From a virus, in the IMG/VR virus record IMGVR_UViG_3300047564_002169, positions 34,587-98,586 of that record: a stretch of DNA of 64,000 bases; one strand, 5' to 3'. The translations under genes and the position numbers were made by a program. The notes under the pieces were generated by a model that had not been told where the DNA came from, ran no database searches, and saw only the letters and a program-made list of their open reading frames with translations. Positions 1 to 64,000 of the stretch are shown here, piece after piece (the stretch's first letter is position 1; each line of letters begins with the position of its first letter).

Positions 1-1
1 A

Positions 2-115
2 TTTGCAAATGTTGGAGAGAATGCAGATTTTTCCAACCCAAGCAGAACGTACACAGCAGAAGGTGATGCTAGTACAGGCGCTGTGATAAACGAACAGTGG
101 TTAGACAACTTTTAA
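2..115 (+). CDS. 3' end of probable tail terminator gp15 (partial)
   Basis: Open frame FANVGENADFSNPSRTYTAEGDASTGAVINEQWLDNF* ends 2 nt before the gp17 ATG; position and C-terminus resemble gp15 of T4-like phages. Confidence 0.5.
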   Translation, partial: FANVGENADFSNPSRTYTAEGDASTGAVINEQWLDNF

Positions 116-117
116 CC

Positions 118-1695
118 ATGGCAGAAATTTATAATTCCAACAGTAATCTTAAAGCAGCTGGAGTTGCTGTTGAGTTCACTCCGGAGGATGTGAAAGAATA
201 TATTAAATGTTCTCAGGATCCCATTTATTTTATTGAGAACTACTGTCATATCGTAACACTAGATCATGGGTTACAGTTGTTTAAATTATATGATTGTCAG
301 AAACGAAAAATTGATATTATTCACAATAATCGTCGTGTGATATTGATGGAAGGGCGGCAACAAGGTAAGACAACTACATCTGCTGCATATATTCTTTGGT
401 ACACAGTATTTCAATCTAATAAGAATGTTGCTATTCTCGCAAACAAAAAAGACGCTGCGCGAGAAGTTTTGGATCGCTACCAGACGATGTATGAAATGCT
501 CCCAAAATGGATGCAACAAGGCGTACTGACATGGAACAAAGGTGACATTGAACTAGAAAATGGTTCAAAAGTATTCACTGCTGCAACAGGAAAGTCTGGC
601 ATTCGCGGCAAGTCTGTTAACTTGCTGTACGTTGACGAAGCTGCTATTATTCCAAACAATGTAGCTGAAGATTTTTTTACTTCTGTGTACCCAACAATTT
701 CTGCGGGGCAGACAACTAAGATTCTTTTAAGTTCTACTCCATTGGGGTACAACCATTTTTGGAAATTTTGGACTGATGCAGAAAAGGGTAGGAATGGGTT
801 TGTGCCATTATTTATCCCATACTGGGAAATTCCAGGACGCGACGAAACATGGGCAGCTGAACAAAAAGCGCAGTTAGGTGAATTGAAGTTCACCCAGGAA
901 GTATTATGTAACTTCTTAGGTTCTTCTTTAACTCTAGTTCGCGCAGACTGTATTTCCAAAATGAGCCCAGACGCTACAATCCACCAAAAAGATGGGTTGG
1001 ATATATACGTAGAACCTCAAGCCAATCATACATATTGTATTGTAGCAGATATAGCAAAAGGTGTTGGTGGTAATTATTCGGCATTTCAAATTATTGATAT
1101 AACAGATCTGCCGTATCGTATAGTAGGAAAATATCGTAATAATGAAATTAGCCCGATTCTGTATCCTAATGTAATACATAAAGTCGCAAAAGACTATAAC
1201 ATGGCATGGGTTCTACTTGAAATTAACGTGTCGGAGCAGGCAGCTCATATTCTTTATTCCGAGTTGGAATATGAAAATATTTTGTTTGTCACACGGCACA
1301 CTAATGGTCAAATTGTATCAGGCGGCTTCGGTGGAGGCAAGACTCAATTAGGTGTAGTTACTGATAAGAAAATTAAACGAATAGGATGTCATAATTTTAA
1401 AGCTCTGGTTGAAGAAAATAAATTGATTATAAATGATGCCGATACGATCTCTGAAATCTCTACGTTTATCGAAAAAAAGGGTTCTTACGAAGCTGATGAA
1501 GGATATTACGATGATTTGGTAATGCCTTTGGTTTTGTTCGGATGGTTAACCACTAACTCATATTTTAAAGACCTAAATAATGTTAATCTGCGAGAAGCAA
1601 TGTATCGTAAACAGATGCGGGCGATAGAGGAAGAATTAACACCATTTGGGTTCTATGATGACGGCAGTCCAGAAAAACCTCCGCTAAACTTCTAG
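118..1695 (+). CDS. gp17: Terminase large subunit
   Basis: Walker A-like GRQQGKTT, Walker B YVDEAA, SSTPLG motif, RNase H nuclease acidic motifs (ADIAKG, DDLVM); likely start is ATG 118. Confidence 0.97.
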   Translation: MAEIYNSNSNLKAAGVAVEFTPEDVKEYIKCSQDPIYFIENYCHIVTLDHGLQLFKLYDCQKRKIDIIHNNRRVILMEGRQQGKTTTSAAYILWYTVFQSNKNVAILANKKDAAREVLDRYQTMYEMLPKWMQQGVLTWNKGDIELENGSKVFTAATGKSGIRGKSVNLLYVDEAAIIPNNVAEDFFTSVYPTISAGQTTKILLSSTPLGYNHFWKFWTDAEKGRNGFVPLFIPYWEIPGRDETWAAEQKAQLGELKFTQEVLCNFLGSSLTLVRADCISKMSPDATIHQKDGLDIYVEPQANHTYCIVADIAKGVGGNYSAFQIIDITDLPYRIVGKYRNNEISPILYPNVIHKVAKDYNMAWVLLEINVSEQAAHILYSELEYENILFVTRHTNGQIVSGGFGGGKTQLGVVTDKKIKRIGCHNFKALVEENKLIINDADTISEISTFIEKKGSYEADEGYYDDLVMPLVLFGWLTTNSYFKDLNNVNLREAMYRKQMRAIEEELTPFGFYDDGSPEKPPLNF

Positions 1696-1708
1696 AAAAC
1701 TTGCAAAA

Positions 1709-1716
1709 ACTAAATA
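1709..1716 (+). promoter_or_regulatory. T4-type late promoter (ACTAAATA)
   Basis: NNTAAATA motif upstream of gp18. The same motif occurs at 3702, 6892, 8789, 11237, 26619, 27743, 28373, 44082, 48646, 54124, 59845 and 63813. Confidence 0.7.
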
Positions 1717-1767
1717 AAATGTAGACATAGTTTTGTCTAGTAAAACTTATTAACAAGGAGAATTACA

Positions 1768-3696
1768 ATGCCGTTTCAATTATCTCCAGGCGTTGCAGTC
1801 GTAGAAAAAGATTTTACTTCTATCGTCCCAGCCGTATCATCTTCCATTGGTGCAGCGGTAGGCGCTTTCCCATGGGGTCCAGTTATGGAACCTATCACCG
1901 TTAGCTCAGAAAATGATCTGGTGGCGCGTTTCGGAAAACCAAATGATAGTAACTTTGACTCTTTCTTTACTGCTGCGAACTTCCTGTCATACACAAATAA
2001 CTTATTGCTAGTTCGCGCTGACGCTGGACATTTGAACGCGGTCGCTAATAGAACTGGTGGTGTGTCAAGTATCACAATCGGTAATGCCGGTTCTGGTTAT
2101 TCTTCTACGCCACCAGAAGTCACCGTTTCTGCTCCTGATCAAGAAGGTGGCGTTCAAGCAGTGATTACTGCTACTGTTTCTGGTGGTGTGGTTTCTGCGT
2201 TAAACATTGTAACTGCTGGTACTGGATATTCTTCAGCACCTACACTCACAATCGCTGCCCCTCCATCTGGCACGACTGCAACAGCAACTGCTACTGTCGC
2301 TGCTGCTGGTGTTAAAATTAAAAATGGTGAACATTATACAACAAATTTCGTGAACGGCGCTGGAGTTGTAGGTTCCTGGGCAGCAAAATATCCAGGTTCT
2401 ATTGGCAACTCGATTAAAGTTTCTGTAGCAGACTCTAATACATTTGCAGCATGGGCGTACAAAGATGAGTTTGATGCTGCGCCAGACACTTCTCCATTCG
2501 CGGCTTCTGTCGGTGGTTCTTCTGATGAAATGCACATTATCATTATTGATGAAGATGGCGCGTTCACAGGCACTCAAGGCGCTATTCTAGAAAAATTCCC
2601 ATTTGTTTCTAAAGGAAGTGACGCTAAAAAGCCAGACGGAACTAACAACTATTACAAAGACGTCATTAATTCTCGTTCACAGTATATCTGGTGGATGGAT
2701 CATTTAACCGGATTAACTAATGCAGGATCACAATGCGCTGGAACAACTTTCGCTGAATTGTCTGCTGCTAATAATGCGTCTTTAAGCGGTGGTACTGACG
2801 ATTATGCTCTTAGCGACGGAGAAAAACAAAATGCGTTTGCATTACTAGCTAACTCTGAGCAGTATGACCTTAGCTTAGTTATGGCAGGTAAAGCGTCTGC
2901 AACTGTTGCTGAATTTATTATCAATGACATCTGCGAAACTCGCCTAGATTGCGTGGCATTTATCTCTCCACAAAATATTAGCAGTGGTGATGTTATTATC
3001 GGTTCTACTTCTAGCGAAGTTGATCAAATCAACGCATATCGCAATGAGCTGCCTTCTACATCATATGCAGTGATGGATTCTGGTTACAAATATCAGTATG
3101 ATCGTTATAATGATAAATATCGCTGGGTTCCTCTGAATGGTGATGTCGCGGGTCTATGCGCTCGCACGGATTTTACTAACGATCCATGGTTCTCTCCAAG
3201 CGGTTTAAATCGCGGTCAAATTAAAAATGTTGTTCGTCTTGCGGTCAATCCAAACAAGACTCAAAGAGACACTCTTTACAAGAATGGCGTTAACCCTGTA
3301 GTAACATTCCCAGGAGAAGGCACTGTTCTATTTGGCGATAAAACTCTGCTGGCTAAACCATCTGCGTTTGATCGTATTAATGTTCGTCGCCTGTTTATTG
3401 TTATGGAAAAGGCGATCGCGACTGCTGCCAAATTCCAGCTGTTCGAATTTAACGACAGCTTCACTCGCGCGCAGTTTAAGAACTTGGTAGAGCCATTCCT
3501 TCGTGATGTTCAAGGTCGTCGCGGTATTACTGATTTCGTCGTTAAGTGCGATGAGTCTAACAACACAGGCGAAGTTATTGATCGTAACGAATTTGTTGCT
3601 GATATATTCGTTAAGCCAAATCGTTCTATCAACTTTATTACTCTGACGTTCGTTGCTGCTCGTTCTGCTATTAACTTCACAGAAATTGGCGCGTAA
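1768..3696 (+). CDS. gp18: Tail sheath protein
   Basis: N-terminal LSPGV..E.D, PWFSPSG, FDRINVRRLF and FEFND motifs. Confidence 0.97.
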   Translation: MPFQLSPGVAVVEKDFTSIVPAVSSSIGAAVGAFPWGPVMEPITVSSENDLVARFGKPNDSNFDSFFTAANFLSYTNNLLLVRADAGHLNAVANRTGGVSSITIGNAGSGYSSTPPEVTVSAPDQEGGVQAVITATVSGGVVSALNIVTAGTGYSSAPTLTIAAPPSGTTATATATVAAAGVKIKNGEHYTTNFVNGAGVVGSWAAKYPGSIGNSIKVSVADSNTFAAWAYKDEFDAAPDTSPFAASVGGSSDEMHIIIIDEDGAFTGTQGAILEKFPFVSKGSDAKKPDGTNNYYKDVINSRSQYIWWMDHLTGLTNAGSQCAGTTFAELSAANNASLSGGTDDYALSDGEKQNAFALLANSEQYDLSLVMAGKASATVAEFIINDICETRLDCVAFISPQNISSGDVIIGSTSSEVDQINAYRNELPSTSYAVMDSGYKYQYDRYNDKYRWVPLNGDVAGLCARTDFTNDPWFSPSGLNRGQIKNVVRLAVNPNKTQRDTLYKNGVNPVVTFPGEGTVLFGDKTLLAKPSAFDRINVRRLFIVMEKAIATAAKFQLFEFNDSFTRAQFKNLVEPFLRDVQGRRGITDFVVKCDESNNTGEVIDRNEFVADIFVKPNRSINFITLTFVAARSAINFTEIGA

Positions 3697-3732
3697 TTAG
3701 GGATAAATAAGAGAGAACACAAGGAGAATTAA

Positions 3733-4320
3733 ATGGCAAATATTGCTGATTTTAAATCGCAGATGATTGGGGGCGGCGCTCGCCCTAATCAATTTCGCGT
3801 GGAATTAACATTCCCGTCTTATGTAACATTGGGCGTAGTTGCTGGACAGAGAGCACAATTCTTGTGCAAAGCTGCACAGCTGCCAGCTTCCACTGTTGAG
3901 AATATACCAGTTCTTTATCGCGGTCGCCCAGTAAATTTTGCTGGCGAAAGAACTTTTCAACCATGGGCAGTATCAATTTACAATGACACCACATTCAATA
4001 TTCGTAATGCACTAGAGCAATGGCAGTCTGGGGTGCAGAACTATAATACTACTAATGGTCGCACAAATCCAACAGATTATCAAGTTGATTTGTTAGTCCA
4101 CCAATTAGACCGTAATGGCGCAACAATCAAAACGTATAAATTTGTTGATGCGTATCCAACTGCAATTTCTGCGATCGGTCTAGATTATGAACAACAAAAT
4201 TCTATTGAACAATTTGATGTAGAGTTTACATTCAACTTCTTTACTTCGACTACTGGCGCAACTCCTGGCTTCGGTGTCAATGTTTCTATCGACACTCCAG
4301 TTGGCAGTTTCCCGCTATAA
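3733..4320 (+). CDS. gp19: Tail tube protein
   Basis: GGARPNQF, CKAAQLPAS, AGERTF..W motifs; follows the sheath gene. Confidence 0.95.
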   Translation: MANIADFKSQMIGGGARPNQFRVELTFPSYVTLGVVAGQRAQFLCKAAQLPASTVENIPVLYRGRPVNFAGERTFQPWAVSIYNDTTFNIRNALEQWQSGVQNYNTTNGRTNPTDYQVDLLVHQLDRNGATIKTYKFVDAYPTAISAIGLDYEQQNSIEQFDVEFTFNFFTSTTGATPGFGVNVSIDTPVGSFPL

Positions 4321-4340
4321 TCAATTAAGGTTTTTACATA

Positions 4341-6005
4341 ATGCAGATTTTTGGGTTTCAAATTAAACGTACTCAGGGGGATCAACTACCAAGCGTAGTT
4401 CCCCCTAGCCCAGCTGAGACAGGCGCTACTGTAGTAAACACTGGTGTTAATGCTGGTGGTTACTACGGTATGGTTATGGATCTTGAGGGTACGATTAAAA
4501 ACGAGAATGACCTCATTCGACGTTATCGCGAAGTTGCGCAATATTCTGACTGCGACGGTGCGATCGAAGATATTGTCAACGAAGCTATTGTTGCTGATGA
4601 AGATCGTCATTCAGTCGAGATTATTCTTGATGAAGTTGATGTTTCTGACAACATCAAAAATAAAATTCGAGAAGAATTTGCTAATGTTTTAAAACTTTTA
4701 AAATTTAATGAACGAGCGCATGAAACGTTTCGTGCTTGGTATATTGATGGTAGATTATATTACCAGATTTTAATTGACGAAAACAATATCAAAAAAGGTA
4801 TTGTAGAATTACGATATATTGACCCGCGTAAAATTCGTCGTATTAAAAACGTTAAAAAAGACAGAACTAAAGCTGGGATCGAAGTCGTTAAAGAAGTTGA
4901 AGAATATTACCTATACAACGATAAAGGAATCACTGAGCAAACGACGCATGGCGTTAAACTGGCACTAGATTCTGTAGTATATGTACCATCCGGTTTCGTA
5001 GATCCAAATACTGGTATGTCAATGTCTTATCTTCATAAGGCAATTAAACCAGTAAATCAATTAAAGATGATTGAAGATTCTTTAGTCATCTATCGAATTA
5101 GTCGAGCACCAGAACGTAGGATTTTCTACATTGATGTAGGTAATCTACCAAAATTAAAAGCAGAGCAATACGTCTCTGACATAATGAATAAGTTCCGTAA
5201 TAAAATTGTTTATGACGCGACGACTGGTGAAACGCGAGATGATCGCCGCCATTTATCAATGATGGAAGATTTCTGGATGCCTCGTCGAGAAGGCGGTAAA
5301 GGCACAGAAATCACCACACTTCCTGGTGGGCAAAATTTGGGTGAAATTCAAGACATTGAATATTTCCAGAACAAACTTTACGGTGCACTAAATGTTCCAA
5401 TTAGTCGCTTACAACAATCACAGGGATTTTCAATTGGTCGTTCGCAAGAAATTAATCGAGACGAAATTAAGTTTAATAAGTTTATCGTTAGATTACGTAA
5501 AAAGTTTTCTGCGTTATTCAACAATGCGCTTCGCGTTCAGCTAATAGCTAAAGGCGTTATCACCCCTGACGATTGGGATGATATTTGTTATAATATTAAA
5601 TACGATTATCTTGAAGATAATCATTATGCTGAACTTCGCGACGCGGAGATTATGCAATCTCGTATGAATCTTCTTCAAGCCGTTGATCCTTATGTCGGTA
5701 AATACTACTCGATGGATTGGGCTAAAAGAAACATTCTTCGTATGGACAAGGATGAAATTAAAGAGATCGATAAACAAATCGCCAAAGAACAAAAACAATT
5801 GCTCAATATTGCGAATCAACAGGGCGAGGTTCAGTTAGCGATGCAGCAACCCATGATGGACGCCCAACAAGAACAACAACAGCAAATGCAACAACAAGAC
5901 GCGCAGCAACAAGCAGATAATGCGGGCGAACAAGAAGTTGTTGACAACCAAGATTCACAACAGAAAAAAAGCAAGCCAGCGAAGTCTACTAGTTGGCCAA
6001 ATTAA
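4341..6005 (+). CDS. gp20: Portal vertex protein
   Basis: YRISRAPERRIFYIDVGNLPK and EDFWMPRREGGKGTEITTLPGG motifs; Gln-rich C-terminal tail. Confidence 0.97.
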   Translation: MQIFGFQIKRTQGDQLPSVVPPSPAETGATVVNTGVNAGGYYGMVMDLEGTIKNENDLIRRYREVAQYSDCDGAIEDIVNEAIVADEDRHSVEIILDEVDVSDNIKNKIREEFANVLKLLKFNERAHETFRAWYIDGRLYYQILIDENNIKKGIVELRYIDPRKIRRIKNVKKDRTKAGIEVVKEVEEYYLYNDKGITEQTTHGVKLALDSVVYVPSGFVDPNTGMSMSYLHKAIKPVNQLKMIEDSLVIYRISRAPERRIFYIDVGNLPKLKAEQYVSDIMNKFRNKIVYDATTGETRDDRRHLSMMEDFWMPRREGGKGTEITTLPGGQNLGEIQDIEYFQNKLYGALNVPISRLQQSQGFSIGRSQEINRDEIKFNKFIVRLRKKFSALFNNALRVQLIAKGVITPDDWDDICYNIKYDYLEDNHYAELRDAEIMQSRMNLLQAVDPYVGKYYSMDWAKRNILRMDKDEIKEIDKQIAKEQKQLLNIANQQGEVQLAMQQPMMDAQQEQQQQMQQQDAQQQADNAGEQEVVDNQDSQQKKSKPAKSTSWPN

Positions 6006-6017
6006 TAGGAGAATATT

Positions 6018-6443
6018 ATGAACCAGTCAGTACAACATTTAGTTGATGCTATCAAAACCGGCGACGCTATTGCTACTGAAAACGCATTCGCCATTGCAAT
6101 GGCGGAAAAACTTGCGAGTAAAATTGACGATTTTCGTGTAAATATTGCGCAGAATATGTTCAATCAAGCCGAACCACAAGTGCAAGAGGATCTTTCTGAA
6201 AGCGAAGATTTAGCATTAGTGGTTGAAAACGCCACCGACGACTTTGACTCTGATGAAATTTCTCTTTCTGAAGAAGAAGTTGCTAGTTTTGTTGAGAAGT
6301 ATGAAGGGTTCAAAAAGTTATCTGGCGAGTTAGCGGCGAAAGGCGCTAAAAATCCAGCGGGACTAGCAGCATGGATTGGTCGTAAAAAATATGGCAAAGA
6401 AAAGTTTCAAGCTGCCGCTGCCGCAGACAAAAAGATGGGCTAA
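6018..6443 (+). CDS. Prohead core protein (gp67-like) with basic C-terminal module
   Basis: Directly after the portal; N-terminal helix, acidic middle, C-terminal AWIGRKKYG module. Confidence 0.6.
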   Translation: MNQSVQHLVDAIKTGDAIATENAFAIAMAEKLASKIDDFRVNIAQNMFNQAEPQVQEDLSESEDLALVVENATDDFDSDEISLSEEEVASFVEKYEGFKKLSGELAAKGAKNPAGLAAWIGRKKYGKEKFQAAAAADKKMG

Positions 6444-6991
6444 TGAAATATTCTGATTTTACCAAACAATTTAAAAGATCTGGTGTTATTGAAAGCGCCA
6501 GATCCTATCTTCATCTTATTGAAAAATTAGAAAATGGTAAAGTATTGATTGATGGTATTGAGACGAAATTTGATACTGTTAATGAAGCAAGACACCACGT
6601 TAAACAAGAACACGCGAAACATAAATTAGAAGAACAAGCGTCTAAAGAACTATACGAAGAACTGTCTGATAAAACTATTGCCAATATTATTAATCAACAC
6701 CACAACATTAGGGTAACGGATACTTTGGTAGAGTCTTATAAGGAACTGGCGTCATCTCATATGTTTAGTGTGGACCCAGTTGTTCATAAAATCAGATTAA
6801 TCAATAAATTAGATCGTTTGATTGAAAATAAATTACACTATCACCTTAAAGATGGTGCAATTGTAGCAATTAATGAACAAACGCAAGAACGACTAAATAA
6901 TCTACTACAGAATCAACCAGATATTATTGATTATATGCGTCAAGATAAAAATAATTTTATGTATGTAATCAGCAAGTTACAGGAAAACTAA
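6443..6991 (+). CDS. Hypothetical head-region protein
   Basis: 182 aa ORF coupled to the previous gene (TAATG); N-terminus MKYSDFTKQF resembles a capsid-targeting sequence. Confidence 0.6.
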   Translation: MKYSDFTKQFKRSGVIESARSYLHLIEKLENGKVLIDGIETKFDTVNEARHHVKQEHAKHKLEEQASKELYEELSDKTIANIINQHHNIRVTDTLVESYKELASSHMFSVDPVVHKIRLINKLDRLIENKLHYHLKDGAIVAINEQTQERLNNLLQNQPDIIDYMRQDKNNFMYVISKLQEN

Positions 6992-6992
6992 G

Positions 6993-7454
6993 ATGGCAAT
7001 GACCTTCACTACCGTTAGAAACACGAATCAAGAAGCTGTGATTCATTTTGAATCTTCTGCTGCAGAAACTGGCACTATTACTATCGCCAACTTAACCGCA
7101 GAAACTCAGACTCGTAATAGTGATAATCCTAAAGTTGATATTGTTAAGTTTATTTGTACAGGCGAATTAACATCACTAATTAAAATTCAGCGTAACAGTA
7201 AAGTTGTTATTGCATGTTCCCCAGAGAACGAAGCGGTGATTGAATTTAACGCATGGGGTATACCAGTAACAAACGACAACACAAGCGACATTGTTGTAAA
7301 TAATGTTACAGCAAAAGCTGTAACGGGTTGGATTGTTCTTCGTAAACAAGCTGGATGGTCGACTAAGGTTGAGGAAGCTACTTATGGCGCATATGATGAT
7401 ACCACTCGCGTCGGCGCATCAACCACATTAAGCGGTTCACCGGATAAGGCATAA
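6993..7454 (+). CDS. Hypothetical virion-associated protein (paralog of 50916..51404)
   Basis: 153 aa ORF under the late promoter at 6892; shares the LRK.GW..KVE.A.[YF]G.YD motif with the 50916 ORF. Confidence 0.65.
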   Translation: MAMTFTTVRNTNQEAVIHFESSAAETGTITIANLTAETQTRNSDNPKVDIVKFICTGELTSLIKIQRNSKVVIACSPENEAVIEFNAWGIPVTNDNTSDIVVNNVTAKAVTGWIVLRKQAGWSTKVEEATYGAYDDTTRVGASTTLSGSPDKA

Positions 7455-7456
7455 CG

Positions 7457-8107
7457 ATGAAACTAATCAAAGAAGATATTTCTAATACCAGGTTAATCGT
7501 TGAAGAAAAACTTGGTAAAGGTAAAACGTATTTTATTGAAGGTATTTTCCTTCAGTCAGCAATTAAAAACCGTAACGGTCGTATGTATCCAGAATCAGTT
7601 ATGGATAAAGAAGTTGGTCGTTATATGCAAGAACAAGTTCTAAATAATCGCGCTTATGGTGAACTAGGTCATCCAGATAATCCAAGTATTAATTTGGACC
7701 GCGTTTCTCATATGATCGTTGATCTGCGTAAAGAAGGAACTAATTATATTGGTAAAGCAAAAATTCTTGAAACTCCTATGGGTATGATTGCACGAGGTCT
7801 GTTAGATGGTGGCGCGAACTTAGGAGTGTCGAGCAGAGCACTTGGAACTCTAAAAGAGTCAGACGGTGTCCAAATTGTGCAAGACGATTTTATGCTGTCA
7901 ACAGCAGCAGACATCGTTGCTGATCCCAGCGGACCGAATTGTTTTGTTCAAGGAATTCTAGAGAACGTTGACTGGGCTTATAATGCCACAACAAACTCTT
8001 GGGTTATGGCAGAAAACATTAAACAACAAATAAAAAAATCTAGCGTTAAACAAGTTGCTGAAAATCAGGCAAAGTGGTTTGAAACTTTTTTAAAAACAAT
8101 TAAATAA
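7457..8107 (+). CDS. gp21: Prohead protease
   Basis: GELGHP (catalytic His), GVSSRALG (catalytic Ser), DIVADPS. Confidence 0.95.
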   Translation: MKLIKEDISNTRLIVEEKLGKGKTYFIEGIFLQSAIKNRNGRMYPESVMDKEVGRYMQEQVLNNRAYGELGHPDNPSINLDRVSHMIVDLRKEGTNYIGKAKILETPMGMIARGLLDGGANLGVSSRALGTLKESDGVQIVQDDFMLSTAADIVADPSGPNCFVQGILENVDWAYNATTNSWVMAENIKQQIKKSSVKQVAENQAKWFETFLKTIK

Positions 8108-8787
8108 TGTTTCATTTTACCTACATTACTGCCAGTTCCGATGGTTATTTTTATGTTGGAAGACATTCAACAAAAAATATCGACGACAAATATCAAGGTT
8201 CCGGTAAATGGGTTAAACTTTGTAAGGAGAATAATATAGAACTCCATACAAAAATATTGCAGTTTTATTCTTCGTTTGAAGAATTAACTTTAGCAGAAGA
8301 ACAACTTATTGAAAAACATATTAATAATTTTAAGAATATGAACATCAATAATAAATCTGTAGGTTTCGCGGTTGGTGTTTTAAACCCTTCTAACAATAAA
8401 GAAGTTTTAAAGAAACGCCCTCAAAACAATTCTGGATATATTTCTGAATATATGAAACACAACAACCCGAGCACTAAAGACTGTGTTAAAAAATTAAGAA
8501 GCGAATTTATGAAAGATTTGTGGAAAGATGCCGAGTACAAAGAACTTCATAGCGGCGAAAATCATTATATGAAACAGAGCCACAAAAGAAAACAATTTTC
8601 TGAAAACAACCCAATGCATAGAAAAGAGGTTGTTGACAAAATTAAGAATAGAGTTATGGAAGCCGTGAAAACTGGAACGCATAATAGCAAAATTTTATTG
8701 GAATGCCCGCATTGCAATAAATCGTGTTCCATACCAAATGCTAAAAGATGGCATTTTAACAAATGTAAAATGGTCAAAATCAAATAA
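8107..8787 (+). mobile_element. Free-standing GIY-YIG (Seg-like) homing endonuclease gene
   Basis: FTY...YVGRHST...Y.GSG GIY-YIG variant, NP[MS] repeats, C-terminal CPHC...HFNKC; inserted between gp21 and gp22. Confidence 0.85.
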
Positions 8788-8829
8788 TTATAAATAATTT
8801 ACTAGAACTATCCAGTTAGGAGAAACCCG

Positions 8830-9846
8830 ATGTCAATCGAACAAAAAATTGCTGAAATCCTGGCAGAGTCAAAAATCCACGGTAGCGAAGGTGGTAGCAA
8901 GTCTACTACTGAAAATGCAGCTGCTGGTGACAAAGCTGTGATTCGTAAAGGTAACCCAGTTCCAAATGGCGGTGAAATGCCTAATGCAGACAATCAGCGT
9001 AACAATGTTGATGACGAAGAAGAAGCAGCTAATGCTACTTCTAAGAAACCTAATCCAGCCACTGCTTCTAGCGTTGCTGGTGACCAAGAAGTGGTGCGTC
9101 ACGGCGCAGCAGTTAAAGGTATCAAAGAAGACGTTGATGCATTACTTCACGGTGAAGAACTTTCTGAAGAATTCCGTCAGAAAGCTGAAACTATTTTTGA
9201 AGCAGCTGTTCTTACTCGCGTTAAAGAAGAAGTTGCTCGTATTGAAGCAGAATTCGAAAGTAAACTTGCAGAGCAGGTTGAAAAGAATACAGAGGGTCTT
9301 GTTGAACAAGTTGATGGATATCTCGGCTATATTGCCGAGCAGTGGATGGCACAGAATGAAATTGCCCTTGAGCGTGGTATTAAATCTGAACTTCTTGAAA
9401 GTTTCGTTGCTGGTATGAAGTCTCTTTTCGAAGAGCACTACATCGATGTTCCAGAAGAAAAATATGATGTACTCGGTGAGATGGAAGATCACATCAGTGA
9501 TTTAGAAGCAAAACTTAACGAGCAAGTTTCTGCTAACATCGAATTGTCTAAGACAATCGCTGAAGCAAAACGAGCAGAAATCGTTAAAACCGTAAGCGAA
9601 GGTCTTACTGACATTGAAACTGAAAAGTTCTTAGGGTTAGTTGAAGAACTTTGTTACGAAGATGCTACAACTTTTAAGGCTAAAGTTAAGACTATTCGTG
9701 AAAATTATTTCACAAACAAGCAAAACACAATAGTTGAGTCTGTTGTTACTGATGCACCAGTTGAGATGATCACTGAGCAAAAGAAACCACAAGTCGACCC
9801 AGCTATGACTGCTTACTTGTCAGCACTCAACAAAATCACCAAATAA
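8830..9846 (+). CDS. gp22: Prohead core scaffold protein
   Basis: LSEEF..KA.TIFEAAV, VDGYL.Y..EQW; coiled coil; directly upstream of gp23. Confidence 0.93.
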   Translation: MSIEQKIAEILAESKIHGSEGGSKSTTENAAAGDKAVIRKGNPVPNGGEMPNADNQRNNVDDEEEAANATSKKPNPATASSVAGDQEVVRHGAAVKGIKEDVDALLHGEELSEEFRQKAETIFEAAVLTRVKEEVARIEAEFESKLAEQVEKNTEGLVEQVDGYLGYIAEQWMAQNEIALERGIKSELLESFVAGMKSLFEEHYIDVPEEKYDVLGEMEDHISDLEAKLNEQVSANIELSKTIAEAKRAEIVKTVSEGLTDIETEKFLGLVEELCYEDATTFKAKVKTIRENYFTNKQNTIVESVVTDAPVEMITEQKKPQVDPAMTAYLSALNKITK

Positions 9847-9858
9847 AGGAATTACGAT

Positions 9859-11157
9859 ATGACTACTCGTCAACAATTAATGGAAAAATGGGCACCGATT
9901 CTGAATCACGAATCTGCACCTGCAATTAAAGACAACTACCGCAAAGAAGTTACTGCAGTTCTTCTTGAGAACCAAGAACGCGAAATGCAGAAACAGCGTG
10001 AAGCTCTTTTCGAAGCTGCTCCAGCTAACGCAGTTGGCGCATATGGCGACACTGGCGGTTTTGCTAAGTTTGACCCAGTGCTTATCAGCCTAGTTCGTCG
10101 TGCAATGCCACAAATGATCGCTTATGATGTTTGCGGTGTTCAGCCAATGACTCAGCCAACTGGTCTAATTTTTGCAATGAAGTCTCGCTACAGCAACCAA
10201 GGCGGCACTGAAGCTCTGTTCAACGAAGCAGACACTGACTTCTCTGGTACTGGCACCCACTCTGGTGCATACGACTTCGGTGGTTCTGAAACCACTGGTT
10301 CTGGTCTAGCAACTGCTGACGGTGAGCGTCTTGGCCAAGGTGGTACTGGCGACGGTTCTTTCGGTCAGATGGCATTCAGCATCGAAAAGACTTCTGTTAC
10401 TGCAAAGACTCGCGCTTTGAAAGCAGAATACTCTATCGAACTCGCACAAGACATGAAATCTGTTCACGGTCTTGATGCTGAAGGCGAATTGAGCAACATT
10501 CTCTCTACTGAGATCCTTGCTGAAATCAACCGCGAAGTTATCCGTACTATCTACAAGACTGCTAAAGCAGGTGCTGCAGTTGGTACTACTACTGCTGGTA
10601 CGTTTGACCTAGACACTGACTCTAACGGTCGTTGGTCTGTTGAGAAGTTCAAAGGTCTAATGTTCCAAATCGAGCGCGAAGCGAATGCTATCGGTCAACA
10701 GACTCGTCGTGGTCGCGGTAACATCATCATCACTTCTGCAGATGTTGCATCTGCACTAGCGATGGCAGGTGTTCTTGACTATTCTTCTGGTCTAACTGGT
10801 AAGAATGACCTAACTGTTGATGACACTTCTACTACTTTTGCTGGTGTTCTAAACGGCAAGTACAAAGTGTTCGTTGACCCATATACTTCTAACGTTTCCG
10901 CAACTCAGTTCTTCGTTGTTGGTTACAAAGGTACTTCTGCGTTTGACGCTGGCTTGTTCTACTGCCCATACGTTCCTCTACAAATGGTTCGTGCGGTTGA
11001 TCCTAACAGCTTCCAGCCAAAAATTGGCTTCAAGACTCGTTACGGTCTAGTTGCTAACCCATTCGTCAACCTCGACGATGGCACTAGCGGTCAGGACAAC
11101 CTAACTGCTAACGCAAACTACTACTACCGTCGCGTCAAGGTCGTTAACTTGATGTAA
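9859..11157 (+). CDS. gp23: Major capsid protein
   Basis: GVQPMTQPTGLIFAM, RALKAEYSIELAQD, DAGLFYCPYVPL, FQPKIGFKTRYG. Confidence 0.98.
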   Translation: MTTRQQLMEKWAPILNHESAPAIKDNYRKEVTAVLLENQEREMQKQREALFEAAPANAVGAYGDTGGFAKFDPVLISLVRRAMPQMIAYDVCGVQPMTQPTGLIFAMKSRYSNQGGTEALFNEADTDFSGTGTHSGAYDFGGSETTGSGLATADGERLGQGGTGDGSFGQMAFSIEKTSVTAKTRALKAEYSIELAQDMKSVHGLDAEGELSNILSTEILAEINREVIRTIYKTAKAGAAVGTTTAGTFDLDTDSNGRWSVEKFKGLMFQIEREANAIGQQTRRGRGNIIITSADVASALAMAGVLDYSSGLTGKNDLTVDDTSTTFAGVLNGKYKVFVDPYTSNVSATQFFVVGYKGTSAFDAGLFYCPYVPLQMVRAVDPNSFQPKIGFKTRYGLVANPFVNLDDGTSGQDNLTANANYYYRRVKVVNLM

Positions 11158-11198
11158 TTGGTAAGTCGGTTTAATTAAACTGACGCAGAGCAGTAATT

Positions 11199-11234
11199 AA
11201 GAGGGAGACTTTAAAGTCTCCCTCTTTTTATTTT
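11199..11234 (+). terminator. Rho-independent terminator after gp23
   Basis: AAGAGGGAGACT-TTAA-AGTCTCCCTCTT hairpin followed by a T-run. Confidence 0.9.
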
Positions 11235-11249
11235 GAACTAAATAATCAT

Positions 11250-11780
11250 ATGACTACTACAATTACATGCCCATTGCCAGAGAATTTAACTCCATTATCG
11301 CCTAATGGGTTTAATTTCAGTATCACAAAACTTCCAGGAGTATCGTTCTTCTGTCAACAGGTACAGCTTCCAGCAATCACGCTTGGCGAGATTGACCAAA
11401 ATAATCCGTTCGTGAATGCTCCAATCCCAGGAGAAATTCTGACTTACGATCAATTGAATATTCAGTTTTTAATTGATAATCAGATGCTTAACTATAAATC
11501 AGTATATAATTGGATGGTTGCTCTGGGGTTCCCTGAAAATTATGATCAATATAAGAGTTTTATTGCAAACGACACTAATAACTACACAGAACTCGCAAAA
11601 AATTATTCAGACGGAGTTTTGCAAATGTTGACTGGTAACAACGTCACTGCTGCAACTGTAGCCTTTAAAGATTTATTCCCGATTAGCATTGGCTCTTTAA
11701 CGTTTCAAGCGACCAATTCAGACGTGCAGTATCTTGTAGGTGACGCATCTTTTAGATACACCAGTTACAAATTTATCTGA
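11250..11780 (+). CDS. gp3: Tail completion / sheath stabilizer
   Basis: LSPNGF.F...KLP...FFCQ...LP, PG..L.Y..L...F..D motifs; typical position after gp23. Confidence 0.85.
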   Translation: MTTTITCPLPENLTPLSPNGFNFSITKLPGVSFFCQQVQLPAITLGEIDQNNPFVNAPIPGEILTYDQLNIQFLIDNQMLNYKSVYNWMVALGFPENYDQYKSFIANDTNNYTELAKNYSDGVLQMLTGNNVTAATVAFKDLFPISIGSLTFQATNSDVQYLVGDASFRYTSYKFI

Positions 11781-11836
11781 TACAAATTTGTTGTTGTGAT
11801 AATATGAAGTAACATATCACTAATTATGAGGTTATT

Positions 11837-12243
11837 ATGAATATTGAGCAAGTACAAGAAATGTGGGACATTGATTGCCAAATCGATGATAATTATCTCG
11901 GTGAAAATTCCACGCAGACCCCCAAATTACACGCCAAGTACGTCAAACTCTTGGTGCAGGTAAAACTAAAGCACACAAAACTACAATCCGTTTATATCGC
12001 GGGGAACTTTCTCGTGATGAATTAACGAGGCTTGGGTGGGATCAATGGCAAGGAGTCAAACCATTAAAAAATGAAATGGATGAGTTTCTATCAGGAGATT
12101 CTGAATTAGTTACGATTAAAATGAAAATTGATTATCTTGAAACTATGATATATCTTCTTGAATCAATTTTACAACAAATAAAAGCCAGAGACTGGCAGAT
12201 TAAAACAGCCGTGGATTATAAAAAATTCCTGGCTGGTCACTAA
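11837..12243 (+). pseudogene. uvsY: UvsY recombination mediator, frameshifted at ~11987-11990
   Basis: N-half (W..D..ID...PKLHAKY) runs in the frame of 11837; C-half RLYRGELSRDEL...WDQWQG...RDWQIKTAVDYKKFLAGH* runs in another frame from 11989 to TAA 12241-12243. Confidence 0.85.
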
Positions 12244-12256
12244 AAATTCTAGCGCC

Positions 12257-13738
12257 GTGATGATAAATGTAACAATAGAAAAATTAGACGAAGGGTTCGT
12301 TCGAGTGTTCTCTGATCCGAGCGTGGAACAAGAATTGGTCGACTTCTTTACGTATGAATATCCTGGCGCAAAATTCACCCCAAAATACAAAGCTAGATTA
12401 TGGGATGGTCTAGTCAGATTACTAGATCCTGTAAGAAAAACACTATACGTTGGTCTTGTTGAATATGTGGAACAATTTTGTGAACGTAACGGGTATAATC
12501 TAATATACAAAACCAACATTAATGTCACCAATGGATTTACTACAGATAAAATAGAGCAGTACGTGCGGTCATTAGATTTACCTAGTAAAATTGAAATTAG
12601 AGACTATCAAATTGAAGCCATCACAACTGCTCTTGATAAACAACGAACTCTGTTATTGTCTCCTACTGCGTCAGGAAAATCATTTATAATTTATAGCATT
12701 ATGAGGTGGCACGTAGAACAAGGTCGTAAATGTATTCTTATTGTTCCGACTACATCTCTTGTTGAGCAAATGTGTTCTGATTTCGAAGATTATTCATCAA
12801 TCAATAAGTGGTCTGTCGCTAAACACTGTCAGAAACTTTATTCTGGGTTTCCAAAAAACTTCCAAGCAAACGTTCTTATCACCACATGGCAATCAATCTA
12901 CCTGCAACCAAAAGCATGGTTTAATCAATTTGATGTAATGTTTGGAGATGAAGCTCACAACTTCAAAGCCAAGTCTTTAACTGGAATTATGGAAAAGATG
13001 AATACTGTTGCACATCGTATCGGCACCACTGGTACGTTGGACGACAAAAAGATTCATCGTCTTGTTCTTGAAGGTGTTTTCGGTAAAGTACACAGAGTCA
13101 CGACCACCAAGGCTCTAATGGATTCTGGTAAATTAACCAGCCTAAATATTACTTGTCTGATTCTGAAATATTCAGAAGAGACGCGTAAGGAAAGAAAAAA
13201 CAAGACTTATCAAGAAGAGATGGATTGGCTAATCGCCAACGAGAAGCGTAATAAATTTATACGCAATTTAACTGTAGCATCTAAAGGTAATACTCTTGTT
13301 CTGTTTCAATATGTTGAAAAACATGGTAAAATTCTTTACGAATTAATTAAAGGAAAAGTACACGAAAATAGAAAAATATTTTTTGTGTATGGCGGCACTG
13401 ATGTTGCAGATCGTGAACAAATCCGTCACATCACTGAATTAGAAAATGATGCTATTATTGTGGCAAGTTTTGGAACATTTTCGACTGGTATTAATATTCC
13501 ATCCATAGAGAATGTTATATTTGCGTCTCCTTCAAAATCCAAGATTCGTAATTTGCAAAGTATCGGACGTGGATTAAGGTTAAAAGACGGTAAACAAAAA
13601 TGTAATTTATACGATATAGCTGATGATTTGCATTGGAAAACGTGGAAGAATCACACGTTAAATCACGCAGCGGAGCGATATAAGACGTACGCTCAAGAAG
13701 AATTTAAAGTCAAACTTGTGGAGATTGAGATATGTTAA
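12257..13738 (+). CDS. uvsW: UvsW DNA/RNA helicase
   Basis: SF2 motifs SPTASGKS, DEAH, GTTGT, QSIGRGLR. Confidence 0.96.
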   Translation: MMINVTIEKLDEGFVRVFSDPSVEQELVDFFTYEYPGAKFTPKYKARLWDGLVRLLDPVRKTLYVGLVEYVEQFCERNGYNLIYKTNINVTNGFTTDKIEQYVRSLDLPSKIEIRDYQIEAITTALDKQRTLLLSPTASGKSFIIYSIMRWHVEQGRKCILIVPTTSLVEQMCSDFEDYSSINKWSVAKHCQKLYSGFPKNFQANVLITTWQSIYLQPKAWFNQFDVMFGDEAHNFKAKSLTGIMEKMNTVAHRIGTTGTLDDKKIHRLVLEGVFGKVHRVTTTKALMDSGKLTSLNITCLILKYSEETRKERKNKTYQEEMDWLIANEKRNKFIRNLTVASKGNTLVLFQYVEKHGKILYELIKGKVHENRKIFFVYGGTDVADREQIRHITELENDAIIVASFGTFSTGINIPSIENVIFASPSKSKIRNLQSIGRGLRLKDGKQKCNLYDIADDLHWKTWKNHTLNHAAERYKTYAQEEFKVKLVEIEIC

Positions 13739-14205
13739 CTGGTAATGAACTCTATGTAATTTTAAAATTCACGTCAGGTGAACTGATAATGGCTACTCTT
13801 CAAGAAGAAGACGAGCAAAACATTATGATTGATTATCCAATAGTTATAAAAACGATTATGGATTATGAAGGCGGTAAAGAACGAGTGAGTGTAAGCCCTC
13901 TGTGTTCGTTCACTAGTGAACATTCGTATGTTATCTCAAAAAACAATGTACTTTACATTAAGAAGTTACATTATGTTTTTATTCCACATTACCAAAGGAT
14001 TGTAAAAGATCAGCAGGAAACTACATCATTTTCCTCGCTAGATTCTAACTCTGACGATTCGCTAGAATGGGATGATGAACCAACCACTCAAGAAGAATCA
14101 ATAAATATGCAAGAAATGTTAACATCTATTGAAGAACTAGATGACGATATTGATTGGGATGAGAAACTAAAGAACTTGGTTCCTGGTAACGATACACTTA
14201 ATTAA
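13732..14205 (+). CDS. Conserved hypothetical protein (Sm/LSm-like N-terminus)
   Basis: LKFTSGELIMA...PIVI motif and acidic C-terminus; similar N-terminus to the 28592 ORF. Confidence 0.65.
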   Translation: MLTGNELYVILKFTSGELIMATLQEEDEQNIMIDYPIVIKTIMDYEGGKERVSVSPLCSFTSEHSYVISKNNVLYIKKLHYVFIPHYQRIVKDQQETTSFSSLDSNSDDSLEWDDEPTTQEESINMQEMLTSIEELDDDIDWDEKLKNLVPGNDTLN

Positions 14206-14232
14206 CATCATTATCATCCCTAGACACCCTGA

Positions 14233-14261
14233 ATTATGCCTCAAGTCAAATATAAAAGCAA
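14233..14261 (-). promoter_or_regulatory. Leftward sigma70-type promoter (antisense to the uvsW operon)
   Basis: Minus strand reads TTGCTT-17 nt-CATAAT. Confidence 0.55.
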
Positions 14262-14285
14262 ATTTATTTTGTAAGAAATTTAAAT

Positions 14286-14314
14286 TTGCTTTTTTTTATT
14301 ATGTGTTGTATACT
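14286..14314 (+). promoter_or_regulatory. sigma70-type promoter for gp55
   Basis: TTGCTT-17 nt-TATACT. Confidence 0.7.
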
Positions 14315-14349
14315 TATGAATATATTGACCTATAGAGGAATGTTCATGT

Positions 14350-14907
14350 ATGGCACACTATGTAAATAACGCGGATCTTCTAAAAGCTCTGATAGAGTAT
14401 AGAACAAAAAAAGCTGAAGCTGCGGCTGATGGTAAATCAAAACCACTTGTGAGTGATTACATCGGCGAATGTATTCTTAAGATCGCCACCCGCCTATCTC
14501 ATAAACCCAACTTTATAAATTACTCTTATCGAGAAGACATGATTCTTGATGGTGTGGAAAATTGTATTCAGTACATTGACAACTTCAATCCCGAACGATC
14601 AAGCAATCCCTTTGCATACTTTACGCAGATTATTTACTATGCATTTCTTCGCAGGATTGCTAAAGAAAAGAAACAAAGTTACATTAAAGGCAAATTGATT
14701 CAGGACATGCCATTTGATATGTTCGAGACGCAAGAACACGATGATGATAAAGAATTTCATAATCAGTACATGGAGTTTATGCAACAAAATTATCAGGTAG
14801 ACGATTTTATTGCACGTAAAAAAGCCAACCGTAAAAAGAAGGCTCAAGTTGATTTAGATGATTTTTTAGGTGATAAAAATGACGACCTCGATACAAAAAA
14901 TGATTGA
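14350..14907 (+). CDS. gp55: Late-transcription sigma factor
   Basis: HYVNN, NFINYSYREDMI.DG.ENC, NPFAYFTQI.YYAF.RRI..EKKQ. Confidence 0.96.
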   Translation: MAHYVNNADLLKALIEYRTKKAEAAADGKSKPLVSDYIGECILKIATRLSHKPNFINYSYREDMILDGVENCIQYIDNFNPERSSNPFAYFTQIIYYAFLRRIAKEKKQSYIKGKLIQDMPFDMFETQEHDDDKEFHNQYMEFMQQNYQVDDFIARKKANRKKKAQVDLDDFLGDKNDDLDTKND

Positions 14908-16063
14908 TAAAATTAATAGTAATTACAGAATCACTTCATCTAGAACGAGGGCTAGATTAAAAAAATTAAAAAAACGCAGAAAACGGTTTCAGAACAAACT
15001 ATCTTGGGACATAACTGATAACATATTTAATTTGAATAAAATTATGGAAAATCAAACCGATAAAATTTTTCTAGGCGTTTCAGATTTTGAAGACCTAGTT
15101 ACATCTGAGATTATGCGTAAGCGCGTCAGTGATAATCTCTCCACAGTGCAGCGAGAAACAACTGTTCTCTGCAATCGATCACAATGGCAGAAGTGGGCAG
15201 AAGTACAATTCAAAGATTTTATGTTTGTTCAGACCAATTCTTCTTCTGGGTTTATTGTTGAAGAAAAGACTAACAACCTAATTAAATTTTTCGTCAACAG
15301 TAACTCTACTGAGGTTCGCGCATTCGGTGATGATGATTTCGTTAAGGATGTTATTGATGTTGTTGAATCTGCTTTTTCTGTCGTCACTTCTTACATTGAG
15401 TGGATTTATTCCAGTGATGGCAACTCGGTTAATGTGCCATTGAATCGTGATCGCCTTCCCGTTGCAGAGATGTACCCATTCTTAAATGGAGAATCTCTTG
15501 AGTCATATTATGACCGTTATATGGAATCATCTGCTAACATTCTTCTGCTGATTGGTCCTCCTGGAACTGGTAAGACAACATTCATTCGAGGATTGCTTGC
15601 GCATCGTCAATGTTCTGCAATGGTAACGTATGATGCTGGTATTCTCGAGAAAGATGCATTTTTTGCTGGCTTTATTGAGGATGATGCTTCGGTTATGGTT
15701 CTTGAAGACTCAGACACATTCCTGAAATCTCGCTCTGATGGTAACACGATGATGCATCGATTCCTTAATGTAGGAGACGGTCTGGTTACCACTAAAGGTA
15801 AGAAAATGATTTTCTCAACCAATCTTCCAAGTATCCGCGACATTGATTCTGCGTTGATTCGACCAGGAAGATGTTTTGATATCGTCTCCTTTGATCTTCT
15901 GACTGGCGATCAAGCAAATATTCTTGCTAAAAAACTTGATGTTACTTTGCCAGTTCGCCCAGGCGGTAAAGAAAACGACAAATATTCTATTGCTGAAATT
16001 TTTAATCAACAATCTCAAAAACCGCAAAACTGTACCATGAACAGAAAAGTGGGGTTCATTTAA
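14879..16063 (+). CDS. AAA+ ATPase
   Basis: Walker A GPPGTGKT, Walker B VLEDSD, DSALIRPGR SRH motif; start uncertain (14879 or 15044). Confidence 0.85.
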   Translation: MTTSIQKMIDKINSNYRITSSRTRARLKKLKKRRKRFQNKLSWDITDNIFNLNKIMENQTDKIFLGVSDFEDLVTSEIMRKRVSDNLSTVQRETTVLCNRSQWQKWAEVQFKDFMFVQTNSSSGFIVEEKTNNLIKFFVNSNSTEVRAFGDDDFVKDVIDVVESAFSVVTSYIEWIYSSDGNSVNVPLNRDRLPVAEMYPFLNGESLESYYDRYMESSANILLLIGPPGTGKTTFIRGLLAHRQCSAMVTYDAGILEKDAFFAGFIEDDASVMVLEDSDTFLKSRSDGNTMMHRFLNVGDGLVTTKGKKMIFSTNLPSIRDIDSALIRPGRCFDIVSFDLLTGDQANILAKKLDVTLPVRPGGKENDKYSIAEIFNQQSQKPQNCTMNRKVGFI

Positions 16064-16106
16064 TCGTGACGAATGTTAATATTAAATTTGTAAACTTGGA
16101 GATTGC

Positions 16107-17162
16107 ATGAGTAAGGTTGCCATTATAACAGATCAACATTTCGGCGCGAGATCGGACAGCATCGCTTTCTTAGATTTTTTTCAGAAGTTTTATGACAATA
16201 TCTTTTTCCCAACCATTGAGAAAGAAGGTATTGACACTGTCTTGATTCTTGGTGATACTTTCGATCGTCGCAAGTATATCAACTTCTATTCTCTGCATCG
16301 AGCAAAAGAAATGTTCTTCAACCTGCTTGCAGCTAAAGGTATTGAAGTTTATATGCTTGCTGGAAACCACGACACATACTATAAAAACACAAACGATGTA
16401 AACTCTCCTGATCTTCTACTACAGGAGTATGGCAACATAACTGTAATTGATACCCCTAGAACCATTAACGTTCATGGTGTCGATATTTGTATGATGCCAT
16501 GGATATGCCCGGAAAATTATCAAGAGTCGCTTGACCACATTAAAACCACAATCGCTGAAATCTGTATGGGACATTTTGAGATCTCTGGGTTCGCGATGTA
16601 TAGGGGGATGACATCTCATGAAGGCTTGGGTAAAGAAACATTCGGAAAGTTTGATATGGTTTTTAGTGGGCATTATCATCACAAAAGTGACGATGGTCAT
16701 ATTTACTATCTGGGAAACCCGTACGAACTCACCTGGCAAGACTTTAACGATCCCAGAGGGTTTCATCTGTTTGATGTATCAACCAGAAAACTTGAATTTA
16801 TCAGAAACCCTTATACTATGTTTGCACGAATCGAATATAACGACAGAGACCAAGAACCACTCGATTTAGATGCTTTAGATTTAAAAGAGTCATATGTAAA
16901 ATTAGTTGTTGTCAATAAAACTGACTTTTATAAATTTGATAAATTTATTCAGAAGTTGTACAATAAGGGTTGCCATGAAATTAAGATTGTTGAAGATATG
17001 TCGGAATTTCAAGAAGGTGAAATTGGAGAAGAAATTAACTTAGAAGACACTCTTTCTGTACTTTCTAATTATATCGACTCTGTTGAAACTGATGTTGATA
17101 AAGAACAAGTTAAAACGTTTATGAGAACCTTATACACAGAGGCTGTTAACTACGAAGATTAA
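16107..17162 (+). CDS. gp47: Recombination endonuclease subunit (Mre11/SbcD-like)
   Basis: DQHFG, GDTFD, GNHD, GHF, SGHYH metallophosphoesterase motifs. Confidence 0.96.
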   Translation: MSKVAIITDQHFGARSDSIAFLDFFQKFYDNIFFPTIEKEGIDTVLILGDTFDRRKYINFYSLHRAKEMFFNLLAAKGIEVYMLAGNHDTYYKNTNDVNSPDLLLQEYGNITVIDTPRTINVHGVDICMMPWICPENYQESLDHIKTTIAEICMGHFEISGFAMYRGMTSHEGLGKETFGKFDMVFSGHYHHKSDDGHIYYLGNPYELTWQDFNDPRGFHLFDVSTRKLEFIRNPYTMFARIEYNDRDQEPLDLDALDLKESYVKLVVVNKTDFYKFDKFIQKLYNKGCHEIKIVEDMSEFQEGEIGEEINLEDTLSVLSNYIDSVETDVDKEQVKTFMRTLYTEAVNYED

Positions 17163-17213
17163 GTTGGCAACAGTTTTAATTTGTGATTTATCTTTTATTT
17201 GGAAATACGTATA

Positions 17214-17507
17214 ATGCAACAACTTGAGATTAAATTTTTCTTTCCACTAACAGAACAAATTCCACTTGATTTGGATTTTAGTCCCTGTTATGAGTATGAA
17301 GCGAATAAACGAGCAGAAATTATTTCGCGTTCTACTCTGAGTGTCAATGGCGGCGGTATCGTGAACACGATGGCATTCACCGACTTACATCAATCATTTA
17401 GTATTAACATCGACCAAACACCATTAACAGTCGTTTCTAAAAATAAACCCAACATCTTTAGAAGATATCTCTACAAGATTCTGGGCGTAACCTGGAAAGT
17501 TAAATGA
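17214..17507 (+). CDS. Hypothetical protein
   Basis: ORF between gp47 and gp46 with ATGA overlap into gp46. Confidence 0.55.
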   Translation: MQQLEIKFFFPLTEQIPLDLDFSPCYEYEANKRAEIISRSTLSVNGGGIVNTMAFTDLHQSFSINIDQTPLTVVSKNKPNIFRRYLYKILGVTWKVK

Positions 17508-19216
17508 TAAACTTTAAGTCTGTCAGCTGGTCTAATTTTCTTTCAACTGGTAATGTACCGAACAAGATACTGTTGAATAAGTCTCCAACCACTCTTATTA
17601 TTGGTAAGAACGGTGAAGGGAAAAGCACAATCTTAGATGCGTTGTGTTTTTCGCTATTTGGAAAACCATTCCGCAATATCAACAAGGGGCAGCTGGTAAA
17701 TTCTATCAACGGTAAAAAGTGTCTTGTTGAAGTTGAGTTTGGTGTTAATGGTAAAGAATATAAGATCGTTCGCGGCATTAAACCAAACATCTTTGAAATT
17801 TGGGTTGATGGTGTGATGATCAATCAGGACGCTGCTGTTAAAGATTATCAAAAGGTTCTTGAGCAACAAATCCTTAAACTGAATTATAAGACATTCACTC
17901 AAGTGGTTATCTTAGGGTCTGCATCATTTGTTCCATTTATGCAGCTACCGTCAACTCAACGCAGAGAAGTCATTGAAGACATTCTTGATATTCGTATCTT
18001 CTCTACGATGAATCAGTTATTAAAAGAAAAACACCAAGACACCAGAAATCAAATTCAAAAAATCGAAGCGGAACTTGCCACTGCAAAATCTAAAGTTGAT
18101 GCGCAACAAACGCTCATCAAAACTATTAGCGACGCGAAGACTGAGACGATCAAAAATATACAAACAAAGATTGAATCCAACTCTTCTCAGATATTCAACA
18201 CAACCCAAGAAATCGCAGCGATTATTTCACACATCAATAATCTTAAAGAGAGTATCGCGAACAAGGAACGGCTTGTTGAAGATATCGATAAGGCAAAGTC
18301 AATAAGAGCGAAATTAAATCAGAAAATAGAAACGTGTGAACATAACGCAGAATTCTTCACACAGAATGATGTATGTCCACAATGTAGCCAAGATATTCCG
18401 GAAGATTACAAGTCTAAAATTATCTATGACTTACAATCTAAAATTGAAGAAAGCGATAAAAAAATTGGTGACCTTGAAACAGTTTTAGACGGGCTTCAGC
18501 ATAAATTAAAAGATATTAATATTATCGTGGATCAAATCACTGATAAGAATATTGAACTGTCTACTAAAAACTCCACAGTAACATTATTGAATGCGCAAAT
18601 CGAAGAACTAAAACAAGAGATTGAAGATCATAAAGCTAATACTGCTGATGTGGACACAGAAAAGAAAAAACTGAAAGAACTAGCCAATGATGCACTAGAA
18701 AAGATAAAACAGAAAACTAATCTTCAAGAAACTCGCAACATCCAAGAAGTTGCATCAGCGTTGCTGAAAGACACTGGCATCAAGACTGCTATTATTCGCG
18801 AATATCTGCCAGTGATGAACAAGCTGATCAACAAGTATTTAAATTCTATGGATGCTTATGTTCAGTTTGAATTAGACGAAGCGTTCAATGAGACTGTTAA
18901 ATCTCGCCATCGTGATGAATTCACATACGCTAGTTTCTCAGAAGGCGAAAAGCAAAAAATAGATTTAGCGATTCTATTCACGTGGAGGCAGATCGCTAAA
19001 ATGAAAAATAGTGTTAATACCAATCTTCTGTTGATGGATGAGATATTTGACTCTAGTTTGGACGCGCAAGGCACTGATCATCTGATGAACTTGTTATCTC
19101 AAATAACCAATGACACCAATGTTTTTATAATCTCGCATAAAGGAGATCAGCTGTTTGATAAATTCAGGTCAGTTATACGGTTCGAAAAGGTGAATGAATT
19201 TTCAGTCATGAAATGA
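17504..19216 (+). CDS. gp46: Recombination endonuclease ATPase subunit (Rad50/SbcC-like)
   Basis: GKNGEGKS Walker A, CPQC zinc hook, FSEGEK signature, LMDEIFD Walker B. Confidence 0.96.
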   Translation: MINFKSVSWSNFLSTGNVPNKILLNKSPTTLIIGKNGEGKSTILDALCFSLFGKPFRNINKGQLVNSINGKKCLVEVEFGVNGKEYKIVRGIKPNIFEIWVDGVMINQDAAVKDYQKVLEQQILKLNYKTFTQVVILGSASFVPFMQLPSTQRREVIEDILDIRIFSTMNQLLKEKHQDTRNQIQKIEAELATAKSKVDAQQTLIKTISDAKTETIKNIQTKIESNSSQIFNTTQEIAAIISHINNLKESIANKERLVEDIDKAKSIRAKLNQKIETCEHNAEFFTQNDVCPQCSQDIPEDYKSKIIYDLQSKIEESDKKIGDLETVLDGLQHKLKDINIIVDQITDKNIELSTKNSTVTLLNAQIEELKQEIEDHKANTADVDTEKKKLKELANDALEKIKQKTNLQETRNIQEVASALLKDTGIKTAIIREYLPVMNKLINKYLNSMDAYVQFELDEAFNETVKSRHRDEFTYASFSEGEKQKIDLAILFTWRQIAKMKNSVNTNLLLMDEIFDSSLDAQGTDHLMNLLSQITNDTNVFIISHKGDQLFDKFRSVIRFEKVNEFSVMK

Positions 19217-19260
19217 TGTGCGCCTAGTCACGTAAGTTGTTGATTTTACAAGTAAAAAAT

Positions 19261-19325
19261 AAACCCTACTAAATGTAGGGTTTTTGCATTTAATGCTTGC
19301 CTTTTATTCAGATTTGGGGCATAAT
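19261..19325 (+). promoter_or_regulatory. Palindrome plus early promoter
   Basis: AAACCCTAC-TAAAT-GTAGGGTTT hairpin, then TTGCCT-17-CATAAT (19297-19325). Confidence 0.7.
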
Positions 19326-19350
19326 TACGTTATTGATTATGGAGAATGTG

Positions 19351-21468
19351 ATGGAAATAAAAGCAACTGACTTATCTGCTCGACTTCTGGCGAATGAAAA
19401 TCTTTCAATCGTGCGCGCTCGTGCACGCACTGCATCCTTTGACATTAAGAGTCGTGTTCTGACTCTGCCGATTTGGAAAGAGATGACGCCTGAAGTTGAA
19501 GATATGCTTGTCGGGCATGAAGTTGGTCATGCTCTTTACACGACTGAAGATTACATCAAACCTATCGAAGAAAATCATAAACTTATGAGTTATATGAACG
19601 TCATTGAAGACGTTCGAATCGAAAAATTAATCAAACGTAAATACCCTGGTCTGCGCAAGCGTATGAACGAGGGTTATAAACAATTAAATGACCGCGACTT
19701 TTTTGGTGTAAAAACTATTCAGGACTTTGACGATCTTCTTCTCATTGACAAGATTAATCTTTATTTCAAAGTAGGATTTGACTGTGGCGTTAAATTCACG
19801 TCAGAAGAAAAGGTGTTTGTCACTCGCGCAGAGCAATGCGAAACTATTGATGACGTTATCTCGCTGGCGAAAGATGTCTATGAGTTCTCCAAACAGAAAG
19901 CAGAAGAGCGTGAGCAGCGCATGGGCGACCAGGGTTTAGAAGAAACTGATGAAGAAGATGAAGTGTATGATGTAGTTTCAACACACGATGACGAAGAATG
20001 GGATTTAGATGATATTGGAGATAATTCTACAGACGGCTCAAGTAATTCAAAACAAGGCTCTGATCCTTCTGAAGAAAATTTGGAATCTAAAACTGATCGT
20101 GCGTTCAAAATCAAACTTGATGCATTGGCTGATGAAAACACTAAGTACAATTATTGGAAATTTCATCATTCTTCTTTTGACGAAACTGTCATTGATTACA
20201 AAAGAATACTTAATGAGACCAAATCACCAGCAGAATGGGCTGATATCAGCCCATTCGATGCGCCGCGGGTTATATCAAAAGAGTTTGATCAATTCAAAGT
20301 TGAAACTGCTCGTACCGTGAATTATCTCGTTAAAGAATTCGAGATGAAAAAATCTGCTCAACTCTACAAACGTTCACAGATTTCTAAAGTTGGTTCTATT
20401 GATATGCGTAAAGTTTATGCATATAAACTTAAAGATGATTTATTTAAGCGTGTTACTGCATTGCCCCAAGGTAAAAATCATGGTATGGTCATGCTCGTTG
20501 ATTGGTCTGGTTCTATGGACAACGTTCTTATTGATACTATCAAACAGGTCATCAATTTGGCACAATTCTGTAATCGCGTTCAGATTCCATATCGCGTGTA
20601 TGCTTTTACTAGTGGATATTTTGATCGCGCGAGATCTCGCAAAGATTACAATGAACTATACACTCGACACGAAGCGGCGAGAAAAAAAGTCGGAAACTGG
20701 CTCAATGTCAGCGCGACTCAATTTCGTCTATTGGAATTGTTCTCCAGTAAAATGACCAATAGCGAGTTTAATGCTATGTCTGCTCGTCTTGTGCATCATC
20801 GTTTCACTCACAATAAAGGCTATGCCACACACGGAACTCCATTGAATGAGGCTCTCGCTTTCGTATATGAAAACCTTGGAGATTTCATCAAGACCAACAA
20901 TATTGAAAAAACTACATTCATCACTCTGACTGACGGTGCAGGTGCGCAGCTGCAAGGCGTTAATACTCGTCCACCGCTTTCTCCCACGGCTTATGAAGGT
21001 GATGGTCAGCACTTTAAGTATATTAAACAAAAACATTTTATTAAAGAGGAAACAACACAAAAAACATACGAATTGAATAATTATTCGACTAATCAAACTG
21101 ATGTTATTTTGCGTATGATTAAAGATCGTTACAAAGTTTCTGTTGTAGGATTCCACATATGCAGCAACAACAAACGCGATTTGAAAAATGTGATCGAAGC
21201 TAACATTCCAAATTACACCGGAGATATCCTCGGACTTATCGAAAATTGGAAAATGCAATTTCGCAAAAACAGTTTTGTGTCTATTAAGAACACTGCTCGT
21301 GATGAGTTGTTTATTATTCCCCAGTCCTCTACAAAAATTGAAGAAGGAGAACTTGAGGTCACAACCGACGCGACTGTAAAAACAATCGCGAAAAACTTTA
21401 GTAAATATCTAAATGTGAAAAAGACTAGCAGAGTACTTCTGAATCGATTCGTGGCACTTGTGGCATAA
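19351..21468 (+). CDS. Metallopeptidase-like/VWA (CobT-like) protein
   Basis: HEVGH zincin motif, acidic linker, MIDAS DWSGS, GTPLNEA, LTDG. Confidence 0.85.
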   Translation: MEIKATDLSARLLANENLSIVRARARTASFDIKSRVLTLPIWKEMTPEVEDMLVGHEVGHALYTTEDYIKPIEENHKLMSYMNVIEDVRIEKLIKRKYPGLRKRMNEGYKQLNDRDFFGVKTIQDFDDLLLIDKINLYFKVGFDCGVKFTSEEKVFVTRAEQCETIDDVISLAKDVYEFSKQKAEEREQRMGDQGLEETDEEDEVYDVVSTHDDEEWDLDDIGDNSTDGSSNSKQGSDPSEENLESKTDRAFKIKLDALADENTKYNYWKFHHSSFDETVIDYKRILNETKSPAEWADISPFDAPRVISKEFDQFKVETARTVNYLVKEFEMKKSAQLYKRSQISKVGSIDMRKVYAYKLKDDLFKRVTALPQGKNHGMVMLVDWSGSMDNVLIDTIKQVINLAQFCNRVQIPYRVYAFTSGYFDRARSRKDYNELYTRHEAARKKVGNWLNVSATQFRLLELFSSKMTNSEFNAMSARLVHHRFTHNKGYATHGTPLNEALAFVYENLGDFIKTNNIEKTTFITLTDGAGAQLQGVNTRPPLSPTAYEGDGQHFKYIKQKHFIKEETTQKTYELNNYSTNQTDVILRMIKDRYKVSVVGFHICSNNKRDLKNVIEANIPNYTGDILGLIENWKMQFRKNSFVSIKNTARDELFIIPQSSTKIEEGELEVTTDATVKTIAKNFSKYLNVKKTSRVLLNRFVALVA

Positions 21469-21502
21469 CCACCACATCTTTCTAAATTGCTGCAAAAAAT
21501 GC

Positions 21503-21531
21503 TTGCCTTTTATTGCATTTTAATGTATAAT
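21503..21531 (+). promoter_or_regulatory. Early promoter
   Basis: TTGCCT-17-TATAAT. Confidence 0.8.
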
Positions 21532-21561
21532 ATTATTATTGAAACTTGATTATGGAGATTT

Positions 21562-22728
21562 GTGATGGCAAAAATTGATACACAGTTCCGCGAGAAATTT
21601 GAACAAAAATTGTTCGAGATGTATCCTGACGTTCAGACTAAATGCGTCGTGAGTCGCCCTCAACTTGTAGAAGTTATGGAGCGTTTAAATACTGATAAAT
21701 TTCCTTTGTGGCTTATGAAAGAAAAAGTTGGTCGCGGATTATATGCAGTCAGCAATGCGGTGTCTGTTGATACCCGCGCTACAGTGAAAGATAAACCTGT
21801 GAAACAAGAATCGTTCGTGGTGGATTACACCGACACTAAATCACTCATTCCCGTTAAAGACGCGAGTTTTGTACCTTTTGGTAATTATAATGACTTGGAA
21901 AATATCATTAAATCTGGTATTTTCTATCCAGCGTATATCTCTGGTCCAACTGGTAATGGTAAATCGACGATGGTCGAGCAAATTTGCGCGAAACATAAAC
22001 GTCCTTTGATTCGAGTAAATTTGAACATGATGACGGATGAAGAACAACTCATCGGTTCTAAAACTCTTATTGACGGTAATGTGCAAATTGTTGAAGGTCC
22101 AGTGCTCATCGCCATGCGAACTGGAACGACGATGCTACTTGACGAAATTGATGCGGGAGCAGCAAACACCCTTCTCTGTTTGCAGCCGATTCTTGAGGGT
22201 AAGCCATACTACTTCAAACTCAAAAACGAGATGATTGTTCCTGCGCCTGGGTTCAATGTGATTGCTACAGCAAACACTAAAGGTAAGGGATCAGACGATG
22301 GTCGTTACATCGGCACTAATGTGTTGAACGAAGCATTCCTGGAGCGTTTTGCTGTCACGTTTGAACAGGATTATCCTGCTGCAAAGGTAGAGATTAAGAT
22401 TATCAAGAATTTGATGCAAACTTATCAGTGCGTTGATGATGAGTTTGCAGAAACTCTCGTCAAATGGGCTGAAGCAATTCGTCGCACTTTTGCTGATGGT
22501 GGCGTAGACGAAACAATCACAACTCGTCGTATGATTCACATCGTTAGAGCATTTGCCATCTTTAAGAACCGCTCAAAGGCTGTAGAGCTTTGCTGCAATC
22601 GATTCGATGCCGCGACTAAGTCTGCTTTCATTGATTTATATGATAAGGTGGCGACCCCACAACCAGAAGTTGTGTCCGATGATATACTAACGGTAAATCC
22701 TGCCGGGAACCAAGAAATTCCGTTTTAA
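21562..22728 (+). CDS. MoxR/CobS-like AAA+ ATPase
   Basis: GPTGNGKS, LLDEID, TANTKGKGS.DGR, NEAFLERF. Confidence 0.9.
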   Translation: MMAKIDTQFREKFEQKLFEMYPDVQTKCVVSRPQLVEVMERLNTDKFPLWLMKEKVGRGLYAVSNAVSVDTRATVKDKPVKQESFVVDYTDTKSLIPVKDASFVPFGNYNDLENIIKSGIFYPAYISGPTGNGKSTMVEQICAKHKRPLIRVNLNMMTDEEQLIGSKTLIDGNVQIVEGPVLIAMRTGTTMLLDEIDAGAANTLLCLQPILEGKPYYFKLKNEMIVPAPGFNVIATANTKGKGSDDGRYIGTNVLNEAFLERFAVTFEQDYPAAKVEIKIIKNLMQTYQCVDDEFAETLVKWAEAIRRTFADGGVDETITTRRMIHIVRAFAIFKNRSKAVELCCNRFDAATKSAFIDLYDKVATPQPEVVSDDILTVNPAGNQEIPF

Positions 22729-22787
22729 CCGGAGAAACTAGGTGGAGAAACTGCTCCATACGCCTCGTAAAAAGTTGCAAAAAAGTG

Positions 22788-22816
22788 TTGTCTTTAATTT
22801 GTAATTAAGGTATAAT
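22788..22816 (+). promoter_or_regulatory. Early promoter
   Basis: TTGTCT-17-TATAAT. Confidence 0.75.
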
Positions 22817-22860
22817 ATACCTGTGGTACTTGTGAAACTTCTTGAAAAAGGAAATATACT

Positions 22861-23346
22861 ATGTTGAAATTTACAAATCTGTCCTTGGCACAAAAACGTT
22901 TCGTGGTTGCCGTGATTGAATCTAACCCGCACTACAAAAAAGATCCTCAGATCACTCTGAAAGAATGTGCTGCCATTTATAACGCTCTCCGCGATCAACG
23001 AACTGGTTCGAAACACGAGAAAATCGGTTACCCTAACTGGCTGTTCAATAAAAATAAAGTTGAACGGGGTGTGTATCAACTACCTATTCCAACACCTCAA
23101 CAACTTTCTGAATATCAACAAGAACTTAGCGGCAAGATGTCGCCCGTCGCTAAGGCTAAAGCTAAGGTTGCGAAAGTTCAGAAAGCTAAACCTGTTATGG
23201 TTAAGAACACTACCGTAGATAGTGCAGAGAAAGAAGAACAGTTGGAAGCATCTCGTTTACAACAGATTGTAGATGAGTCGGTTGAATACGACGCCGATAT
23301 TGAAGACTTCAATCAGATTCTTAAAGATAATGGTATTGAAATTTAA
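22861..23346 (+). CDS. Hypothetical early protein (possibly DNA-binding)
   Basis: 161 aa ORF with SD; YPNWL...KVERGVY motif resembles the N-terminal domain of the adjacent AAA protein (FPLWL..EKVGRGLY). Confidence 0.7.
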   Translation: MLKFTNLSLAQKRFVVAVIESNPHYKKDPQITLKECAAIYNALRDQRTGSKHEKIGYPNWLFNKNKVERGVYQLPIPTPQQLSEYQQELSGKMSPVAKAKAKVAKVQKAKPVMVKNTTVDSAEKEEQLEASRLQQIVDESVEYDADIEDFNQILKDNGIEI

Positions 23347-23363
23347 TGCACAACTATCATCCG

Positions 23364-23413
23364 TCGCTGGAAGGTACGCCATCGCCTTCCAGCGATTCTT
23401 TTCATTCGATGGC
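23364..23413 (+). promoter_or_regulatory. Candidate H-type pseudoknot / terminator leader
   Basis: Stem 23364-23374 pairs with 23385-23395; loop GCCATCG (23378-84) is complementary to CGATGGC (23407-13). Confidence 0.6.
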
Positions 23414-23436
23414 ATTACATAATGGAGATATCATTT

Positions 23437-23697
23437 ATGTCGAAACAAGCAAAACTACTCAATTACCTAAACACTGGTGCTGAAGTGACTGCTCGTCAGA
23501 TCTCTGGATCTTTTGGTTTGAAAAACCCTCATGGCGCAATCTATGAACTGCGCAATCAAGGTCACTGCATTTACAGCAACAAGGCTAAACTAGCTAACGG
23601 TACTGAAACTACTAAGTACCGTATTGGTCGCCCAACCAAGCGTATGGTCGCCATCGCCAATGCTGTTGCTGGCTCTCAGCTATTCACTCGTAGCTAA
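23437..23697 (+). CDS. Small winged-HTH-like protein
   Basis: LLNYL..G..VTA.QI...FG......IYELR.QG..I pattern; GGAG SD before ATG 23437. Confidence 0.75.
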   Translation: MSKQAKLLNYLNTGAEVTARQISGSFGLKNPHGAIYELRNQGHCIYSNKAKLANGTETTKYRIGRPTKRMVAIANAVAGSQLFTRS

Positions 23698-23750
23698 TCA
23701 GCCAATGGGTACTCTTTGAGTATCCATTAACGGTTTCGTTAGGAGATAAC

Positions 23751-24131
23751 ATGAATACTACCGATAGAAAAAAACAAATTGATGAAATTATAGCCAGTCA
23801 GAAAGTTGACTGGTCAGCCGGTCACAATGCTACGACTGGCGGTAGAAAGTTTGATGGTGGCAAACTACAGTATGGTCTACTTCCACCACTTGCCTTGGCA
23901 GAAACCGTAAAGGTGCTGACTTTCGGCGCAGAGAAATATGAACCCGATAACTGGAAGTTCGTACCAGATTCCAAACGCAGATACTTTGATGCGCTGCAAC
24001 GACATTTGTGGGCATGGAAACAGGGTGAAGTATTGGACTCAGAATCCGGAGTTCATCACCTAGCTCACGCAATGTGTTGTTTAATGTTCCTCTATGAACA
24101 TGATGTGAAATACTCTAAAGATGAAAAATGA
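23751..24131 (+). CDS. dATP/dGTP diphosphohydrolase-like (DUF5664-like) protein
   Basis: KFDGGK..YGLLP, FGAEKY..DNW, A..RH..AW..GE..D.ESG..HLAHA.C motifs. Confidence 0.8.
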   Translation: MNTTDRKKQIDEIIASQKVDWSAGHNATTGGRKFDGGKLQYGLLPPLALAETVKVLTFGAEKYEPDNWKFVPDSKRRYFDALQRHLWAWKQGEVLDSESGVHHLAHAMCCLMFLYEHDVKYSKDEK

Positions 24132-24142
24132 TTAAAATGTTT

Positions 24143-24171
24143 TTGACGTTTAGCCGTTTTTAGCGTATAAT
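24143..24171 (+). promoter_or_regulatory. sigma70-type promoter for the gp45 operon
   Basis: TTGACG-17-TATAAT. Confidence 0.8.
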
Positions 24172-24213
24172 GTATTATACATAGTGATGTAGTTTAAATT
24201 GACAGGAGAAATA

Positions 24214-24873
24214 ATGAAACTTAGTAAAGAAACCTTGGCATTGTTTAAGAATTTTGCGAGTATTAACCAGAATCTTCTTTTGAAAAATGGTAATAAACTT
24301 GCCACTATTTCTTCACAAAAGAACGTGATGGCAGACGCGACCGTCGCCGAAACATTCCCAGATTTTGCAATCTATGACTTGAATGAATTTCTTGGCGCCA
24401 TGTCGTTGTTTGATGACCCCGATCTGGGTTTTCAAGAAAAGTTTGTGTCTATCAGTCAGGGTAGTATGAAGATTAAATTCTTTGCAGCTGACGCTTCTGT
24501 TCTCGTCGCTCCACAGAAAGCGATCACATTCCCTGAAGCAGAAATCAACTTTAGTTTGTCTGCTGCGAATCTGAATATGATTAATAAGACTGCTTCTGTT
24601 CTTCGAGCAGCAGATGTGTCAATCGTTGGTGATGGGTCTACCGTCACTGCAGTTGTAGGCGACAAGAAGAATGCTAGTGGAAACTCTTTCAGTGAACCAG
24701 TTGGCACCACTGACAAGACATTTAAAGTTAATCTGAAAGTAGAAAATTTGAAGATGTTGCCTGGAGATTACGCGGTATCAATCTCAAGCAAGAAAATCTC
24801 TCGTTTCAAGTCCCCAAACAGCGATCTAGTTTATTATGTAGCGGTTGAAGCTGATTCCTCATTCGAGTTCTAA
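24214..24873 (+). CDS. gp45: Sliding clamp
   Basis: MKLSKET..L.KNFA.IN, IYDLNEFL, Y.VA.E.DS C-terminus. Confidence 0.96.
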   Translation: MKLSKETLALFKNFASINQNLLLKNGNKLATISSQKNVMADATVAETFPDFAIYDLNEFLGAMSLFDDPDLGFQEKFVSISQGSMKIKFFAADASVLVAPQKAITFPEAEINFSLSAANLNMINKTASVLRAADVSIVGDGSTVTAVVGDKKNASGNSFSEPVGTTDKTFKVNLKVENLKMLPGDYAVSISSKKISRFKSPNSDLVYYVAVEADSSFEF

Positions 24874-24874
24874 T

Positions 24875-25066
24875 ATGGAAGACCCATTTAAAAAAATGGT
24901 TGAGGATTTGTGTTCCGTTCAACCAATGGATTCTAATATTATGAAGAATCTATATCAAGCAGGTGAAACTAAAGAGGAATTGGAGAAACAGGGATATAAA
25001 CCTGTTTCTCGTATTGGTTTGTTGTGGATTAAAGACGAATCCCTTCCTGATCCACCTGCGCCTTAA
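24875..25066 (+). CDS. Small hypothetical protein
   Basis: 63 aa ORF filling the gp45-gp44 gap. Confidence 0.5.
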   Translation: MEDPFKKMVEDLCSVQPMDSNIMKNLYQAGETKEELEKQGYKPVSRIGLLWIKDESLPDPPAP

Positions 25067-25086
25067 CTTGTGAATGGAGTTTTATT

Positions 25087-26040
25087 ATGATTGAATCTCG
25101 TGATGACCAGTTTTTGTGGGTTGAAAAATATCGACCACAAAACATTGATGCGTGTGTTCTTCCGGAAGGGTTGAAAAAAACCTTCAAAGAATATATTGCT
25201 CAAGGAGAACTTCCCACATTTATGTTCACTGGCACTGCAGGCGTAGGTAAAACTACTGTAGCCAAAGCACTGTGTAATGAAATTGGTGCTGAATATATTA
25301 TGATTAACGGTTCGGACGAAGGTCGTTCGATAGACATCCTACGCACTACCATTCGCGGGTTTGCATCAACAGTTTCGCTCACTGATTCTAAAAAGGTCGT
25401 CATCATTGACGAGGCTGATTATATGAACCCGCAATCAGTTCAACCTGCGTTGCGATCATTTATTGAAGAATTTTCTGCAAACTGTCGATTCCTCTTCACG
25501 TGTAATTTTAAAAACCGCATCATTGAGCCGCTTCATTCTCGGTGTGCTGTTATTGAATTTAAGATTGACAATTCTGAGAAACAAGCCATCGCTGCAACTT
25601 TCTTCAAGAGAGCGACGCAGATTCTCAAACAAGAAGATGTACAATTTGATCCTAAAGTTGTAGCTGAACTTGTCACTAAACACTTTCCTGATTATCGGCG
25701 TATTCTTAATGAACTACAACGATACTCCGTGAATGGTAAGATTGATTCTGGCATTCTGGTGAATATGTCCGAAGAATCTTTCAAGAGTCTCGTCAAACTG
25801 ATGAAAGAGAAAGATTTCACGGAAGTGCGTAAATGGGTAGCTAAACAATCTGATGCGGACACTACTACTCTTTTTCGCGAACTTTACGATTCTTCTGCAC
25901 AACACATTGAAGCGAACAGCATTCCTCAGCTAGTTCTTATTCTAGCTGATTATCAGTATAAGGCAGCATTTGTGGCTGATCACGAACTAAATATTATGGC
26001 AGCACTTACTGAAATTATGGGTAATTGCAAATTTAAGTGA
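25087..26040 (+). CDS. gp44: Clamp loader large subunit
   Basis: LWVEKYRP, GTAGVGKTT, IIDEAD, SRC motif. Confidence 0.96.
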   Translation: MIESRDDQFLWVEKYRPQNIDACVLPEGLKKTFKEYIAQGELPTFMFTGTAGVGKTTVAKALCNEIGAEYIMINGSDEGRSIDILRTTIRGFASTVSLTDSKKVVIIDEADYMNPQSVQPALRSFIEEFSANCRFLFTCNFKNRIIEPLHSRCAVIEFKIDNSEKQAIAATFFKRATQILKQEDVQFDPKVVAELVTKHFPDYRRILNELQRYSVNGKIDSGILVNMSEESFKSLVKLMKEKDFTEVRKWVAKQSDADTTTLFRELYDSSAQHIEANSIPQLVLILADYQYKAAFVADHELNIMAALTEIMGNCKFK

Positions 26041-26047
26041 GGGTACA

Positions 26048-26377
26048 ATGGAATTCTTTTTAGTTTTTTGTGTGTGTCTTTTCTTTTGGTTACACGGTGT
26101 ATTTACTGGGTGGAACCTACACAAACAATATACCAAGAACGGATCGCAACAGCCCGTCCTTCCGGATGATGATGAAAAGAACGAACAAGAAGATCTTGTA
26201 CGAATCACCATCGAAGAACACCATGGTGTATTTTATGTCTACAATAAAAAAGACAATACATTCATGGCACAAGGTAAAAATAGGCAAGAAATAGAAGAAG
26301 TATTGAGTTCTCGTTTTCCGGGAAAACGCTTTGCAGCGACTTTAGAAGAGCTGCAAAAACTAGGTGTGCATGCGTGA
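26048..26377 (+). CDS. Hypothetical membrane-anchored protein
   Basis: N-terminal hydrophobic helix, FMAQG motif. Confidence 0.6.
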   Translation: MEFFLVFCVCLFFWLHGVFTGWNLHKQYTKNGSQQPVLPDDDEKNEQEDLVRITIEEHHGVFYVYNKKDNTFMAQGKNRQEIEEVLSSRFPGKRFAATLEELQKLGVHA

Positions 26378-26418
26378 CTACCGCGATATAGCGATTAACC
26401 TTTTTATTATGGAAATTT

Positions 26419-26805
26419 ATGTCTTTATCACCATTTGACTTTATTAATGCTATTAGTCTAACTAAGAAAGATCTGATGGCAGACGACGAACTGGCGCATA
26501 AAGACTATGTACCATTTATCGTAAATCGTGGTTTGTCATATTTTCCAGACACGATATTATATGCCAATGAAATGAATCTTAAGGCAGGTATACCTAATGA
26601 TTGGCAGTTCTCTTTTTACCTAAATAGTATACCAAAGAAAAAAAGATTCAGTAAATGGCATAAAAAAGACACTGAGACTGAATCTTTTCGAATGGTCAAA
26701 GAGTACTACGGTTATTCTGATGAGAAATGTAAAGAAGCCTTAACTGTTCTCACAGATCACCATTTGACTATGATAAAAGAAAAATTGTTTAAAGGTGGAA
26801 AATAA
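26419..26805 (+). CDS. gp62: Clamp loader small subunit
   Basis: Y.PFIVNRGLSYF.DT...ANEMN, KKRFSKW. Confidence 0.93.
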   Translation: MSLSPFDFINAISLTKKDLMADDELAHKDYVPFIVNRGLSYFPDTILYANEMNLKAGIPNDWQFSFYLNSIPKKKRFSKWHKKDTETESFRMVKEYYGYSDEKCKEALTVLTDHHLTMIKEKLFKGGK

Positions 26806-27230
26806 TGACTATAGAAATGGTTTACTACGACTGGACACCAGAGTCGATGCTTGAAGTGAGTCTGCCAGAACCAGACAACTTTCTAAAAATCCGAGAGACT
26901 CTAACTCGGATTGGCATTGCCTCCAGAAAAGAAAATAAGCTATATCAATCTTGCCATATTTTACATAAACAAGGTAGATATTTCATCGTACACTTCAAAG
27001 AATTGTTCGCTCTTGATGGTAAAGAATCTAACATCACGAGTGGCGATATTGAAAGAAGAAACGCTATTGCCAGTCTGTTGGCTGACTGGGATCTTTTAAA
27101 AATACTAAATACTGCACAAGCAGAACAAAAGGCATCTTTATCTCAAATCAAGGTAGTTTCTTATAAAGAAAAAGACCAGTGGGAATTGGTGCCCAAGTAT
27201 AATATTGGGGCTAAAGTTAGGCGCTCCTAA
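26805..27230 (+). CDS. regA: Translational repressor RegA
   Basis: FLKIRETLTRIGIAS, LYQSCHILHKQGRYFIVHFKELF. Confidence 0.97.
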   Translation: MTIEMVYYDWTPESMLEVSLPEPDNFLKIRETLTRIGIASRKENKLYQSCHILHKQGRYFIVHFKELFALDGKESNITSGDIERRNAIASLLADWDLLKILNTAQAEQKASLSQIKVVSYKEKDQWELVPKYNIGAKVRRS

Positions 27231-27286
27231 ATTTGAGGTATTTTAAAATACCTATATCATCACTTATAACATTGAAAGGAAATACA

Positions 27287-27511
27287 ATGACACAATTGAC
27301 ATTTGAATTGAGCGTAGAAGAGGCAAACACTATTCTTCGTGTTTTGGGCAAACATCCGTTCGACGAAGTCGTTACGTTGATCCAAAAAATTAAATCTCAA
27401 GGTGAACCACAAGTAGCTTCTCTTGCTGCAGCACCTGCTGCAGAAGAACCTGCTGCGGAAAATACTGTCGCACAAGAGCCTCCAACCAAGAGCCAGAAAG
27501 CTCAAAAATAA
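27287..27511 (+). CDS. Small hypothetical protein
   Basis: AAGGA SD; LSVEEAN.IL..LGKHPF.EV..LI.KI..QG.PQ with an Ala/Glu-rich tail. Confidence 0.65.
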   Translation: MTQLTFELSVEEANTILRVLGKHPFDEVVTLIQKIKSQGEPQVASLAAAPAAEEPAAENTVAQEPPTKSQKAQK

Positions 27512-27517
27512 TTTATC

Positions 27518-27790
27518 CTTCCGCACAAATTTGTGCGGGTGAAAACAAGGTCTATTCGACCTTGTTTTTATCGGTTGTTATCGTCCCGCATCTGGTCAGT
27601 AGAGTCAGTTCTTGCCGTGATGACAACCGATAAAAACAAATCTTAAGTCCCACTACCTTGGGAGCGTTGAAGCCACGGCATAAGGCGTCCGAGAAATTTC
27701 ACTGTCCCTCGTTAGTGGACCCCGTATAAAGTAAGCGGGATTTATAAATACAACAGTAGATGCCTTATGGGTCTACATTTTTAACTCGCT
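27518..27790 (+). ncRNA. Candidate structured RNA(s) upstream of hsp20
   Basis: ~270 nt non-coding, GC-richer region with at least 6 stems, including an 18-bp palindrome and a 22-bp long-range stem. Confidence 0.5.
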
Positions 27791-27804
27791 GAAAAGGAGA
27801 ATAT

Positions 27805-28335
27805 ATGCCAAACTTGCAATTTCCACACACATTCGCGTCACTGGGTAAAGACTTCGACAAATTTTTTGTTGGATTCGACGACCAATTCAATCGTCTAGCA
27901 AAAATGCACGACGACTTGACAAAAAATATTCCTAACTATCCTCCATATAACATCAAGAAAGTTGATGACAACAAGTACGTCATCGAGTTGGCTGTTGCTG
28001 GCTTTAGTCAGTCAGAAATCGAGATAGAGTTTGTAGATGACAAACTAATCGTAAAAGGCAACGCTAAAGAAGACGAAACGCAAGACTATCTGTTTAAAGG
28101 TATTGCAACTCGTAACTTCACTCGCGCATTCGCGCTCAATGACCAAATCGAAATCAAAGGTGCTGGTCTTTTGAATGGTATGCTTCAGATTGTTCTTGAG
28201 CGTATTATTCCTGAGCACAAAAAACCGCGAAAGATTGAGGTTTCCGATGGAGTGTCTGACTTTGGCGATATAAACCAAAAATCAGATCCTGAATTGTTAT
28301 TGGAAAAGAAATTAGGAAAGAAAAAAATATTCTAA
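27805..28335 (+). CDS. hsp20: Small heat-shock protein (Hsp20/IbpA-like)
   Basis: NYPPYNI, IELAVAGF, KGIA.R.F.R.F.L, NGML.I.L...IPE. Confidence 0.95.
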   Translation: MPNLQFPHTFASLGKDFDKFFVGFDDQFNRLAKMHDDLTKNIPNYPPYNIKKVDDNKYVIELAVAGFSQSEIEIEFVDDKLIVKGNAKEDETQDYLFKGIATRNFTRAFALNDQIEIKGAGLLNGMLQIVLERIIPEHKKPRKIEVSDGVSDFGDINQKSDPELLLEKKLGKKKIF

Positions 28336-28351
28336 TTTTCATAAATTGTTT

Positions 28352-28374
28352 GGGGGAGAGCTTCGTTTCTCCCC
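28352..28374 (+). terminator. Hairpin after hsp20
   Basis: GGGGAGAG-CTTCGT-TTCTCCCC stem overlapping a late promoter; poly-T tail is weak. Confidence 0.5.
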
Positions 28375-28385
28375 TAAATACATTT

Positions 28386-28595
28386 ATGATGAGAGCAAAA
28401 ATCACAAAAGACATGATTTCATTTATCCCTGTTCGCCGGGGAGATTGGATATTCAAAATATCAGTTTGGAGAACTAAACATGTAGTAGTGATTGCGCAGA
28501 ATGTTATTGATTTGCATATGATACATGTTGAGTGTTTTCAAAACGAAGAAGATGCAGCAGATTTTATTGAACGATTAACACGTGAGGAATTATGA
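28386..28595 (+). CDS. Small hypothetical protein
   Basis: ORF after late promoter CCTAAATA; F..E.DAA.FI motif. Confidence 0.55.
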   Translation: MMRAKITKDMISFIPVRRGDWIFKISVWRTKHVVVIAQNVIDLHMIHVECFQNEEDAADFIERLTREEL

Positions 28596-28909
28596 AACCA
28601 GGAAGTATTATAGTATTTAAATTGGTTAGTGGTGAGGAAATGATTGCGGAAATTTTTAACGTGTCTGATTCTCATTATGATGTAAAAAACCCGTCAGTTA
28701 TTATGCTGCAGAGAACTGAACACGGCGTTGGTGTTGCATTAATGCCGTACATGCCATATTGCGATGGCGCTGTTACGTTTTACAAACAATCAATAGTCGC
28801 GCTCGCCGAACCTAGCCAGAATATGATCAATGAATATAATAGATTATATGGATCCGGCATTCAAGTAGCACCAGCTTCGGCTCTCGCCGGTCTACATCTA
28901 GCGTCTTAA
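28592..28909 (+). CDS. Conserved Sm-like hypothetical protein
   Basis: KLVSGEE.IAE, L.PY.PY, Y...YGSGI; commonly found between hsp20 and the polymerase region in T4-like phages. Confidence 0.75.
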   Translation: MKPGSIIVFKLVSGEEMIAEIFNVSDSHYDVKNPSVIMLQRTEHGVGVALMPYMPYCDGAVTFYKQSIVALAEPSQNMINEYNRLYGSGIQVAPASALAGLHLAS

Positions 28910-28935
28910 CGGCTTAAAATAATAGCTTTATCCAT

Positions 28936-29038
28936 AAACCTTCTCTAGTAGAAGGTTTTCATGCTTCTAAACCCTTGTATTTACAGGGATTTCAGCCTCC
29001 AGAAAGTTGTTGCCTTTAATTGTGAATTAAAGTATAAT
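28936..29038 (+). promoter_or_regulatory. Two palindromes plus early promoter
   Basis: AAACCTTCT-CTAGT-AGAAGGTTT, CCCTTGTA-TT-TACAGGG, then TTGCCT-17-TATAAT (29010-29038). Confidence 0.75.
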
Positions 29039-29105
29039 ATAGTTATAATGAGATAGGAAATATAATTTTGTGTTAACAGTTTGTTATCAGTTGAGGCGAT
29101 AAACT

Positions 29106-29471
29106 ATGATCCTTGTTAAAGAAATTACATCAGATTGGGTTGGAGTTGTGCGCCCTCCCAATCACACATATTTGATGGATGATAGAATGACTTCCGTGAT
29201 TGGTTACTTCAAACAGCATAATCCAAATACCTTTCATTTGCTTAAAAACCCTCTGACCATAGACACCCGACGCCGTAAATTTAAAGTGTTGCAGACCGGC
29301 TATAAATTTGTGGGCGATAAAGAAGCCGCGCCACACTGGGTGATTGAAGGCTCCAGTGGTCACAAATATGTTGTCTCGCAAGATAAAATGGGGTATAATT
29401 GTTCCTGCGTTGGATTCAAATATCACGGTAAGTGCAAACATATTGATGGGGTTGTGAATGAACTTAAATGA
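29106..29471 (+). CDS. SWIM zinc-finger protein
   Basis: GSSG..Y.V......CSC.GF.....CKH. Confidence 0.85.
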   Translation: MILVKEITSDWVGVVRPPNHTYLMDDRMTSVIGYFKQHNPNTFHLLKNPLTIDTRRRKFKVLQTGYKFVGDKEAAPHWVIEGSSGHKYVVSQDKMGYNCSCVGFKYHGKCKHIDGVVNELK

Positions 29472-30765
29472 ATTTTTTAACGATCTTGCGGCAAACAGTT
29501 CTCGTAACTATAAAATCGAACAACTGGAAAAAAATCGTGACAACCAACTGCTCATGCACGTTGTGCGATTGGCTCTTGATCCATTCACTCAATTCTATCA
29601 GCGTAAGATTCCATCGTACACTCCAGCGAAAGCTAATCAGGCTGACTCACTGGGTGCTGTGATGGATAGCTTGTACATGTTATTCAGTCGTGAAGTGACA
29701 GGTAATGCTGCAATCGAATACCTAACCAAACTTCTTAGCTCACTTACTGAAGATGATGCTAAGGTTCTTGAACGAATTATTCAAAAGGATTTGAAATGTG
29801 GGGTGCAAGTATCTACAGCAAACGCAGTTTGGACTGGCTTGGTGAACGAATATCCGGTTATGTTGTGCAGCCAGTTCGAACAGAAACTCGTGGACAAAAT
29901 TCAGTTTCCAGCATACGCGCAGCTAAAGATGGACGGGATGCGCTTCAACGCTATCGTCAGAAGTGGTAAGGTAGAATTTCGTAGCAGAAATGGTAAAGAG
30001 ATTCTACTTCTGGGTAATCTCGAGAAAGAATTTGCTGCTCTTGCTGGTGATGTTGATTGCGTGTTTGATGGTGAACTTATGGTTATGGATCCTGATGGAT
30101 ACCAATTCCTAGATCGTCAAACGGGTAATGGTATTCTTAATAAAGCGAACAAAGGTACAATCTCTACCAAAGAAGCTGCTATGGTGCACGCCACTGTTTG
30201 GGATGTGATTCCATATATTTATTTTGTTGAAGGTCACTGCCCCATTCCTTACAGTACTAGGTTTGCCACTGTTAAAACATTGATCGAGAAACAACCTAGT
30301 GAAGATAAAAAGATTTGGTTGGTGACTAGCGATGTTGTCAATACGCTTGATGATGCAAAAGAAATATTTGAAAAATACCTTGCAGAAGGGCTTGAAGGTA
30401 TCATTCTGAAAGACGGCTCTGGTGTTTGGGAAGATAAACGCGCGAAACATCAAATCAAATTCAAAGGTGAGTTGGAATGCGACCTCAAGATTGTTGCAGT
30501 TGAAGAAGGTGCTGGCAAATATGCAGGAATGCTTGGGGCAATTATTTGCGAGTCGGCTGATGGTGTTGTGAAGGTTAATGTTGGGTCTGGGTTCACCGAT
30601 GATCATCGCAAGAATATGGGAAAAGAAATAATTGGTAAAATAGTTGCGGTGAAGTATAATATGAGAATCAAAAATAAGCAAGGTGAAGAAAGTCTGTTTC
30701 TTCCAATATTTGTAGAAATTCGTGATGATAAAGATGTCGCAGACTCTAGTGGAGATATCAAATGA
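29458..30765 (+). CDS. gp30: ATP-dependent DNA ligase
   Basis: KMDGMR motif I, FDGEL, EGIILK, K.K, VGSGF, LFLPIF. Confidence 0.96.
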   Translation: MNLNEFFNDLAANSSRNYKIEQLEKNRDNQLLMHVVRLALDPFTQFYQRKIPSYTPAKANQADSLGAVMDSLYMLFSREVTGNAAIEYLTKLLSSLTEDDAKVLERIIQKDLKCGVQVSTANAVWTGLVNEYPVMLCSQFEQKLVDKIQFPAYAQLKMDGMRFNAIVRSGKVEFRSRNGKEILLLGNLEKEFAALAGDVDCVFDGELMVMDPDGYQFLDRQTGNGILNKANKGTISTKEAAMVHATVWDVIPYIYFVEGHCPIPYSTRFATVKTLIEKQPSEDKKIWLVTSDVVNTLDDAKEIFEKYLAEGLEGIILKDGSGVWEDKRAKHQIKFKGELECDLKIVAVEEGAGKYAGMLGAIICESADGVVKVNVGSGFTDDHRKNMGKEIIGKIVAVKYNMRIKNKQGEESLFLPIFVEIRDDKDVADSSGDIK

Positions 30766-31001
30766 TTTTAAATAAACCGCAGAAACGATTTTTTGATCCG
30801 CAATCAAAGAAAGACATGATGGTCGCTAAAATGTTTTTCAAATCTCATACATGGGGTGACGGTGGGTGTCCTTTCTTTTTGGAATTTCCTTATAGCACAG
30901 TTCCGGATATGATGAAGGATAAAATAATTCACAAAGCATTTGCGATGACGTTTGATAAGTTTCACCATGTTTACGGAGATGATCATGAAAGTGGTAATTA
31001 A
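30762..31001 (+). CDS. Hypothetical protein
   Basis: FDP....D, W..GGCPF.LE.PY..VP motif; ATGA coupling. Confidence 0.65.
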   Translation: MILNKPQKRFFDPQSKKDMMVAKMFFKSHTWGDGGCPFFLEFPYSTVPDMMKDKIIHKAFAMTFDKFHHVYGDDHESGN

Positions 31002-31404
31002 TAATTGTTATGGCGGCTTCTCTCTTTCAAAAGAAGCCTGTCAAAGATATTTTGATATCAAAGGGCAACAAGTTTGGATAGAAGATGATACCCATTCTAA
31101 TTTTTTTACTGTTTGGTTAGTCTCGCCAGAGAATAGAATGGTTCTAAGAAAAAATAACTTCTATGAAATGTCTATGGAAGATCGTAAATCATACAACAAA
31201 CAGTATTCAGAACAGACTTGGCATTTTTCTGATGTGAACCGCGCAGACCCTATACTCGTTCAAGTTGTTGAAGAACTTGGGAAATCTGCAGCTGGTCGCC
31301 ACTCTAATCTAAAAATTGTACAAATTCCTGATGGTGTTCAGTGGACGATTGACGAGTATGATGGCAATGAACATGTGGCTGAAGTTCATCGCACTTGGAG
31401 TTAA
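30985..31404 (+). CDS. Conserved phage hypothetical protein
   Basis: KVVIN.CYGGFSLS...R.DP.LVQVVEELG...IP....W.I.EYDG.E...E.HR.W. Confidence 0.75.
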   Translation: MKVVINNCYGGFSLSKEACQRYFDIKGQQVWIEDDTHSNFFTVWLVSPENRMVLRKNNFYEMSMEDRKSYNKQYSEQTWHFSDVNRADPILVQVVEELGKSAAGRHSNLKIVQIPDGVQWTIDEYDGNEHVAEVHRTWS

Positions 31405-31475
31405 TAATTAACAGACTTGAAGCGCATGAAGCAGAATACTGATAAAATGTGTTAAGACAAAAATCGGAGAAGACA

Positions 31476-31784
31476 ATGAGTAAATTGGTATTAGTTGAAA
31501 CAGTTTCTATGTTTCGTATGCGATATATGATCGAAACTCCTGATGATCACCCTGAAGATGCGATTGATGCAGTGATGATCGAAGACGCGAAAGAGTTTTC
31601 TCAGAAGTGGGTTGGTGAGACAGTTGTGAGTCATCGCGTTTTGACTGAAGATGAAGCACTAAATCTTTGTGATGTAGATAATGAATACTTAAAATCGTGG
31701 ACAACTGAACAGAAGAAAACAAGTCTGTTCACTACCTTGCGCGACCAAGAATATGGGGATCATCCAGATTCTTACAATAAATGA
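31476..31784 (+). CDS. Hypothetical protein
   Basis: GGAG SD; LVETVS.FRMRY, EFSQ...GE..VSHR. Confidence 0.7.
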   Translation: MSKLVLVETVSMFRMRYMIETPDDHPEDAIDAVMIEDAKEFSQKWVGETVVSHRVLTEDEALNLCDVDNEYLKSWTTEQKKTSLFTTLRDQEYGDHPDSYNK

Positions 31785-31837
31785 CGGTTATTAAAAACGC
31801 ATTCGATCTTTTATAATAAGCGTTTGGGAGAATTAAA

Positions 31838-32413
31838 ATTTTTATATTCGACGTAGAAACTTTGGGAGTAGAATCCAATGCTGTCGTTTTATCGGCAGCA
31901 TTGATTCATTTTGATCCAGAATCGCAACCCACCTACCAAGATCTTTTAGACGCTGCGTGTTTTGTCAAATTTAATGCCAAACAACAGATGGATTCCGGTC
32001 GCACGGTTTCCAAATCTACTCTACAGTGGTGGAAAACACAACATGAATATGTGCGCAAAGTTTCTCTTGAGCCTAGTCATGAAGATGTTTCTGTTGAAAC
32101 TGGAATGCAAATGTTCTACGATTACATGGCGAAGTACCCAAATGCAAAATCGCAAACTATGTGGGCACGAGGCTCGCTCGACCAACTCGCGATTGATTCT
32201 CTCGCAGTTAAATTTGGCTTAGAAGAAATTACAGGGTATAATGTATGGCGTGATGTGAGAACTGCTATTGATATTTTGTATGGCACTTCCAATGGCTATG
32301 TAGACGTAGAGCACCCTCTCTTCTTGAGGCATGAAGTTATTAAACATATGCCCGTACATGATGCGGCTTATGACGCAATGATGCTTATGTACGGAGTTCC
32401 TTACAAGAATTAA
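31838..32413 (+). CDS. DEDDh 3'-5' exonuclease (DexA-like), apparent ATT start
   Basis: FIFDVETLG (ExoI), WARG..D, RDVRT, H....D..YD (ExoIII); ExoI lies upstream of the TTG at 31862. Confidence 0.85.
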
Positions 32414-33041
32414 AATGAAACCTAATCATAGTCGGCTTTCCTCCTGTCTTACCGCAGTGTGGGCAAGTTACCGCTGGTTTGGGGTTTCTTAATTTCTGCT
32501 TATGTTCTTCTGAGAAAACTCTACCTCTTAAGTATTCGCTAATCTTGCGCTGTCTTTCAATAATTGCTTCTGAAGTCATATTCTCTTTGAAGTTTTTACC
32601 ATACATAGGATTCTTTTCTCCAGATACATTTTCGCTTATTTTTTTACGCGTTTCTGGAGAAGATGGAATTCCTCTGTTTGTTGCAGGTTTACCTGTTCTT
32701 TGATTGTTCTTTTTAATTTTGGCTTTGGATTCTTCAGTGTGCGTCATGCCATAAACACCATCTCCTCCATCAGTCAGATTTATGAGAATACCAGAACCGA
32801 CATTTTTACGACCATACCAACGGATATAAAATCTTTCTAATGCTAAAGAACCAAGTTCAGTTAAGTTTGTTTCTAGAATTGCAATTCTATGTATATCTTT
32901 GGGAATAGGTAAAAATTTGCGATGAATCGCCCATGCTCTTGTACCTTTACCTTTACCGATGTAGTAAGGCGTACCGTCTTCTCTGAGGTAGGCGTAAACG
33001 TAAAATCCTGGTGGAATGTTATTTCTACTATAAATATTCAT
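32385..33041 (-). mobile_element. Free-standing GIY-YIG/NUMOD3 homing endonuclease gene
   Basis: [32 protein letters not shown]3-like HTEESKAKI repeats, CPHCGK; the only clearly real minus-strand gene; start ATG 33041 with SD AAGGAG. Confidence 0.9.
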
Positions 33042-33105
33042 GCTGATACTCCTTAACAGTATTAGAGTCCTTGGAGATTGCCGTCTCGTGAAGGACACTT
33101 TTATT

Positions 33106-33134
33106 TTGACATTACCCATCCCTTAGGGTATAAT
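33106..33134 (+). promoter_or_regulatory. Consensus sigma70 promoter for gp43
   Basis: TTGACA-17-TATAAT. Confidence 0.9.
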
Positions 33135-33162
33135 AGTATTTATTATATTTGGAGTTTCAATT

Positions 33163-35661
33163 TTGGAATTTTACACATCTGCACAATCCTGGGGCGACAA
33201 AATCCTCGTTCGAGGTTATGAAAACGGTAGACCGTATATGCGTAGGGTAGATTTCTACCCTACGCTTTTTGTCACGTCTAAAGAACCAAGCACATATAGT
33301 ACTCTTGAAGGTCAATGGGTGGATGAAGTTAAACCTGGAACCATCAAAGAAACAAAAGAATTTGTTAAAAAGTACGAGGATGTGGCAGGGTTTGCTATCT
33401 ACGGTAACACCAATTATGCATACCAGTACATCAGCGATACATATCAAGATGATGTCAACTGGGACATGGAACAGATCAAAGTCTTTACAATTGACATCGA
33501 GACTGAAACCGAGTATGGTTTTCCAGATATCCGTAGCGCCAACGAAGAAGTTTTGCTAATCACTGTCAAAGATCTTATTCAGAAAAAGATCGTTACATTT
33601 GCTCAAACAAAATATGGTGTGTATAACACTCAGCGTAAAAATGTTACGATGATTAACTGTCGTGACGAGCAACAACTTCTTAAAGAGTTTATGATATGGT
33701 GGCAACAAAACTATCCAGATGTAATCACTGGATGGAACACCGACTTCTTCGATGCACCCTATCTCATCAAGAGAATCTATAACCAACTTGGAGAGGCGTT
33801 TGCCAAGAAGATTAGCCCATGGGGTATCATCAACGAACGCAATACATTTATCAAGGGTAGTGAAGAACTGCACTACGATATTTCTGGTATTAGTCAGCTT
33901 GATTATCTGCAGTTGTATAAAAAGTATACCTACACAAAACAAGAATCTTATCGTCTTGACTACATCGCTCAAGAAGAACTAGGTGACAAGAAGAAAGAAA
34001 ATCCTGGAACAGATTTCCGTGATTTCTATACCAATTATTGGGACCATTTCGTTGAGTATAACATTCATGACGCAGAGTTGGTTGACCAACTTGAAGACAA
34101 GATGCGTCTGCTTGAACTGCATCTAACTATGGCATACAATGCCAAGATTAATTTCGAGGATGTTTATTCACAGGTTCGTATGTGGGATACGATTATCTAC
34201 AATCACCTACGTAAGAAGAACATTGTGATTCCAATGAAGGTTTCTAATGGTGGTAAGTTTGAGCAATTCGAAGGCGCTTATGTTAAAGATCCAATCATTG
34301 GTCAACATAAGTGGATGGCATCTTTTGATTTGAACAGCCTATATCCGCACTTGATTATGCAGTATAACATCAGTCCAGAAACTTTGACTAGCGAGAAACT
34401 CTCCGTGACTGTTGATAAACTGCTCAACAAAGAGATTGATACATCTCACGCAAAACAGAGAGATCTTTGCCTCACTGCTAATGGTTGGACATATCGCAAA
34501 GACATCAAAGGATTTATGCCTGAGTTGATGGAACAGATGTACGTCAACCGTAGTAAGTATAAGAAGCAGATGTTGAAGGTTGAACAAGAATATCAAAATG
34601 ACAAAAGCAAGAAGCACTTATTGAAAGAAATTAGCAGACTGAACAACCTGCAGATGGCTATGAAGATTGCGCTGAACTCAGCTTACGGCGCAATGGGTAA
34701 CCAATATTTTCGTTACTTTGATATCCGTATGGCTGAGGGTATTACCACTTCTGGTCAATTGTCAATCCGTTGGATGGCAAACAAACTTAATGCCATGCTT
34801 AACAAGACGCTTAAAACTCAAGACAGAGACTTTGTTGTGGCGATTGACACTGACTCGATCTATCTGACGTTGGAAGAACTTGTCGAGAAAGTTGTCAAGG
34901 ATAAAGATACCGAAGGTAAGATCAAATACATGGACCGTATTTGTGAAGAGGTAATTCAACCATTCATCGACCAAGGTTATCAAGAGTTGGCTGAGTATAT
35001 GAATGCTTACTCGCAGAAGATGCAGATGAAGCGAGAGGTTCTAGCTGATAAAGCTATTTGGACGGCAAAGAAACGCTATGTTATTAATGTGCATAATTCT
35101 GAAGGTGTTCAGTATGCAAAACCTAAAGTGAAAGTCATGGGGTTGGAGATGGTTAAGTCTTCAACTCCAGCTGTCATTCGCGATAAGTTGCGCGACTCAC
35201 TGCAGGTTATTCTTCATGGAACAGAGAAAGACCTTCACAAGTATGTCATGTCGTTTAAACAAGAATTTGACAAAATGCCAGTGGAAGATATTGCGTTTCC
35301 CCGTTCTTGTAATGGGCTAAAAACCTATGCTGGTACTCCGATCTATGTTAAAGGCACCCCCATTCAAGTTCGTGGCGCGTTGCTTTACAATCATCACCTG
35401 AAGCGTCTTGGATTGAATAAAAAGTATCAAGCAATTCGTGATGGTGATAAGATTAAGTTTGTTTATCTGAGAACACCAAATCCAATTCAGGAAGATGTTA
35501 TTGCATTCAGCCAGAGACTGCCGAAAGAACTAAATTTAGAAGCATACATAGATTACGATAAACAATTTGAAAAGGTTTTCCTTGATGCTTTACAAATTGT
35601 CATCGAATCGCTGGGGTGGAAAACACAAGAGGAAACTTCTTTGGAAGACTTCTTTGGATAA
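33163..35661 (+). CDS. gp43: Family B DNA polymerase
   Basis: DIET exonuclease, SFDLNSLYP, KIALNSAYG, DTDS; C-terminal clamp peptide SLEDFFG; TTG start. Confidence 0.98.
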   Translation: MEFYTSAQSWGDKILVRGYENGRPYMRRVDFYPTLFVTSKEPSTYSTLEGQWVDEVKPGTIKETKEFVKKYEDVAGFAIYGNTNYAYQYISDTYQDDVNWDMEQIKVFTIDIETETEYGFPDIRSANEEVLLITVKDLIQKKIVTFAQTKYGVYNTQRKNVTMINCRDEQQLLKEFMIWWQQNYPDVITGWNTDFFDAPYLIKRIYNQLGEAFAKKISPWGIINERNTFIKGSEELHYDISGISQLDYLQLYKKYTYTKQESYRLDYIAQEELGDKKKENPGTDFRDFYTNYWDHFVEYNIHDAELVDQLEDKMRLLELHLTMAYNAKINFEDVYSQVRMWDTIIYNHLRKKNIVIPMKVSNGGKFEQFEGAYVKDPIIGQHKWMASFDLNSLYPHLIMQYNISPETLTSEKLSVTVDKLLNKEIDTSHAKQRDLCLTANGWTYRKDIKGFMPELMEQMYVNRSKYKKQMLKVEQEYQNDKSKKHLLKEISRLNNLQMAMKIALNSAYGAMGNQYFRYFDIRMAEGITTSGQLSIRWMANKLNAMLNKTLKTQDRDFVVAIDTDSIYLTLEELVEKVVKDKDTEGKIKYMDRICEEVIQPFIDQGYQELAEYMNAYSQKMQMKREVLADKAIWTAKKRYVINVHNSEGVQYAKPKVKVMGLEMVKSSTPAVIRDKLRDSLQVILHGTEKDLHKYVMSFKQEFDKMPVEDIAFPRSCNGLKTYAGTPIYVKGTPIQVRGALLYNHHLKRLGLNKKYQAIRDGDKIKFVYLRTPNPIQEDVIAFSQRLPKELNLEAYIDYDKQFEKVFLDALQIVIESLGWKTQEETSLEDFFG

Positions 35662-35702
35662 ATTTGCTTTGTAACAATAACTGTTGTATAATAGGAGTAC
35701 AT

Positions 35703-35954
35703 ATGAAAGTACTAAAGTTTTATGCGGAATGGTGTGGACCGTGCAAAGAATTGACGCAAATCATTAAACAAGCAGGTGATAAAATCACGGTTCCAATTGA
35801 AAATGTGAACATTAATGATAATATTTTTATGATTCAAACATTTCAAATCAATTCTGTACCTACTATGGTTCTCGTTGATGATAAAGAAAATGAAATCAGA
35901 CGACGCGTTGGTCTAATCAATGAAGAAAAATTACTAGAGTTTTTGAAAGGCTAA
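35703..35954 (+). CDS. Thioredoxin-like protein
   Basis: WCGPCK and SVPT; preceded by TTGCTT-17-TATAAT (35664-35692). Confidence 0.9.
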   Translation: MKVLKFYAEWCGPCKELTQIIKQAGDKITVPIENVNINDNIFMIQTFQINSVPTMVLVDDKENEIRRRVGLINEEKLLEFLKG

Positions 35955-35955
35955 T

Positions 35956-37029
35956 ATGAGTATTTTAGATAAGATTAAAAAGAATAGCACCATTAAAGAT
36001 TCAGCGATTCTTTCTGAATCAAAATTCTTCAAGAAGAAGGATATGATTCCTACTTCTGTTCCGATCATCAACGTGGCTTTGTCTGGTCGTTTGGACGGTG
36101 GGTTAACCCCAGGAATTACAATGTGGGCTGGTCCAAGTAAACATTTTAAAACAGCATTCTCTTTGTTGATGGCGAAGTCCTACATGGACAAGTATGAAGA
36201 CGCTGCTCTTTTATTTTATGACTCTGAGTTCGGTACTCCGCAGTCTTATTTTGACACTTTCGGTATTGACACCAAACGAGTTGTTCATACCCCATTGACT
36301 GACGTTGAGCAATTGAAGTTTGATATCATGCAACAATTGCAAAACGTAGAACGCGGTGACCATCTCATTATTGTTATTGATTCTATCGGAAACCTTGCGT
36401 CTAAGAAAGAAGTTGAGGATGCGCTGGAAGGTAAGTCTGCGGCAGACATGACTCGCGCAAAACAAATGAAGTCGTTATTTCGAATGATCACACCCCATTT
36501 GAATCTTAAAGACATTCCATTGGTTGTAGTCAATCATACATATATGGAAATTGGTATGTTTCCCAAAGCTATCGTCGGCGGGGGAACTGGTGCGATGTAT
36601 TCGGCTGACAATGTTTATATTCTTGGTCGTCAACAAGAAAAAGAAGGAACAGAAATTGTTGGTTACAATTTTATCATCAACGTAGAAAAGAGCCGTTATG
36701 TTAAAGAAAAATCTAAAATTCCTGTTAGCGTATCTTTTGATGGTGGTCTTAGTAAGTGGAGCGGCTTATTGGATCTCGCTCTTGAATCCAAGCATGTGAT
36801 CAAACCAAGTAATGGGTGGTATTCCAAATGTGATCCCGATACTGGTGAAGTAGAAGATAAGAAATATCGTATTAAAGAAACAGAAACAAAGGATTTCTGG
36901 ATGAGTATTCTAACAAGCAAATCATTTTATGATTTTATTAAGAGTAAATACTCGATTGGTCAGAACGGGCAAATGTTGCAAGAAGATGACCTGAATAAAG
37001 CATTAGAGGATTTGGAATTTGATGAGTGA
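35956..37029 (+). CDS. uvsX: RecA-like recombinase
   Basis: GPSKHFKT, YDSEFG, IDSIGNLAS, GGGTG..YSAD. Confidence 0.96.
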   Translation: MSILDKIKKNSTIKDSAILSESKFFKKKDMIPTSVPIINVALSGRLDGGLTPGITMWAGPSKHFKTAFSLLMAKSYMDKYEDAALLFYDSEFGTPQSYFDTFGIDTKRVVHTPLTDVEQLKFDIMQQLQNVERGDHLIIVIDSIGNLASKKEVEDALEGKSAADMTRAKQMKSLFRMITPHLNLKDIPLVVVNHTYMEIGMFPKAIVGGGTGAMYSADNVYILGRQQEKEGTEIVGYNFIINVEKSRYVKEKSKIPVSVSFDGGLSKWSGLLDLALESKHVIKPSNGWYSKCDPDTGEVEDKKYRIKETETKDFWMSILTSKSFYDFIKSKYSIGQNGQMLQEDDLNKALEDLEFDE

Positions 37030-37351
37030 TCATTATGTAATTCTTGAACATAAACACCATGGTCTGCAGACAATAAAATTGACTGCAGGACCATTTTCAG
37101 GTATAATCTATACTTACGGTAAGATTCAATTTCAGGAAGACGAACAACATGATTGTGTTCGTCTTAAGTTTCAATATGACATTATAGATTATGCTGATAA
37201 AGTTTTGCATGATGCGGCTAGTTTTGAGTCATACATAGGTAGTATTCTTGAAGAATTAATTTATATTGGCGTTAAAGAAAACAGTATTACATACACAGGT
37301 GGAATTGATGAGAATAGAGCAGAAGATTCTAACCAATCTTATACACGATGA
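37022..37351 (+). CDS. Hypothetical protein (T4 gp40 position)
   Basis: Between uvsX and gp41; G.F.GIIY.YG motif; contains a TTGACT-17-TATAAT promoter (37079-37107). Confidence 0.65.
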   Translation: MSDHYVILEHKHHGLQTIKLTAGPFSGIIYTYGKIQFQEDEQHDCVRLKFQYDIIDYADKVLHDAASFESYIGSILEELIYIGVKENSITYTGGIDENRAEDSNQSYTR

Positions 37352-38696
37352 GCAATATTGCCGGAAGGTGGTTCCTTTCATCAAGAAAGAATATTTTGCA
37401 GATAAAAAAGATTTAGTCGTAGCATCAGAGATTATTAAATTTTTTAACAAGTATAATAAAACTGCAACAAAAGAAATTCTTCAGATTGAAGTTCAAAACC
37501 GTAAAGATTTAACTGACAAAGAATTGGCTGATGTTATTCAGTTTATAGGTTCGTTGGAAAATCAACCTGTCAATCAAGACTGGATGCTCGAAAATACTGA
37601 GAAGTTTTGTAAGGATCGCGCAGTTTATAATGCGATCCTTAATTCTATTTCGATCATTGACGGACGAGATAAGGAACACACTAAAGATGCTATTCCTACT
37701 ATTTTATCTGATGCTCTTGCCGTGTCTTTTGATAGTCACGTCGGTCACGATTATCTTGATGACTACGAATCTCGTTATGAGTTTTACCATCGCGTTGAGG
37801 AGAAAATTGCTTTTGATTTGGAGATGTTTAACAAAATCACCAAAGGTGGATTGAGTAAGAAAACTCTGAACATCGCATTAGCTGGTACTGGCGTTGGAAA
37901 ATCTCTGTTCATGTGCCACGTTGCTGGTTCCTGTTTGACGCAAGGTAAAAATGTATTATACATAACGATGGAAATGGCAGAAGAACGAATCGCAGAACGT
38001 ATTGACGCGAACAAGTTGAATCTGACCATGGACGAACTGAAGGTGATAGACAAAGACATTTTTGACAATCGTATCGCTAAGATTCGCGAAAAAACTCAAG
38101 GTAAATTGATAATTAAGGAATATCCAACTGCCAGCGCACACGCTGGACATTTTCGAGCCTTGCTTGAAGAATTGAAATTAAAAAGAGAATTTACTCCTGA
38201 TATTATTTTCATTGACTATCTTAATATTTGCGCCAGCCAACGAATGAAGCAAGGTGCTAATGTAAACTCTTATACATATGTGAAGGCGATTGCTGAAGAA
38301 CTACGTGGTTTGGCAGTTGAATATAATGTACCGATTGTTAGCGCGACTCAAACAACTCGATCTGGATACACAAATTCAGACCCAGGGCTTGAGGATACTT
38401 CTGAATCTTTTGGTCTACCTGCCACAGCAGATTTCATGTTTGCGCTGGTCAGCAACGAAGAATTGCAATCATTGAATCAAATTATTGTTAAACAGTTAAA
38501 GAATCGTTACAATGATCCAAATTTCTATAAACGATTTGTGATAGGAATTGATAGAGCGAAGATGAAACTGTATGATGTTGAATCATCTGCGCAAGACAAT
38601 CTATCCGACGCGGGACAAGATGATGAGCCCATGTTTGATAAATCTTCATTCGGGCGCAGACAAAAAACAGAATCATTTGAGGGATTTAAGTTTTAG
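37308..38696 (+). CDS. gp41: Replicative DnaB-like helicase
   Basis: AGTGVGKS, ITMEMAEE, IDYLNIC, TSESFGLPATAD, KQLKNRY. Confidence 0.97.
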   Translation: MRIEQKILTNLIHDEQYCRKVVPFIKKEYFADKKDLVVASEIIKFFNKYNKTATKEILQIEVQNRKDLTDKELADVIQFIGSLENQPVNQDWMLENTEKFCKDRAVYNAILNSISIIDGRDKEHTKDAIPTILSDALAVSFDSHVGHDYLDDYESRYEFYHRVEEKIAFDLEMFNKITKGGLSKKTLNIALAGTGVGKSLFMCHVAGSCLTQGKNVLYITMEMAEERIAERIDANKLNLTMDELKVIDKDIFDNRIAKIREKTQGKLIIKEYPTASAHAGHFRALLEELKLKREFTPDIIFIDYLNICASQRMKQGANVNSYTYVKAIAEELRGLAVEYNVPIVSATQTTRSGYTNSDPGLEDTSESFGLPATADFMFALVSNEELQSLNQIIVKQLKNRYNDPNFYKRFVIGIDRAKMKLYDVESSAQDNLSDAGQDDEPMFDKSSFGRRQKTESFEGFKF

Positions 38697-38702
38697 GAGA
38701 AA

Positions 38703-40070
38703 ATGATGGTAAAGGTAATAGTAGCAAAACAAAAATATGACGCTTCACATTTATTGGGACAATTCGTTGATGAACGACATTATGATGTCCTGGTTGAAGA
38801 AGACTGCGATGTTTATGCTCCACCTGACTGCGATCTTGGTACTCAGACTTCATGCTCGAATACATGCAATACTTGTGATAAGGGTATGGATGAGAAAAAG
38901 ATTATATTCAAGTTTCGTAAAAATTACTTTTCAAAAGAACTTCAAGAACAAGCGTACCTTGGTCTAAAAGAAGCCGCGACTGAAACACAGAATCGCGGTC
39001 TTGCTGCTGGTCCACGCGAAGGCAAACTTGGTAATCGTGAATGGGTTACTGATTATGAATTTGATGTTATTGATTACTTCAGTAACCCAAAGTCAAATCT
39101 ATTCGGCGCAGACCCTATTGAAGAAATAAAAGAATTGCATAAGAATAAACCTGCGCAACCATCCAATAAAAATAACGTGTGGTCTATCCAAGCAGTTAAA
39201 CAAGATGAGTTTGACTTCGAACGTTGGATTGAGATGGTTAAGCAGATGGAACCAGAAGATCAGAAAGCAGAAACCCGCAGGATGGTTCAGAGATATATCT
39301 GTCAAACCACATATGCTAATGGCGTTATGTCTGGTATCGCTGGGTGGTTCGACCGATATCCTCGTATCCCCTATGGTCGAGCGACATCATACACTGCCAA
39401 TAATTATGACAAATTCAAACAGTCCTTCCCATTTTTACAGCATCTTGCTGAGGGTTTTAAAGAGTTGTTACCTTGGCGGTATGGTAATCAGATGAAAGCG
39501 GCGAAAAAGTTGGACCCATCATTCTTGGTTCCTGGAACTCCATTTACTACGATCACAGTGAACAAAACCTTTCGAACTGCCGCACATTATGATGCAGGTG
39601 ATCTGGATACAGGTTTGTCCAATCTTTTAGTCCTTTCCAATAATGGTAATTACAGGGGTGGGTATTTAATAGCACCAGAATATCGAATTGCTGTCAATGT
39701 GCGCCCCGGCGATTTGTTATTGATTAATAATCATGAAGTTATGCATGGTAATACACCAATTGAATTGCTTGATGACCAAGCAGAACGTGTTTCATTGGTA
39801 TGTTACTTCCGCGAGAAGATGCTTGAGTTGGGTAGCAAACAATATGAAGATTGTCGTAGAGAATATGTTGAATCGCGCAGACTTAATAAAGACCACCCAG
39901 GGCACAAACATGAAGATGGTACAGAACGTCATTTGTGGAATGGCGTCAGTATTGGGATGTGGGAAGACAAAGAATGGTATGATTACTGTGAAGCTAAAAT
40001 CGGGCGCGAAGAAATGCTGAAGATGCATCCGGAAGCGAATAAAACTTCATTAGAGGAGTTTTTCGGATAA
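38703..40070 (+). CDS. TET/JBP-like 2-oxoglutarate-Fe(II) dioxygenase
   Basis: FTTITVN..FRTAAHYD (HxD), distal HGNT, R.SLVCYFRE; C-terminal SLEEFFG. Confidence 0.85.
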   Translation: MMVKVIVAKQKYDASHLLGQFVDERHYDVLVEEDCDVYAPPDCDLGTQTSCSNTCNTCDKGMDEKKIIFKFRKNYFSKELQEQAYLGLKEAATETQNRGLAAGPREGKLGNREWVTDYEFDVIDYFSNPKSNLFGADPIEEIKELHKNKPAQPSNKNNVWSIQAVKQDEFDFERWIEMVKQMEPEDQKAETRRMVQRYICQTTYANGVMSGIAGWFDRYPRIPYGRATSYTANNYDKFKQSFPFLQHLAEGFKELLPWRYGNQMKAAKKLDPSFLVPGTPFTTITVNKTFRTAAHYDAGDLDTGLSNLLVLSNNGNYRGGYLIAPEYRIAVNVRPGDLLLINNHEVMHGNTPIELLDDQAERVSLVCYFREKMLELGSKQYEDCRREYVESRRLNKDHPGHKHEDGTERHLWNGVSIGMWEDKEWYDYCEAKIGREEMLKMHPEANKTSLEEFFG

Positions 40071-40747
40071 TGTGTGCTATCGTAGGAGCAATCCTTATTG
40101 AACCTTCGAAAGAAGATTTGTTAATGTTGCATCGGGTTTTCCTCGAATCTAAAATTAGAGGAAAACACGCAACAGGAATCGCTTATGTCAAACATGATAA
40201 AGTTATTATTGAGAAGCATCCAGTGTCTGCTGATAAATTTCCTTTTAACTTCTCGAAATATATCAATGAAGATGGAAATCTTTACTTAATTGGACATTGT
40301 CGTTACAGCACTTCTGATCTTGAGTATAACCAACCAATTGGTGATGACGATTCTGCAATAGTTCATAATGGTGTCATCACTCAAGAATTGCCAGAAAATT
40401 GGAAAAACATTTATGGTTACGAGACTACAACTAAAAATGATAGTGAGTTAGTGCTACATTCTCCGGATCCACTGCGTGAGTTTAGTCATATGTCGATGGG
40501 CGTCTGCAAGATAACAAAAGATAAAAGATTGCAATTTTATCGCAATGGTAAGCGCCCATTATATTTGTCTTATGTTCCGAATGGGAGTATAATTACTTCT
40601 ACTAGAGATATAGCAAACCGTTCCGGAATCAATGGGAAGCATATTGAAATCCTGATGAACCACTATATCACATTTGATGAAAAACTTGTGATGATGATCG
40701 AAAAAGTCAACGTTGCGCATGCCGTGGATTACCAAATTGGAGTTTGA
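40070..40747 (+). CDS. Class II (Ntn) glutamine amidotransferase domain protein
   Basis: N-terminal MC, RG.HATG, GHCRYST, NQP, HNG.I, NDSE. Confidence 0.88.
   Translation: MCAIVGAILIEPSKEDLLMLHRVFLESKIRGKHATGIAYVKHDKVIIEKHPVSADKFPFNFSKYINEDGNLYLIGHCRYSTSDLEYNQPIGDDDSAIVHNGVITQELPENWKNIYGYETTTKNDSELVLHSPDPLREFSHMSMGVCKITKDKRLQFYRNGKRPLYLSYVPNGSIITSTRDIANRSGINGKHIEILMNHYITFDEKLVMMIEKVNVAHAVDYQIGV
40565..40593 (+). promoter_or_regulatory. Internal sigma70-type promoter for downstream modification genes
   Basis: TTGTCT-17-TATAAT. Confidence 0.5.
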
Positions 40748-41719
40748 ATGAAATATAATACTGATGAGTTTAGCTACGGAGTTGAGCTAGAGTATGGTGA
40801 TTGCTATCGCTTCTGCGAATTGCCGGATGGTGCTCAGTGGAATGATAAAGACAATACCTGTGTTAGCAGTACAGGTATTGCTAACGATCCAACTGGTAAG
40901 ATTTATGCTTATGGTGGCGAGATCAACACCCGTCCAACAATGACGATTGCTGAGCAAATTGAACACATTGCCAAGATTAATGCGGCATTATATCCTGCTC
41001 CGATTGTTAATTACCGGAGCAACCTTCATATTCACATTCGTGTACCAAATCTTCATAATAATCTCGAGGATTGTAAGAATCTGTTACGCTATATTGAATG
41101 CTACCAGCAACAGGCATTTGATATCGTTGAAACCATTCCTGTCCCAAACAAAAATGTTCTGCCGCCAGAACAATACGAGTGGGCACTGAAGCGTATGAAG
41201 CGCCGTAAGAAGTCACATCAGCATAAGTTACCCCCTGCTCGAGTTGCAGAGATGTTAGCCTCAGATAATACCTACGACTTCTATGTTAAACACGCGCACA
41301 AAGATGCCAAGGGCGAACCTTCATGGTTCCAATGCCCGCGAGCAGGCATCAATCTGCGTCAGATGTGGGAAGAAACAAACACAATCGAGTTTCGCCACTT
41401 CCCAGGAACGCTCGATATGGTTGAGATGGAATCATGTATTCGTTGGTGCAAAGAGTTTCTCAATGCGGCATTGAACGAAGAAGATGTCTCTCCACGCGAA
41501 TTCCATGCTGAAAGCGTGTGGAAGTTTCCTGACTTTCAACCATATGAGTTTGAGACTGAACAAGTATATCAGTGGACCAACTTTGATGGTAATACAAAGA
41601 AGGATATTGAGAAGCGTATTGCTGCGCTCAGAAAAGAAATAGACATCGATGCAATCGGTAAAGTTACATCCCTTGATGTATTTCCTATCATGCGTCGTTT
41701 ACAATCAGAGGGTTTATGA
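40748..41719 (+). CDS. Putative COOH-NH2 amidoligase (GS/GCS fold)
   Basis: YGVELEY (ExE), GEINT.P, LHIHI, R..IN, TIEFRHF.GT. Confidence 0.8.
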   Translation: MKYNTDEFSYGVELEYGDCYRFCELPDGAQWNDKDNTCVSSTGIANDPTGKIYAYGGEINTRPTMTIAEQIEHIAKINAALYPAPIVNYRSNLHIHIRVPNLHNNLEDCKNLLRYIECYQQQAFDIVETIPVPNKNVLPPEQYEWALKRMKRRKKSHQHKLPPARVAEMLASDNTYDFYVKHAHKDAKGEPSWFQCPRAGINLRQMWEETNTIEFRHFPGTLDMVEMESCIRWCKEFLNAALNEEDVSPREFHAESVWKFPDFQPYEFETEQVYQWTNFDGNTKKDIEKRIAALRKEIDIDAIGKVTSLDVFPIMRRLQSEGL

Positions 41720-42138
41720 AAGTATTGTTCCTTTGCCATGGCAATGTAAATCGCAGCGCAGCTGCGGAGATTATCACTAAGCAAGACTATCCTCACATTG
41801 AAGTTAAGTCAGCTGGGCTTAAGACTACAGATGGTAGGATCACTGCCAAGAAGATGCGTGAGGTTCTTAATCATCATGGTTACAAGACAGAGGGCATTCG
41901 TTCCACTGCAGTCACTCAAGAGTTGGTTGATTGGGCAGATGAAATTTTCTATATGGACGATGCGAATAAAAAGAGATTTGTCGATAAATTCGGAGACTTA
42001 TCGAAGGCACAGAAGCTGTCTAATTTAATTCCTGGAGTTAACAAGATTCCAGATCCAGCATTTGCCGATGGTACTGATATGCACCATGAAGTTGTTAACC
42101 TAATTAAGACTGCTCTGAATACATGGACTACCGCTTAA
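41716..42138 (+). CDS. LMW protein-tyrosine-phosphatase/ArsC-fold phosphatase
   Basis: VLFLCHGNVNRS (CX5RS), SAG, AD.I..MD, IPDP. Confidence 0.88.
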   Translation: MKVLFLCHGNVNRSAAAEIITKQDYPHIEVKSAGLKTTDGRITAKKMREVLNHHGYKTEGIRSTAVTQELVDWADEIFYMDDANKKRFVDKFGDLSKAQKLSNLIPGVNKIPDPAFADGTDMHHEVVNLIKTALNTWTTA

Positions 42139-43139
42139 CAGACAATCGTAGAGAAGCATTTATACGCTGGTACGCATGGTCGTTAAAATATGATGATTGC
42201 GACCCTGCTGTTTGGGCTACGAATTATCTAAACAAACGCTATGAGCACAATGACGAACAGCGTCTATGGCTCTGCTGGTTATATGGTAACACATATTATC
42301 TGCCAACATCATGGATTCTCATGAATGAATTTCCAGACTTTGAGTTGGCTACGGTAGATCGTATGGAGCAATGGAACACTGCTAATTATAAACGACTGCG
42401 GTATCAAACAGACACGAAGTGGAATAAAGGACATCTCCCATCCATGTTCGCGTCTTATCAAACATTTATTGGAAATAAAACACAACGAGAATTGTTAGAG
42501 TCATATTATGGACACAATGAGGAAGAAAATTTTGATAACTTGTGGAAAAGCGTTAAAAGTGGTTTGCATAAATTCGGGCGTTACAGCACTTGGTTTTATC
42601 TTCAGCATCTTAAGCACACCGCTAATATTCGGATCAATCCTACTTCTCTTATGTTGGACGATTTTGATGGTTCTCGTTCTCATCGTAATGGGCTTCTGTT
42701 CGCCCTCGCACAAGAGCACAATGTGGATAGAAAACTCACTGCTGGAGAGTATTCGAATCTTGAGTCTCAAGCCTATGACATTCTTTGTGAGACGAAAACT
42801 AGATTTCCAGAACTCGCGAAATCTATAGATTATTTTACTATGGAAACTTGTCTGTGTTCATTCAAAAAAGTTTTTCGTGAACGTCACGGTCGCTATCTCG
42901 GGTATTACCTAGATCGTCAGGCTGAAGAAATTATGCAGTGTGAACAAGATGGATGGTATGGTATCGATTGGGATGTTTTATGGCAAGCGCGTGAAGAAAC
43001 GATTGACTCCAGGCTAGACCATAAACGAGGTATTGATAAAGAAAAGTTTTCTTGGTTTTTACACACTGGTAAATTTCAAAATTTAGAATGGATGTTTAAT
43101 GATGAGTGCGCGGTTTTAATTGGATTGGAGAATTTTTAA
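42123..43139 (+). CDS. aGPT-PPase clade 2-like amino acid:DNA transferase
   Basis: D.DP....L, W...YG.TY, FGRYS.WFY, ET.LC.FKK, Y.GYY.DR...E; helix-hairpin-helix glycosylase-like pattern. Confidence 0.72.
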   Translation: MDYRLTDNRREAFIRWYAWSLKYDDCDPAVWATNYLNKRYEHNDEQRLWLCWLYGNTYYLPTSWILMNEFPDFELATVDRMEQWNTANYKRLRYQTDTKWNKGHLPSMFASYQTFIGNKTQRELLESYYGHNEEENFDNLWKSVKSGLHKFGRYSTWFYLQHLKHTANIRINPTSLMLDDFDGSRSHRNGLLFALAQEHNVDRKLTAGEYSNLESQAYDILCETKTRFPELAKSIDYFTMETCLCSFKKVFRERHGRYLGYYLDRQAEEIMQCEQDGWYGIDWDVLWQAREETIDSRLDHKRGIDKEKFSWFLHTGKFQNLEWMFNDECAVLIGLENF

Positions 43140-43453
43140 TGATAACTACTACTTATTATAATGATGCAGACGCAATTGATCACTTGATATCGAAATGGAA
43201 CTTCAATCGCCTTGTCATCAAACATAGCGTATCAGAATTACAGATAGCGTCTCTTGGAATGGAGCATTCAAATTCATATACTACTGCGATTAAAGAAATG
43301 CTGTCGAAGCGCGCTGCTCAAGCTCTGGTGAGTAAAATCGCGTTCACCAGAAGATATGATTATAACAGTTTCACTCATGAATTTATAGGGCGTGTTTGGT
43401 GTTTCACTGAGCAGGAATTGCAACAACTAATTAAGGAAGCTCGAAATGTTTAA
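43139..43453 (+). CDS. Hypothetical protein
   Basis: Coupled ORF (TAATG) inside the modification operon. Confidence 0.55.
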   Translation: MITTTYYNDADAIDHLISKWNFNRLVIKHSVSELQIASLGMEHSNSYTTAIKEMLSKRAAQALVSKIAFTRRYDYNSFTHEFIGRVWCFTEQELQQLIKEARNV

Positions 43454-44051
43454 TGATAAGTTAGGTACTTCGGACAGCGTCAATATTCAGAAAGTGACCA
43501 ACTCTATGAAAGTTCGCAAACTTATTGCAGTTGGTGGTAGCCCAGGAACAGGTAAAACTACTCTTTTTCGTAAATTTATGGAGGGTAAATCTTGGATTCA
43601 AGTCGAGCCAGCCAAACTGATTTCTGCTATGTATAATGCAGAACTAGATCTATATGTCCTAGGTAAATACGAAGAAGGTGAAACCTTCGCCGGAACTGAT
43701 CGCCTTTCTATGGCAGTTCAGCCGCCAATGCAAGAATGGATCGCTTCCCACAACTGCAACATTCTTTTTGAGGGTGACCGAATTTTTAATCAGTCTTTTC
43801 TAGAATTCGCTATGGGGCTTCCGCATACTGACCTACAGGTAGTTATCTTAACTGCACCCAAAGAACTCTTAGAACAACGCTATAAAGACCGTGGTTCAGA
43901 GCAATCTGAACAATTTCTAAGAGGGCGAGAAACCAAATACAGTAAAATTCAATCAAACTTTGACTTGATGTCATATATCACTGAGTTTAAAAACACCAAT
44001 TTAGACGATCAGGCGAAGGTTCTTACATTTCTGAATAAACATTTAGGGTGA
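43446..44051 (+). CDS. P-loop nucleotide/DNA kinase
   Basis: GGSPGTGKTT, GKY....FAGTD.LS, FEGDR, R...RGS. Confidence 0.82.
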   Translation: MFNDKLGTSDSVNIQKVTNSMKVRKLIAVGGSPGTGKTTLFRKFMEGKSWIQVEPAKLISAMYNAELDLYVLGKYEEGETFAGTDRLSMAVQPPMQEWIASHNCNILFEGDRIFNQSFLEFAMGLPHTDLQVVILTAPKELLEQRYKDRGSEQSEQFLRGRETKYSKIQSNFDLMSYITEFKNTNLDDQAKVLTFLNKHLG

Positions 44052-44115
44052 ATGCGAAAGAAGTATCGAGGAATACAAAGACCTAAATAGTAGATTATTT
44101 TAGGGATTCGCAGAT

Positions 44116-44916
44116 ATGGCTCAAGAAGGGTTTCTTTATGAAGAAAAGGCTTATGCCGCTCTTCACAAATATAATATAACTACAGGTGGAACTGCAAGAG
44201 CATCCCACGACAAACCAGATTTGACCATACAAAAAGGTAAGACTAAAATTGGTTGTGAATTAAAAAATTCACCAACTGCAGCAGGTTCATTGGTTTTAAA
44301 ATATATAAACGGTAGCTGGGAATATGGGGACACAGGCGATGAAGATTCTCCAGAAAAAGATTTTCTAAAAGCTCTTGGTGTTTCTGCTAGATTATTACAA
44401 ACAATGACCAGTAAATGGAAGGGTAAAACACCCATGCTTCAAAATGAGCCTTCCGGTAAGAAAAAACTTGCTATTGGTAGTTGGAGTGTTTTAGCTGATA
44501 AAGATAGAGCGTATAAGCATGACTTGGCTATGTTCGGTGGACAAAATGAGGTGCATATTGATGTAGGCGCAAAGGCAGTTTGCGATTATTATTTAACTAA
44601 AAAATGTTCATATATCAATATTGGTACTCATGGATTTTTTACCTTAAATGGTAAAGACGCGCTGGGATTGAATAAAAAACTTAGAGACTTAAAACATCCA
44701 CTTATTCCTAATTTTGCCAACAGTGCTTCTTGTAAAATTAGAGTTAGGGTTCAAGTTAAAAGCACTTCTAAAAAAGACTATCAGTTTGTTATGACATTGC
44801 AGTTTAGTAATGTCATAAAGTCACCATATAATATCGCCCCTTTAAAAACAGGTTCAAAATCTGATATTGACTTAACTAAACTTAACGCAGACCCTATACT
44901 AATGGCATTTACATAA
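44116..44916 (+). CDS. Putative PD-(D/E)xK nuclease
   Basis: E in N-terminal helix, KPDL ... ELK; late promoter CCTAAATA at 44082. Confidence 0.6.
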   Translation: MAQEGFLYEEKAYAALHKYNITTGGTARASHDKPDLTIQKGKTKIGCELKNSPTAAGSLVLKYINGSWEYGDTGDEDSPEKDFLKALGVSARLLQTMTSKWKGKTPMLQNEPSGKKKLAIGSWSVLADKDRAYKHDLAMFGGQNEVHIDVGAKAVCDYYLTKKCSYINIGTHGFFTLNGKDALGLNKKLRDLKHPLIPNFANSASCKIRVRVQVKSTSKKDYQFVMTLQFSNVIKSPYNIAPLKTGSKSDIDLTKLNADPILMAFT

Positions 44917-44939
44917 AAATGAAGAACCTTGGTAAAAAT

Positions 44940-46304
44940 ATGTTAACGTTTAATGCGTTTTTAAAAGAAGTGGTTCAACCCCAAACTTTGTTGTGGGAGG
45001 AGCTACTAATAGAAGCAAAAAACGCTCGTGAGAACGATGACATGGGTAAATTCAACGAACTGCGTTTAGCATATCATTTATCGCATGAGGATTCCTCCCA
45101 AAAACGTATGCCAGAACATCATCGTTCTAAAAATAAAGAAGACCCATTACATAATGGCGACCCGCAAACAGTACACGACAACATTCTTGGTAGATTGGAT
45201 CCTAAAAAAGCTAACATGATCGATGTTGGCGCAGATGATTCTGCTAATGCTTGGAGAAAACAAACTCTTAAACCTGGTGAAAAAGTTGGTAAAGTTTACT
45301 GGACATCTAATCGTGACACAGTTAAAAAAAATGGAGATCTAACTCCTGGAGATCATTTTAAAACTACTGGTGTTCATGACCCAAACTCTAACGCTGATTT
45401 GATGGCGCAGATAGTTCATCACAAAACTGGTGATCATATTAGATGGGAACCGATCTCTGCTAAGATTGGTAAGAATGATCCTAATCTATCAAATCCTGGA
45501 ATATCTTCTCTTGAGAAAATGTCAAATCATGAAGCTGGGCATTTTTCAAATATGGAAACTCCTCACACAGATCATGTCGTTAGCTTGGGTTATCATCCGG
45601 ATAGCCGCGATGACCGTCATGCTCAGTGGAAAATTGACGCATTAGCCACCAATCAAAAAGAAGGCGGTATTGATGCAGTTCGTAAAGAAGTCGCTGATTT
45701 AAAATCAAGACATGAACGCGGAGAAAAGTTAGAATCCAATCATAAGAAGTATATTGCGCACGGTGAAACGTGGTTGAATACTTATGATAGTTTAAAACCA
45801 GAGCAACAACAAGAAATGATGGCTAAAGCTAAACACCGCGCTCAGTCTGCTGTTGATTCTTCATTACATATTAGAAAAGCGATCACACAAAAGATTTCTG
45901 ACGGCTTGAATGCTCGCGTTAAAAAGAATGAAGATGGAACATTTGACGATTCTGACTTAAGAGCTACTCTTTATAAGAGTTACGCTCCAGAAACTAGATT
46001 CAAACATAAGATTGTTCATTCCAGAATTTCTTCAGATGGTAATACTATCACCCCAGAAGTTCATGATGCAGACGGATATGCAAAAGATCATTTCAATCGT
46101 TTTGCTAATTTAAGAGTTGTCGCTGGCGATGGCATTACGTCATATGTTAAAGGACACCTAAAAGACGAGAAAGGTGATATTGTTAAAGATAAAAATGGTA
46201 ATCCTAAAGAAATGTCTGTCGCGCAAATTGCTATCAAGGGTACTTCCGGTCCAATGATGGGTAATGCTGGCTCAATGAGTCTTATCAATCGTAAGGATGA
46301 ATAA
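44940..46304 (+). CDS. Putative internal head protein, possible degenerate PD-(D/E)xK nuclease
   Basis: N-terminus MLTFNAFLKE (capsid-targeting-like); G.FNE, NAD ... ISAK. Confidence 0.6.
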   Translation: MLTFNAFLKEVVQPQTLLWEELLIEAKNARENDDMGKFNELRLAYHLSHEDSSQKRMPEHHRSKNKEDPLHNGDPQTVHDNILGRLDPKKANMIDVGADDSANAWRKQTLKPGEKVGKVYWTSNRDTVKKNGDLTPGDHFKTTGVHDPNSNADLMAQIVHHKTGDHIRWEPISAKIGKNDPNLSNPGISSLEKMSNHEAGHFSNMETPHTDHVVSLGYHPDSRDDRHAQWKIDALATNQKEGGIDAVRKEVADLKSRHERGEKLESNHKKYIAHGETWLNTYDSLKPEQQQEMMAKAKHRAQSAVDSSLHIRKAITQKISDGLNARVKKNEDGTFDDSDLRATLYKSYAPETRFKHKIVHSRISSDGNTITPEVHDADGYAKDHFNRFANLRVVAGDGITSYVKGHLKDEKGDIVKDKNGNPKEMSVAQIAIKGTSGPMMGNAGSMSLINRKDE

Positions 46305-48067
46305 TGATAGCGTTTCATCAATTTCTTCTGGTTGAATCTGATGACGGTGATGGTAAACTAAAACACATCCATCACGCTGAAGATCGACCATTGTTCCACG
46401 GAAAACCAGGGTTTGAACATGCATACGGCGCTCTTATGGCGTCGCATATGCATATAAAAAATCGCGCACAATCTAATGCTCTCACTACAAAGTATGATGG
46501 TTCACCATCAATAGTTTTTGGCCACGATGAACAAGGTAAATTTTTTGTATCGTCAAAGTCGGCGTTTAATAAAAATCCGAAGATTAATTATACGCCTGAA
46601 GACATTGATAAAAATCATGGTCATGCTCCAGGTCTTGCAGAAAAATTAAAACACGCTCTTGAACATTTACCAAAAGTCGCTCCAAAGGAAGGAACTTTCC
46701 AAGGAGACTTAATGTATAGCGGCGACGATGTTCAAAAGAGTAAAGATGGTTCTGTATCATTCACGCCAAACACGATCACATATACAGCTAAAGGTGACAC
46801 TGCTAAAAAGATTAGTAAATCAAAACTAGGCGTTGTTGTTCATACTCAATACAATGACAAGGGTAGAGCAGAACCGCTTAGTAAAGATAACGAAAATGCG
46901 TTTGGTCGCCATCCAGATGTACATTGGCATTCAGCCAATTACGATGCTGGTAAAGCAAAGTATGAAGCCGCAGCCCAAACGCAGTTTATTAAACATATGT
47001 CTGCAGCGAAAGCAATCCATGATAAACATGGAGATACAATGTACGCAGCTGCTGAGCCTCATATTGGAGAAGCCGGTCATCTTGGTACATATATCAATCA
47101 AACAGTTCGTGATGGTTCTAAACCAACTTCAGCAGGATTACAAAAACACATTGCTGGTAAATACCAGAAAATGGTTGAAAAACTAAAGACTGAAAAATCA
47201 CAGAATGCTAAATTAGAAGAATTGCGTGGGCATGTAGAGCATATTAAAAATAATGCTGAACATTATACTAATTTGTTGTCTATGCATCACCATTTGCAAC
47301 AAGCAAAAAATGGGCTTGTTTCTTCTCTAGAATCTAACGAGGGTGAATATGCGCACTCTATTGGCGGTATCGCCTCGAAACCAGAAGGTTTTGTGTTTAG
47401 TCATAAAGGCGAACCCACTAAGCTAGTCAATCGCGCAGAGTTCGCTCGCCAAAACTTACTAAAGGTAAGAACTCAATCTGCGGCGACTACTGAAAAAGAC
47501 AAACATCATGTTATTGCTTTTGGTCGTATGAACCCACCAACTGCTGGACACGAACAGGTCGTAAATACGTTAAAAGATAAAGCAAAAGAAGTTGGTGGTG
47601 ATCATACTCTTATTCTGTCTCATTCTCATGCAACCAAAGATGGTAAGAATCCATTAAGCCCAGAGCAAAAATTAAAACACGCTCGCAATGCGTTTCCTAA
47701 AACTAATATTGAAGTTGCTTCCAAGGATAAGCCAACTCTACTGCACCACGCTGTCGATTTATACAACAAAGGAGTCACACATCTACACTTCATCGGCGGT
47801 TCTGACCGCGCGAGTATGGCTGATATGCTTAAGAAATATAACGGTCAGAAATCTGCGCATGGTTATTATAACTTTAAAAACATTGAGTTCCATTCCTCTG
47901 GGCAGCGCGAAGAAGGAGCTACGGGTGTAACTGGTATTTCTGGAACCAAACTACGTCATCTCGCTGCAACTGGTGAAAAGAAAGAGTTCCACTCAAACTT
48001 ACCATCAAAGATGAAACCAGAACATAAAGATGCCTTGTACAACGATCTGAGAAAGGCGATGCCATGA
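46304..48067 (+). CDS. Ligase-like nucleotidyltransferase fused to a NadD/cytidylyltransferase-like domain
   Basis: KYDG, FQGD, EGFVF, KLV motifs; C-domain FGRMNPPTAGH, FIGGSDR, ISGTKLR; N-terminus MIAFHQFLLVE. Confidence 0.75.
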   Translation: MIAFHQFLLVESDDGDGKLKHIHHAEDRPLFHGKPGFEHAYGALMASHMHIKNRAQSNALTTKYDGSPSIVFGHDEQGKFFVSSKSAFNKNPKINYTPEDIDKNHGHAPGLAEKLKHALEHLPKVAPKEGTFQGDLMYSGDDVQKSKDGSVSFTPNTITYTAKGDTAKKISKSKLGVVVHTQYNDKGRAEPLSKDNENAFGRHPDVHWHSANYDAGKAKYEAAAQTQFIKHMSAAKAIHDKHGDTMYAAAEPHIGEAGHLGTYINQTVRDGSKPTSAGLQKHIAGKYQKMVEKLKTEKSQNAKLEELRGHVEHIKNNAEHYTNLLSMHHHLQQAKNGLVSSLESNEGEYAHSIGGIASKPEGFVFSHKGEPTKLVNRAEFARQNLLKVRTQSAATTEKDKHHVIAFGRMNPPTAGHEQVVNTLKDKAKEVGGDHTLILSHSHATKDGKNPLSPEQKLKHARNAFPKTNIEVASKDKPTLLHHAVDLYNKGVTHLHFIGGSDRASMADMLKKYNGQKSAHGYYNFKNIEFHSSGQREEGATGVTGISGTKLRHLAATGEKKEFHSNLPSKMKPEHKDALYNDLRKAMP

Positions 48068-48408
48068 AATTATTGTTAGTTTATATTACATTTCTATTAA
48101 GTGGATGCACAATCATACCTCCAAAACTCCACGATCCAGTCATGTTCGACCAAATTATTTTTATTAAAATTAAATTTAATAAATTGTCCTGTTCTGATAA
48201 AGATTGGGGCGCTTTGCTTGATAAAGTTCATCATCTAACAGTATACTCTGCTTCTCGCGAAGATCCGCAAGCTGAGAATATCGCTCAGTTGGAGGAATCG
48301 CTATTACAAGCATATAATTCTAAAAATGAAACATTCTGCAGTTCTATTTTAACTATTAATAAAACTCGTATCGAAGTCATTGAAGATGCGTGGAAAGGGA
48401 GAAAATGA
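48064..48408 (+). CDS. Lipoprotein
   Basis: Signal peptide with lipobox LSGC. Confidence 0.75.
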   Translation: MKLLLVYITFLLSGCTIIPPKLHDPVMFDQIIFIKIKFNKLSCSDKDWGALLDKVHHLTVYSASREDPQAENIAQLEESLLQAYNSKNETFCSSILTINKTRIEVIEDAWKGRK

Positions 48409-48641
48409 GTATCGCGAACGAACTACGAGAGCATGTAGGATTGGCGGGTCCAGCTTCCATATTGGCCAATGAACTTCTAGTGATCCGTGATGAATATGAA
48501 CGGGGAAATTTAACCGTAGAAGAATATCAATACCTTCTGCGCGAAATTGCTGAGGTGCGTTCTCATCAACAACTAGCTTCTGATGAGATTGCCTGTAGAT
48601 GGATCGTCGATGCGGCACTCGCTCTTGCCTCAGCCATTTGA
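48406..48641 (+). CDS. Small helical hypothetical protein
   Basis: ORF MSIANELRE... with SD GGAG, coupled to the lipoprotein gene. Confidence 0.6.
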
Positions 48642-48676
48642 TATTCCTAAATAAAGGTAGCATAATTACTTAATTA

Positions 48677-50509
48677 ATGGGTCACATGAAAGATTATAAA
48701 CAATTAATAAAAGAACTTCCGTCTAACACATTTGTTTGCGCTCTAGGTGAATTTAATCCACCAACCACAGCGCATGAACTTTTGGTTAAGACAGTCAAGG
48801 TAGTAGCCGAGCAATATCGCGCCGATCACTCTATCTACATCTCCCCATCCGATCTAATCAGCGAAGATAAAAAAGCGCAGTTTCTGCAACTAATGTTCCC
48901 AAGAGCTAAATTTCACTCGTTGGGCGAAACCTTTTTTACTTCTACAATTAAACAATTAACCGAAAAGTATCGTAAGGTTATTATTGTAGCTGGCGCGGAC
49001 CAGTTCGCAGAATTTAAGAAACTTAAAGAATCTGCTAAAGTCGAGATTATCTCCATCGGCACAAAAGATCCAGAAATAAACGACGCTAAGATGAGACAGT
49101 TTGCTTCTAAGGGTGTTTATGAAGACTTCAAAACACTTCTGCCATCTACTATCCGAGAGATTGATGGTAAGCGTCTAATGAATGAGATGCGCATCGGTAT
49201 GAATTTAGAACCAATCAAAGAACAGTTAGTCTTGGTCAAAGACAAACTGCGCGAAAAATATTTTAAAGGGCAAATTTTTAATGAAGGTGAGCTAGTTGAA
49301 TCTAACGATAAACTATATACGATCGTTAAACGCGGAGCCAATCATCTATTATTAAAAGAAGAAAGCGGAGAATTGGTATCAAAGTGGATTCACGATGTCA
49401 AACCAGTAAAACAGAATATTAAATTAGAAGAAGCAGTTATTCAGCCTAATGGTACTGATAAAATTGATGTGAATGCTCCTGAATCAGACACCGGCGCGAA
49501 ACAATCACCAGCACCAAAGGGCACCAAAAAGGGCTTTCTAACTTTCTATAACATGGACACTAAAGAAAATGGTGATGCCATGCAGGAAGAAGTTATGGTG
49601 AGTTCAAAGTCCAATGATCCTATACAAAAGGCTAAAACCAAAGCTGCACTTATTTTAAAGCAAACAAAGGAAACGGGTGCTTTAAAAACAAAACATGAGC
49701 GAGAGAAACGCTCTTTATCACAAGAAGAAACACAAAATCAGCAAGGCTCTCTAAAGGACGCGTGTTGGAAAGGCTATACCGCCATCGGCATGAAGAATAA
49801 AAATGGTAAGAAAGTTCCTAATTGCGTGCCTGTTAAAGAAGACTTAGATGAGCAACAAGACGATCGTAAAAAACAACTAAAGCCGTTCAAGGCACACACC
49901 GAGAAAATGCAAAAACCAGAGGGCGGCGCGATCCACGAACCAACACAAAGTTTACCAGCATCGCAAAGACCATTTGATCCATTTTTTAAAGAAGAAAAAG
50001 ATTTTGATTTAACTGAAGAAGAAATTAACCGCATGGTTGATTCTGTGACAGATGAAGAGATCTTCGATCTTTACGAAGAACACGAAATTTCTTTAGTGTA
50101 TGAAGACACTGGCGAAGAAGTTGAGGCACATCCAGAAGAATATAAAATGGATTTGATGGAAGTTTTATCTCGCCAAGAAAGATTAAAAGGAAAGATTCGC
50201 TTGCGTAAAACTGCAGCAAAACGCAGCCGTTCCACCAAAATTGCATTAAAAAGATATTCACCAACATCTACAATTAATAAACGCGCTCGTCGTCTTGCGA
50301 TTAAACTAATGAAGAAACGTCTGTTACGCGGTAGAGATCCCGCAAAAGTTTCTGTCGGTGAGAAAGAACGCATCGAAAGGATGATGGCAAAACGTAAAGA
50401 TATTATTAATCGTTTGGCGCAAAAATTGGTCGCTCGTGTTCGTAAAATTGAGAAGACAAGAATGTCTCATGATAAAGTCACAAAGAGCAGTACGCCTAGT
50501 GTATTTTAA
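48677..50509 (+). CDS. Modular putative internal head protein: degenerate cytidylyltransferase domain plus acidic and basic modules
   Basis: GEFNPPTTAH, VAGADQ; CWKGY...PNCVP module; very basic C-terminus; late promoter at 48646. Confidence 0.7.
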   Translation: MGHMKDYKQLIKELPSNTFVCALGEFNPPTTAHELLVKTVKVVAEQYRADHSIYISPSDLISEDKKAQFLQLMFPRAKFHSLGETFFTSTIKQLTEKYRKVIIVAGADQFAEFKKLKESAKVEIISIGTKDPEINDAKMRQFASKGVYEDFKTLLPSTIREIDGKRLMNEMRIGMNLEPIKEQLVLVKDKLREKYFKGQIFNEGELVESNDKLYTIVKRGANHLLLKEESGELVSKWIHDVKPVKQNIKLEEAVIQPNGTDKIDVNAPESDTGAKQSPAPKGTKKGFLTFYNMDTKENGDAMQEEVMVSSKSNDPIQKAKTKAALILKQTKETGALKTKHEREKRSLSQEETQNQQGSLKDACWKGYTAIGMKNKNGKKVPNCVPVKEDLDEQQDDRKKQLKPFKAHTEKMQKPEGGAIHEPTQSLPASQRPFDPFFKEEKDFDLTEEEINRMVDSVTDEEIFDLYEEHEISLVYEDTGEEVEAHPEEYKMDLMEVLSRQERLKGKIRLRKTAAKRSRSTKIALKRYSPTSTINKRARRLAIKLMKKRLLRGRDPAKVSVGEKERIERMMAKRKDIINRLAQKLVARVRKIEKTRMSHDKVTKSSTPSVF

Positions 50510-50519
50510 GGATAATAAG

Positions 50520-50882
50520 ATGCTTTCATTTAAACAGTTTCTAGAAGAAAAATGTAACTGCTGGGACGGGTACAAACGTAAACCTGGAACGAAACCATGC
50601 GCAGAAGATTCTTGTGTTAAAGAAGAAACTGAACTAGAAGAAGCAACGTATCAAGGTAAGGAAGTTCCTCTTAACAAACCAATGGCTGGCGATGTCAAAA
50701 AATCTAAAGTTTTTGTAGACCCGGACGGTGATGGTATTGCTAAGAAAGTTAATTTCGGCGACAAAAAAATGGCTATTAAAAAACATATTCCTGCTCGTCG
50801 TAAAAGTTTCCGCGCACGACACAACTGCGCCACTGCCAAAGACAAAACAACTCCAAGATACTGGAGCTGCCGTGCGTGGTAA
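50520..50882 (+). CDS. Conserved phage protein with capsid-targeting-like N-terminus
   Basis: MLSFKQFLEE, CWDGY...CV module, KKVNFGD...RRKSFRARHNC...YWSC..W. Confidence 0.75.
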   Translation: MLSFKQFLEEKCNCWDGYKRKPGTKPCAEDSCVKEETELEEATYQGKEVPLNKPMAGDVKKSKVFVDPDGDGIAKKVNFGDKKMAIKKHIPARRKSFRARHNCATAKDKTTPRYWSCRAW

Positions 50883-50915
50883 ATATAAACAGAACTGCAA
50901 GGTATGGTGATATAA

Positions 50916-51404
50916 ATGGCACTTAAACATGTACTTAAACACACTGAGACGGAGATCGTGTTCAAGTGTTATATTACTGATTCATCTGGTGGTACTATTG
51001 ATATTAGCGTTCAAAACGATTGCACCAAATCTACTCAAGAATATGTAACCCCAGCTTCTATTCCAGACGAGACAGGCGGTGGGTTGGTTAATTACGTTGG
51101 ATCTAGAGTTTACATTAGTGGGATTTGGTGGGGTCTTAAGAAAGATAAACAATTAGACATCACTAGAATCATTAATCCAGTTGGTCCAGTTCTTCACGGT
51201 CATTATTACCTGATAAACTCTGGATTTTATGATTACCAAAACTTGGGTGATTTTACAGATCGCGTTTATGCCAATAAAGACATACGTTTAACGTTTGATG
51301 GTGCGGGACATTGTATTATTCGTCTAAGAAAAGAAGGATGGAATCCTAAAGTTGAGACCGCAGTATTTGGTCCATATGATAACGAATCTGTTGTAGGAAG
51401 TTAA
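50916..51404 (+). CDS. Hypothetical protein (paralog of 6993..7454)
   Basis: Shares the C-terminal LRK.GW..KVE.A..G.YD motif. Confidence 0.65.
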   Translation: MALKHVLKHTETEIVFKCYITDSSGGTIDISVQNDCTKSTQEYVTPASIPDETGGGLVNYVGSRVYISGIWWGLKKDKQLDITRIINPVGPVLHGHYYLINSGFYDYQNLGDFTDRVYANKDIRLTFDGAGHCIIRLRKEGWNPKVETAVFGPYDNESVVGS

Positions 51405-51405
51405 T

Positions 51406-51837
51406 ATGATTGAAGCAAGAATTGCACTAGCCGACACCTTCTTTATGTATATGAAGGCACATTCTTACCACTGGAACGTGGAGGGAATGTTCTTTCCTCA
51501 GTTACATAATTTCTTTGGCGATTTGTATGAAGAATTACATGACTCTATTGACCCGATGGCAGAACAAATTCGCGCTATGGGTGAATATGCTCCAAGAAGC
51601 GTTGAAGAAATGTATAGTGATAAAACTGTTGACTGTAAAAATCTAGCACATTCTGCTACAGATATGGTTTCCGACTTATTACGAACTAATGATGAAGTAA
51701 TTGTTAGCCTAAATATATTATTCAAGAAGTTAGAAGAATCTGACGATCAAGGTTTTATGGATTTCGTCGCAGGTAGATTAAACGCACATAAAAAACACGG
51801 ATGGATGTTAAAATCTATCCTTAAGAACGGAGAATAA
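51406..51837 (+). CDS. dps: Dps/ferritin-like protein
   Basis: KAHSYHWNVEG..F..LH.FF...YEE...D..AE.IR, H.K..WML. Confidence 0.92.
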   Translation: MIEARIALADTFFMYMKAHSYHWNVEGMFFPQLHNFFGDLYEELHDSIDPMAEQIRAMGEYAPRSVEEMYSDKTVDCKNLAHSATDMVSDLLRTNDEVIVSLNILFKKLEESDDQGFMDFVAGRLNAHKKHGWMLKSILKNGE

Positions 51838-51839
51838 AA

Positions 51840-53585
51840 ATGCAATTTAAATCGTTCATGGAAATGTTGAAGGGTAAACAGCATAAACTTGATAAAAATA
51901 AAAATGGAAAGCTAGATGCTGAAGATTTCAAGGCTCTTCGTAAAGAAGAAACAGAACAAACTGAAGAATCTTACGATTTTAATCGCGCAGCACTGGCGAA
52001 GCAGCGTCTAATGAACTTGCGTAAAGCTGGTGGTAGAGTTCGCGGGGCAACTCTCGCTAATTTGATGCGCGCTGCTGGTATTCGTGAAGAAGAATTGGAT
52101 GATCAAGATCTGGATCAGTTAGATGAAGTTCTTGGTAAAGATGCTACTGCTTCTGACTGGATTAGCGATTTTGTTCATAGCGACAACCCCAAGTTTGAGG
52201 GTAAGTCTAAAAAGGAGCGCATTAAAATGGCTCTTGGTGCTTACTATAATACCACTAAGAAGAAAGATGGTATTAGTGAAGATCGCGTTATAGAAGAAGT
52301 TTCGCAGATTGATGAAACACCAAAAGTTGATCGGGGACTTTCTGATGACCAAAAAATTGCTGCCAGAGCAAAAAGAGGAACTAATAAGCGTGGTTTTAAA
52401 ATAGGAAATACTACTGGCGGTCAATGGTGGGGGAAAACTGAACCATCACCATTTAAAGATAGTAGTGTTGAGAAGTCTGGCGAGCGCAAAGGTATGATTA
52501 CTAAATCTGCTATTAATCAAACCAAAGATGCTATTAGATCTAGATTAAACAAAGAAGAAGTTGAATCTTTACATTCTTATGTCCAAGGTGAAGATCGTCG
52601 CTCTGGAATGAAAGAAGAAACTGATACTTCTGAAAAACATGAGATGGCTGAAACTCAGTTACACTTTATCAAGTATGCTGCAGAAGAAATTCTAGAATAT
52701 ATCAAGATGGGTGGCGAGATCGAAGAATGGTATCAAAACAAACTTTCTAAAGTACAAAGCGAACTTGAATCTTTACATTCTTATGTCGAAGGCGAATCTC
52801 GTCGCACTGGAATGAAAGAGGAAACCGATAAGTTACTGGAATATACAACAGGTCCAGGTGGTGTTACTCGTATACAAGGGCGTGGTTACGGCGCTGCAAA
52901 GGGTGCCAAATATGGTAGTACTGATTATGATCGCGAATCTCTAGACAAGAATGATGATGAATCCGAAACGAGTCAACCACAAAAACGAGGTCGCGGCAGA
53001 CCAGCAGGATCAAAGTCTGGTGCTCGTGGACCTAGAATCAAAGAACAATATGACGAAGATTTTTCTTTAGATGAAGCAAAAAGTACTCGTTGGTTTCATT
53101 ATGCAGTTATGAAAAATGCTGACACAGGAAAATATCACTCAAGTTCAGTAAATGCATACGGCAACACCGTTGCACATAAAACAGGGTTTGATAGCGCAGA
53201 AGAAGCAGAACAGCACGGCAAGAAAATTTCTAGTATCGGCGGTGGTAGAACTCAAGCGTTTCATGATTCTGATGTAACGCATAAAAACTTCAAAAAAGTG
53301 GTCAAAGAACAATATGACGAAGAAGGTAATATTTCGTATTCTAAACTTTCATACAAAGACTTCGTGGATCAATTGCTGGAATACACAACAGGTCCAGGTG
53401 GCGTGACTCGCATACAAGGTCGCGGTTATGGTAATGCAAAGGGCGCGAAATACGGTAGCACTGATTACGACCGAGAAAACTTAGACAAGAATGATGATGA
53501 AGGTGAATCATCTCAACCACAAAAACGAGGTCGTGGTAGACCAGCAGGATCAAAGTCTGGCGCTCGTGGACCTAGAATCAAATAA
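51840..53585 (+). CDS. Modular putative internal head polyprotein with EF-hand-like loop and two AT-hook repeats
   Basis: MQFKSFME N-terminus; DKNKNGKLDAED; two copies of KRGRGRPAGSK; internal duplications. Confidence 0.75.
   Translation: MQFKSFMEMLKGKQHKLDKNKNGKLDAEDFKALRKEETEQTEESYDFNRAALAKQRLMNLRKAGGRVRGATLANLMRAAGIREEELDDQDLDQLDEVLGKDATASDWISDFVHSDNPKFEGKSKKERIKMALGAYYNTTKKKDGISEDRVIEEVSQIDETPKVDRGLSDDQKIAARAKRGTNKRGFKIGNTTGGQWWGKTEPSPFKDSSVEKSGERKGMITKSAINQTKDAIRSRLNKEEVESLHSYVQGEDRRSGMKEETDTSEKHEMAETQLHFIKYAAEEILEYIKMGGEIEEWYQNKLSKVQSELESLHSYVEGESRRTGMKEETDKLLEYTTGPGGVTRIQGRGYGAAKGAKYGSTDYDRESLDKNDDESETSQPQKRGRGRPAGSKSGARGPRIKEQYDEDFSLDEAKSTRWFHYAVMKNADTGKYHSSSVNAYGNTVAHKTGFDSAEEAEQHGKKISSIGGGRTQAFHDSDVTHKNFKKVVKEQYDEEGNISYSKLSYKDFVDQLLEYTTGPGGVTRIQGRGYGNAKGAKYGSTDYDRENLDKNDDEGESSQPQKRGRGRPAGSKSGARGPRIK
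52561..52830 (+). repeat. 66-nt direct repeat pair (52561-52626 / 52765-52830)
   Basis: Both copies encode ESLHSYV.GE.RR.GMKEETD. Confidence 0.9.
52833..53582 (+). repeat. 210-nt direct repeat pair (52833-53042 / 53373-53582)
   Basis: Both copies encode LLEYTTGPGGVTRIQGRGYG...KRGRGRPAGSKSGARGPRIK; differences are mostly synonymous. Confidence 0.95.
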
Positions 53586-53603
53586 TTTTAAGGAGAAATA
53601 AAA

Positions 53604-54125
53604 ATGGCACTATGGTCAAATACTGACGCCGACGGCAGCAAACCAAAGAATTTATCAACAGATGAGAAAACCGCTACTGTTGGTATTGATCCGGTCGAAG
53701 CTGCTGCTAATGGTTTAACTGCTGGATGGAATTTAAAAACAACTGGTTCTGGTGGACGCGCTGGTCGTGTGTTCCATGAAGTTCTAGTAGCAATGGGTTC
53801 AATGACTGGCGATAACGATACTGTTGCTCCAGAAATTACTATTTCTGCGCAGCCATCTAATGCATCTGTTGTTGAAGGTAATACTGCAACGTTCTCTGTT
53901 ACAGCAACTCGCACTGGTACTGGTAGTCTCGCGTATCAATGGCAGAAACAAGAGTCTGGAGCAGGAGCATGGGCTGATATTTCTGGTGCAACCAGCGCGT
54001 CTTACACGACTGGTGCTCTATCGGTCGCTGCAGATAATACTGACAAATATCGCGTTATCGTATCGCTGGTTGGCGCAGAGTCTGTCACTTCTAATTCAGC
54101 AACATTGACTGTTACTTTGGCATAA
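53604..54125 (+). CDS. Ig-like (I-set) domain virion decoration protein
   Basis: ITISAQP....V.EG.TATFSV.A......YQWQ....W.DI.GAT...Y......YRV.V......S..ATLTV. Confidence 0.85.
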   Translation: MALWSNTDADGSKPKNLSTDEKTATVGIDPVEAAANGLTAGWNLKTTGSGGRAGRVFHEVLVAMGSMTGDNDTVAPEITISAQPSNASVVEGNTATFSVTATRTGTGSLAYQWQKQESGAGAWADISGATSASYTTGALSVAADNTDKYRVIVSLVGAESVTSNSATLTVTLA

Positions 54126-54142
54126 TAAATAAATCATGTAAA

Positions 54143-54168
54143 GAGGGGGACTTCTCCCCCTCTACTTT
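54143..54168 (+). terminator. Hairpin terminator
   Basis: AGAGGGGGA-CTTC-TCCCCCTCT stem. Confidence 0.7.
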
Positions 54169-54179
54169 CGTGGAATGTT

Positions 54180-54560
54180 ATGGTTAGTGAAAAGCTAAAT
54201 GAGAATAACTTTGTGCTTTATGCGATGCATCATTATGATAATCCGCAATGCCACAGCGTGCAAGAGTTTGAAGAAGATTTAAAAAAATTTCTGTATTTGA
54301 AAAAACTCTTATCTCGTTATAACACTACCGGCGAGCTAAGAGAACGCCTGATACTAAATCATATTATCGTAATATACAATATTTTTGGTGATGCCGCAAC
54401 TCGTATGTTATTTTATAGAATTGACAAATCTTGTTGGGAATCGCTAACAACTTTTCTGGTATATTTAAATAGAATGCCGGAAAATTTACCAGAATTTGGG
54501 ATTGTTTCTTCAGATATAAAGCTAGACGAAACAATCATTTCTGTGCTAAGGAATATTTAA
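54180..54560 (+). CDS. Conserved T4-like hypothetical protein
   Basis: YA..HYDNPQC....EF.ED...F.Y.K.L..RY...GEL.ERLILNH. Confidence 0.8.
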   Translation: MVSEKLNENNFVLYAMHHYDNPQCHSVQEFEEDLKKFLYLKKLLSRYNTTGELRERLILNHIIVIYNIFGDAATRMLFYRIDKSCWESLTTFLVYLNRMPENLPEFGIVSSDIKLDETIISVLRNI

Positions 54561-55099
54561 TGGGCAGAACAGTAGACAATTTAATTGCATTAAAAATACT
54601 TAAAATGCTGGTCACCCAATTCGTCGATACCGATGCATATAAACTTGGTATAATTGATGCCACCGGCAAAAATATTAGAAAAGCCAATAGTTTACAGACC
54701 GCTAAAGAAAAAGATGCATATAGTTATCTGACCCGTTTAGTTTTCAATATTAAAAAAATTATCAATCGCTTACCCGGTGGTGAAAACAACATAAAATCTT
54801 TGGTTGCTGCGCTGTGGTTAATCAAAGAGCAATATCAATCCAATAATAAACTCACCAATTCTTTGTTGGAAGAAAAATTTGCTGACCTAATGAAATTGAT
54901 GGATAATAGGGTTTCGTTGGTTGAAGAAGAGATCATCGTTAAAAAGTTTCTAAAAGAAGATGCCGTTGCCAACGTTACAGGAGCAGCTGTCTCTACCAAT
55001 GAACCAAAAATTCATTCAAAAGACATTAAGAAATATAAACAGGGACAATCGTCCACTATTAGCGGTATGGTCCGTCGCCCCAACCCTTTGGTGAAATGA
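54560..55099 (+). CDS. Conserved T4-like hypothetical protein
   Basis: AYKLGIID..G, RLVFNIKK, AALWLIKE. Confidence 0.75.
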   Translation: MGRTVDNLIALKILKMLVTQFVDTDAYKLGIIDATGKNIRKANSLQTAKEKDAYSYLTRLVFNIKKIINRLPGGENNIKSLVAALWLIKEQYQSNNKLTNSLLEEKFADLMKLMDNRVSLVEEEIIVKKFLKEDAVANVTGAAVSTNEPKIHSKDIKKYKQGQSSTISGMVRRPNPLVK

Positions 55100-55100
55100 C

Positions 55101-55556
55101 ATGTGGTTGTTATCGTTTATTCCAGAAGAGCTTGTGATGTGGGTAGTGAATACTCTCATTATTATTGGTGTTGCTGGATTTGGTATAACCAGTTTCTTTG
55201 GTTTTGTGACAAGCTGGTTCCCAGCAATCGCGCCATATCGTTCGTTGATACAAATTATCAGTGTTATTTTACTAATAGCTGGAGTTTACTTTAAAGGTGC
55301 ATATTCTGTTGAAATAGACTGGAGAGCAAAAGTTGCTAAATTAGAAGCAAAAGTTAAACTCGCTGAAGAAAAAACAAAAACCGCTAATGTTGAAATTCGA
55401 ACTGTATATGTCGATAAAGTGAGAGTTGTCAAAGAAACACAAGTTGTCATTAAAGAAAAGATTAAAAAAGATGCCGCCAAAATTGATTCTCAATGTAAGG
55501 TTGCTCCTGAAGTGATTTCTATCCTTAACGATGCGGCGACTGGGGTTCCCAAATGA
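55101..55556 (+). CDS. Probable inner-membrane spanin (Rz-like)
   Basis: N-terminal TM segments, coiled coil, C-terminal Cys; overlaps the lipoprotein gene. Confidence 0.7.
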   Translation: MWLLSFIPEELVMWVVNTLIIIGVAGFGITSFFGFVTSWFPAIAPYRSLIQIISVILLIAGVYFKGAYSVEIDWRAKVAKLEAKVKLAEEKTKTANVEIRTVYVDKVRVVKETQVVIKEKIKKDAAKIDSQCKVAPEVISILNDAATGVPK

Positions 55557-55816
55557 AACGGGCAATTTTTTTAATTCCTATATTATTACTGAGTGGATGT
55601 TTTACAGCACCAGTGAATAATTCTTTTCCAGAAGTTCCTACAGAATTACTGGAAGCATGTCCTGATCTTAAGATCACGCCAGAAACTGAACAGTTGTCTG
55701 AAGTTCTTACGGTTGTCGTTGATAATTATGGCCAGTATCACGAATGTAAAATTAAAGTTGATGCTTGGGTGAAGTGGTATAAAATTCAAAAACAAATTTT
55801 TAATAGTGTGAACTGA
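55553..55816 (+). CDS. Probable outer-membrane spanin lipoprotein (Rz1-like)
   Basis: Lipobox LSGC, Pro-rich, C..L and Y..C cysteines. Confidence 0.75.
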   Translation: MKRAIFLIPILLLSGCFTAPVNNSFPEVPTELLEACPDLKITPETEQLSEVLTVVVDNYGQYHECKIKVDAWVKWYKIQKQIFNSVN

Positions 55817-55863
55817 CCCTACTGTGGGCACTATTTATAAAAGGATGTCACGAAAAGATAACC

Positions 55864-56217
55864 ATGGAACAAGAAAGAATCGCTAAATTGGAAGCCCAAG
55901 TAGAATCCATCAAAGAAGATGTGAAAGAAGCCAGAGATGACATCAAAGAACTTCATTCTCGTATCACAACTCAGACAAGAGAGATTGTTGATAAAATGGA
56001 TGATATGCAAACTCGCCTGGAACAAAAAATGAACGCGCAAGCCGAAATTTCCGCGACACAACATAAATCCATTCAACAAGAAATTCGCGACGATGTTCAA
56101 AACATTGAAAATAGAGTTTCTTCTTTAGAAAAATGGAAGTGGTATGTTATTGGCGCTGCAGGAGCAGTGGGCTACATGATCGCTCATATTGTTATGTTTG
56201 CAAAGTTTATAAAATAA
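55864..56217 (+). CDS. Coiled-coil protein with C-terminal TM (possible holin/lysis accessory)
   Basis: Heptad repeats then KWKWYVIGAAGAVGY hydrophobic tail; next to the spanins. Confidence 0.55.
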   Translation: MEQERIAKLEAQVESIKEDVKEARDDIKELHSRITTQTREIVDKMDDMQTRLEQKMNAQAEISATQHKSIQQEIRDDVQNIENRVSSLEKWKWYVIGAAGAVGYMIAHIVMFAKFIK

Positions 56218-56219
56218 AC

Positions 56220-56248
56220 TTGCTTTGCAAAAACGAATAGAGTATACT
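56220..56248 (+). promoter_or_regulatory. sigma70-type promoter for primase
   Basis: TTGCTT-17-TATACT. Confidence 0.7.
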
Positions 56249-56273
56249 TATACTCTATTTGTGGAGATTTGTC

Positions 56274-57299
56274 ATGTTATTCATTGATGTAAAATACACC
56301 AACATGCTTGGTGCTCGTTTACGCAACTTCAAACAAAAAAACGAATACCTCTGGAACTACTCGTGTCCAGTTTGCGGGGATTCTTCGCGCAACAAACTTA
56401 AAGCGCGTGGCTACATCTATCGCGCAAAACAGGATTTGTTTGCGAAGTGCCACAATTGTGGGTATTCTACCAACATTGGTAATCTTATCAAACACGTTGA
56501 CGTTAATTTATATGATCAGTATGTTCTTGAACGCTACAAAGCTGGTGCAACGAAGCATAATGCCCACAAAGACGTAGCGCCTCTTATCCCAGAGCCTAAA
56601 AAAGTAGAACTGCTTGAGGATGAGGTACTCTCCTCACTAAAAAGATTGGACGCGTTGGATGTTTCTCATCCAGCTGTGAAATATGTATTGGAAAGAAAAA
56701 TTCCGCGTGATAAATGGCATCTTCTTTACTTTGCGCCTAAGTTTAAAAAGTTCACCAATTCAATCACGCCAAAGTTTGCAGAGCCTATTGTTGATGACCA
56801 CCCAAGGATGATTATTCCTTTTTTCAACAGAGCAGGTAAATGTTTCGCGTTTCAAGCTAGAGCATATGGTAACGAGGAGCCTAAGTATTATACCATCAAG
56901 GTGGATGAGACAGAAGAAAAGATTTATGGTTTAGACAGAGTTGATTTTGGAAAAAGAATCTATGTTGTAGAAGGTCCAATTGATAGTTTGTTTCTACCAA
57001 ACGCTATTGCAGTATCCGGTTCTAGTTTCGACACCCCTACTATCCGTCAGTTGCTCACTAATGCAACCATTGTGATGGACAACGAACCGCGAAACAAAGA
57101 GATCGTTAAACAGTTACAAAAATATATTGAGTTAGGCTATTCTGTCTGCATGTTCCCATCGAGTGTACAACAGAAAGACATTAATGATATGATTTCACAC
57201 AGTGGAATGACACCAGACCAAATTGTAGAACTCATAAATACAAACACTTATACTGGTATGGAAGCAAAATTGCAGTTTATACATTGGAGAAAAATTTGA
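56274..57299 (+). CDS. gp61: DNA primase
   Basis: CPVCGDS...CHNC zinc ribbon, EGPIDS, DNEPRN, KDINDM. Confidence 0.96.
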   Translation: MLFIDVKYTNMLGARLRNFKQKNEYLWNYSCPVCGDSSRNKLKARGYIYRAKQDLFAKCHNCGYSTNIGNLIKHVDVNLYDQYVLERYKAGATKHNAHKDVAPLIPEPKKVELLEDEVLSSLKRLDALDVSHPAVKYVLERKIPRDKWHLLYFAPKFKKFTNSITPKFAEPIVDDHPRMIIPFFNRAGKCFAFQARAYGNEEPKYYTIKVDETEEKIYGLDRVDFGKRIYVVEGPIDSLFLPNAIAVSGSSFDTPTIRQLLTNATIVMDNEPRNKEIVKQLQKYIELGYSVCMFPSSVQQKDINDMISHSGMTPDQIVELINTNTYTGMEAKLQFIHWRKI

Positions 57300-57316
57300 A
57301 CAAAAGGAATGGTGAT

Positions 57317-57997
57317 ATGAAAGTTAGACTAATATCATATAGCAAACCAACAGAAGCACTTGAGGATAGTAACATTTCCGATATCCAAGAATTAGTAGCA
57401 TTTTGCGCTAGAGTTTCTAATCCTAACAATCAATATAATAATACTACGTCATCAAAATTAGTAAAGTATTTAATCGCCAATAAACACTTTAGTCCACTAG
57501 AAATGGTGAATGCATGCATTGAGATTGAAACGACTCGCGATATTGCTCGACAGATTCTAAGACATCGTTCTTTTTCATTTCAAGAATTCTCTCAACGATA
57601 TGCTGATCCGACTAAGGATCTCTCATTTGTTCTACGTGAAGCGCGTTTACAAGACGAAAAGAATCGACAAAATAGTATTGAGATGGAACCCACCATCGGT
57701 AACGTGATGATCCAAGATGAGTGGAAACAACGTCAACAAGATCTTCTTCGTATGGTCGCTGACACATACAACTGGGCTATTAGTAAAGGCATCGCCAAAG
57801 AACAGGCAAGAGTGGTACTTCCAGAAGGGCTCACTGTGTCTCGTCTTTATATGAACGGCACATTGCGTAGCTGGATACACTACTGCGAATTAAGAATGGC
57901 GAATGGAACACAAAAAGAACACGCTGATATTGCTAAAGAAATTGCCAAGGTAATTGCTGAAGTGTTTCCATTGGCTAATGAATTTGTAAATCAATAA
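57317..57997 (+). CDS. thyX: Flavin-dependent thymidylate synthase
   Basis: H.SPLE, RQILRHRSFSFQEFSQRY, LR....TQKEH. Confidence 0.96.
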   Translation: MKVRLISYSKPTEALEDSNISDIQELVAFCARVSNPNNQYNNTTSSKLVKYLIANKHFSPLEMVNACIEIETTRDIARQILRHRSFSFQEFSQRYADPTKDLSFVLREARLQDEKNRQNSIEMEPTIGNVMIQDEWKQRQQDLLRMVADTYNWAISKGIAKEQARVVLPEGLTVSRLYMNGTLRSWIHYCELRMANGTQKEHADIAKEIAKVIAEVFPLANEFVNQ

Positions 57998-58014
57998 AAA
58001 TAATCGGAGAAAAG

Positions 58015-59814
58015 ATGGAAGAAATTGTGCACGGCATAAGGGTTGACTATTCTCGTGATAACTTGTTTGATGAACTCGGAAAGATACGTCTAAAAGAAAG
58101 TTACATGAAAGACGAAGAAACTTCTCCACAAGAAAGGTTCGCGTATGTTTCGTCTAAGTTTGGTAGTAATCCTGCTCATGCTCAACGGTTGTACGACTAC
58201 TCCAGTAAGCACTGGTTGTCGTATTCAACCCCGATTTTATCTTTTGGGCGTAGCAAACGCGGATTGCCGATTAGCTGTTTTCTTAACTATATCGAAGACA
58301 CCGCAGAAGGTCTAGTCGATAATCTTTCTGAAACTAATTGGCTGTCAATGCTCGGTGGTGGTGTCGGAGTTGGATTCGGTATTCGTTCAGCGGATGACAA
58401 ATCCACTGGAGTCATGCCACACTTGAAAATGTACGACGCATCTTCTTTGGCATACCGTCAGGGGCGCACTCGTCGTGGAAGTTATGCTGCGTATCTAGAT
58501 ATTTCTCATCCAGATATTATCTCATTTTTAGAAATGAGAAAACCGACTGGTGATCAAAACATGCGATGTTTAAACCTGCATCATGGAGTGAACATTCCAG
58601 ATTCTTTCATGGAAATTATAGAAAAATCTATGATTGATTCTGACTTTGATGATTCTTGGGAATTAAAAGACCCACATAGTGGCGAGATTCGAGAAAAAGT
58701 TTCTGCCAAAGAATTGTGGCAGCGTATTCTTGAGATGCGCATGACTACTGGTGAACCATATCTACATTTTATTGATGAATCAAATAGACAATTACCGCAT
58801 TGGTTAAAAGATAAAGGATTGAAAGTTCATCAATCTAATCTATGTTCTGAGATTATTCTTCCAACAAATGAAGAAAGAACAGCTGTGTGTTGCCTTTCTT
58901 CTTTAAATGTAGAGTATTATGACGAGTGGAAGAATGAACCATTGTTCTTACGCGATGTGGCTGAGATGTTAGATAATGTTCTTCAATTCTTTATTGAAAA
59001 CGCACCATCTAGTATTAAACGCGCACAATATTCTGCGATGAGAGAAAGAAGCATCGGCGTTGGCGCGTTGGGGTGGCATGCTTTCTTACAAAGGAATAAT
59101 ATTCCATGGCAATCATCGTTGGCAGTTGGTAGAAATAAACAAATCTTTAAACACATAAGAGAAGGTTTAGATCGCGCGAATAAAGAACTTGGATCAGAAA
59201 GAGGTGAAGCTCCGGACGCTGAGGGTACTGGTAATAGATTTTCTCATTTAATGGCGATAGCACCAAATGCGTCAAGTTCCATTCTTATGGGTAACACTTC
59301 CCCTAGTATTGAACCTTACAGAGCAAACTGTTATCGTCAAGACACATTATCGGGATCGCACCTAAACAAGAATAGGTATTTGGACAAAATTATTCAAAAA
59401 GAAGCTGAGAAACATCATGAAGGATGGGCTGAAGATGTGTGGCGTTCGATTATTGCGAATGATGGTAGCGTTCAGCACATTGATTGGATGGACGACTGGA
59501 CAAAAGATGTATTCAAGACTTCTATGGAAATTGACCAGCGTTGGGTCATTCAACACGCCGCAGATCGTCAAGAATTCATCGATCAAGCGCAATCGTTAAA
59601 TGTATTCTTTAGACCAGATTCTCATATTAAATACATACACGCGGTTCACTTTATGGCATGGCAGAAAAAATTAAAAACGATGTATTACTGCCGTTCTGAT
59701 AAAATCGCTAAAGCTGACAAAGTGTCGAAGCGAATTGAAAGAGAAGTCATCAAAGAAATTGATCTGAAATCTCTTGCTGGTGGGGAGTCCGATTGTTTAT
59801 CTTGCGAAGGTTGA
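58015..59814 (+). CDS. nrdA: Ribonucleotide reductase class I alpha subunit (short, no obvious ATP-cone)
   Basis: ISCFL, SNLCSEI, APNASSS, KTMYY, C-terminal CLSCEG. Confidence 0.96.
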   Translation: MEEIVHGIRVDYSRDNLFDELGKIRLKESYMKDEETSPQERFAYVSSKFGSNPAHAQRLYDYSSKHWLSYSTPILSFGRSKRGLPISCFLNYIEDTAEGLVDNLSETNWLSMLGGGVGVGFGIRSADDKSTGVMPHLKMYDASSLAYRQGRTRRGSYAAYLDISHPDIISFLEMRKPTGDQNMRCLNLHHGVNIPDSFMEIIEKSMIDSDFDDSWELKDPHSGEIREKVSAKELWQRILEMRMTTGEPYLHFIDESNRQLPHWLKDKGLKVHQSNLCSEIILPTNEERTAVCCLSSLNVEYYDEWKNEPLFLRDVAEMLDNVLQFFIENAPSSIKRAQYSAMRERSIGVGALGWHAFLQRNNIPWQSSLAVGRNKQIFKHIREGLDRANKELGSERGEAPDAEGTGNRFSHLMAIAPNASSSILMGNTSPSIEPYRANCYRQDTLSGSHLNKNRYLDKIIQKEAEKHHEGWAEDVWRSIIANDGSVQHIDWMDDWTKDVFKTSMEIDQRWVIQHAADRQEFIDQAQSLNVFFRPDSHIKYIHAVHFMAWQKKLKTMYYCRSDKIAKADKVSKRIEREVIKEIDLKSLAGGESDCLSCEG

Positions 59815-59871
59815 ATATGTGAGGGATTGTGAAGTATAGGATTTTATAAATAGTCTAAAAGGAGGCTGTTT

Positions 59872-60456
59872 ATGAATTATCAAAAAATTTATCAATCCCT
59901 AACTAAATCTAGACAAGAAATCAGAGAATCAACCAGATGTGTAGGGTTTGAATTGCATCATATAGTTCCAAAATGTATGGGTGGTTCGAATGAAAAGGAA
60001 AATTTAGTTCTGTTGACGTACAGAGAACATTTTATTGCACATTGGTTATTGACAAAGATCTATCCAGATAACCCTAAAGTTCATTATGGCTTTTTGTGTA
60101 TGGTGCGAGATCCTCATGGAGACAGAAAGTTAACTTCTAGAATGGTTGAAACTATTAAGAAAAATTACTCTGAGTTCAAAAAATGGCATTCAAAAATCAA
60201 CAATCCTGGAAGATCTGAAACCTCAAGAGATGCAGCAAGAAAAAGAATGACGGAAAGAAATCCAAATCAAGGCGGCGCAACTAATCATACAGCATACCCA
60301 GTAGAAGTCACCTTCTCTGATGGTAGGGTGGAAACGTTCGAATATATGAAGCAAGTATCTGAAAAACTAAATGTTCCTTATAGTTCCCTGAAAGTCGCTA
60401 ATAGAAATAGAACAGAAATGAGAAAATATAACATTAAAGGTATCAAGAAAATATGA
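59872..60456 (+). mobile_element. HNH homing endonuclease (mobE-like position)
   Basis: ELHHIVPKCMGGSN...NLV.LT.REHF.AH; late promoter TATAAATA at 59845. Confidence 0.9.
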
Positions 60457-60875
60457 AAAACATTATAATTGCATTATCAATGGTTTTAGTTAGCGCGGCA
60501 GTCAATGCTGAAACTTATTCTTGGAAGGTTAACCGCGTCAACGATGGCGATACTGTGGTTTTTAATGTTGATTTTCTTCCTCCACCGTTGAAACCACAGT
60601 TGGCTGTGCGGGTTGCCGGGATTGATACTCCAGAAAAAGGTCATTTAGCTAAGTGCGACAAAGAACGAGAACTATCAGCCAAAGCGACTGAGTTTACTAA
60701 AGCATTTATCAAAAATGGTAAAAATATCTTAGTTAAGTTAATTGGTTGGGATAAATACGGTGGGCGTGTACTAGGCGATATCATCGTTGATGGTAACTCT
60801 CTATCAGCTAACTTGCTATCCAATGGTTATGCTAGAGAATATGACGGTGGTACCAAAAAAGGTTGGTGTAATTAA
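60453..60875 (+). CDS. Staphylococcal nuclease (SNase)-like protein with signal peptide
   Basis: DGDT, R..GIDTPE, DKYGGR; N-terminal signal MKNIIIALSMVLVSAAVNA. Confidence 0.9.
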   Translation: MKNIIIALSMVLVSAAVNAETYSWKVNRVNDGDTVVFNVDFLPPPLKPQLAVRVAGIDTPEKGHLAKCDKERELSAKATEFTKAFIKNGKNILVKLIGWDKYGGRVLGDIIVDGNSLSANLLSNGYAREYDGGTKKGWCN

Positions 60876-60903
60876 ACGCATGCCTACGAAATAAGGTAAA
60901 AAT

Positions 60904-61899
60904 ATGAGAAAAACACATAATCAATTAAAGCTAACAGATGAGCGTAGTTATTTTCGTCCATTTTCTTATCCGTGGGCATATGATGCTTGGCTGAAACATG
61001 AACAAGCTCATTGGTTACACACAGAAGTTCCTATGGCAGAGGATGTTAAAGATTGGAAAAAGAAATTAAGTAAAGAAGAGAAAGATTTTTTAACAAACAT
61101 CTTTCGTTTCTTTACACAAGGTGATATTGATGTAGCCGGGGGATATGTAAAAAATTATCTTCCGCATTTTCCTCAACCAGAAGTTCGTATGATGTTGATG
61201 GGCTTTGCTGCTCGCGAAGCATTACACATTGCTGCGTATAGTCATTTGATTGAAACGTTAGGGTTGCCAGAAAGCACATATAATCAATTTCTTGAGTATC
61301 AGGCAATGAGAGACAAACATGATTATGTTCTAGATGTTAGTTCCAAGAGTGGTACTCTTGAATCAACTGCTACTCATATCGCAGTGTTTTCTGCATTCAC
61401 CGAGGGTATGCAATTGTTTTCTTCTTTTATCATGCTTTTGAATTTCCCGCGCCATGGTATTATGAAGGGTATGGGGCAGATTGTTACTTGGTCTATCGTT
61501 GATGAAACTATGCATGCAGAGTCAATGATGCGTCTGTTCAAAGAGTATATTAAAGAGACGCCAGAAATTTGGAACGATTCGTTGAAAAGTAGAATTTATA
61601 CCATTGCTGAAAAGATGGTTGAGTTGGAAGATAAATTTATCGACCTGGCGTTTGCTAATGGCGACATGCGTGACTTACGGTCAGAAGATGTTAAACATTA
61701 CATTCGTTATATTGCAGATCGCCGCTTAATTGGTCTTGGTATGAGAGGGGTGTTCAAAGTTAAAAAGAACCCACTACCGTGGGTTGAAGAAATGATCAAT
61801 GCGCCAATCCACGGAAATTTCTTCGAAGGGAGAGTCACGGATTACGCTAAAGGTGCATTGTCTGGTTCTTGGGATGACGTTTGGGGGAAAGCATCATGA
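60904..61899 (+). CDS. nrdB: Ribonucleotide reductase class I beta subunit
   Basis: FFTQGD, REALH...YS, EG..LFSSF, DETMH, NFFE. Confidence 0.96.
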   Translation: MRKTHNQLKLTDERSYFRPFSYPWAYDAWLKHEQAHWLHTEVPMAEDVKDWKKKLSKEEKDFLTNIFRFFTQGDIDVAGGYVKNYLPHFPQPEVRMMLMGFAAREALHIAAYSHLIETLGLPESTYNQFLEYQAMRDKHDYVLDVSSKSGTLESTATHIAVFSAFTEGMQLFSSFIMLLNFPRHGIMKGMGQIVTWSIVDETMHAESMMRLFKEYIKETPEIWNDSLKSRIYTIAEKMVELEDKFIDLAFANGDMRDLRSEDVKHYIRYIADRRLIGLGMRGVFKVKKNPLPWVEEMINAPIHGNFFEGRVTDYAKGALSGSWDDVWGKAS

Positions 61900-62120
61900 T
61901 ATCAGTAGAACAATTAGTTGAACTTGCGAGAGAGGTAGAAAGCGAAGACCCAATTGATTGGGGTATGCTTTCTATTGACGAGGATACGGCGTATCGCCTT
62001 ATTGCGTCTCAGGTTATTGAATTATATAACACAAACGATCAACTGACTATGTTGGCAAGTATAACAAAGTTAATTGTAGAAAACTTTGTGCTCAATCTTA
62101 AACTACGAGGTATGAAATAA
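61896..62120 (+). CDS. Hypothetical protein
   Basis: DPIDWG.L, KL.VENF.LN; ATGA coupling. Confidence 0.7.
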   Translation: MISVEQLVELAREVESEDPIDWGMLSIDEDTAYRLIASQVIELYNTNDQLTMLASITKLIVENFVLNLKLRGMK

Positions 62121-62269
62121 TGGCTACAAAATACTTTGAGTGTGATGAATGTGGCGCGAGAGGGAAAATTATTCTCAAGGGCGAAGATCACAGTATAGAA
62201 GATTGTGTGTATTGCCCAATTTGCTCAGCAGACATTTATGAAGAAGAAGATATTGAAGATGACGAGTAA
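62120..62269 (+). CDS. Small zinc-ribbon protein (not in the ORF track)
   Basis: MATKYFECDECG...YCPICSADIYEEEDIEDDE: two CxxC pairs and an acidic tail; TAATG coupling. Confidence 0.75.
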   Translation: MATKYFECDECGARGKIILKGEDHSIEDCVYCPICSADIYEEEDIEDDE

Positions 62270-62296
62270 TTCGAAATATTGGAAGAATAGAATATA

Positions 62297-62695
62297 ATGT
62301 CTTGGATATATCAAGGAATTCCGCTGACTGAAATTCCAGAAGGCTATGCTGCTTTTGTTTATCTTATCACAAACAAAATAAACAATAAAAAGTACATTGG
62401 TAAAAAACTATTTTATTTTTCAAAAACTAAAATATTGAAAGGTAAAAGGAAACGAATTAAAGTTGAATCGGATTGGAAAGATTACTGGTCATCTTCTGAA
62501 GATGTTAAAAAAGATGTTAAGGAATTGGGCGAAGAGAACTTCGAAAGAACTATATTAAAGTTGTGTATAAATAAAGGCAGTGCTTCTTATTTTGAGGCAA
62601 AGGAACAATTTATCAACGAAGTTTTGGAAAACCCTGACCTGTGGTATAACGGTCAAATACACGTAAGGGTGCACCGCTCACATATTAAAAAATGA
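62297..62695 (+). CDS. Single-domain GIY-YIG endonuclease (EndoII/DenA-like position)
   Basis: FVYLITN....KYIGKK, SDW..YWSS, E...Q, YNG. Confidence 0.85.
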   Translation: MSWIYQGIPLTEIPEGYAAFVYLITNKINNKKYIGKKLFYFSKTKILKGKRKRIKVESDWKDYWSSSEDVKKDVKELGEENFERTILKLCINKGSASYFEAKEQFINEVLENPDLWYNGQIHVRVHRSHIKK

Positions 62696-63804
62696 CTTAT
62701 CTATTATTTGCAGTCGCTCTATCTTTATCCGCAGTCGCCGCATGGTACGCGATAGCTGGACTTGTAGCTATTTTCGCTGGATCTACGATCGCGATTATAA
62801 TTATGGGGTCATTGCTGGAAGCGTCAAAATTGGTAGTGGCTTCTTGGCTTTACAGAAATTGGAAAGAAATTCCAAAGCTGCTAAAAACCTATTTTGTTTT
62901 CGCCCTGATTATTCTGATGTTACTCACGTCGATGGGTATTTTTGGATTTTTATCAAAAGCGCATCTTGACCATGGAATCCCACTTGGAGATGTCCAAGCT
63001 AAACTGGCATTGCTTGACGAAAAAATTAAAACAGAAAAAGAAAATATAAATGCATCTCGCGCAGCACTTGCTCAATTAGATAAACAGGTTGACCAAACTA
63101 TTGCCAGAACCGATACGGTGAAAGGTGCTGAACGTTCCATCACTATCCGTAGAGCGCAACAAACAGAACGAACAAAACTACTCAATGAAATAAGCGCGGC
63201 TCAAGTCAAAATCACCAAATATCAAGAAGACCGCGCACCACTGGCTGCAGAATTCCGTAAAGTCGAAGCAGACGTAGGACCGCTGAAATACATCGCAGCA
63301 TTAATTTATGGTGATAATACAGATTCTGCTTTATTAGAGAAAGCTGTTCGTTGGGTTATTATCATGATAGTTATCGTGTTTGATCCATTAGCGGTTTTAA
63401 TGTTAGTGGCAGCTAATTGGCAATTAAAATATGGAGAGAAAAAAGATGAGTTTCGGAAATTGCCCCTCGTGTCCAAAGAAGCTGCCACAACCACAGAAAC
63501 AAAGACCGCCGAAACCAAAAAAGAGATAGTGCTTCAAGATGTAGTTGATGTGGATGAAGACCATCTTCTAACTCAACGAGAAGAACGAGTTCTAAAAGAG
63601 TCCAGTGATATTGAGATTCCAGAGATCAAAGTTGACGAACACAATAAAGACTGGGAGCCTAATCTATTTGATAGAATTGAGTCAAACAAGCAAGTTGGTC
63701 GATACATGGCGGAGACTGGTAAAAAGCCTCCAAAGGTTCAAATATTCCTTAATAAAGTGCAATCGTTGTTTGCAGATAATAATCAAGACCCACAACAGAA
63801 ATAA
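62692..63804 (+). CDS. Membrane protein with coiled-coil domain
   Basis: N-terminal TM helices, TSMGIFGFLSKAH, EADVGPLKYIA, VFDPLA. Confidence 0.75.
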   Translation: MTYLLFAVALSLSAVAAWYAIAGLVAIFAGSTIAIIIMGSLLEASKLVVASWLYRNWKEIPKLLKTYFVFALIILMLLTSMGIFGFLSKAHLDHGIPLGDVQAKLALLDEKIKTEKENINASRAALAQLDKQVDQTIARTDTVKGAERSITIRRAQQTERTKLLNEISAAQVKITKYQEDRAPLAAEFRKVEADVGPLKYIAALIYGDNTDSALLEKAVRWVIIMIVIVFDPLAVLMLVAANWQLKYGEKKDEFRKLPLVSKEAATTTETKTAETKKEIVLQDVVDVDEDHLLTQREERVLKESSDIEIPEIKVDEHNKDWEPNLFDRIESNKQVGRYMAETGKKPPKVQIFLNKVQSLFADNNQDPQQK

Positions 63805-63874
63805 AGGTTATTCCTAAATAAAGAATTGATCAAATAGTTATATTATTAAAACTGTAACCAAATAAGGGTTTTAA

Positions 63875-63955
63875 ATGGCAAATTTTTTCGACTTCTGGAT
63901 GTGGTTCATGGTGCAGTTCTATTTTTCATTTTACAGAGTGTCTGGTAACGCATAA
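63875..63955 (+). CDS. Candidate 26-aa aromatic/hydrophobic peptide
   Basis: Late promoter at 63813, SD-like AAGGG, MANFFDFWMWFMVQFYFSFYRVSGNA*. Confidence 0.4.
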   Translation: MANFFDFWMWFMVQFYFSFYRVSGNA

Positions 63956-63972
63956 ACCAGCATCGTTTTTGC

Positions 63973-63999
63973 AAAACCCCTGTATACAGGGGTTTTTTT
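63973..63999 (+). terminator. Palindromic terminator
   Basis: AAAACCCCTGTA|TACAGGGGTTTT perfect 24-bp palindrome followed by a T-run. Confidence 0.75.
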
Positions 64000-64000
64000 C

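Follow-up and report, generated by a model that had tools for sequence, protein, structure and literature searches.

Several phage systems that build modified thymidines resemble the locus described here. Lee et al. 2021 (NAR, PMC8989533) reported metavirome contigs that encode TET_JBP, kinase and aGPT-Pplase/AADT (amino-acid:DNA transferase) proteins without a dUMP hydroxymethylase, and inferred that thymine is converted to 5-hydroxymethyluracil (5hmU) in DNA. Pfam amidoligase and glutamine-amidotransferase (GATase) genes were also noted among the thymidine-hypermodification (kinase/AADT) contigs, with no role assigned to them there (PMC8989533). O'Toole et al. 2026 (PNAS, PMC13229309) demonstrated phage T-dioxygenases and linked them to GATases, P-loop kinases and AADTs. 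The Pseudomonas phage PaMx11 produces 5-acetylaminomethyl-dU with the gp49 kinase, the gp46 glycine:DNA transferase, the gp47 FAD lyase and the gp48 acetyltransferase (PMC8989533), and the Salmonella phage ViI produces 5-NeOmdU with the 5-HMUDK gp67/gp243 and the serine:DNA transferase gp247. The present operon had been called a candidate new pathway in a sequence-only reading, which is an overstatement, as the same inference was made by Lee et al. and phage T-dioxygenases have since been shown; this operon type is already published. What is newly added is the core/cassette architecture, GATase-AADT fusions pointing to ammonia, and clamp tails on the dioxygenase and the AADT.

The window, a 64,000-nucleotide stretch, belongs to a viral record of 98.6 kb that is ~61% complete. 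Seven genes on the + strand, overlapping or abutting, lie at 38703-44051, directly 3' of a DnaB/gp41-type helicase gene (phrog_19, 7e-126):

38703..40070, + strand: 5-methylpyrimidine (TET/JBP, 5mYOX) dioxygenase, 455 aa; Pfam Tet_JBP 1.7e-25
40070..40747, + strand: stand-alone class II (Ntn) GATase domain, 225 aa; Pfam GATase_6 1.1e-08
40748..41719, + strand: ATP-dependent carboxylate-amine ligase (Amidoligase_2), 323 aa; Pfam 9.6e-06, 26.1 bits against a cut-off of 22
41716..42138, + strand: low-molecular-weight (LMW) phosphatase, 140 aa; Pfam LMWPc 2.8e-17
42123..43139, + strand: AADT / aGPT-Pplase family protein, 338 aa; Pfam ADDT 1.2e-21, 77.9 bits against a cut-off of 26.2
43139..43453, + strand: ORF6, accessory gene, 104 aa; no known family
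43446..44051, + strand: P-loop kinase (Ploopntkinase3), 201 aa; Pfam 1.6e-07, 31.5 bits against a cut-off of 27

The seven-gene run after gp41, with its TAATG/ATGA junctions, was borne out in coordinates, strand and junctions, all ORFs being present. The junctions are TAATG for 5mYOX/GATase and AADT/ORF6, abutting for GATase/amidoligase, ATGA for amidoligase/phosphatase, and overlaps of 16 nt for phosphatase/AADT and 8 nt for ORF6/kinase. The genes are translationally coupled and probably co-transcribed with the replication genes. The enzyme assignments of the sequence-only reading, including that of the ORF at 42123 as aGPT-PPase2-like, also hold: six proteins match Pfam families above the curated cut-offs, and the named motifs are present and conserved. 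The order gp41-5mYOX-GATase-...-AADT-kinase is found again in ~115 IMG/VR loci, far above chance, and the order 5mYOX-GATase-cassette-AADT-(ORF6)-kinase is kept in ~93 scorable loci. We consider it fairly probable that an uncultured T4-like phage uses this operon for the hypermodification of thymidine after replication. Most likely, the operon oxidises thymine in already-copied DNA and adds a nitrogen-bearing side chain; the end product is plausibly an undescribed base, which may replace T only in part.

The dioxygenase comprises a DSBH core (residues 1 to ~398) with a large insert at ~100-200, and a C-terminal extension (376-455) ending with a clamp-type peptide. Its AF2 model (pLDDT 89.5) aligns with human TET2 (VIA Z 20.9, rmsd 4.6, 275 aligned) and NgTET1 (VIA Z 19.2, rmsd 3.6, 229 aligned). 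In the aligned relatives, H295-x-D297...H348 is invariant and R362 nearly invariant. 5mC dioxygenases are its nearest solved folds, oxidation of 5mC is known for TET-type enzymes and for some phage 5mYOXs (PMC8256090), and the window's own record is incomplete, all of which would suit 5-methylcytosine as the substrate, made by a host or unseen phage methylase, with cytosine hypermodified instead of thymine. This reading is nevertheless extremely improbable, the least probable of those considered here. C5-methyltransferase (PF00145) and ThyA-family (PF00303) genes are absent from the 98.6-kb record (~61% complete), as is ParB, and all three are absent from four 96-100% complete relatives carrying the operon. 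Moreover, the kinase/AADT chemistry is known for 5-hmdU only, and phage 5mYOX clusters without a C5-MT are those shown to be T-dioxygenases (PMC13229309). A normal dTMP supply is also encoded:

57380..57970, + strand: ThyX thymidylate synthase; PF02511 4.3e-43; record positions 91966-92556 (G000:C1)

The combination of ThyX with no dUMP hydroxymethylase or C5-methyltransferase was confirmed in the record, and the proposal that 5hmU arises on replicated DNA through the oxygenase and feeds the kinase and transferase is well supported by the four relatives.

The dioxygenase, amidotransferase, AADT and kinase form a core that is conserved around a swappable tailoring cassette. The amidoligase and the phosphatase, first and second genes of this cassette, stand where relatives have a GNAT-like gene, the commonest cassette among the phage's relatives. 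The exchange falls exactly at gene boundaries, nucleotide homology to loci L004 and L005 ending at 40730-40734 and restarting at 42123, and the window's dioxygenase itself falls inside a GNAT-type clade (SH-aLRT 96-99, quick tree). The GNAT-like gene never accompanies close relatives of the window's amidoligase; a distant amidoligase does co-occur with it in L048, so the two are not simply interchangeable. ORF6 has copies (34-47% identical) at the equivalent position in relatives; it occurs in GNAT-type relatives and is absent from other amidoligase-type loci. It has no Pfam, PHROG or PADLOC match, and its Atlas model is poor (pLDDT 0.41).

From the observed gene content, folds, catalytic residues, conservation, cassette exchange and fusions, and from the absence of rival 5hm-pyrimidine routes in the relatives, we infer every chemical step of the pathway that follows, as well as the identity of nucleophile and acyl group and the extent of thymine replacement. 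The 5mYOX dioxygenase would convert thymine in double-stranded phage DNA to 5hmU, and the P-loop kinase would phosphorylate its hydroxymethyl group, yielding 5-PmdU. The latter enzyme is presumed to be a 5-hmdU DNA kinase. Its GxPGTGKTT Walker A and LFEGDR motifs are conserved in relatives, and among cultured phages its nearest homologue belongs to the Caulobacter phage Cr30 cluster (38%). Against this role, it matches Ploopntkinase3 instead of PF18748 or PF18723, the families that Pfam names after 5-hmdU DNA kinases, and has no BLAST match at E 1e-3 in the genomes of ViI-like or M6-like phages, the groups with characterised 5-hmdU kinases.

The AADT would then catalyse displacement of the phosphate by a nitrogen nucleophile. 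It is only 27-29% identical to the AADTs of ViI-like phages, which are the sole group with a characterised AADT (a serine transferase) among its sequence matches. The GATase begins with Met-Cys, and its MC..., GHCRYSTS, HNG and RNGKRP motifs are conserved in 79 unique relatives. As it is found in the IMG/VR loci with every cassette type, including many GNAT-type loci without any amidoligase, its partner must belong to the conserved core. Nine natural proteins of 608-646 aa (P0276-P0284) contain an AADT homologous to that of the window, and at least seven of them also have an N-terminal Met-Cys GATase domain. P0276 matches the window's GATase (31% identity, E 6e-26) and, in its C-terminal half, the window's AADT (40% identity, E 7e-65). 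One GATase-AADT fusion lies directly 5' of two Pfam 5-hmdU DNA kinase genes and a ThyA-family gene. This arrangement points to glutamine-derived ammonia as the nucleophile. We propose the Ntn amidotransferase as the glutaminase subunit of the AADT, which would yield 5-aminomethyl-dU.

The characterised AADTs, however, all use amino acids or putrescine, none of them ammonia (PMC8989533), which counts against such a step. With the same front end (T to 5hmU to 5-PmdU), the AADT could follow the M6, PaMx11 or ViI enzymes and transfer a free amino acid; the amidoligase would make an acyl phosphate of its carboxylate and the GATase would supply ammonia, giving an amino-acid-amide thymidine by a glutamine-synthetase-like amidation. 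The GS/GCL fold of the amidoligase, whose chemistry joins an acyl phosphate with ammonia or an amine, would agree with this route, and so would the position of its gene in the window, which abuts that of the GATase. We consider it unlikely, since the GATase is present in every locus, even those GNAT-type loci that have no amidoligase, and its fusion partner in independent proteins is the AADT and not the amidoligase.

Under the preferred route through 5-aminomethyl-dU, the amidoligase would use ATP to couple a carboxylate, most likely that of an amino acid such as glutamate, to the amine, giving N-acyl-aminomethyl-dU. The enzyme has a glutamine synthetase / gamma-Glu-Cys ligase / PafA fold (AF2 model, pLDDT 91.5): the 19 best structural matches (Z 10.7-5.9) are without exception ligases of the GS/GCL/YbdK/PafA type, and unrelated folds appear only below. 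The phosphatase, which adjoins the amidoligase in every related locus reaching past it, would take off a phosphate; as a guess, its target may be unreacted 5-PmdU or a phosphorylated building block. Its CX5R(S) P-loop (CHGNVNRS) and DP loop are conserved in relatives, and among solved structures the YwlE arginine phosphatase (4pic, 3.5e-11) is its best match.

An older comparative-genomics proposal has phage amidoligase/GATase pairs act on targets other than DNA, which might be a small metabolite, a protein or a peptide tag. On this reading, DNA modification would be left to the dioxygenase, kinase and AADT alone, with the GATase, amidoligase and phosphatase serving such a target. In published annotations, Amidoligase_2 and GATase pairs do occur in many phages without DNA-modification genes, and within the fold, the PafA-type members are protein ligases. 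However, each of the 38 IMG/VR relatives of the window's amidoligase sits within the same operon between GATase and AADT, and both the translational coupling and the GATase-AADT fusions speak against separate targets, making this explanation highly unlikely.

Four features would connect the operon with the replication machinery:

24214..24873, + strand: gp45 sliding clamp, proposed docking platform; Pfam gp45-slide_C 8.5e-09
35638..35658, + strand: gp43 DNA polymerase C-terminal SLEDFFG, reference clamp-binding tail
40038..40067, + strand: dioxygenase C-terminal peptide, residues 446-455, ending KTSLEEFFG; putative gp45 docking tail
43122..43136, + strand: AADT C-terminal GLENF, second clamp-type tail with an L[ED]xF ending

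The gp45 gene, whose match to DNA_PPF (2.3e-4) is under that family's cut-off, is followed by gp44-type clamp loader genes. The dioxygenase tail is near-identical to that of gp43, and an L[ED]xF ending is found in just three of the 203 window ORFs: gp43, 5mYOX and AADT. In nearly all of 80 related loci, the dioxygenase ends with SLE[EDG]FF(G) or a close variant; most homologues at 27-56% identity have a looser form, and the AADT in related loci closes with a GL[ED]xF-type ending. A predicted complex of the gp45 trimer with 5mYOX residues 396-455 scored 0.62, compared with 0.01 for the best of three controls, and passed a mark that 51 of 78 solved complexes and 2 of 108 mismatched pairs reach. 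The runs share at least 90% of contacts, with a partner pLDDT of at least 59, and the gp45 contacts are confined to residues 446-455. The polymerase clamp-peptide complex of the T4-like phage RB69 is already solved, and the pass may reflect likeness to it rather than real binding. As both enzymes carry the DNA polymerase's clamp-binding peptide, they are probably recruited in vivo to gp45 clamps left on newly copied DNA. Such recruitment would substitute for the ParB activator of other phage T-dioxygenases. Published support comes from the T4 alpha-glucosyltransferase, which binds gp45 (Sommer et al. 2004; PMC13216743). Two reports count against the proposed scheme: for some clade C1 5mYOXs lacking ParB, no activity could be detected in E. 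coli (PMC13229309), and the gp45 interaction of the T4 enzyme was reported not to be the chief factor that sets the modification level (PMC13216743).

The contigs of Lee et al. share the gene logic of the operon, with TET_JBP beside kinase and AADT and no dUMP hydroxymethylase; their clusters were listed but not dissected, with no product, GATase role, cassette analysis or clamp tails given. The closest cultured carriers of the long dioxygenase (46-47% identical) are Caulobacter phage Cr30 and Stenotrophomonas phage DLP6, whose homologues carry the annotation 'SNF2 DNA repair protein'. Cr30 further encodes an AADT (Pfam 1.3e-52) and the nearest kinase. The tailoring genes of both phages differ from those here, Cr30 having an inositol-1-phosphate synthase and a weak match to a TAGT-like glycosyltransferase, and neither GATase nor amidoligase was seen in the stretches of Cr30 and DLP6 examined. 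In ViI, 5hmU is made before replication and a PLP decarboxylase is used, with no dioxygenase, GATase or amidoligase. PaMx11 resembles the proposed pathway in its kinase and AADT acting on 5-hmdU in DNA and in a 5-aminomethyl-dU intermediate whose amine is then acylated; the GNAT-like gene, commonest among the cassettes of the relatives, adds to this likeness. In contrast to PaMx11, where 5hmU comes from the nucleotide pool and the amine from glycine through a flavin lyase, the window has a GATase and no lyase, and acylation would be performed by an ATP-dependent ligase with a phosphatase. The 'ParB-dependent' subclass of 5mYOX clade C1 (5mYOX176/ParB176) is similar to the window's enzyme in its TET/JBP domain with a variable insert and a C-terminal extension, and to the operon as interpreted here in its post-replicative action, its GATase/P-loop kinase/AADT links and the absence of a neighbouring C5-MT. 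It differs in its ParB, which is absent from the window's record and the four complete relatives, and the window's dioxygenase is ~150 aa longer, with an extension ending in the polymerase's clamp peptide. The T4 alpha-glucosyltransferase, although of another enzyme family and acting on another base, is a DNA-modifying enzyme of a T4-type phage that binds the clamp, as is predicted for the window's enzymes; in the window, the tail nearly copies that of the polymerase itself and is carried by two enzymes of the pathway.

Seven plus-strand genes, whose stops and starts overlap or abut, lie immediately 3' of the gp41-type helicase gene:

38703-40070, plus strand: 5mYOX dioxygenase
40070-40747, plus strand: GATase
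40748-41719, plus strand: amidoligase
41716-42138, plus strand: phosphatase
42123-43139, plus strand: AADT
43139-43453, plus strand: ORF6
43446-44051, plus strand: kinase

The window makes up the final 64 kb of an IMG/VR virus record of 98.6 kb, which is estimated to be about 61% complete, and belongs to a T4-like phage: UvsW, the gp46/47-type nuclease subunits, the clamp gp45, the clamp loader gp44, DNA ligase, the polymerase gp43, thioredoxin, UvsX and the gp41-type helicase are encoded upstream in T4 order. The operon described in the sequence-only reading is confirmed in full by the gene junctions, the Pfam families and the motifs, and the catalytic motifs named there are present and kept across dozens of relatives. 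Six of the seven genes exceed the curated Pfam cut-offs (Tet_JBP, GATase_6, Amidoligase_2, LMWPc, ADDT, and Ploopntkinase3). No family could be assigned to ORF6 from Pfam, PHROGs, NCBIfam or PADLOC, and the ESM Atlas yielded no neighbour of use for it. PADLOC returned nothing meaningful for any operon gene, and megablast returned zero matches to the operon in GenBank phages. No TATAAATA occurs inside the operon or just 5' of it. As the promoter and terminator counts in 37000-45200 are within chance, the transcription unit is deduced from gene packing only. The operon is real and conserved, is probably functional, and is of a published kind, of which it is a variant without ParB and with clamp-type tails and an amidoligase-phosphatase cassette.

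Two further genes were observed 3' of the operon:

44116-44916, plus strand: 266-aa ORF directly 3' of the kinase gene, without Pfam family
46304-48067, plus strand: 587-aa protein with a DUF6267 match (1.3e-92) and a weak cytidylyltransferase-like C-terminal part

Copies of the first, 51-62% identical, occupy the same position in a few comparison loci (L033, L058, L081, L083, and L090). It was initially read as a possible PD-(D/E)xK nuclease and could be a modification-linked nuclease. The second is conserved in many relatives, where it likewise lies 3' of the operon.

Relatives were collected from IMG/VR for 5mYOX (318, of which 80 were analysed) and for the amidoligase (38). All loci that are long enough exhibit the same order, namely gp41, 5mYOX, GATase, a variable cassette, AADT, an optional ORF6, and kinase; a few relatives have an unknown 335-aa gene after 5mYOX instead. 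The cassette seen most frequently is a GNAT-like gene of 213-226 aa (Pfam Acetyltransf_1, 7e-05). Elsewhere there are additional radical-SAM enzymes, a second 2OG oxygenase, a GT1-like protein or unknown genes. Of the 93 loci that could be scored, about 30 have the cassette comprising the amidoligase and the LMW phosphatase, with the two genes adjacent in every locus reaching past the amidoligase. The exact combination of the window, this pair plus ORF6, occurs only once among the loci compared. In some loci, a distant amidoligase co-occurs with the GNAT-like gene, so the two are not strict alternatives. Sister operons whose core genes flank an extra radical-SAM enzyme, a second 2OG-Fe(II) oxygenase or a GT1-like glycosyltransferase are found at:

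L014: 13725-15155
L018: 12870-16354
L009: 11362-11958
L053: 3981-5069

These extra genes imply that a single phage lineage makes several distinct end products.

The operon of the window is mosaic. The 5mYOX is 88-89% identical to those of four GNAT-type loci (L004-L006 and L008) and 86% identical to that of L007, a locus which ends before the cassette. Loci L085-L092 share 89-96% identity with the window in the amidoligase and phosphatase but only 67-73% in 5mYOX. The two ends of the cassette coincide with the limits of nucleotide homology with L004 and L005, which breaks off at 40730-40734 and is found again from 42123. A quick maximum-likelihood tree was made from 67 dioxygenases. In it, the 5mYOX of the window nests in a GNAT-type clade (SH-aLRT 96-99), and at least three changes of cassette type are forced by strongly supported branches. 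The mosaic identities, the homology breakpoints and the tree indicate that the tailoring cassette is swapped as a unit around a fixed core of 5mYOX, GATase, AADT, and kinase.

With regard to the dioxygenase, a Tet_JBP match (1.7e-25) is accompanied by the HxD...H iron triad, the 2OG-binding arginine and the double-stranded beta-helix of the TET/JBP group; across 27 homologues, H295, D297, and H348 do not vary, and R362 almost never does. The AlphaFold model made with these 27 homologues (pLDDT 89.5, pTM 0.82) has a TET-like fold from residue 1 to about residue 398, and aligns with human TET2 (Z 20.9, rmsd 4.6, 275 residues) and with Naegleria TET1 (Z 19.2, rmsd 3.6, 229 residues). A ParB or other domain fused within the 225 N-terminal residues that are blank in Pfam was considered and ruled out, as TET2 and NgTET1 align with the model right from its first residue. 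These residues therefore consist of core strands and a large insert, which probably corresponds to the 'variable insertion' of O'Toole et al. (PMC13229309). Residues 376-455 constitute a C-terminal extension. The long form is present in roughly 25 of the best 150 of about 1,700 homologues (50% clustering), and most of the others among these 150 are enzymes of about 300 aa that match residues 198-390 only. The cultured phages Cr30 and DLP6 carry the long form at 46-47% identity. For one relative of the short form (about 300 aa) in IMG/VR, the neighbouring genes were uninformative.

The sequence-only reading reported neither a C5-methyltransferase nor a dUMP hydroxymethylase in the window. The same holds for the 98.6-kb record, which encodes ThyX and in which no C5-methyltransferase and no ThyA-type gene were found. 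As the record is incomplete, the searches were repeated on four operon-bearing IMG/VR relatives that are 96-100% complete, and PF00145, PF00303, and PF02195 are absent from them. These gene contents provide no evident way of making 5mC, 5hmC or nucleotide-level 5hmU, so that the only evident substrate of 5mYOX appears to be thymine in DNA; the absence of rival 5hm-pyrimidine routes is the criterion used in the literature (PMC13229309, PMC8989533). The earlier proposal that the TET_JBP enzyme makes 5hmU from thymine in DNA is thus indirectly supported, but it is not new. Lee et al. 2021 described contigs without dUMP hydroxymethylase in which a TET_JBP gene lies beside kinase and AADT genes, and concluded that TET_JBP turns thymine into 5hmU in DNA; these contigs also carry amidoligase and glutamine-amidotransferase genes of unknown role (PMC8989533).

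The T-dioxygenase activity of phage 5mYOX enzymes was demonstrated in vivo and in vitro by O'Toole et al. 2026, who noted that GATases, P-loop kinases, and AADTs are 'consistently linked' with their clade C1 (PMC13229309). Many members of this clade require a ParB-like activator, and some ParB-less members are inactive in E. coli (PMC13229309). The 5mYOX of the window exhibits the extended C-terminus and the linkage to GATase, kinase, and AADT genes of the ParB-dependent subclass, without a co-occurring ParB-like activator gene. ParB (PF02195) gave no match at E<=1 in the record itself and none at E<=0.1 in the four complete relatives; a strongly diverged ParB could evade the Pfam model in both searches.

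The polymerase gp43 ends in SLEDFFG, 5mYOX in SLEEFFG, and the AADT in GLENF, and among the 203 ORFs of at least 60 aa in the window these three only have an L[ED]xF ending. Clamp-type tails are retained in nearly all related loci. A looser 5mYOX tail is present in most homologues of 27-56% identity, and the linker that precedes it varies. The predicted complex of the gp45 trimer (24214-24873) with 5mYOX residues 396-455 scored 0.62 (best of three controls, 0.01). Among solved complexes 51 of 78 attain this value, and among mismatched pairs 2 of 108. As the polymerase clamp-peptide complex of RB69, a T4-like phage, has already been solved, this result shows likeness, not binding, and may merely reproduce the solved complex. 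Contact agreement between runs is at least 90%, and the partner has a pLDDT of at least 59. Contacts are made from 5mYOX residues 446-455 only, to gp45 residues 32-39, 101-107, 193-195, and 208-213. The C-terminal peptide thus resembles the tail of the phage's own polymerase and is predicted to lie in the hydrophobic pocket of the clamp. DNA tethering was suggested as the role of ParB by O'Toole et al. (PMC13229309); as no ParB was found in these genomes, the gp45 clamp may supply this tethering instead. The kinases of all relatives have a conserved KVL.FL motif, 6-8 residues from the C-terminus and outside the L[ED]xF end pattern, which might be a third, divergent clamp motif.

The other core enzymes point to the chemistry that could follow. 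The assignment of the ORF at 42123 to the aGPT-PPase type is supported by a nearly full-length Pfam ADDT match (PF18724), which covers profile positions 19-231 of 232 and scores 77.9 bits, the cut-off being 26.2. This AADT is 27-29% identical to those of ViI-like phages and has its partner kinase in the same cluster, two genes downstream. The GATase (GATase_6, 35.6 bits against a cut-off of 27) exhibits the class II (Ntn) features, namely a catalytic Cys immediately after the initiator Met, an oxyanion motif (HNG) and conserved Arg and Asp residues. In 79 sequences, the conservation of its motifs MC..., GHCRYSTS, HNG, ND.EL, and RNGKRP is 95% or more. In all class II amidotransferases, the glutaminase is N-terminal and the synthase lies behind it.

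Nine longer AADT homologues (P0276-P0284) have 608-646 aa, and in at least seven of the nine an N-terminal Met-Cys GATase is fused to a C-terminal AADT; these are separate genes in the window. P0276 is 31% identical to the GATase (E 6e-26) and 40% identical to the AADT (E 7e-65) of the window. No IMG/VR relative of the P0276 fusion was found, and the P0283 fusion was located in one IMG/VR locus, L126:

L126 (IMGVR_UViG_3300010367_000050), 6944-12132: 643-aa GATase-AADT fusion, then two Pfam 5-hmdU DNA kinase genes and a ThyA-family gene

The ThyA-family gene is likely a dUMP hydroxymethylase, and a YfbR-like deoxynucleotidase-like gene is also present, with a weak match just below the Pfam cut-off. 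Judged by its gene content, L126 is a classical nucleotide-level 5hmU cluster, dioxygenase-free and glutamine-fed. As the GATase is a core gene, the ammonia acceptor should also be a core enzyme. The fusions suggest that ammonia, and not a free amino acid, is the nucleophile of the AADT, and together with the kinase neighbours in L126 they lead us to infer that GATase and AADT jointly exchange the phosphate of 5-PmdU, the phosphorylated form of 5-hmdU, for ammonia, which gives 5-aminomethyl-dU. The amine of this intermediate would be acylated by a GNAT or, in the window, by the ATP-dependent ligase.

The kinase of the window has Ploopntkinase3 as its best Pfam match. Neither PF18748 (HMUDK_HMUD1) nor PF18723 (HMUDK_hel) is among the 14 Pfam matches at E<=0.1, and both are detected in L126 by the same scan. 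No BLAST match was found to the genomes of ViI-like or M6-like phages, the groups with characterised kinases. As it falls outside the named 5-hmdU kinase families, it is presumed to be a 5-hmdU DNA kinase from its context and its conserved Walker A motif only.

Within the cassette, the amidoligase (Amidoligase_2, 26.1 bits against a cut-off of 22) has invariant E13, E15, H94, H96, and R216 residues. The top 19 structural neighbours of its model (pLDDT 91.5), with Z from 10.7 to 5.9, are all of the glutamine synthetase, gamma-Glu-Cys ligase, YbdK or PafA type, and are followed by unrelated folds. Sequence searches of solved structures gave nothing usable for the amidoligase or the GATase. As the known characterised members of this superfamily usually activate the gamma-carboxylate of glutamate, it is reasonable to guess at a gamma-glutamyl product. 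The LMW-PTP that accompanies the amidoligase is intact (LMWPc, 2.8e-17), with a CX5R(S/T) P-loop (CHGNVNRS) and a DP general-acid loop (IPDP) that are conserved in relatives, and its nearest solved relative is the arginine phosphatase YwlE.

Two cultured phages carry related genes in other settings. In Cr30, a long TET/JBP dioxygenase carries the annotation 'SNF2 DNA repair protein' (L001, KF301602.1, 51.8-60.7 kb). Nearby genes encode an AADT (Pfam 1.3e-52), an inositol-1-phosphate synthase, a dATP/dGTP diphosphohydrolase-like protein and the closest cultured homologue of the kinase, and there is also a weak TAGT-like glycosyltransferase match. Cr30 is thus a cultured phage in which such a pathway could be tested. 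The Methylophilales phage Melnitz (L123, MZ577095.1, 2.7-6.8 kb) encodes a kinase homologue that is 35% identical, two genes after an HhaI-type C5-methylase. This locus was rejected as an instance of the same pathway, as the adjoining C5-methylase marks a different, cytosine-type cluster, and its gene content suggests a cytosine-directed counterpart.

Based on these observations, we tentatively put forward a possible scheme, less likely than not to be true: in T4-like phages gp45 has the role that ParB has for other phage T-dioxygenases and couples T hypermodification to replication, a split glutamine amidotransferase, of which the AADT is the synthase half, aminates 5-phosphomethyl-uracil in DNA, and the amidoligase builds an undescribed N-acyl (e.g. 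gamma-glutamyl) aminomethyl-uracil. In this scheme, 5mYOX and AADT would ride on gp45 clamps left behind the replication fork.

In the literature searched, no end product is reported for any cluster with both GATase and amidoligase. The conserved four-enzyme core with its exchangeable cassettes, in about 115 relatives, provides a natural gene-swap set for assigning steps. The GATase-AADT fusions predict a specific intermediate, 5-aminomethyl-dU derived from glutamine, and the prediction from the polymerase-like tails on the two DNA-acting enzymes is that heterologous assays lack an activator, namely gp45 with its loader. If these predictions are correct, they would provide new enzymes for site-directed DNA amination and acylation. 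Among known systems, PaMx11 reaches 5-aminomethyl-dU by another route and then acetylates it (PMC8989533). The T4 alpha-glucosyltransferase is the precedent for a modification enzyme that binds gp45 (PMC13216743), and the operon, should the predictions be correct, would be the second case after it of base modification tied to the replisome.
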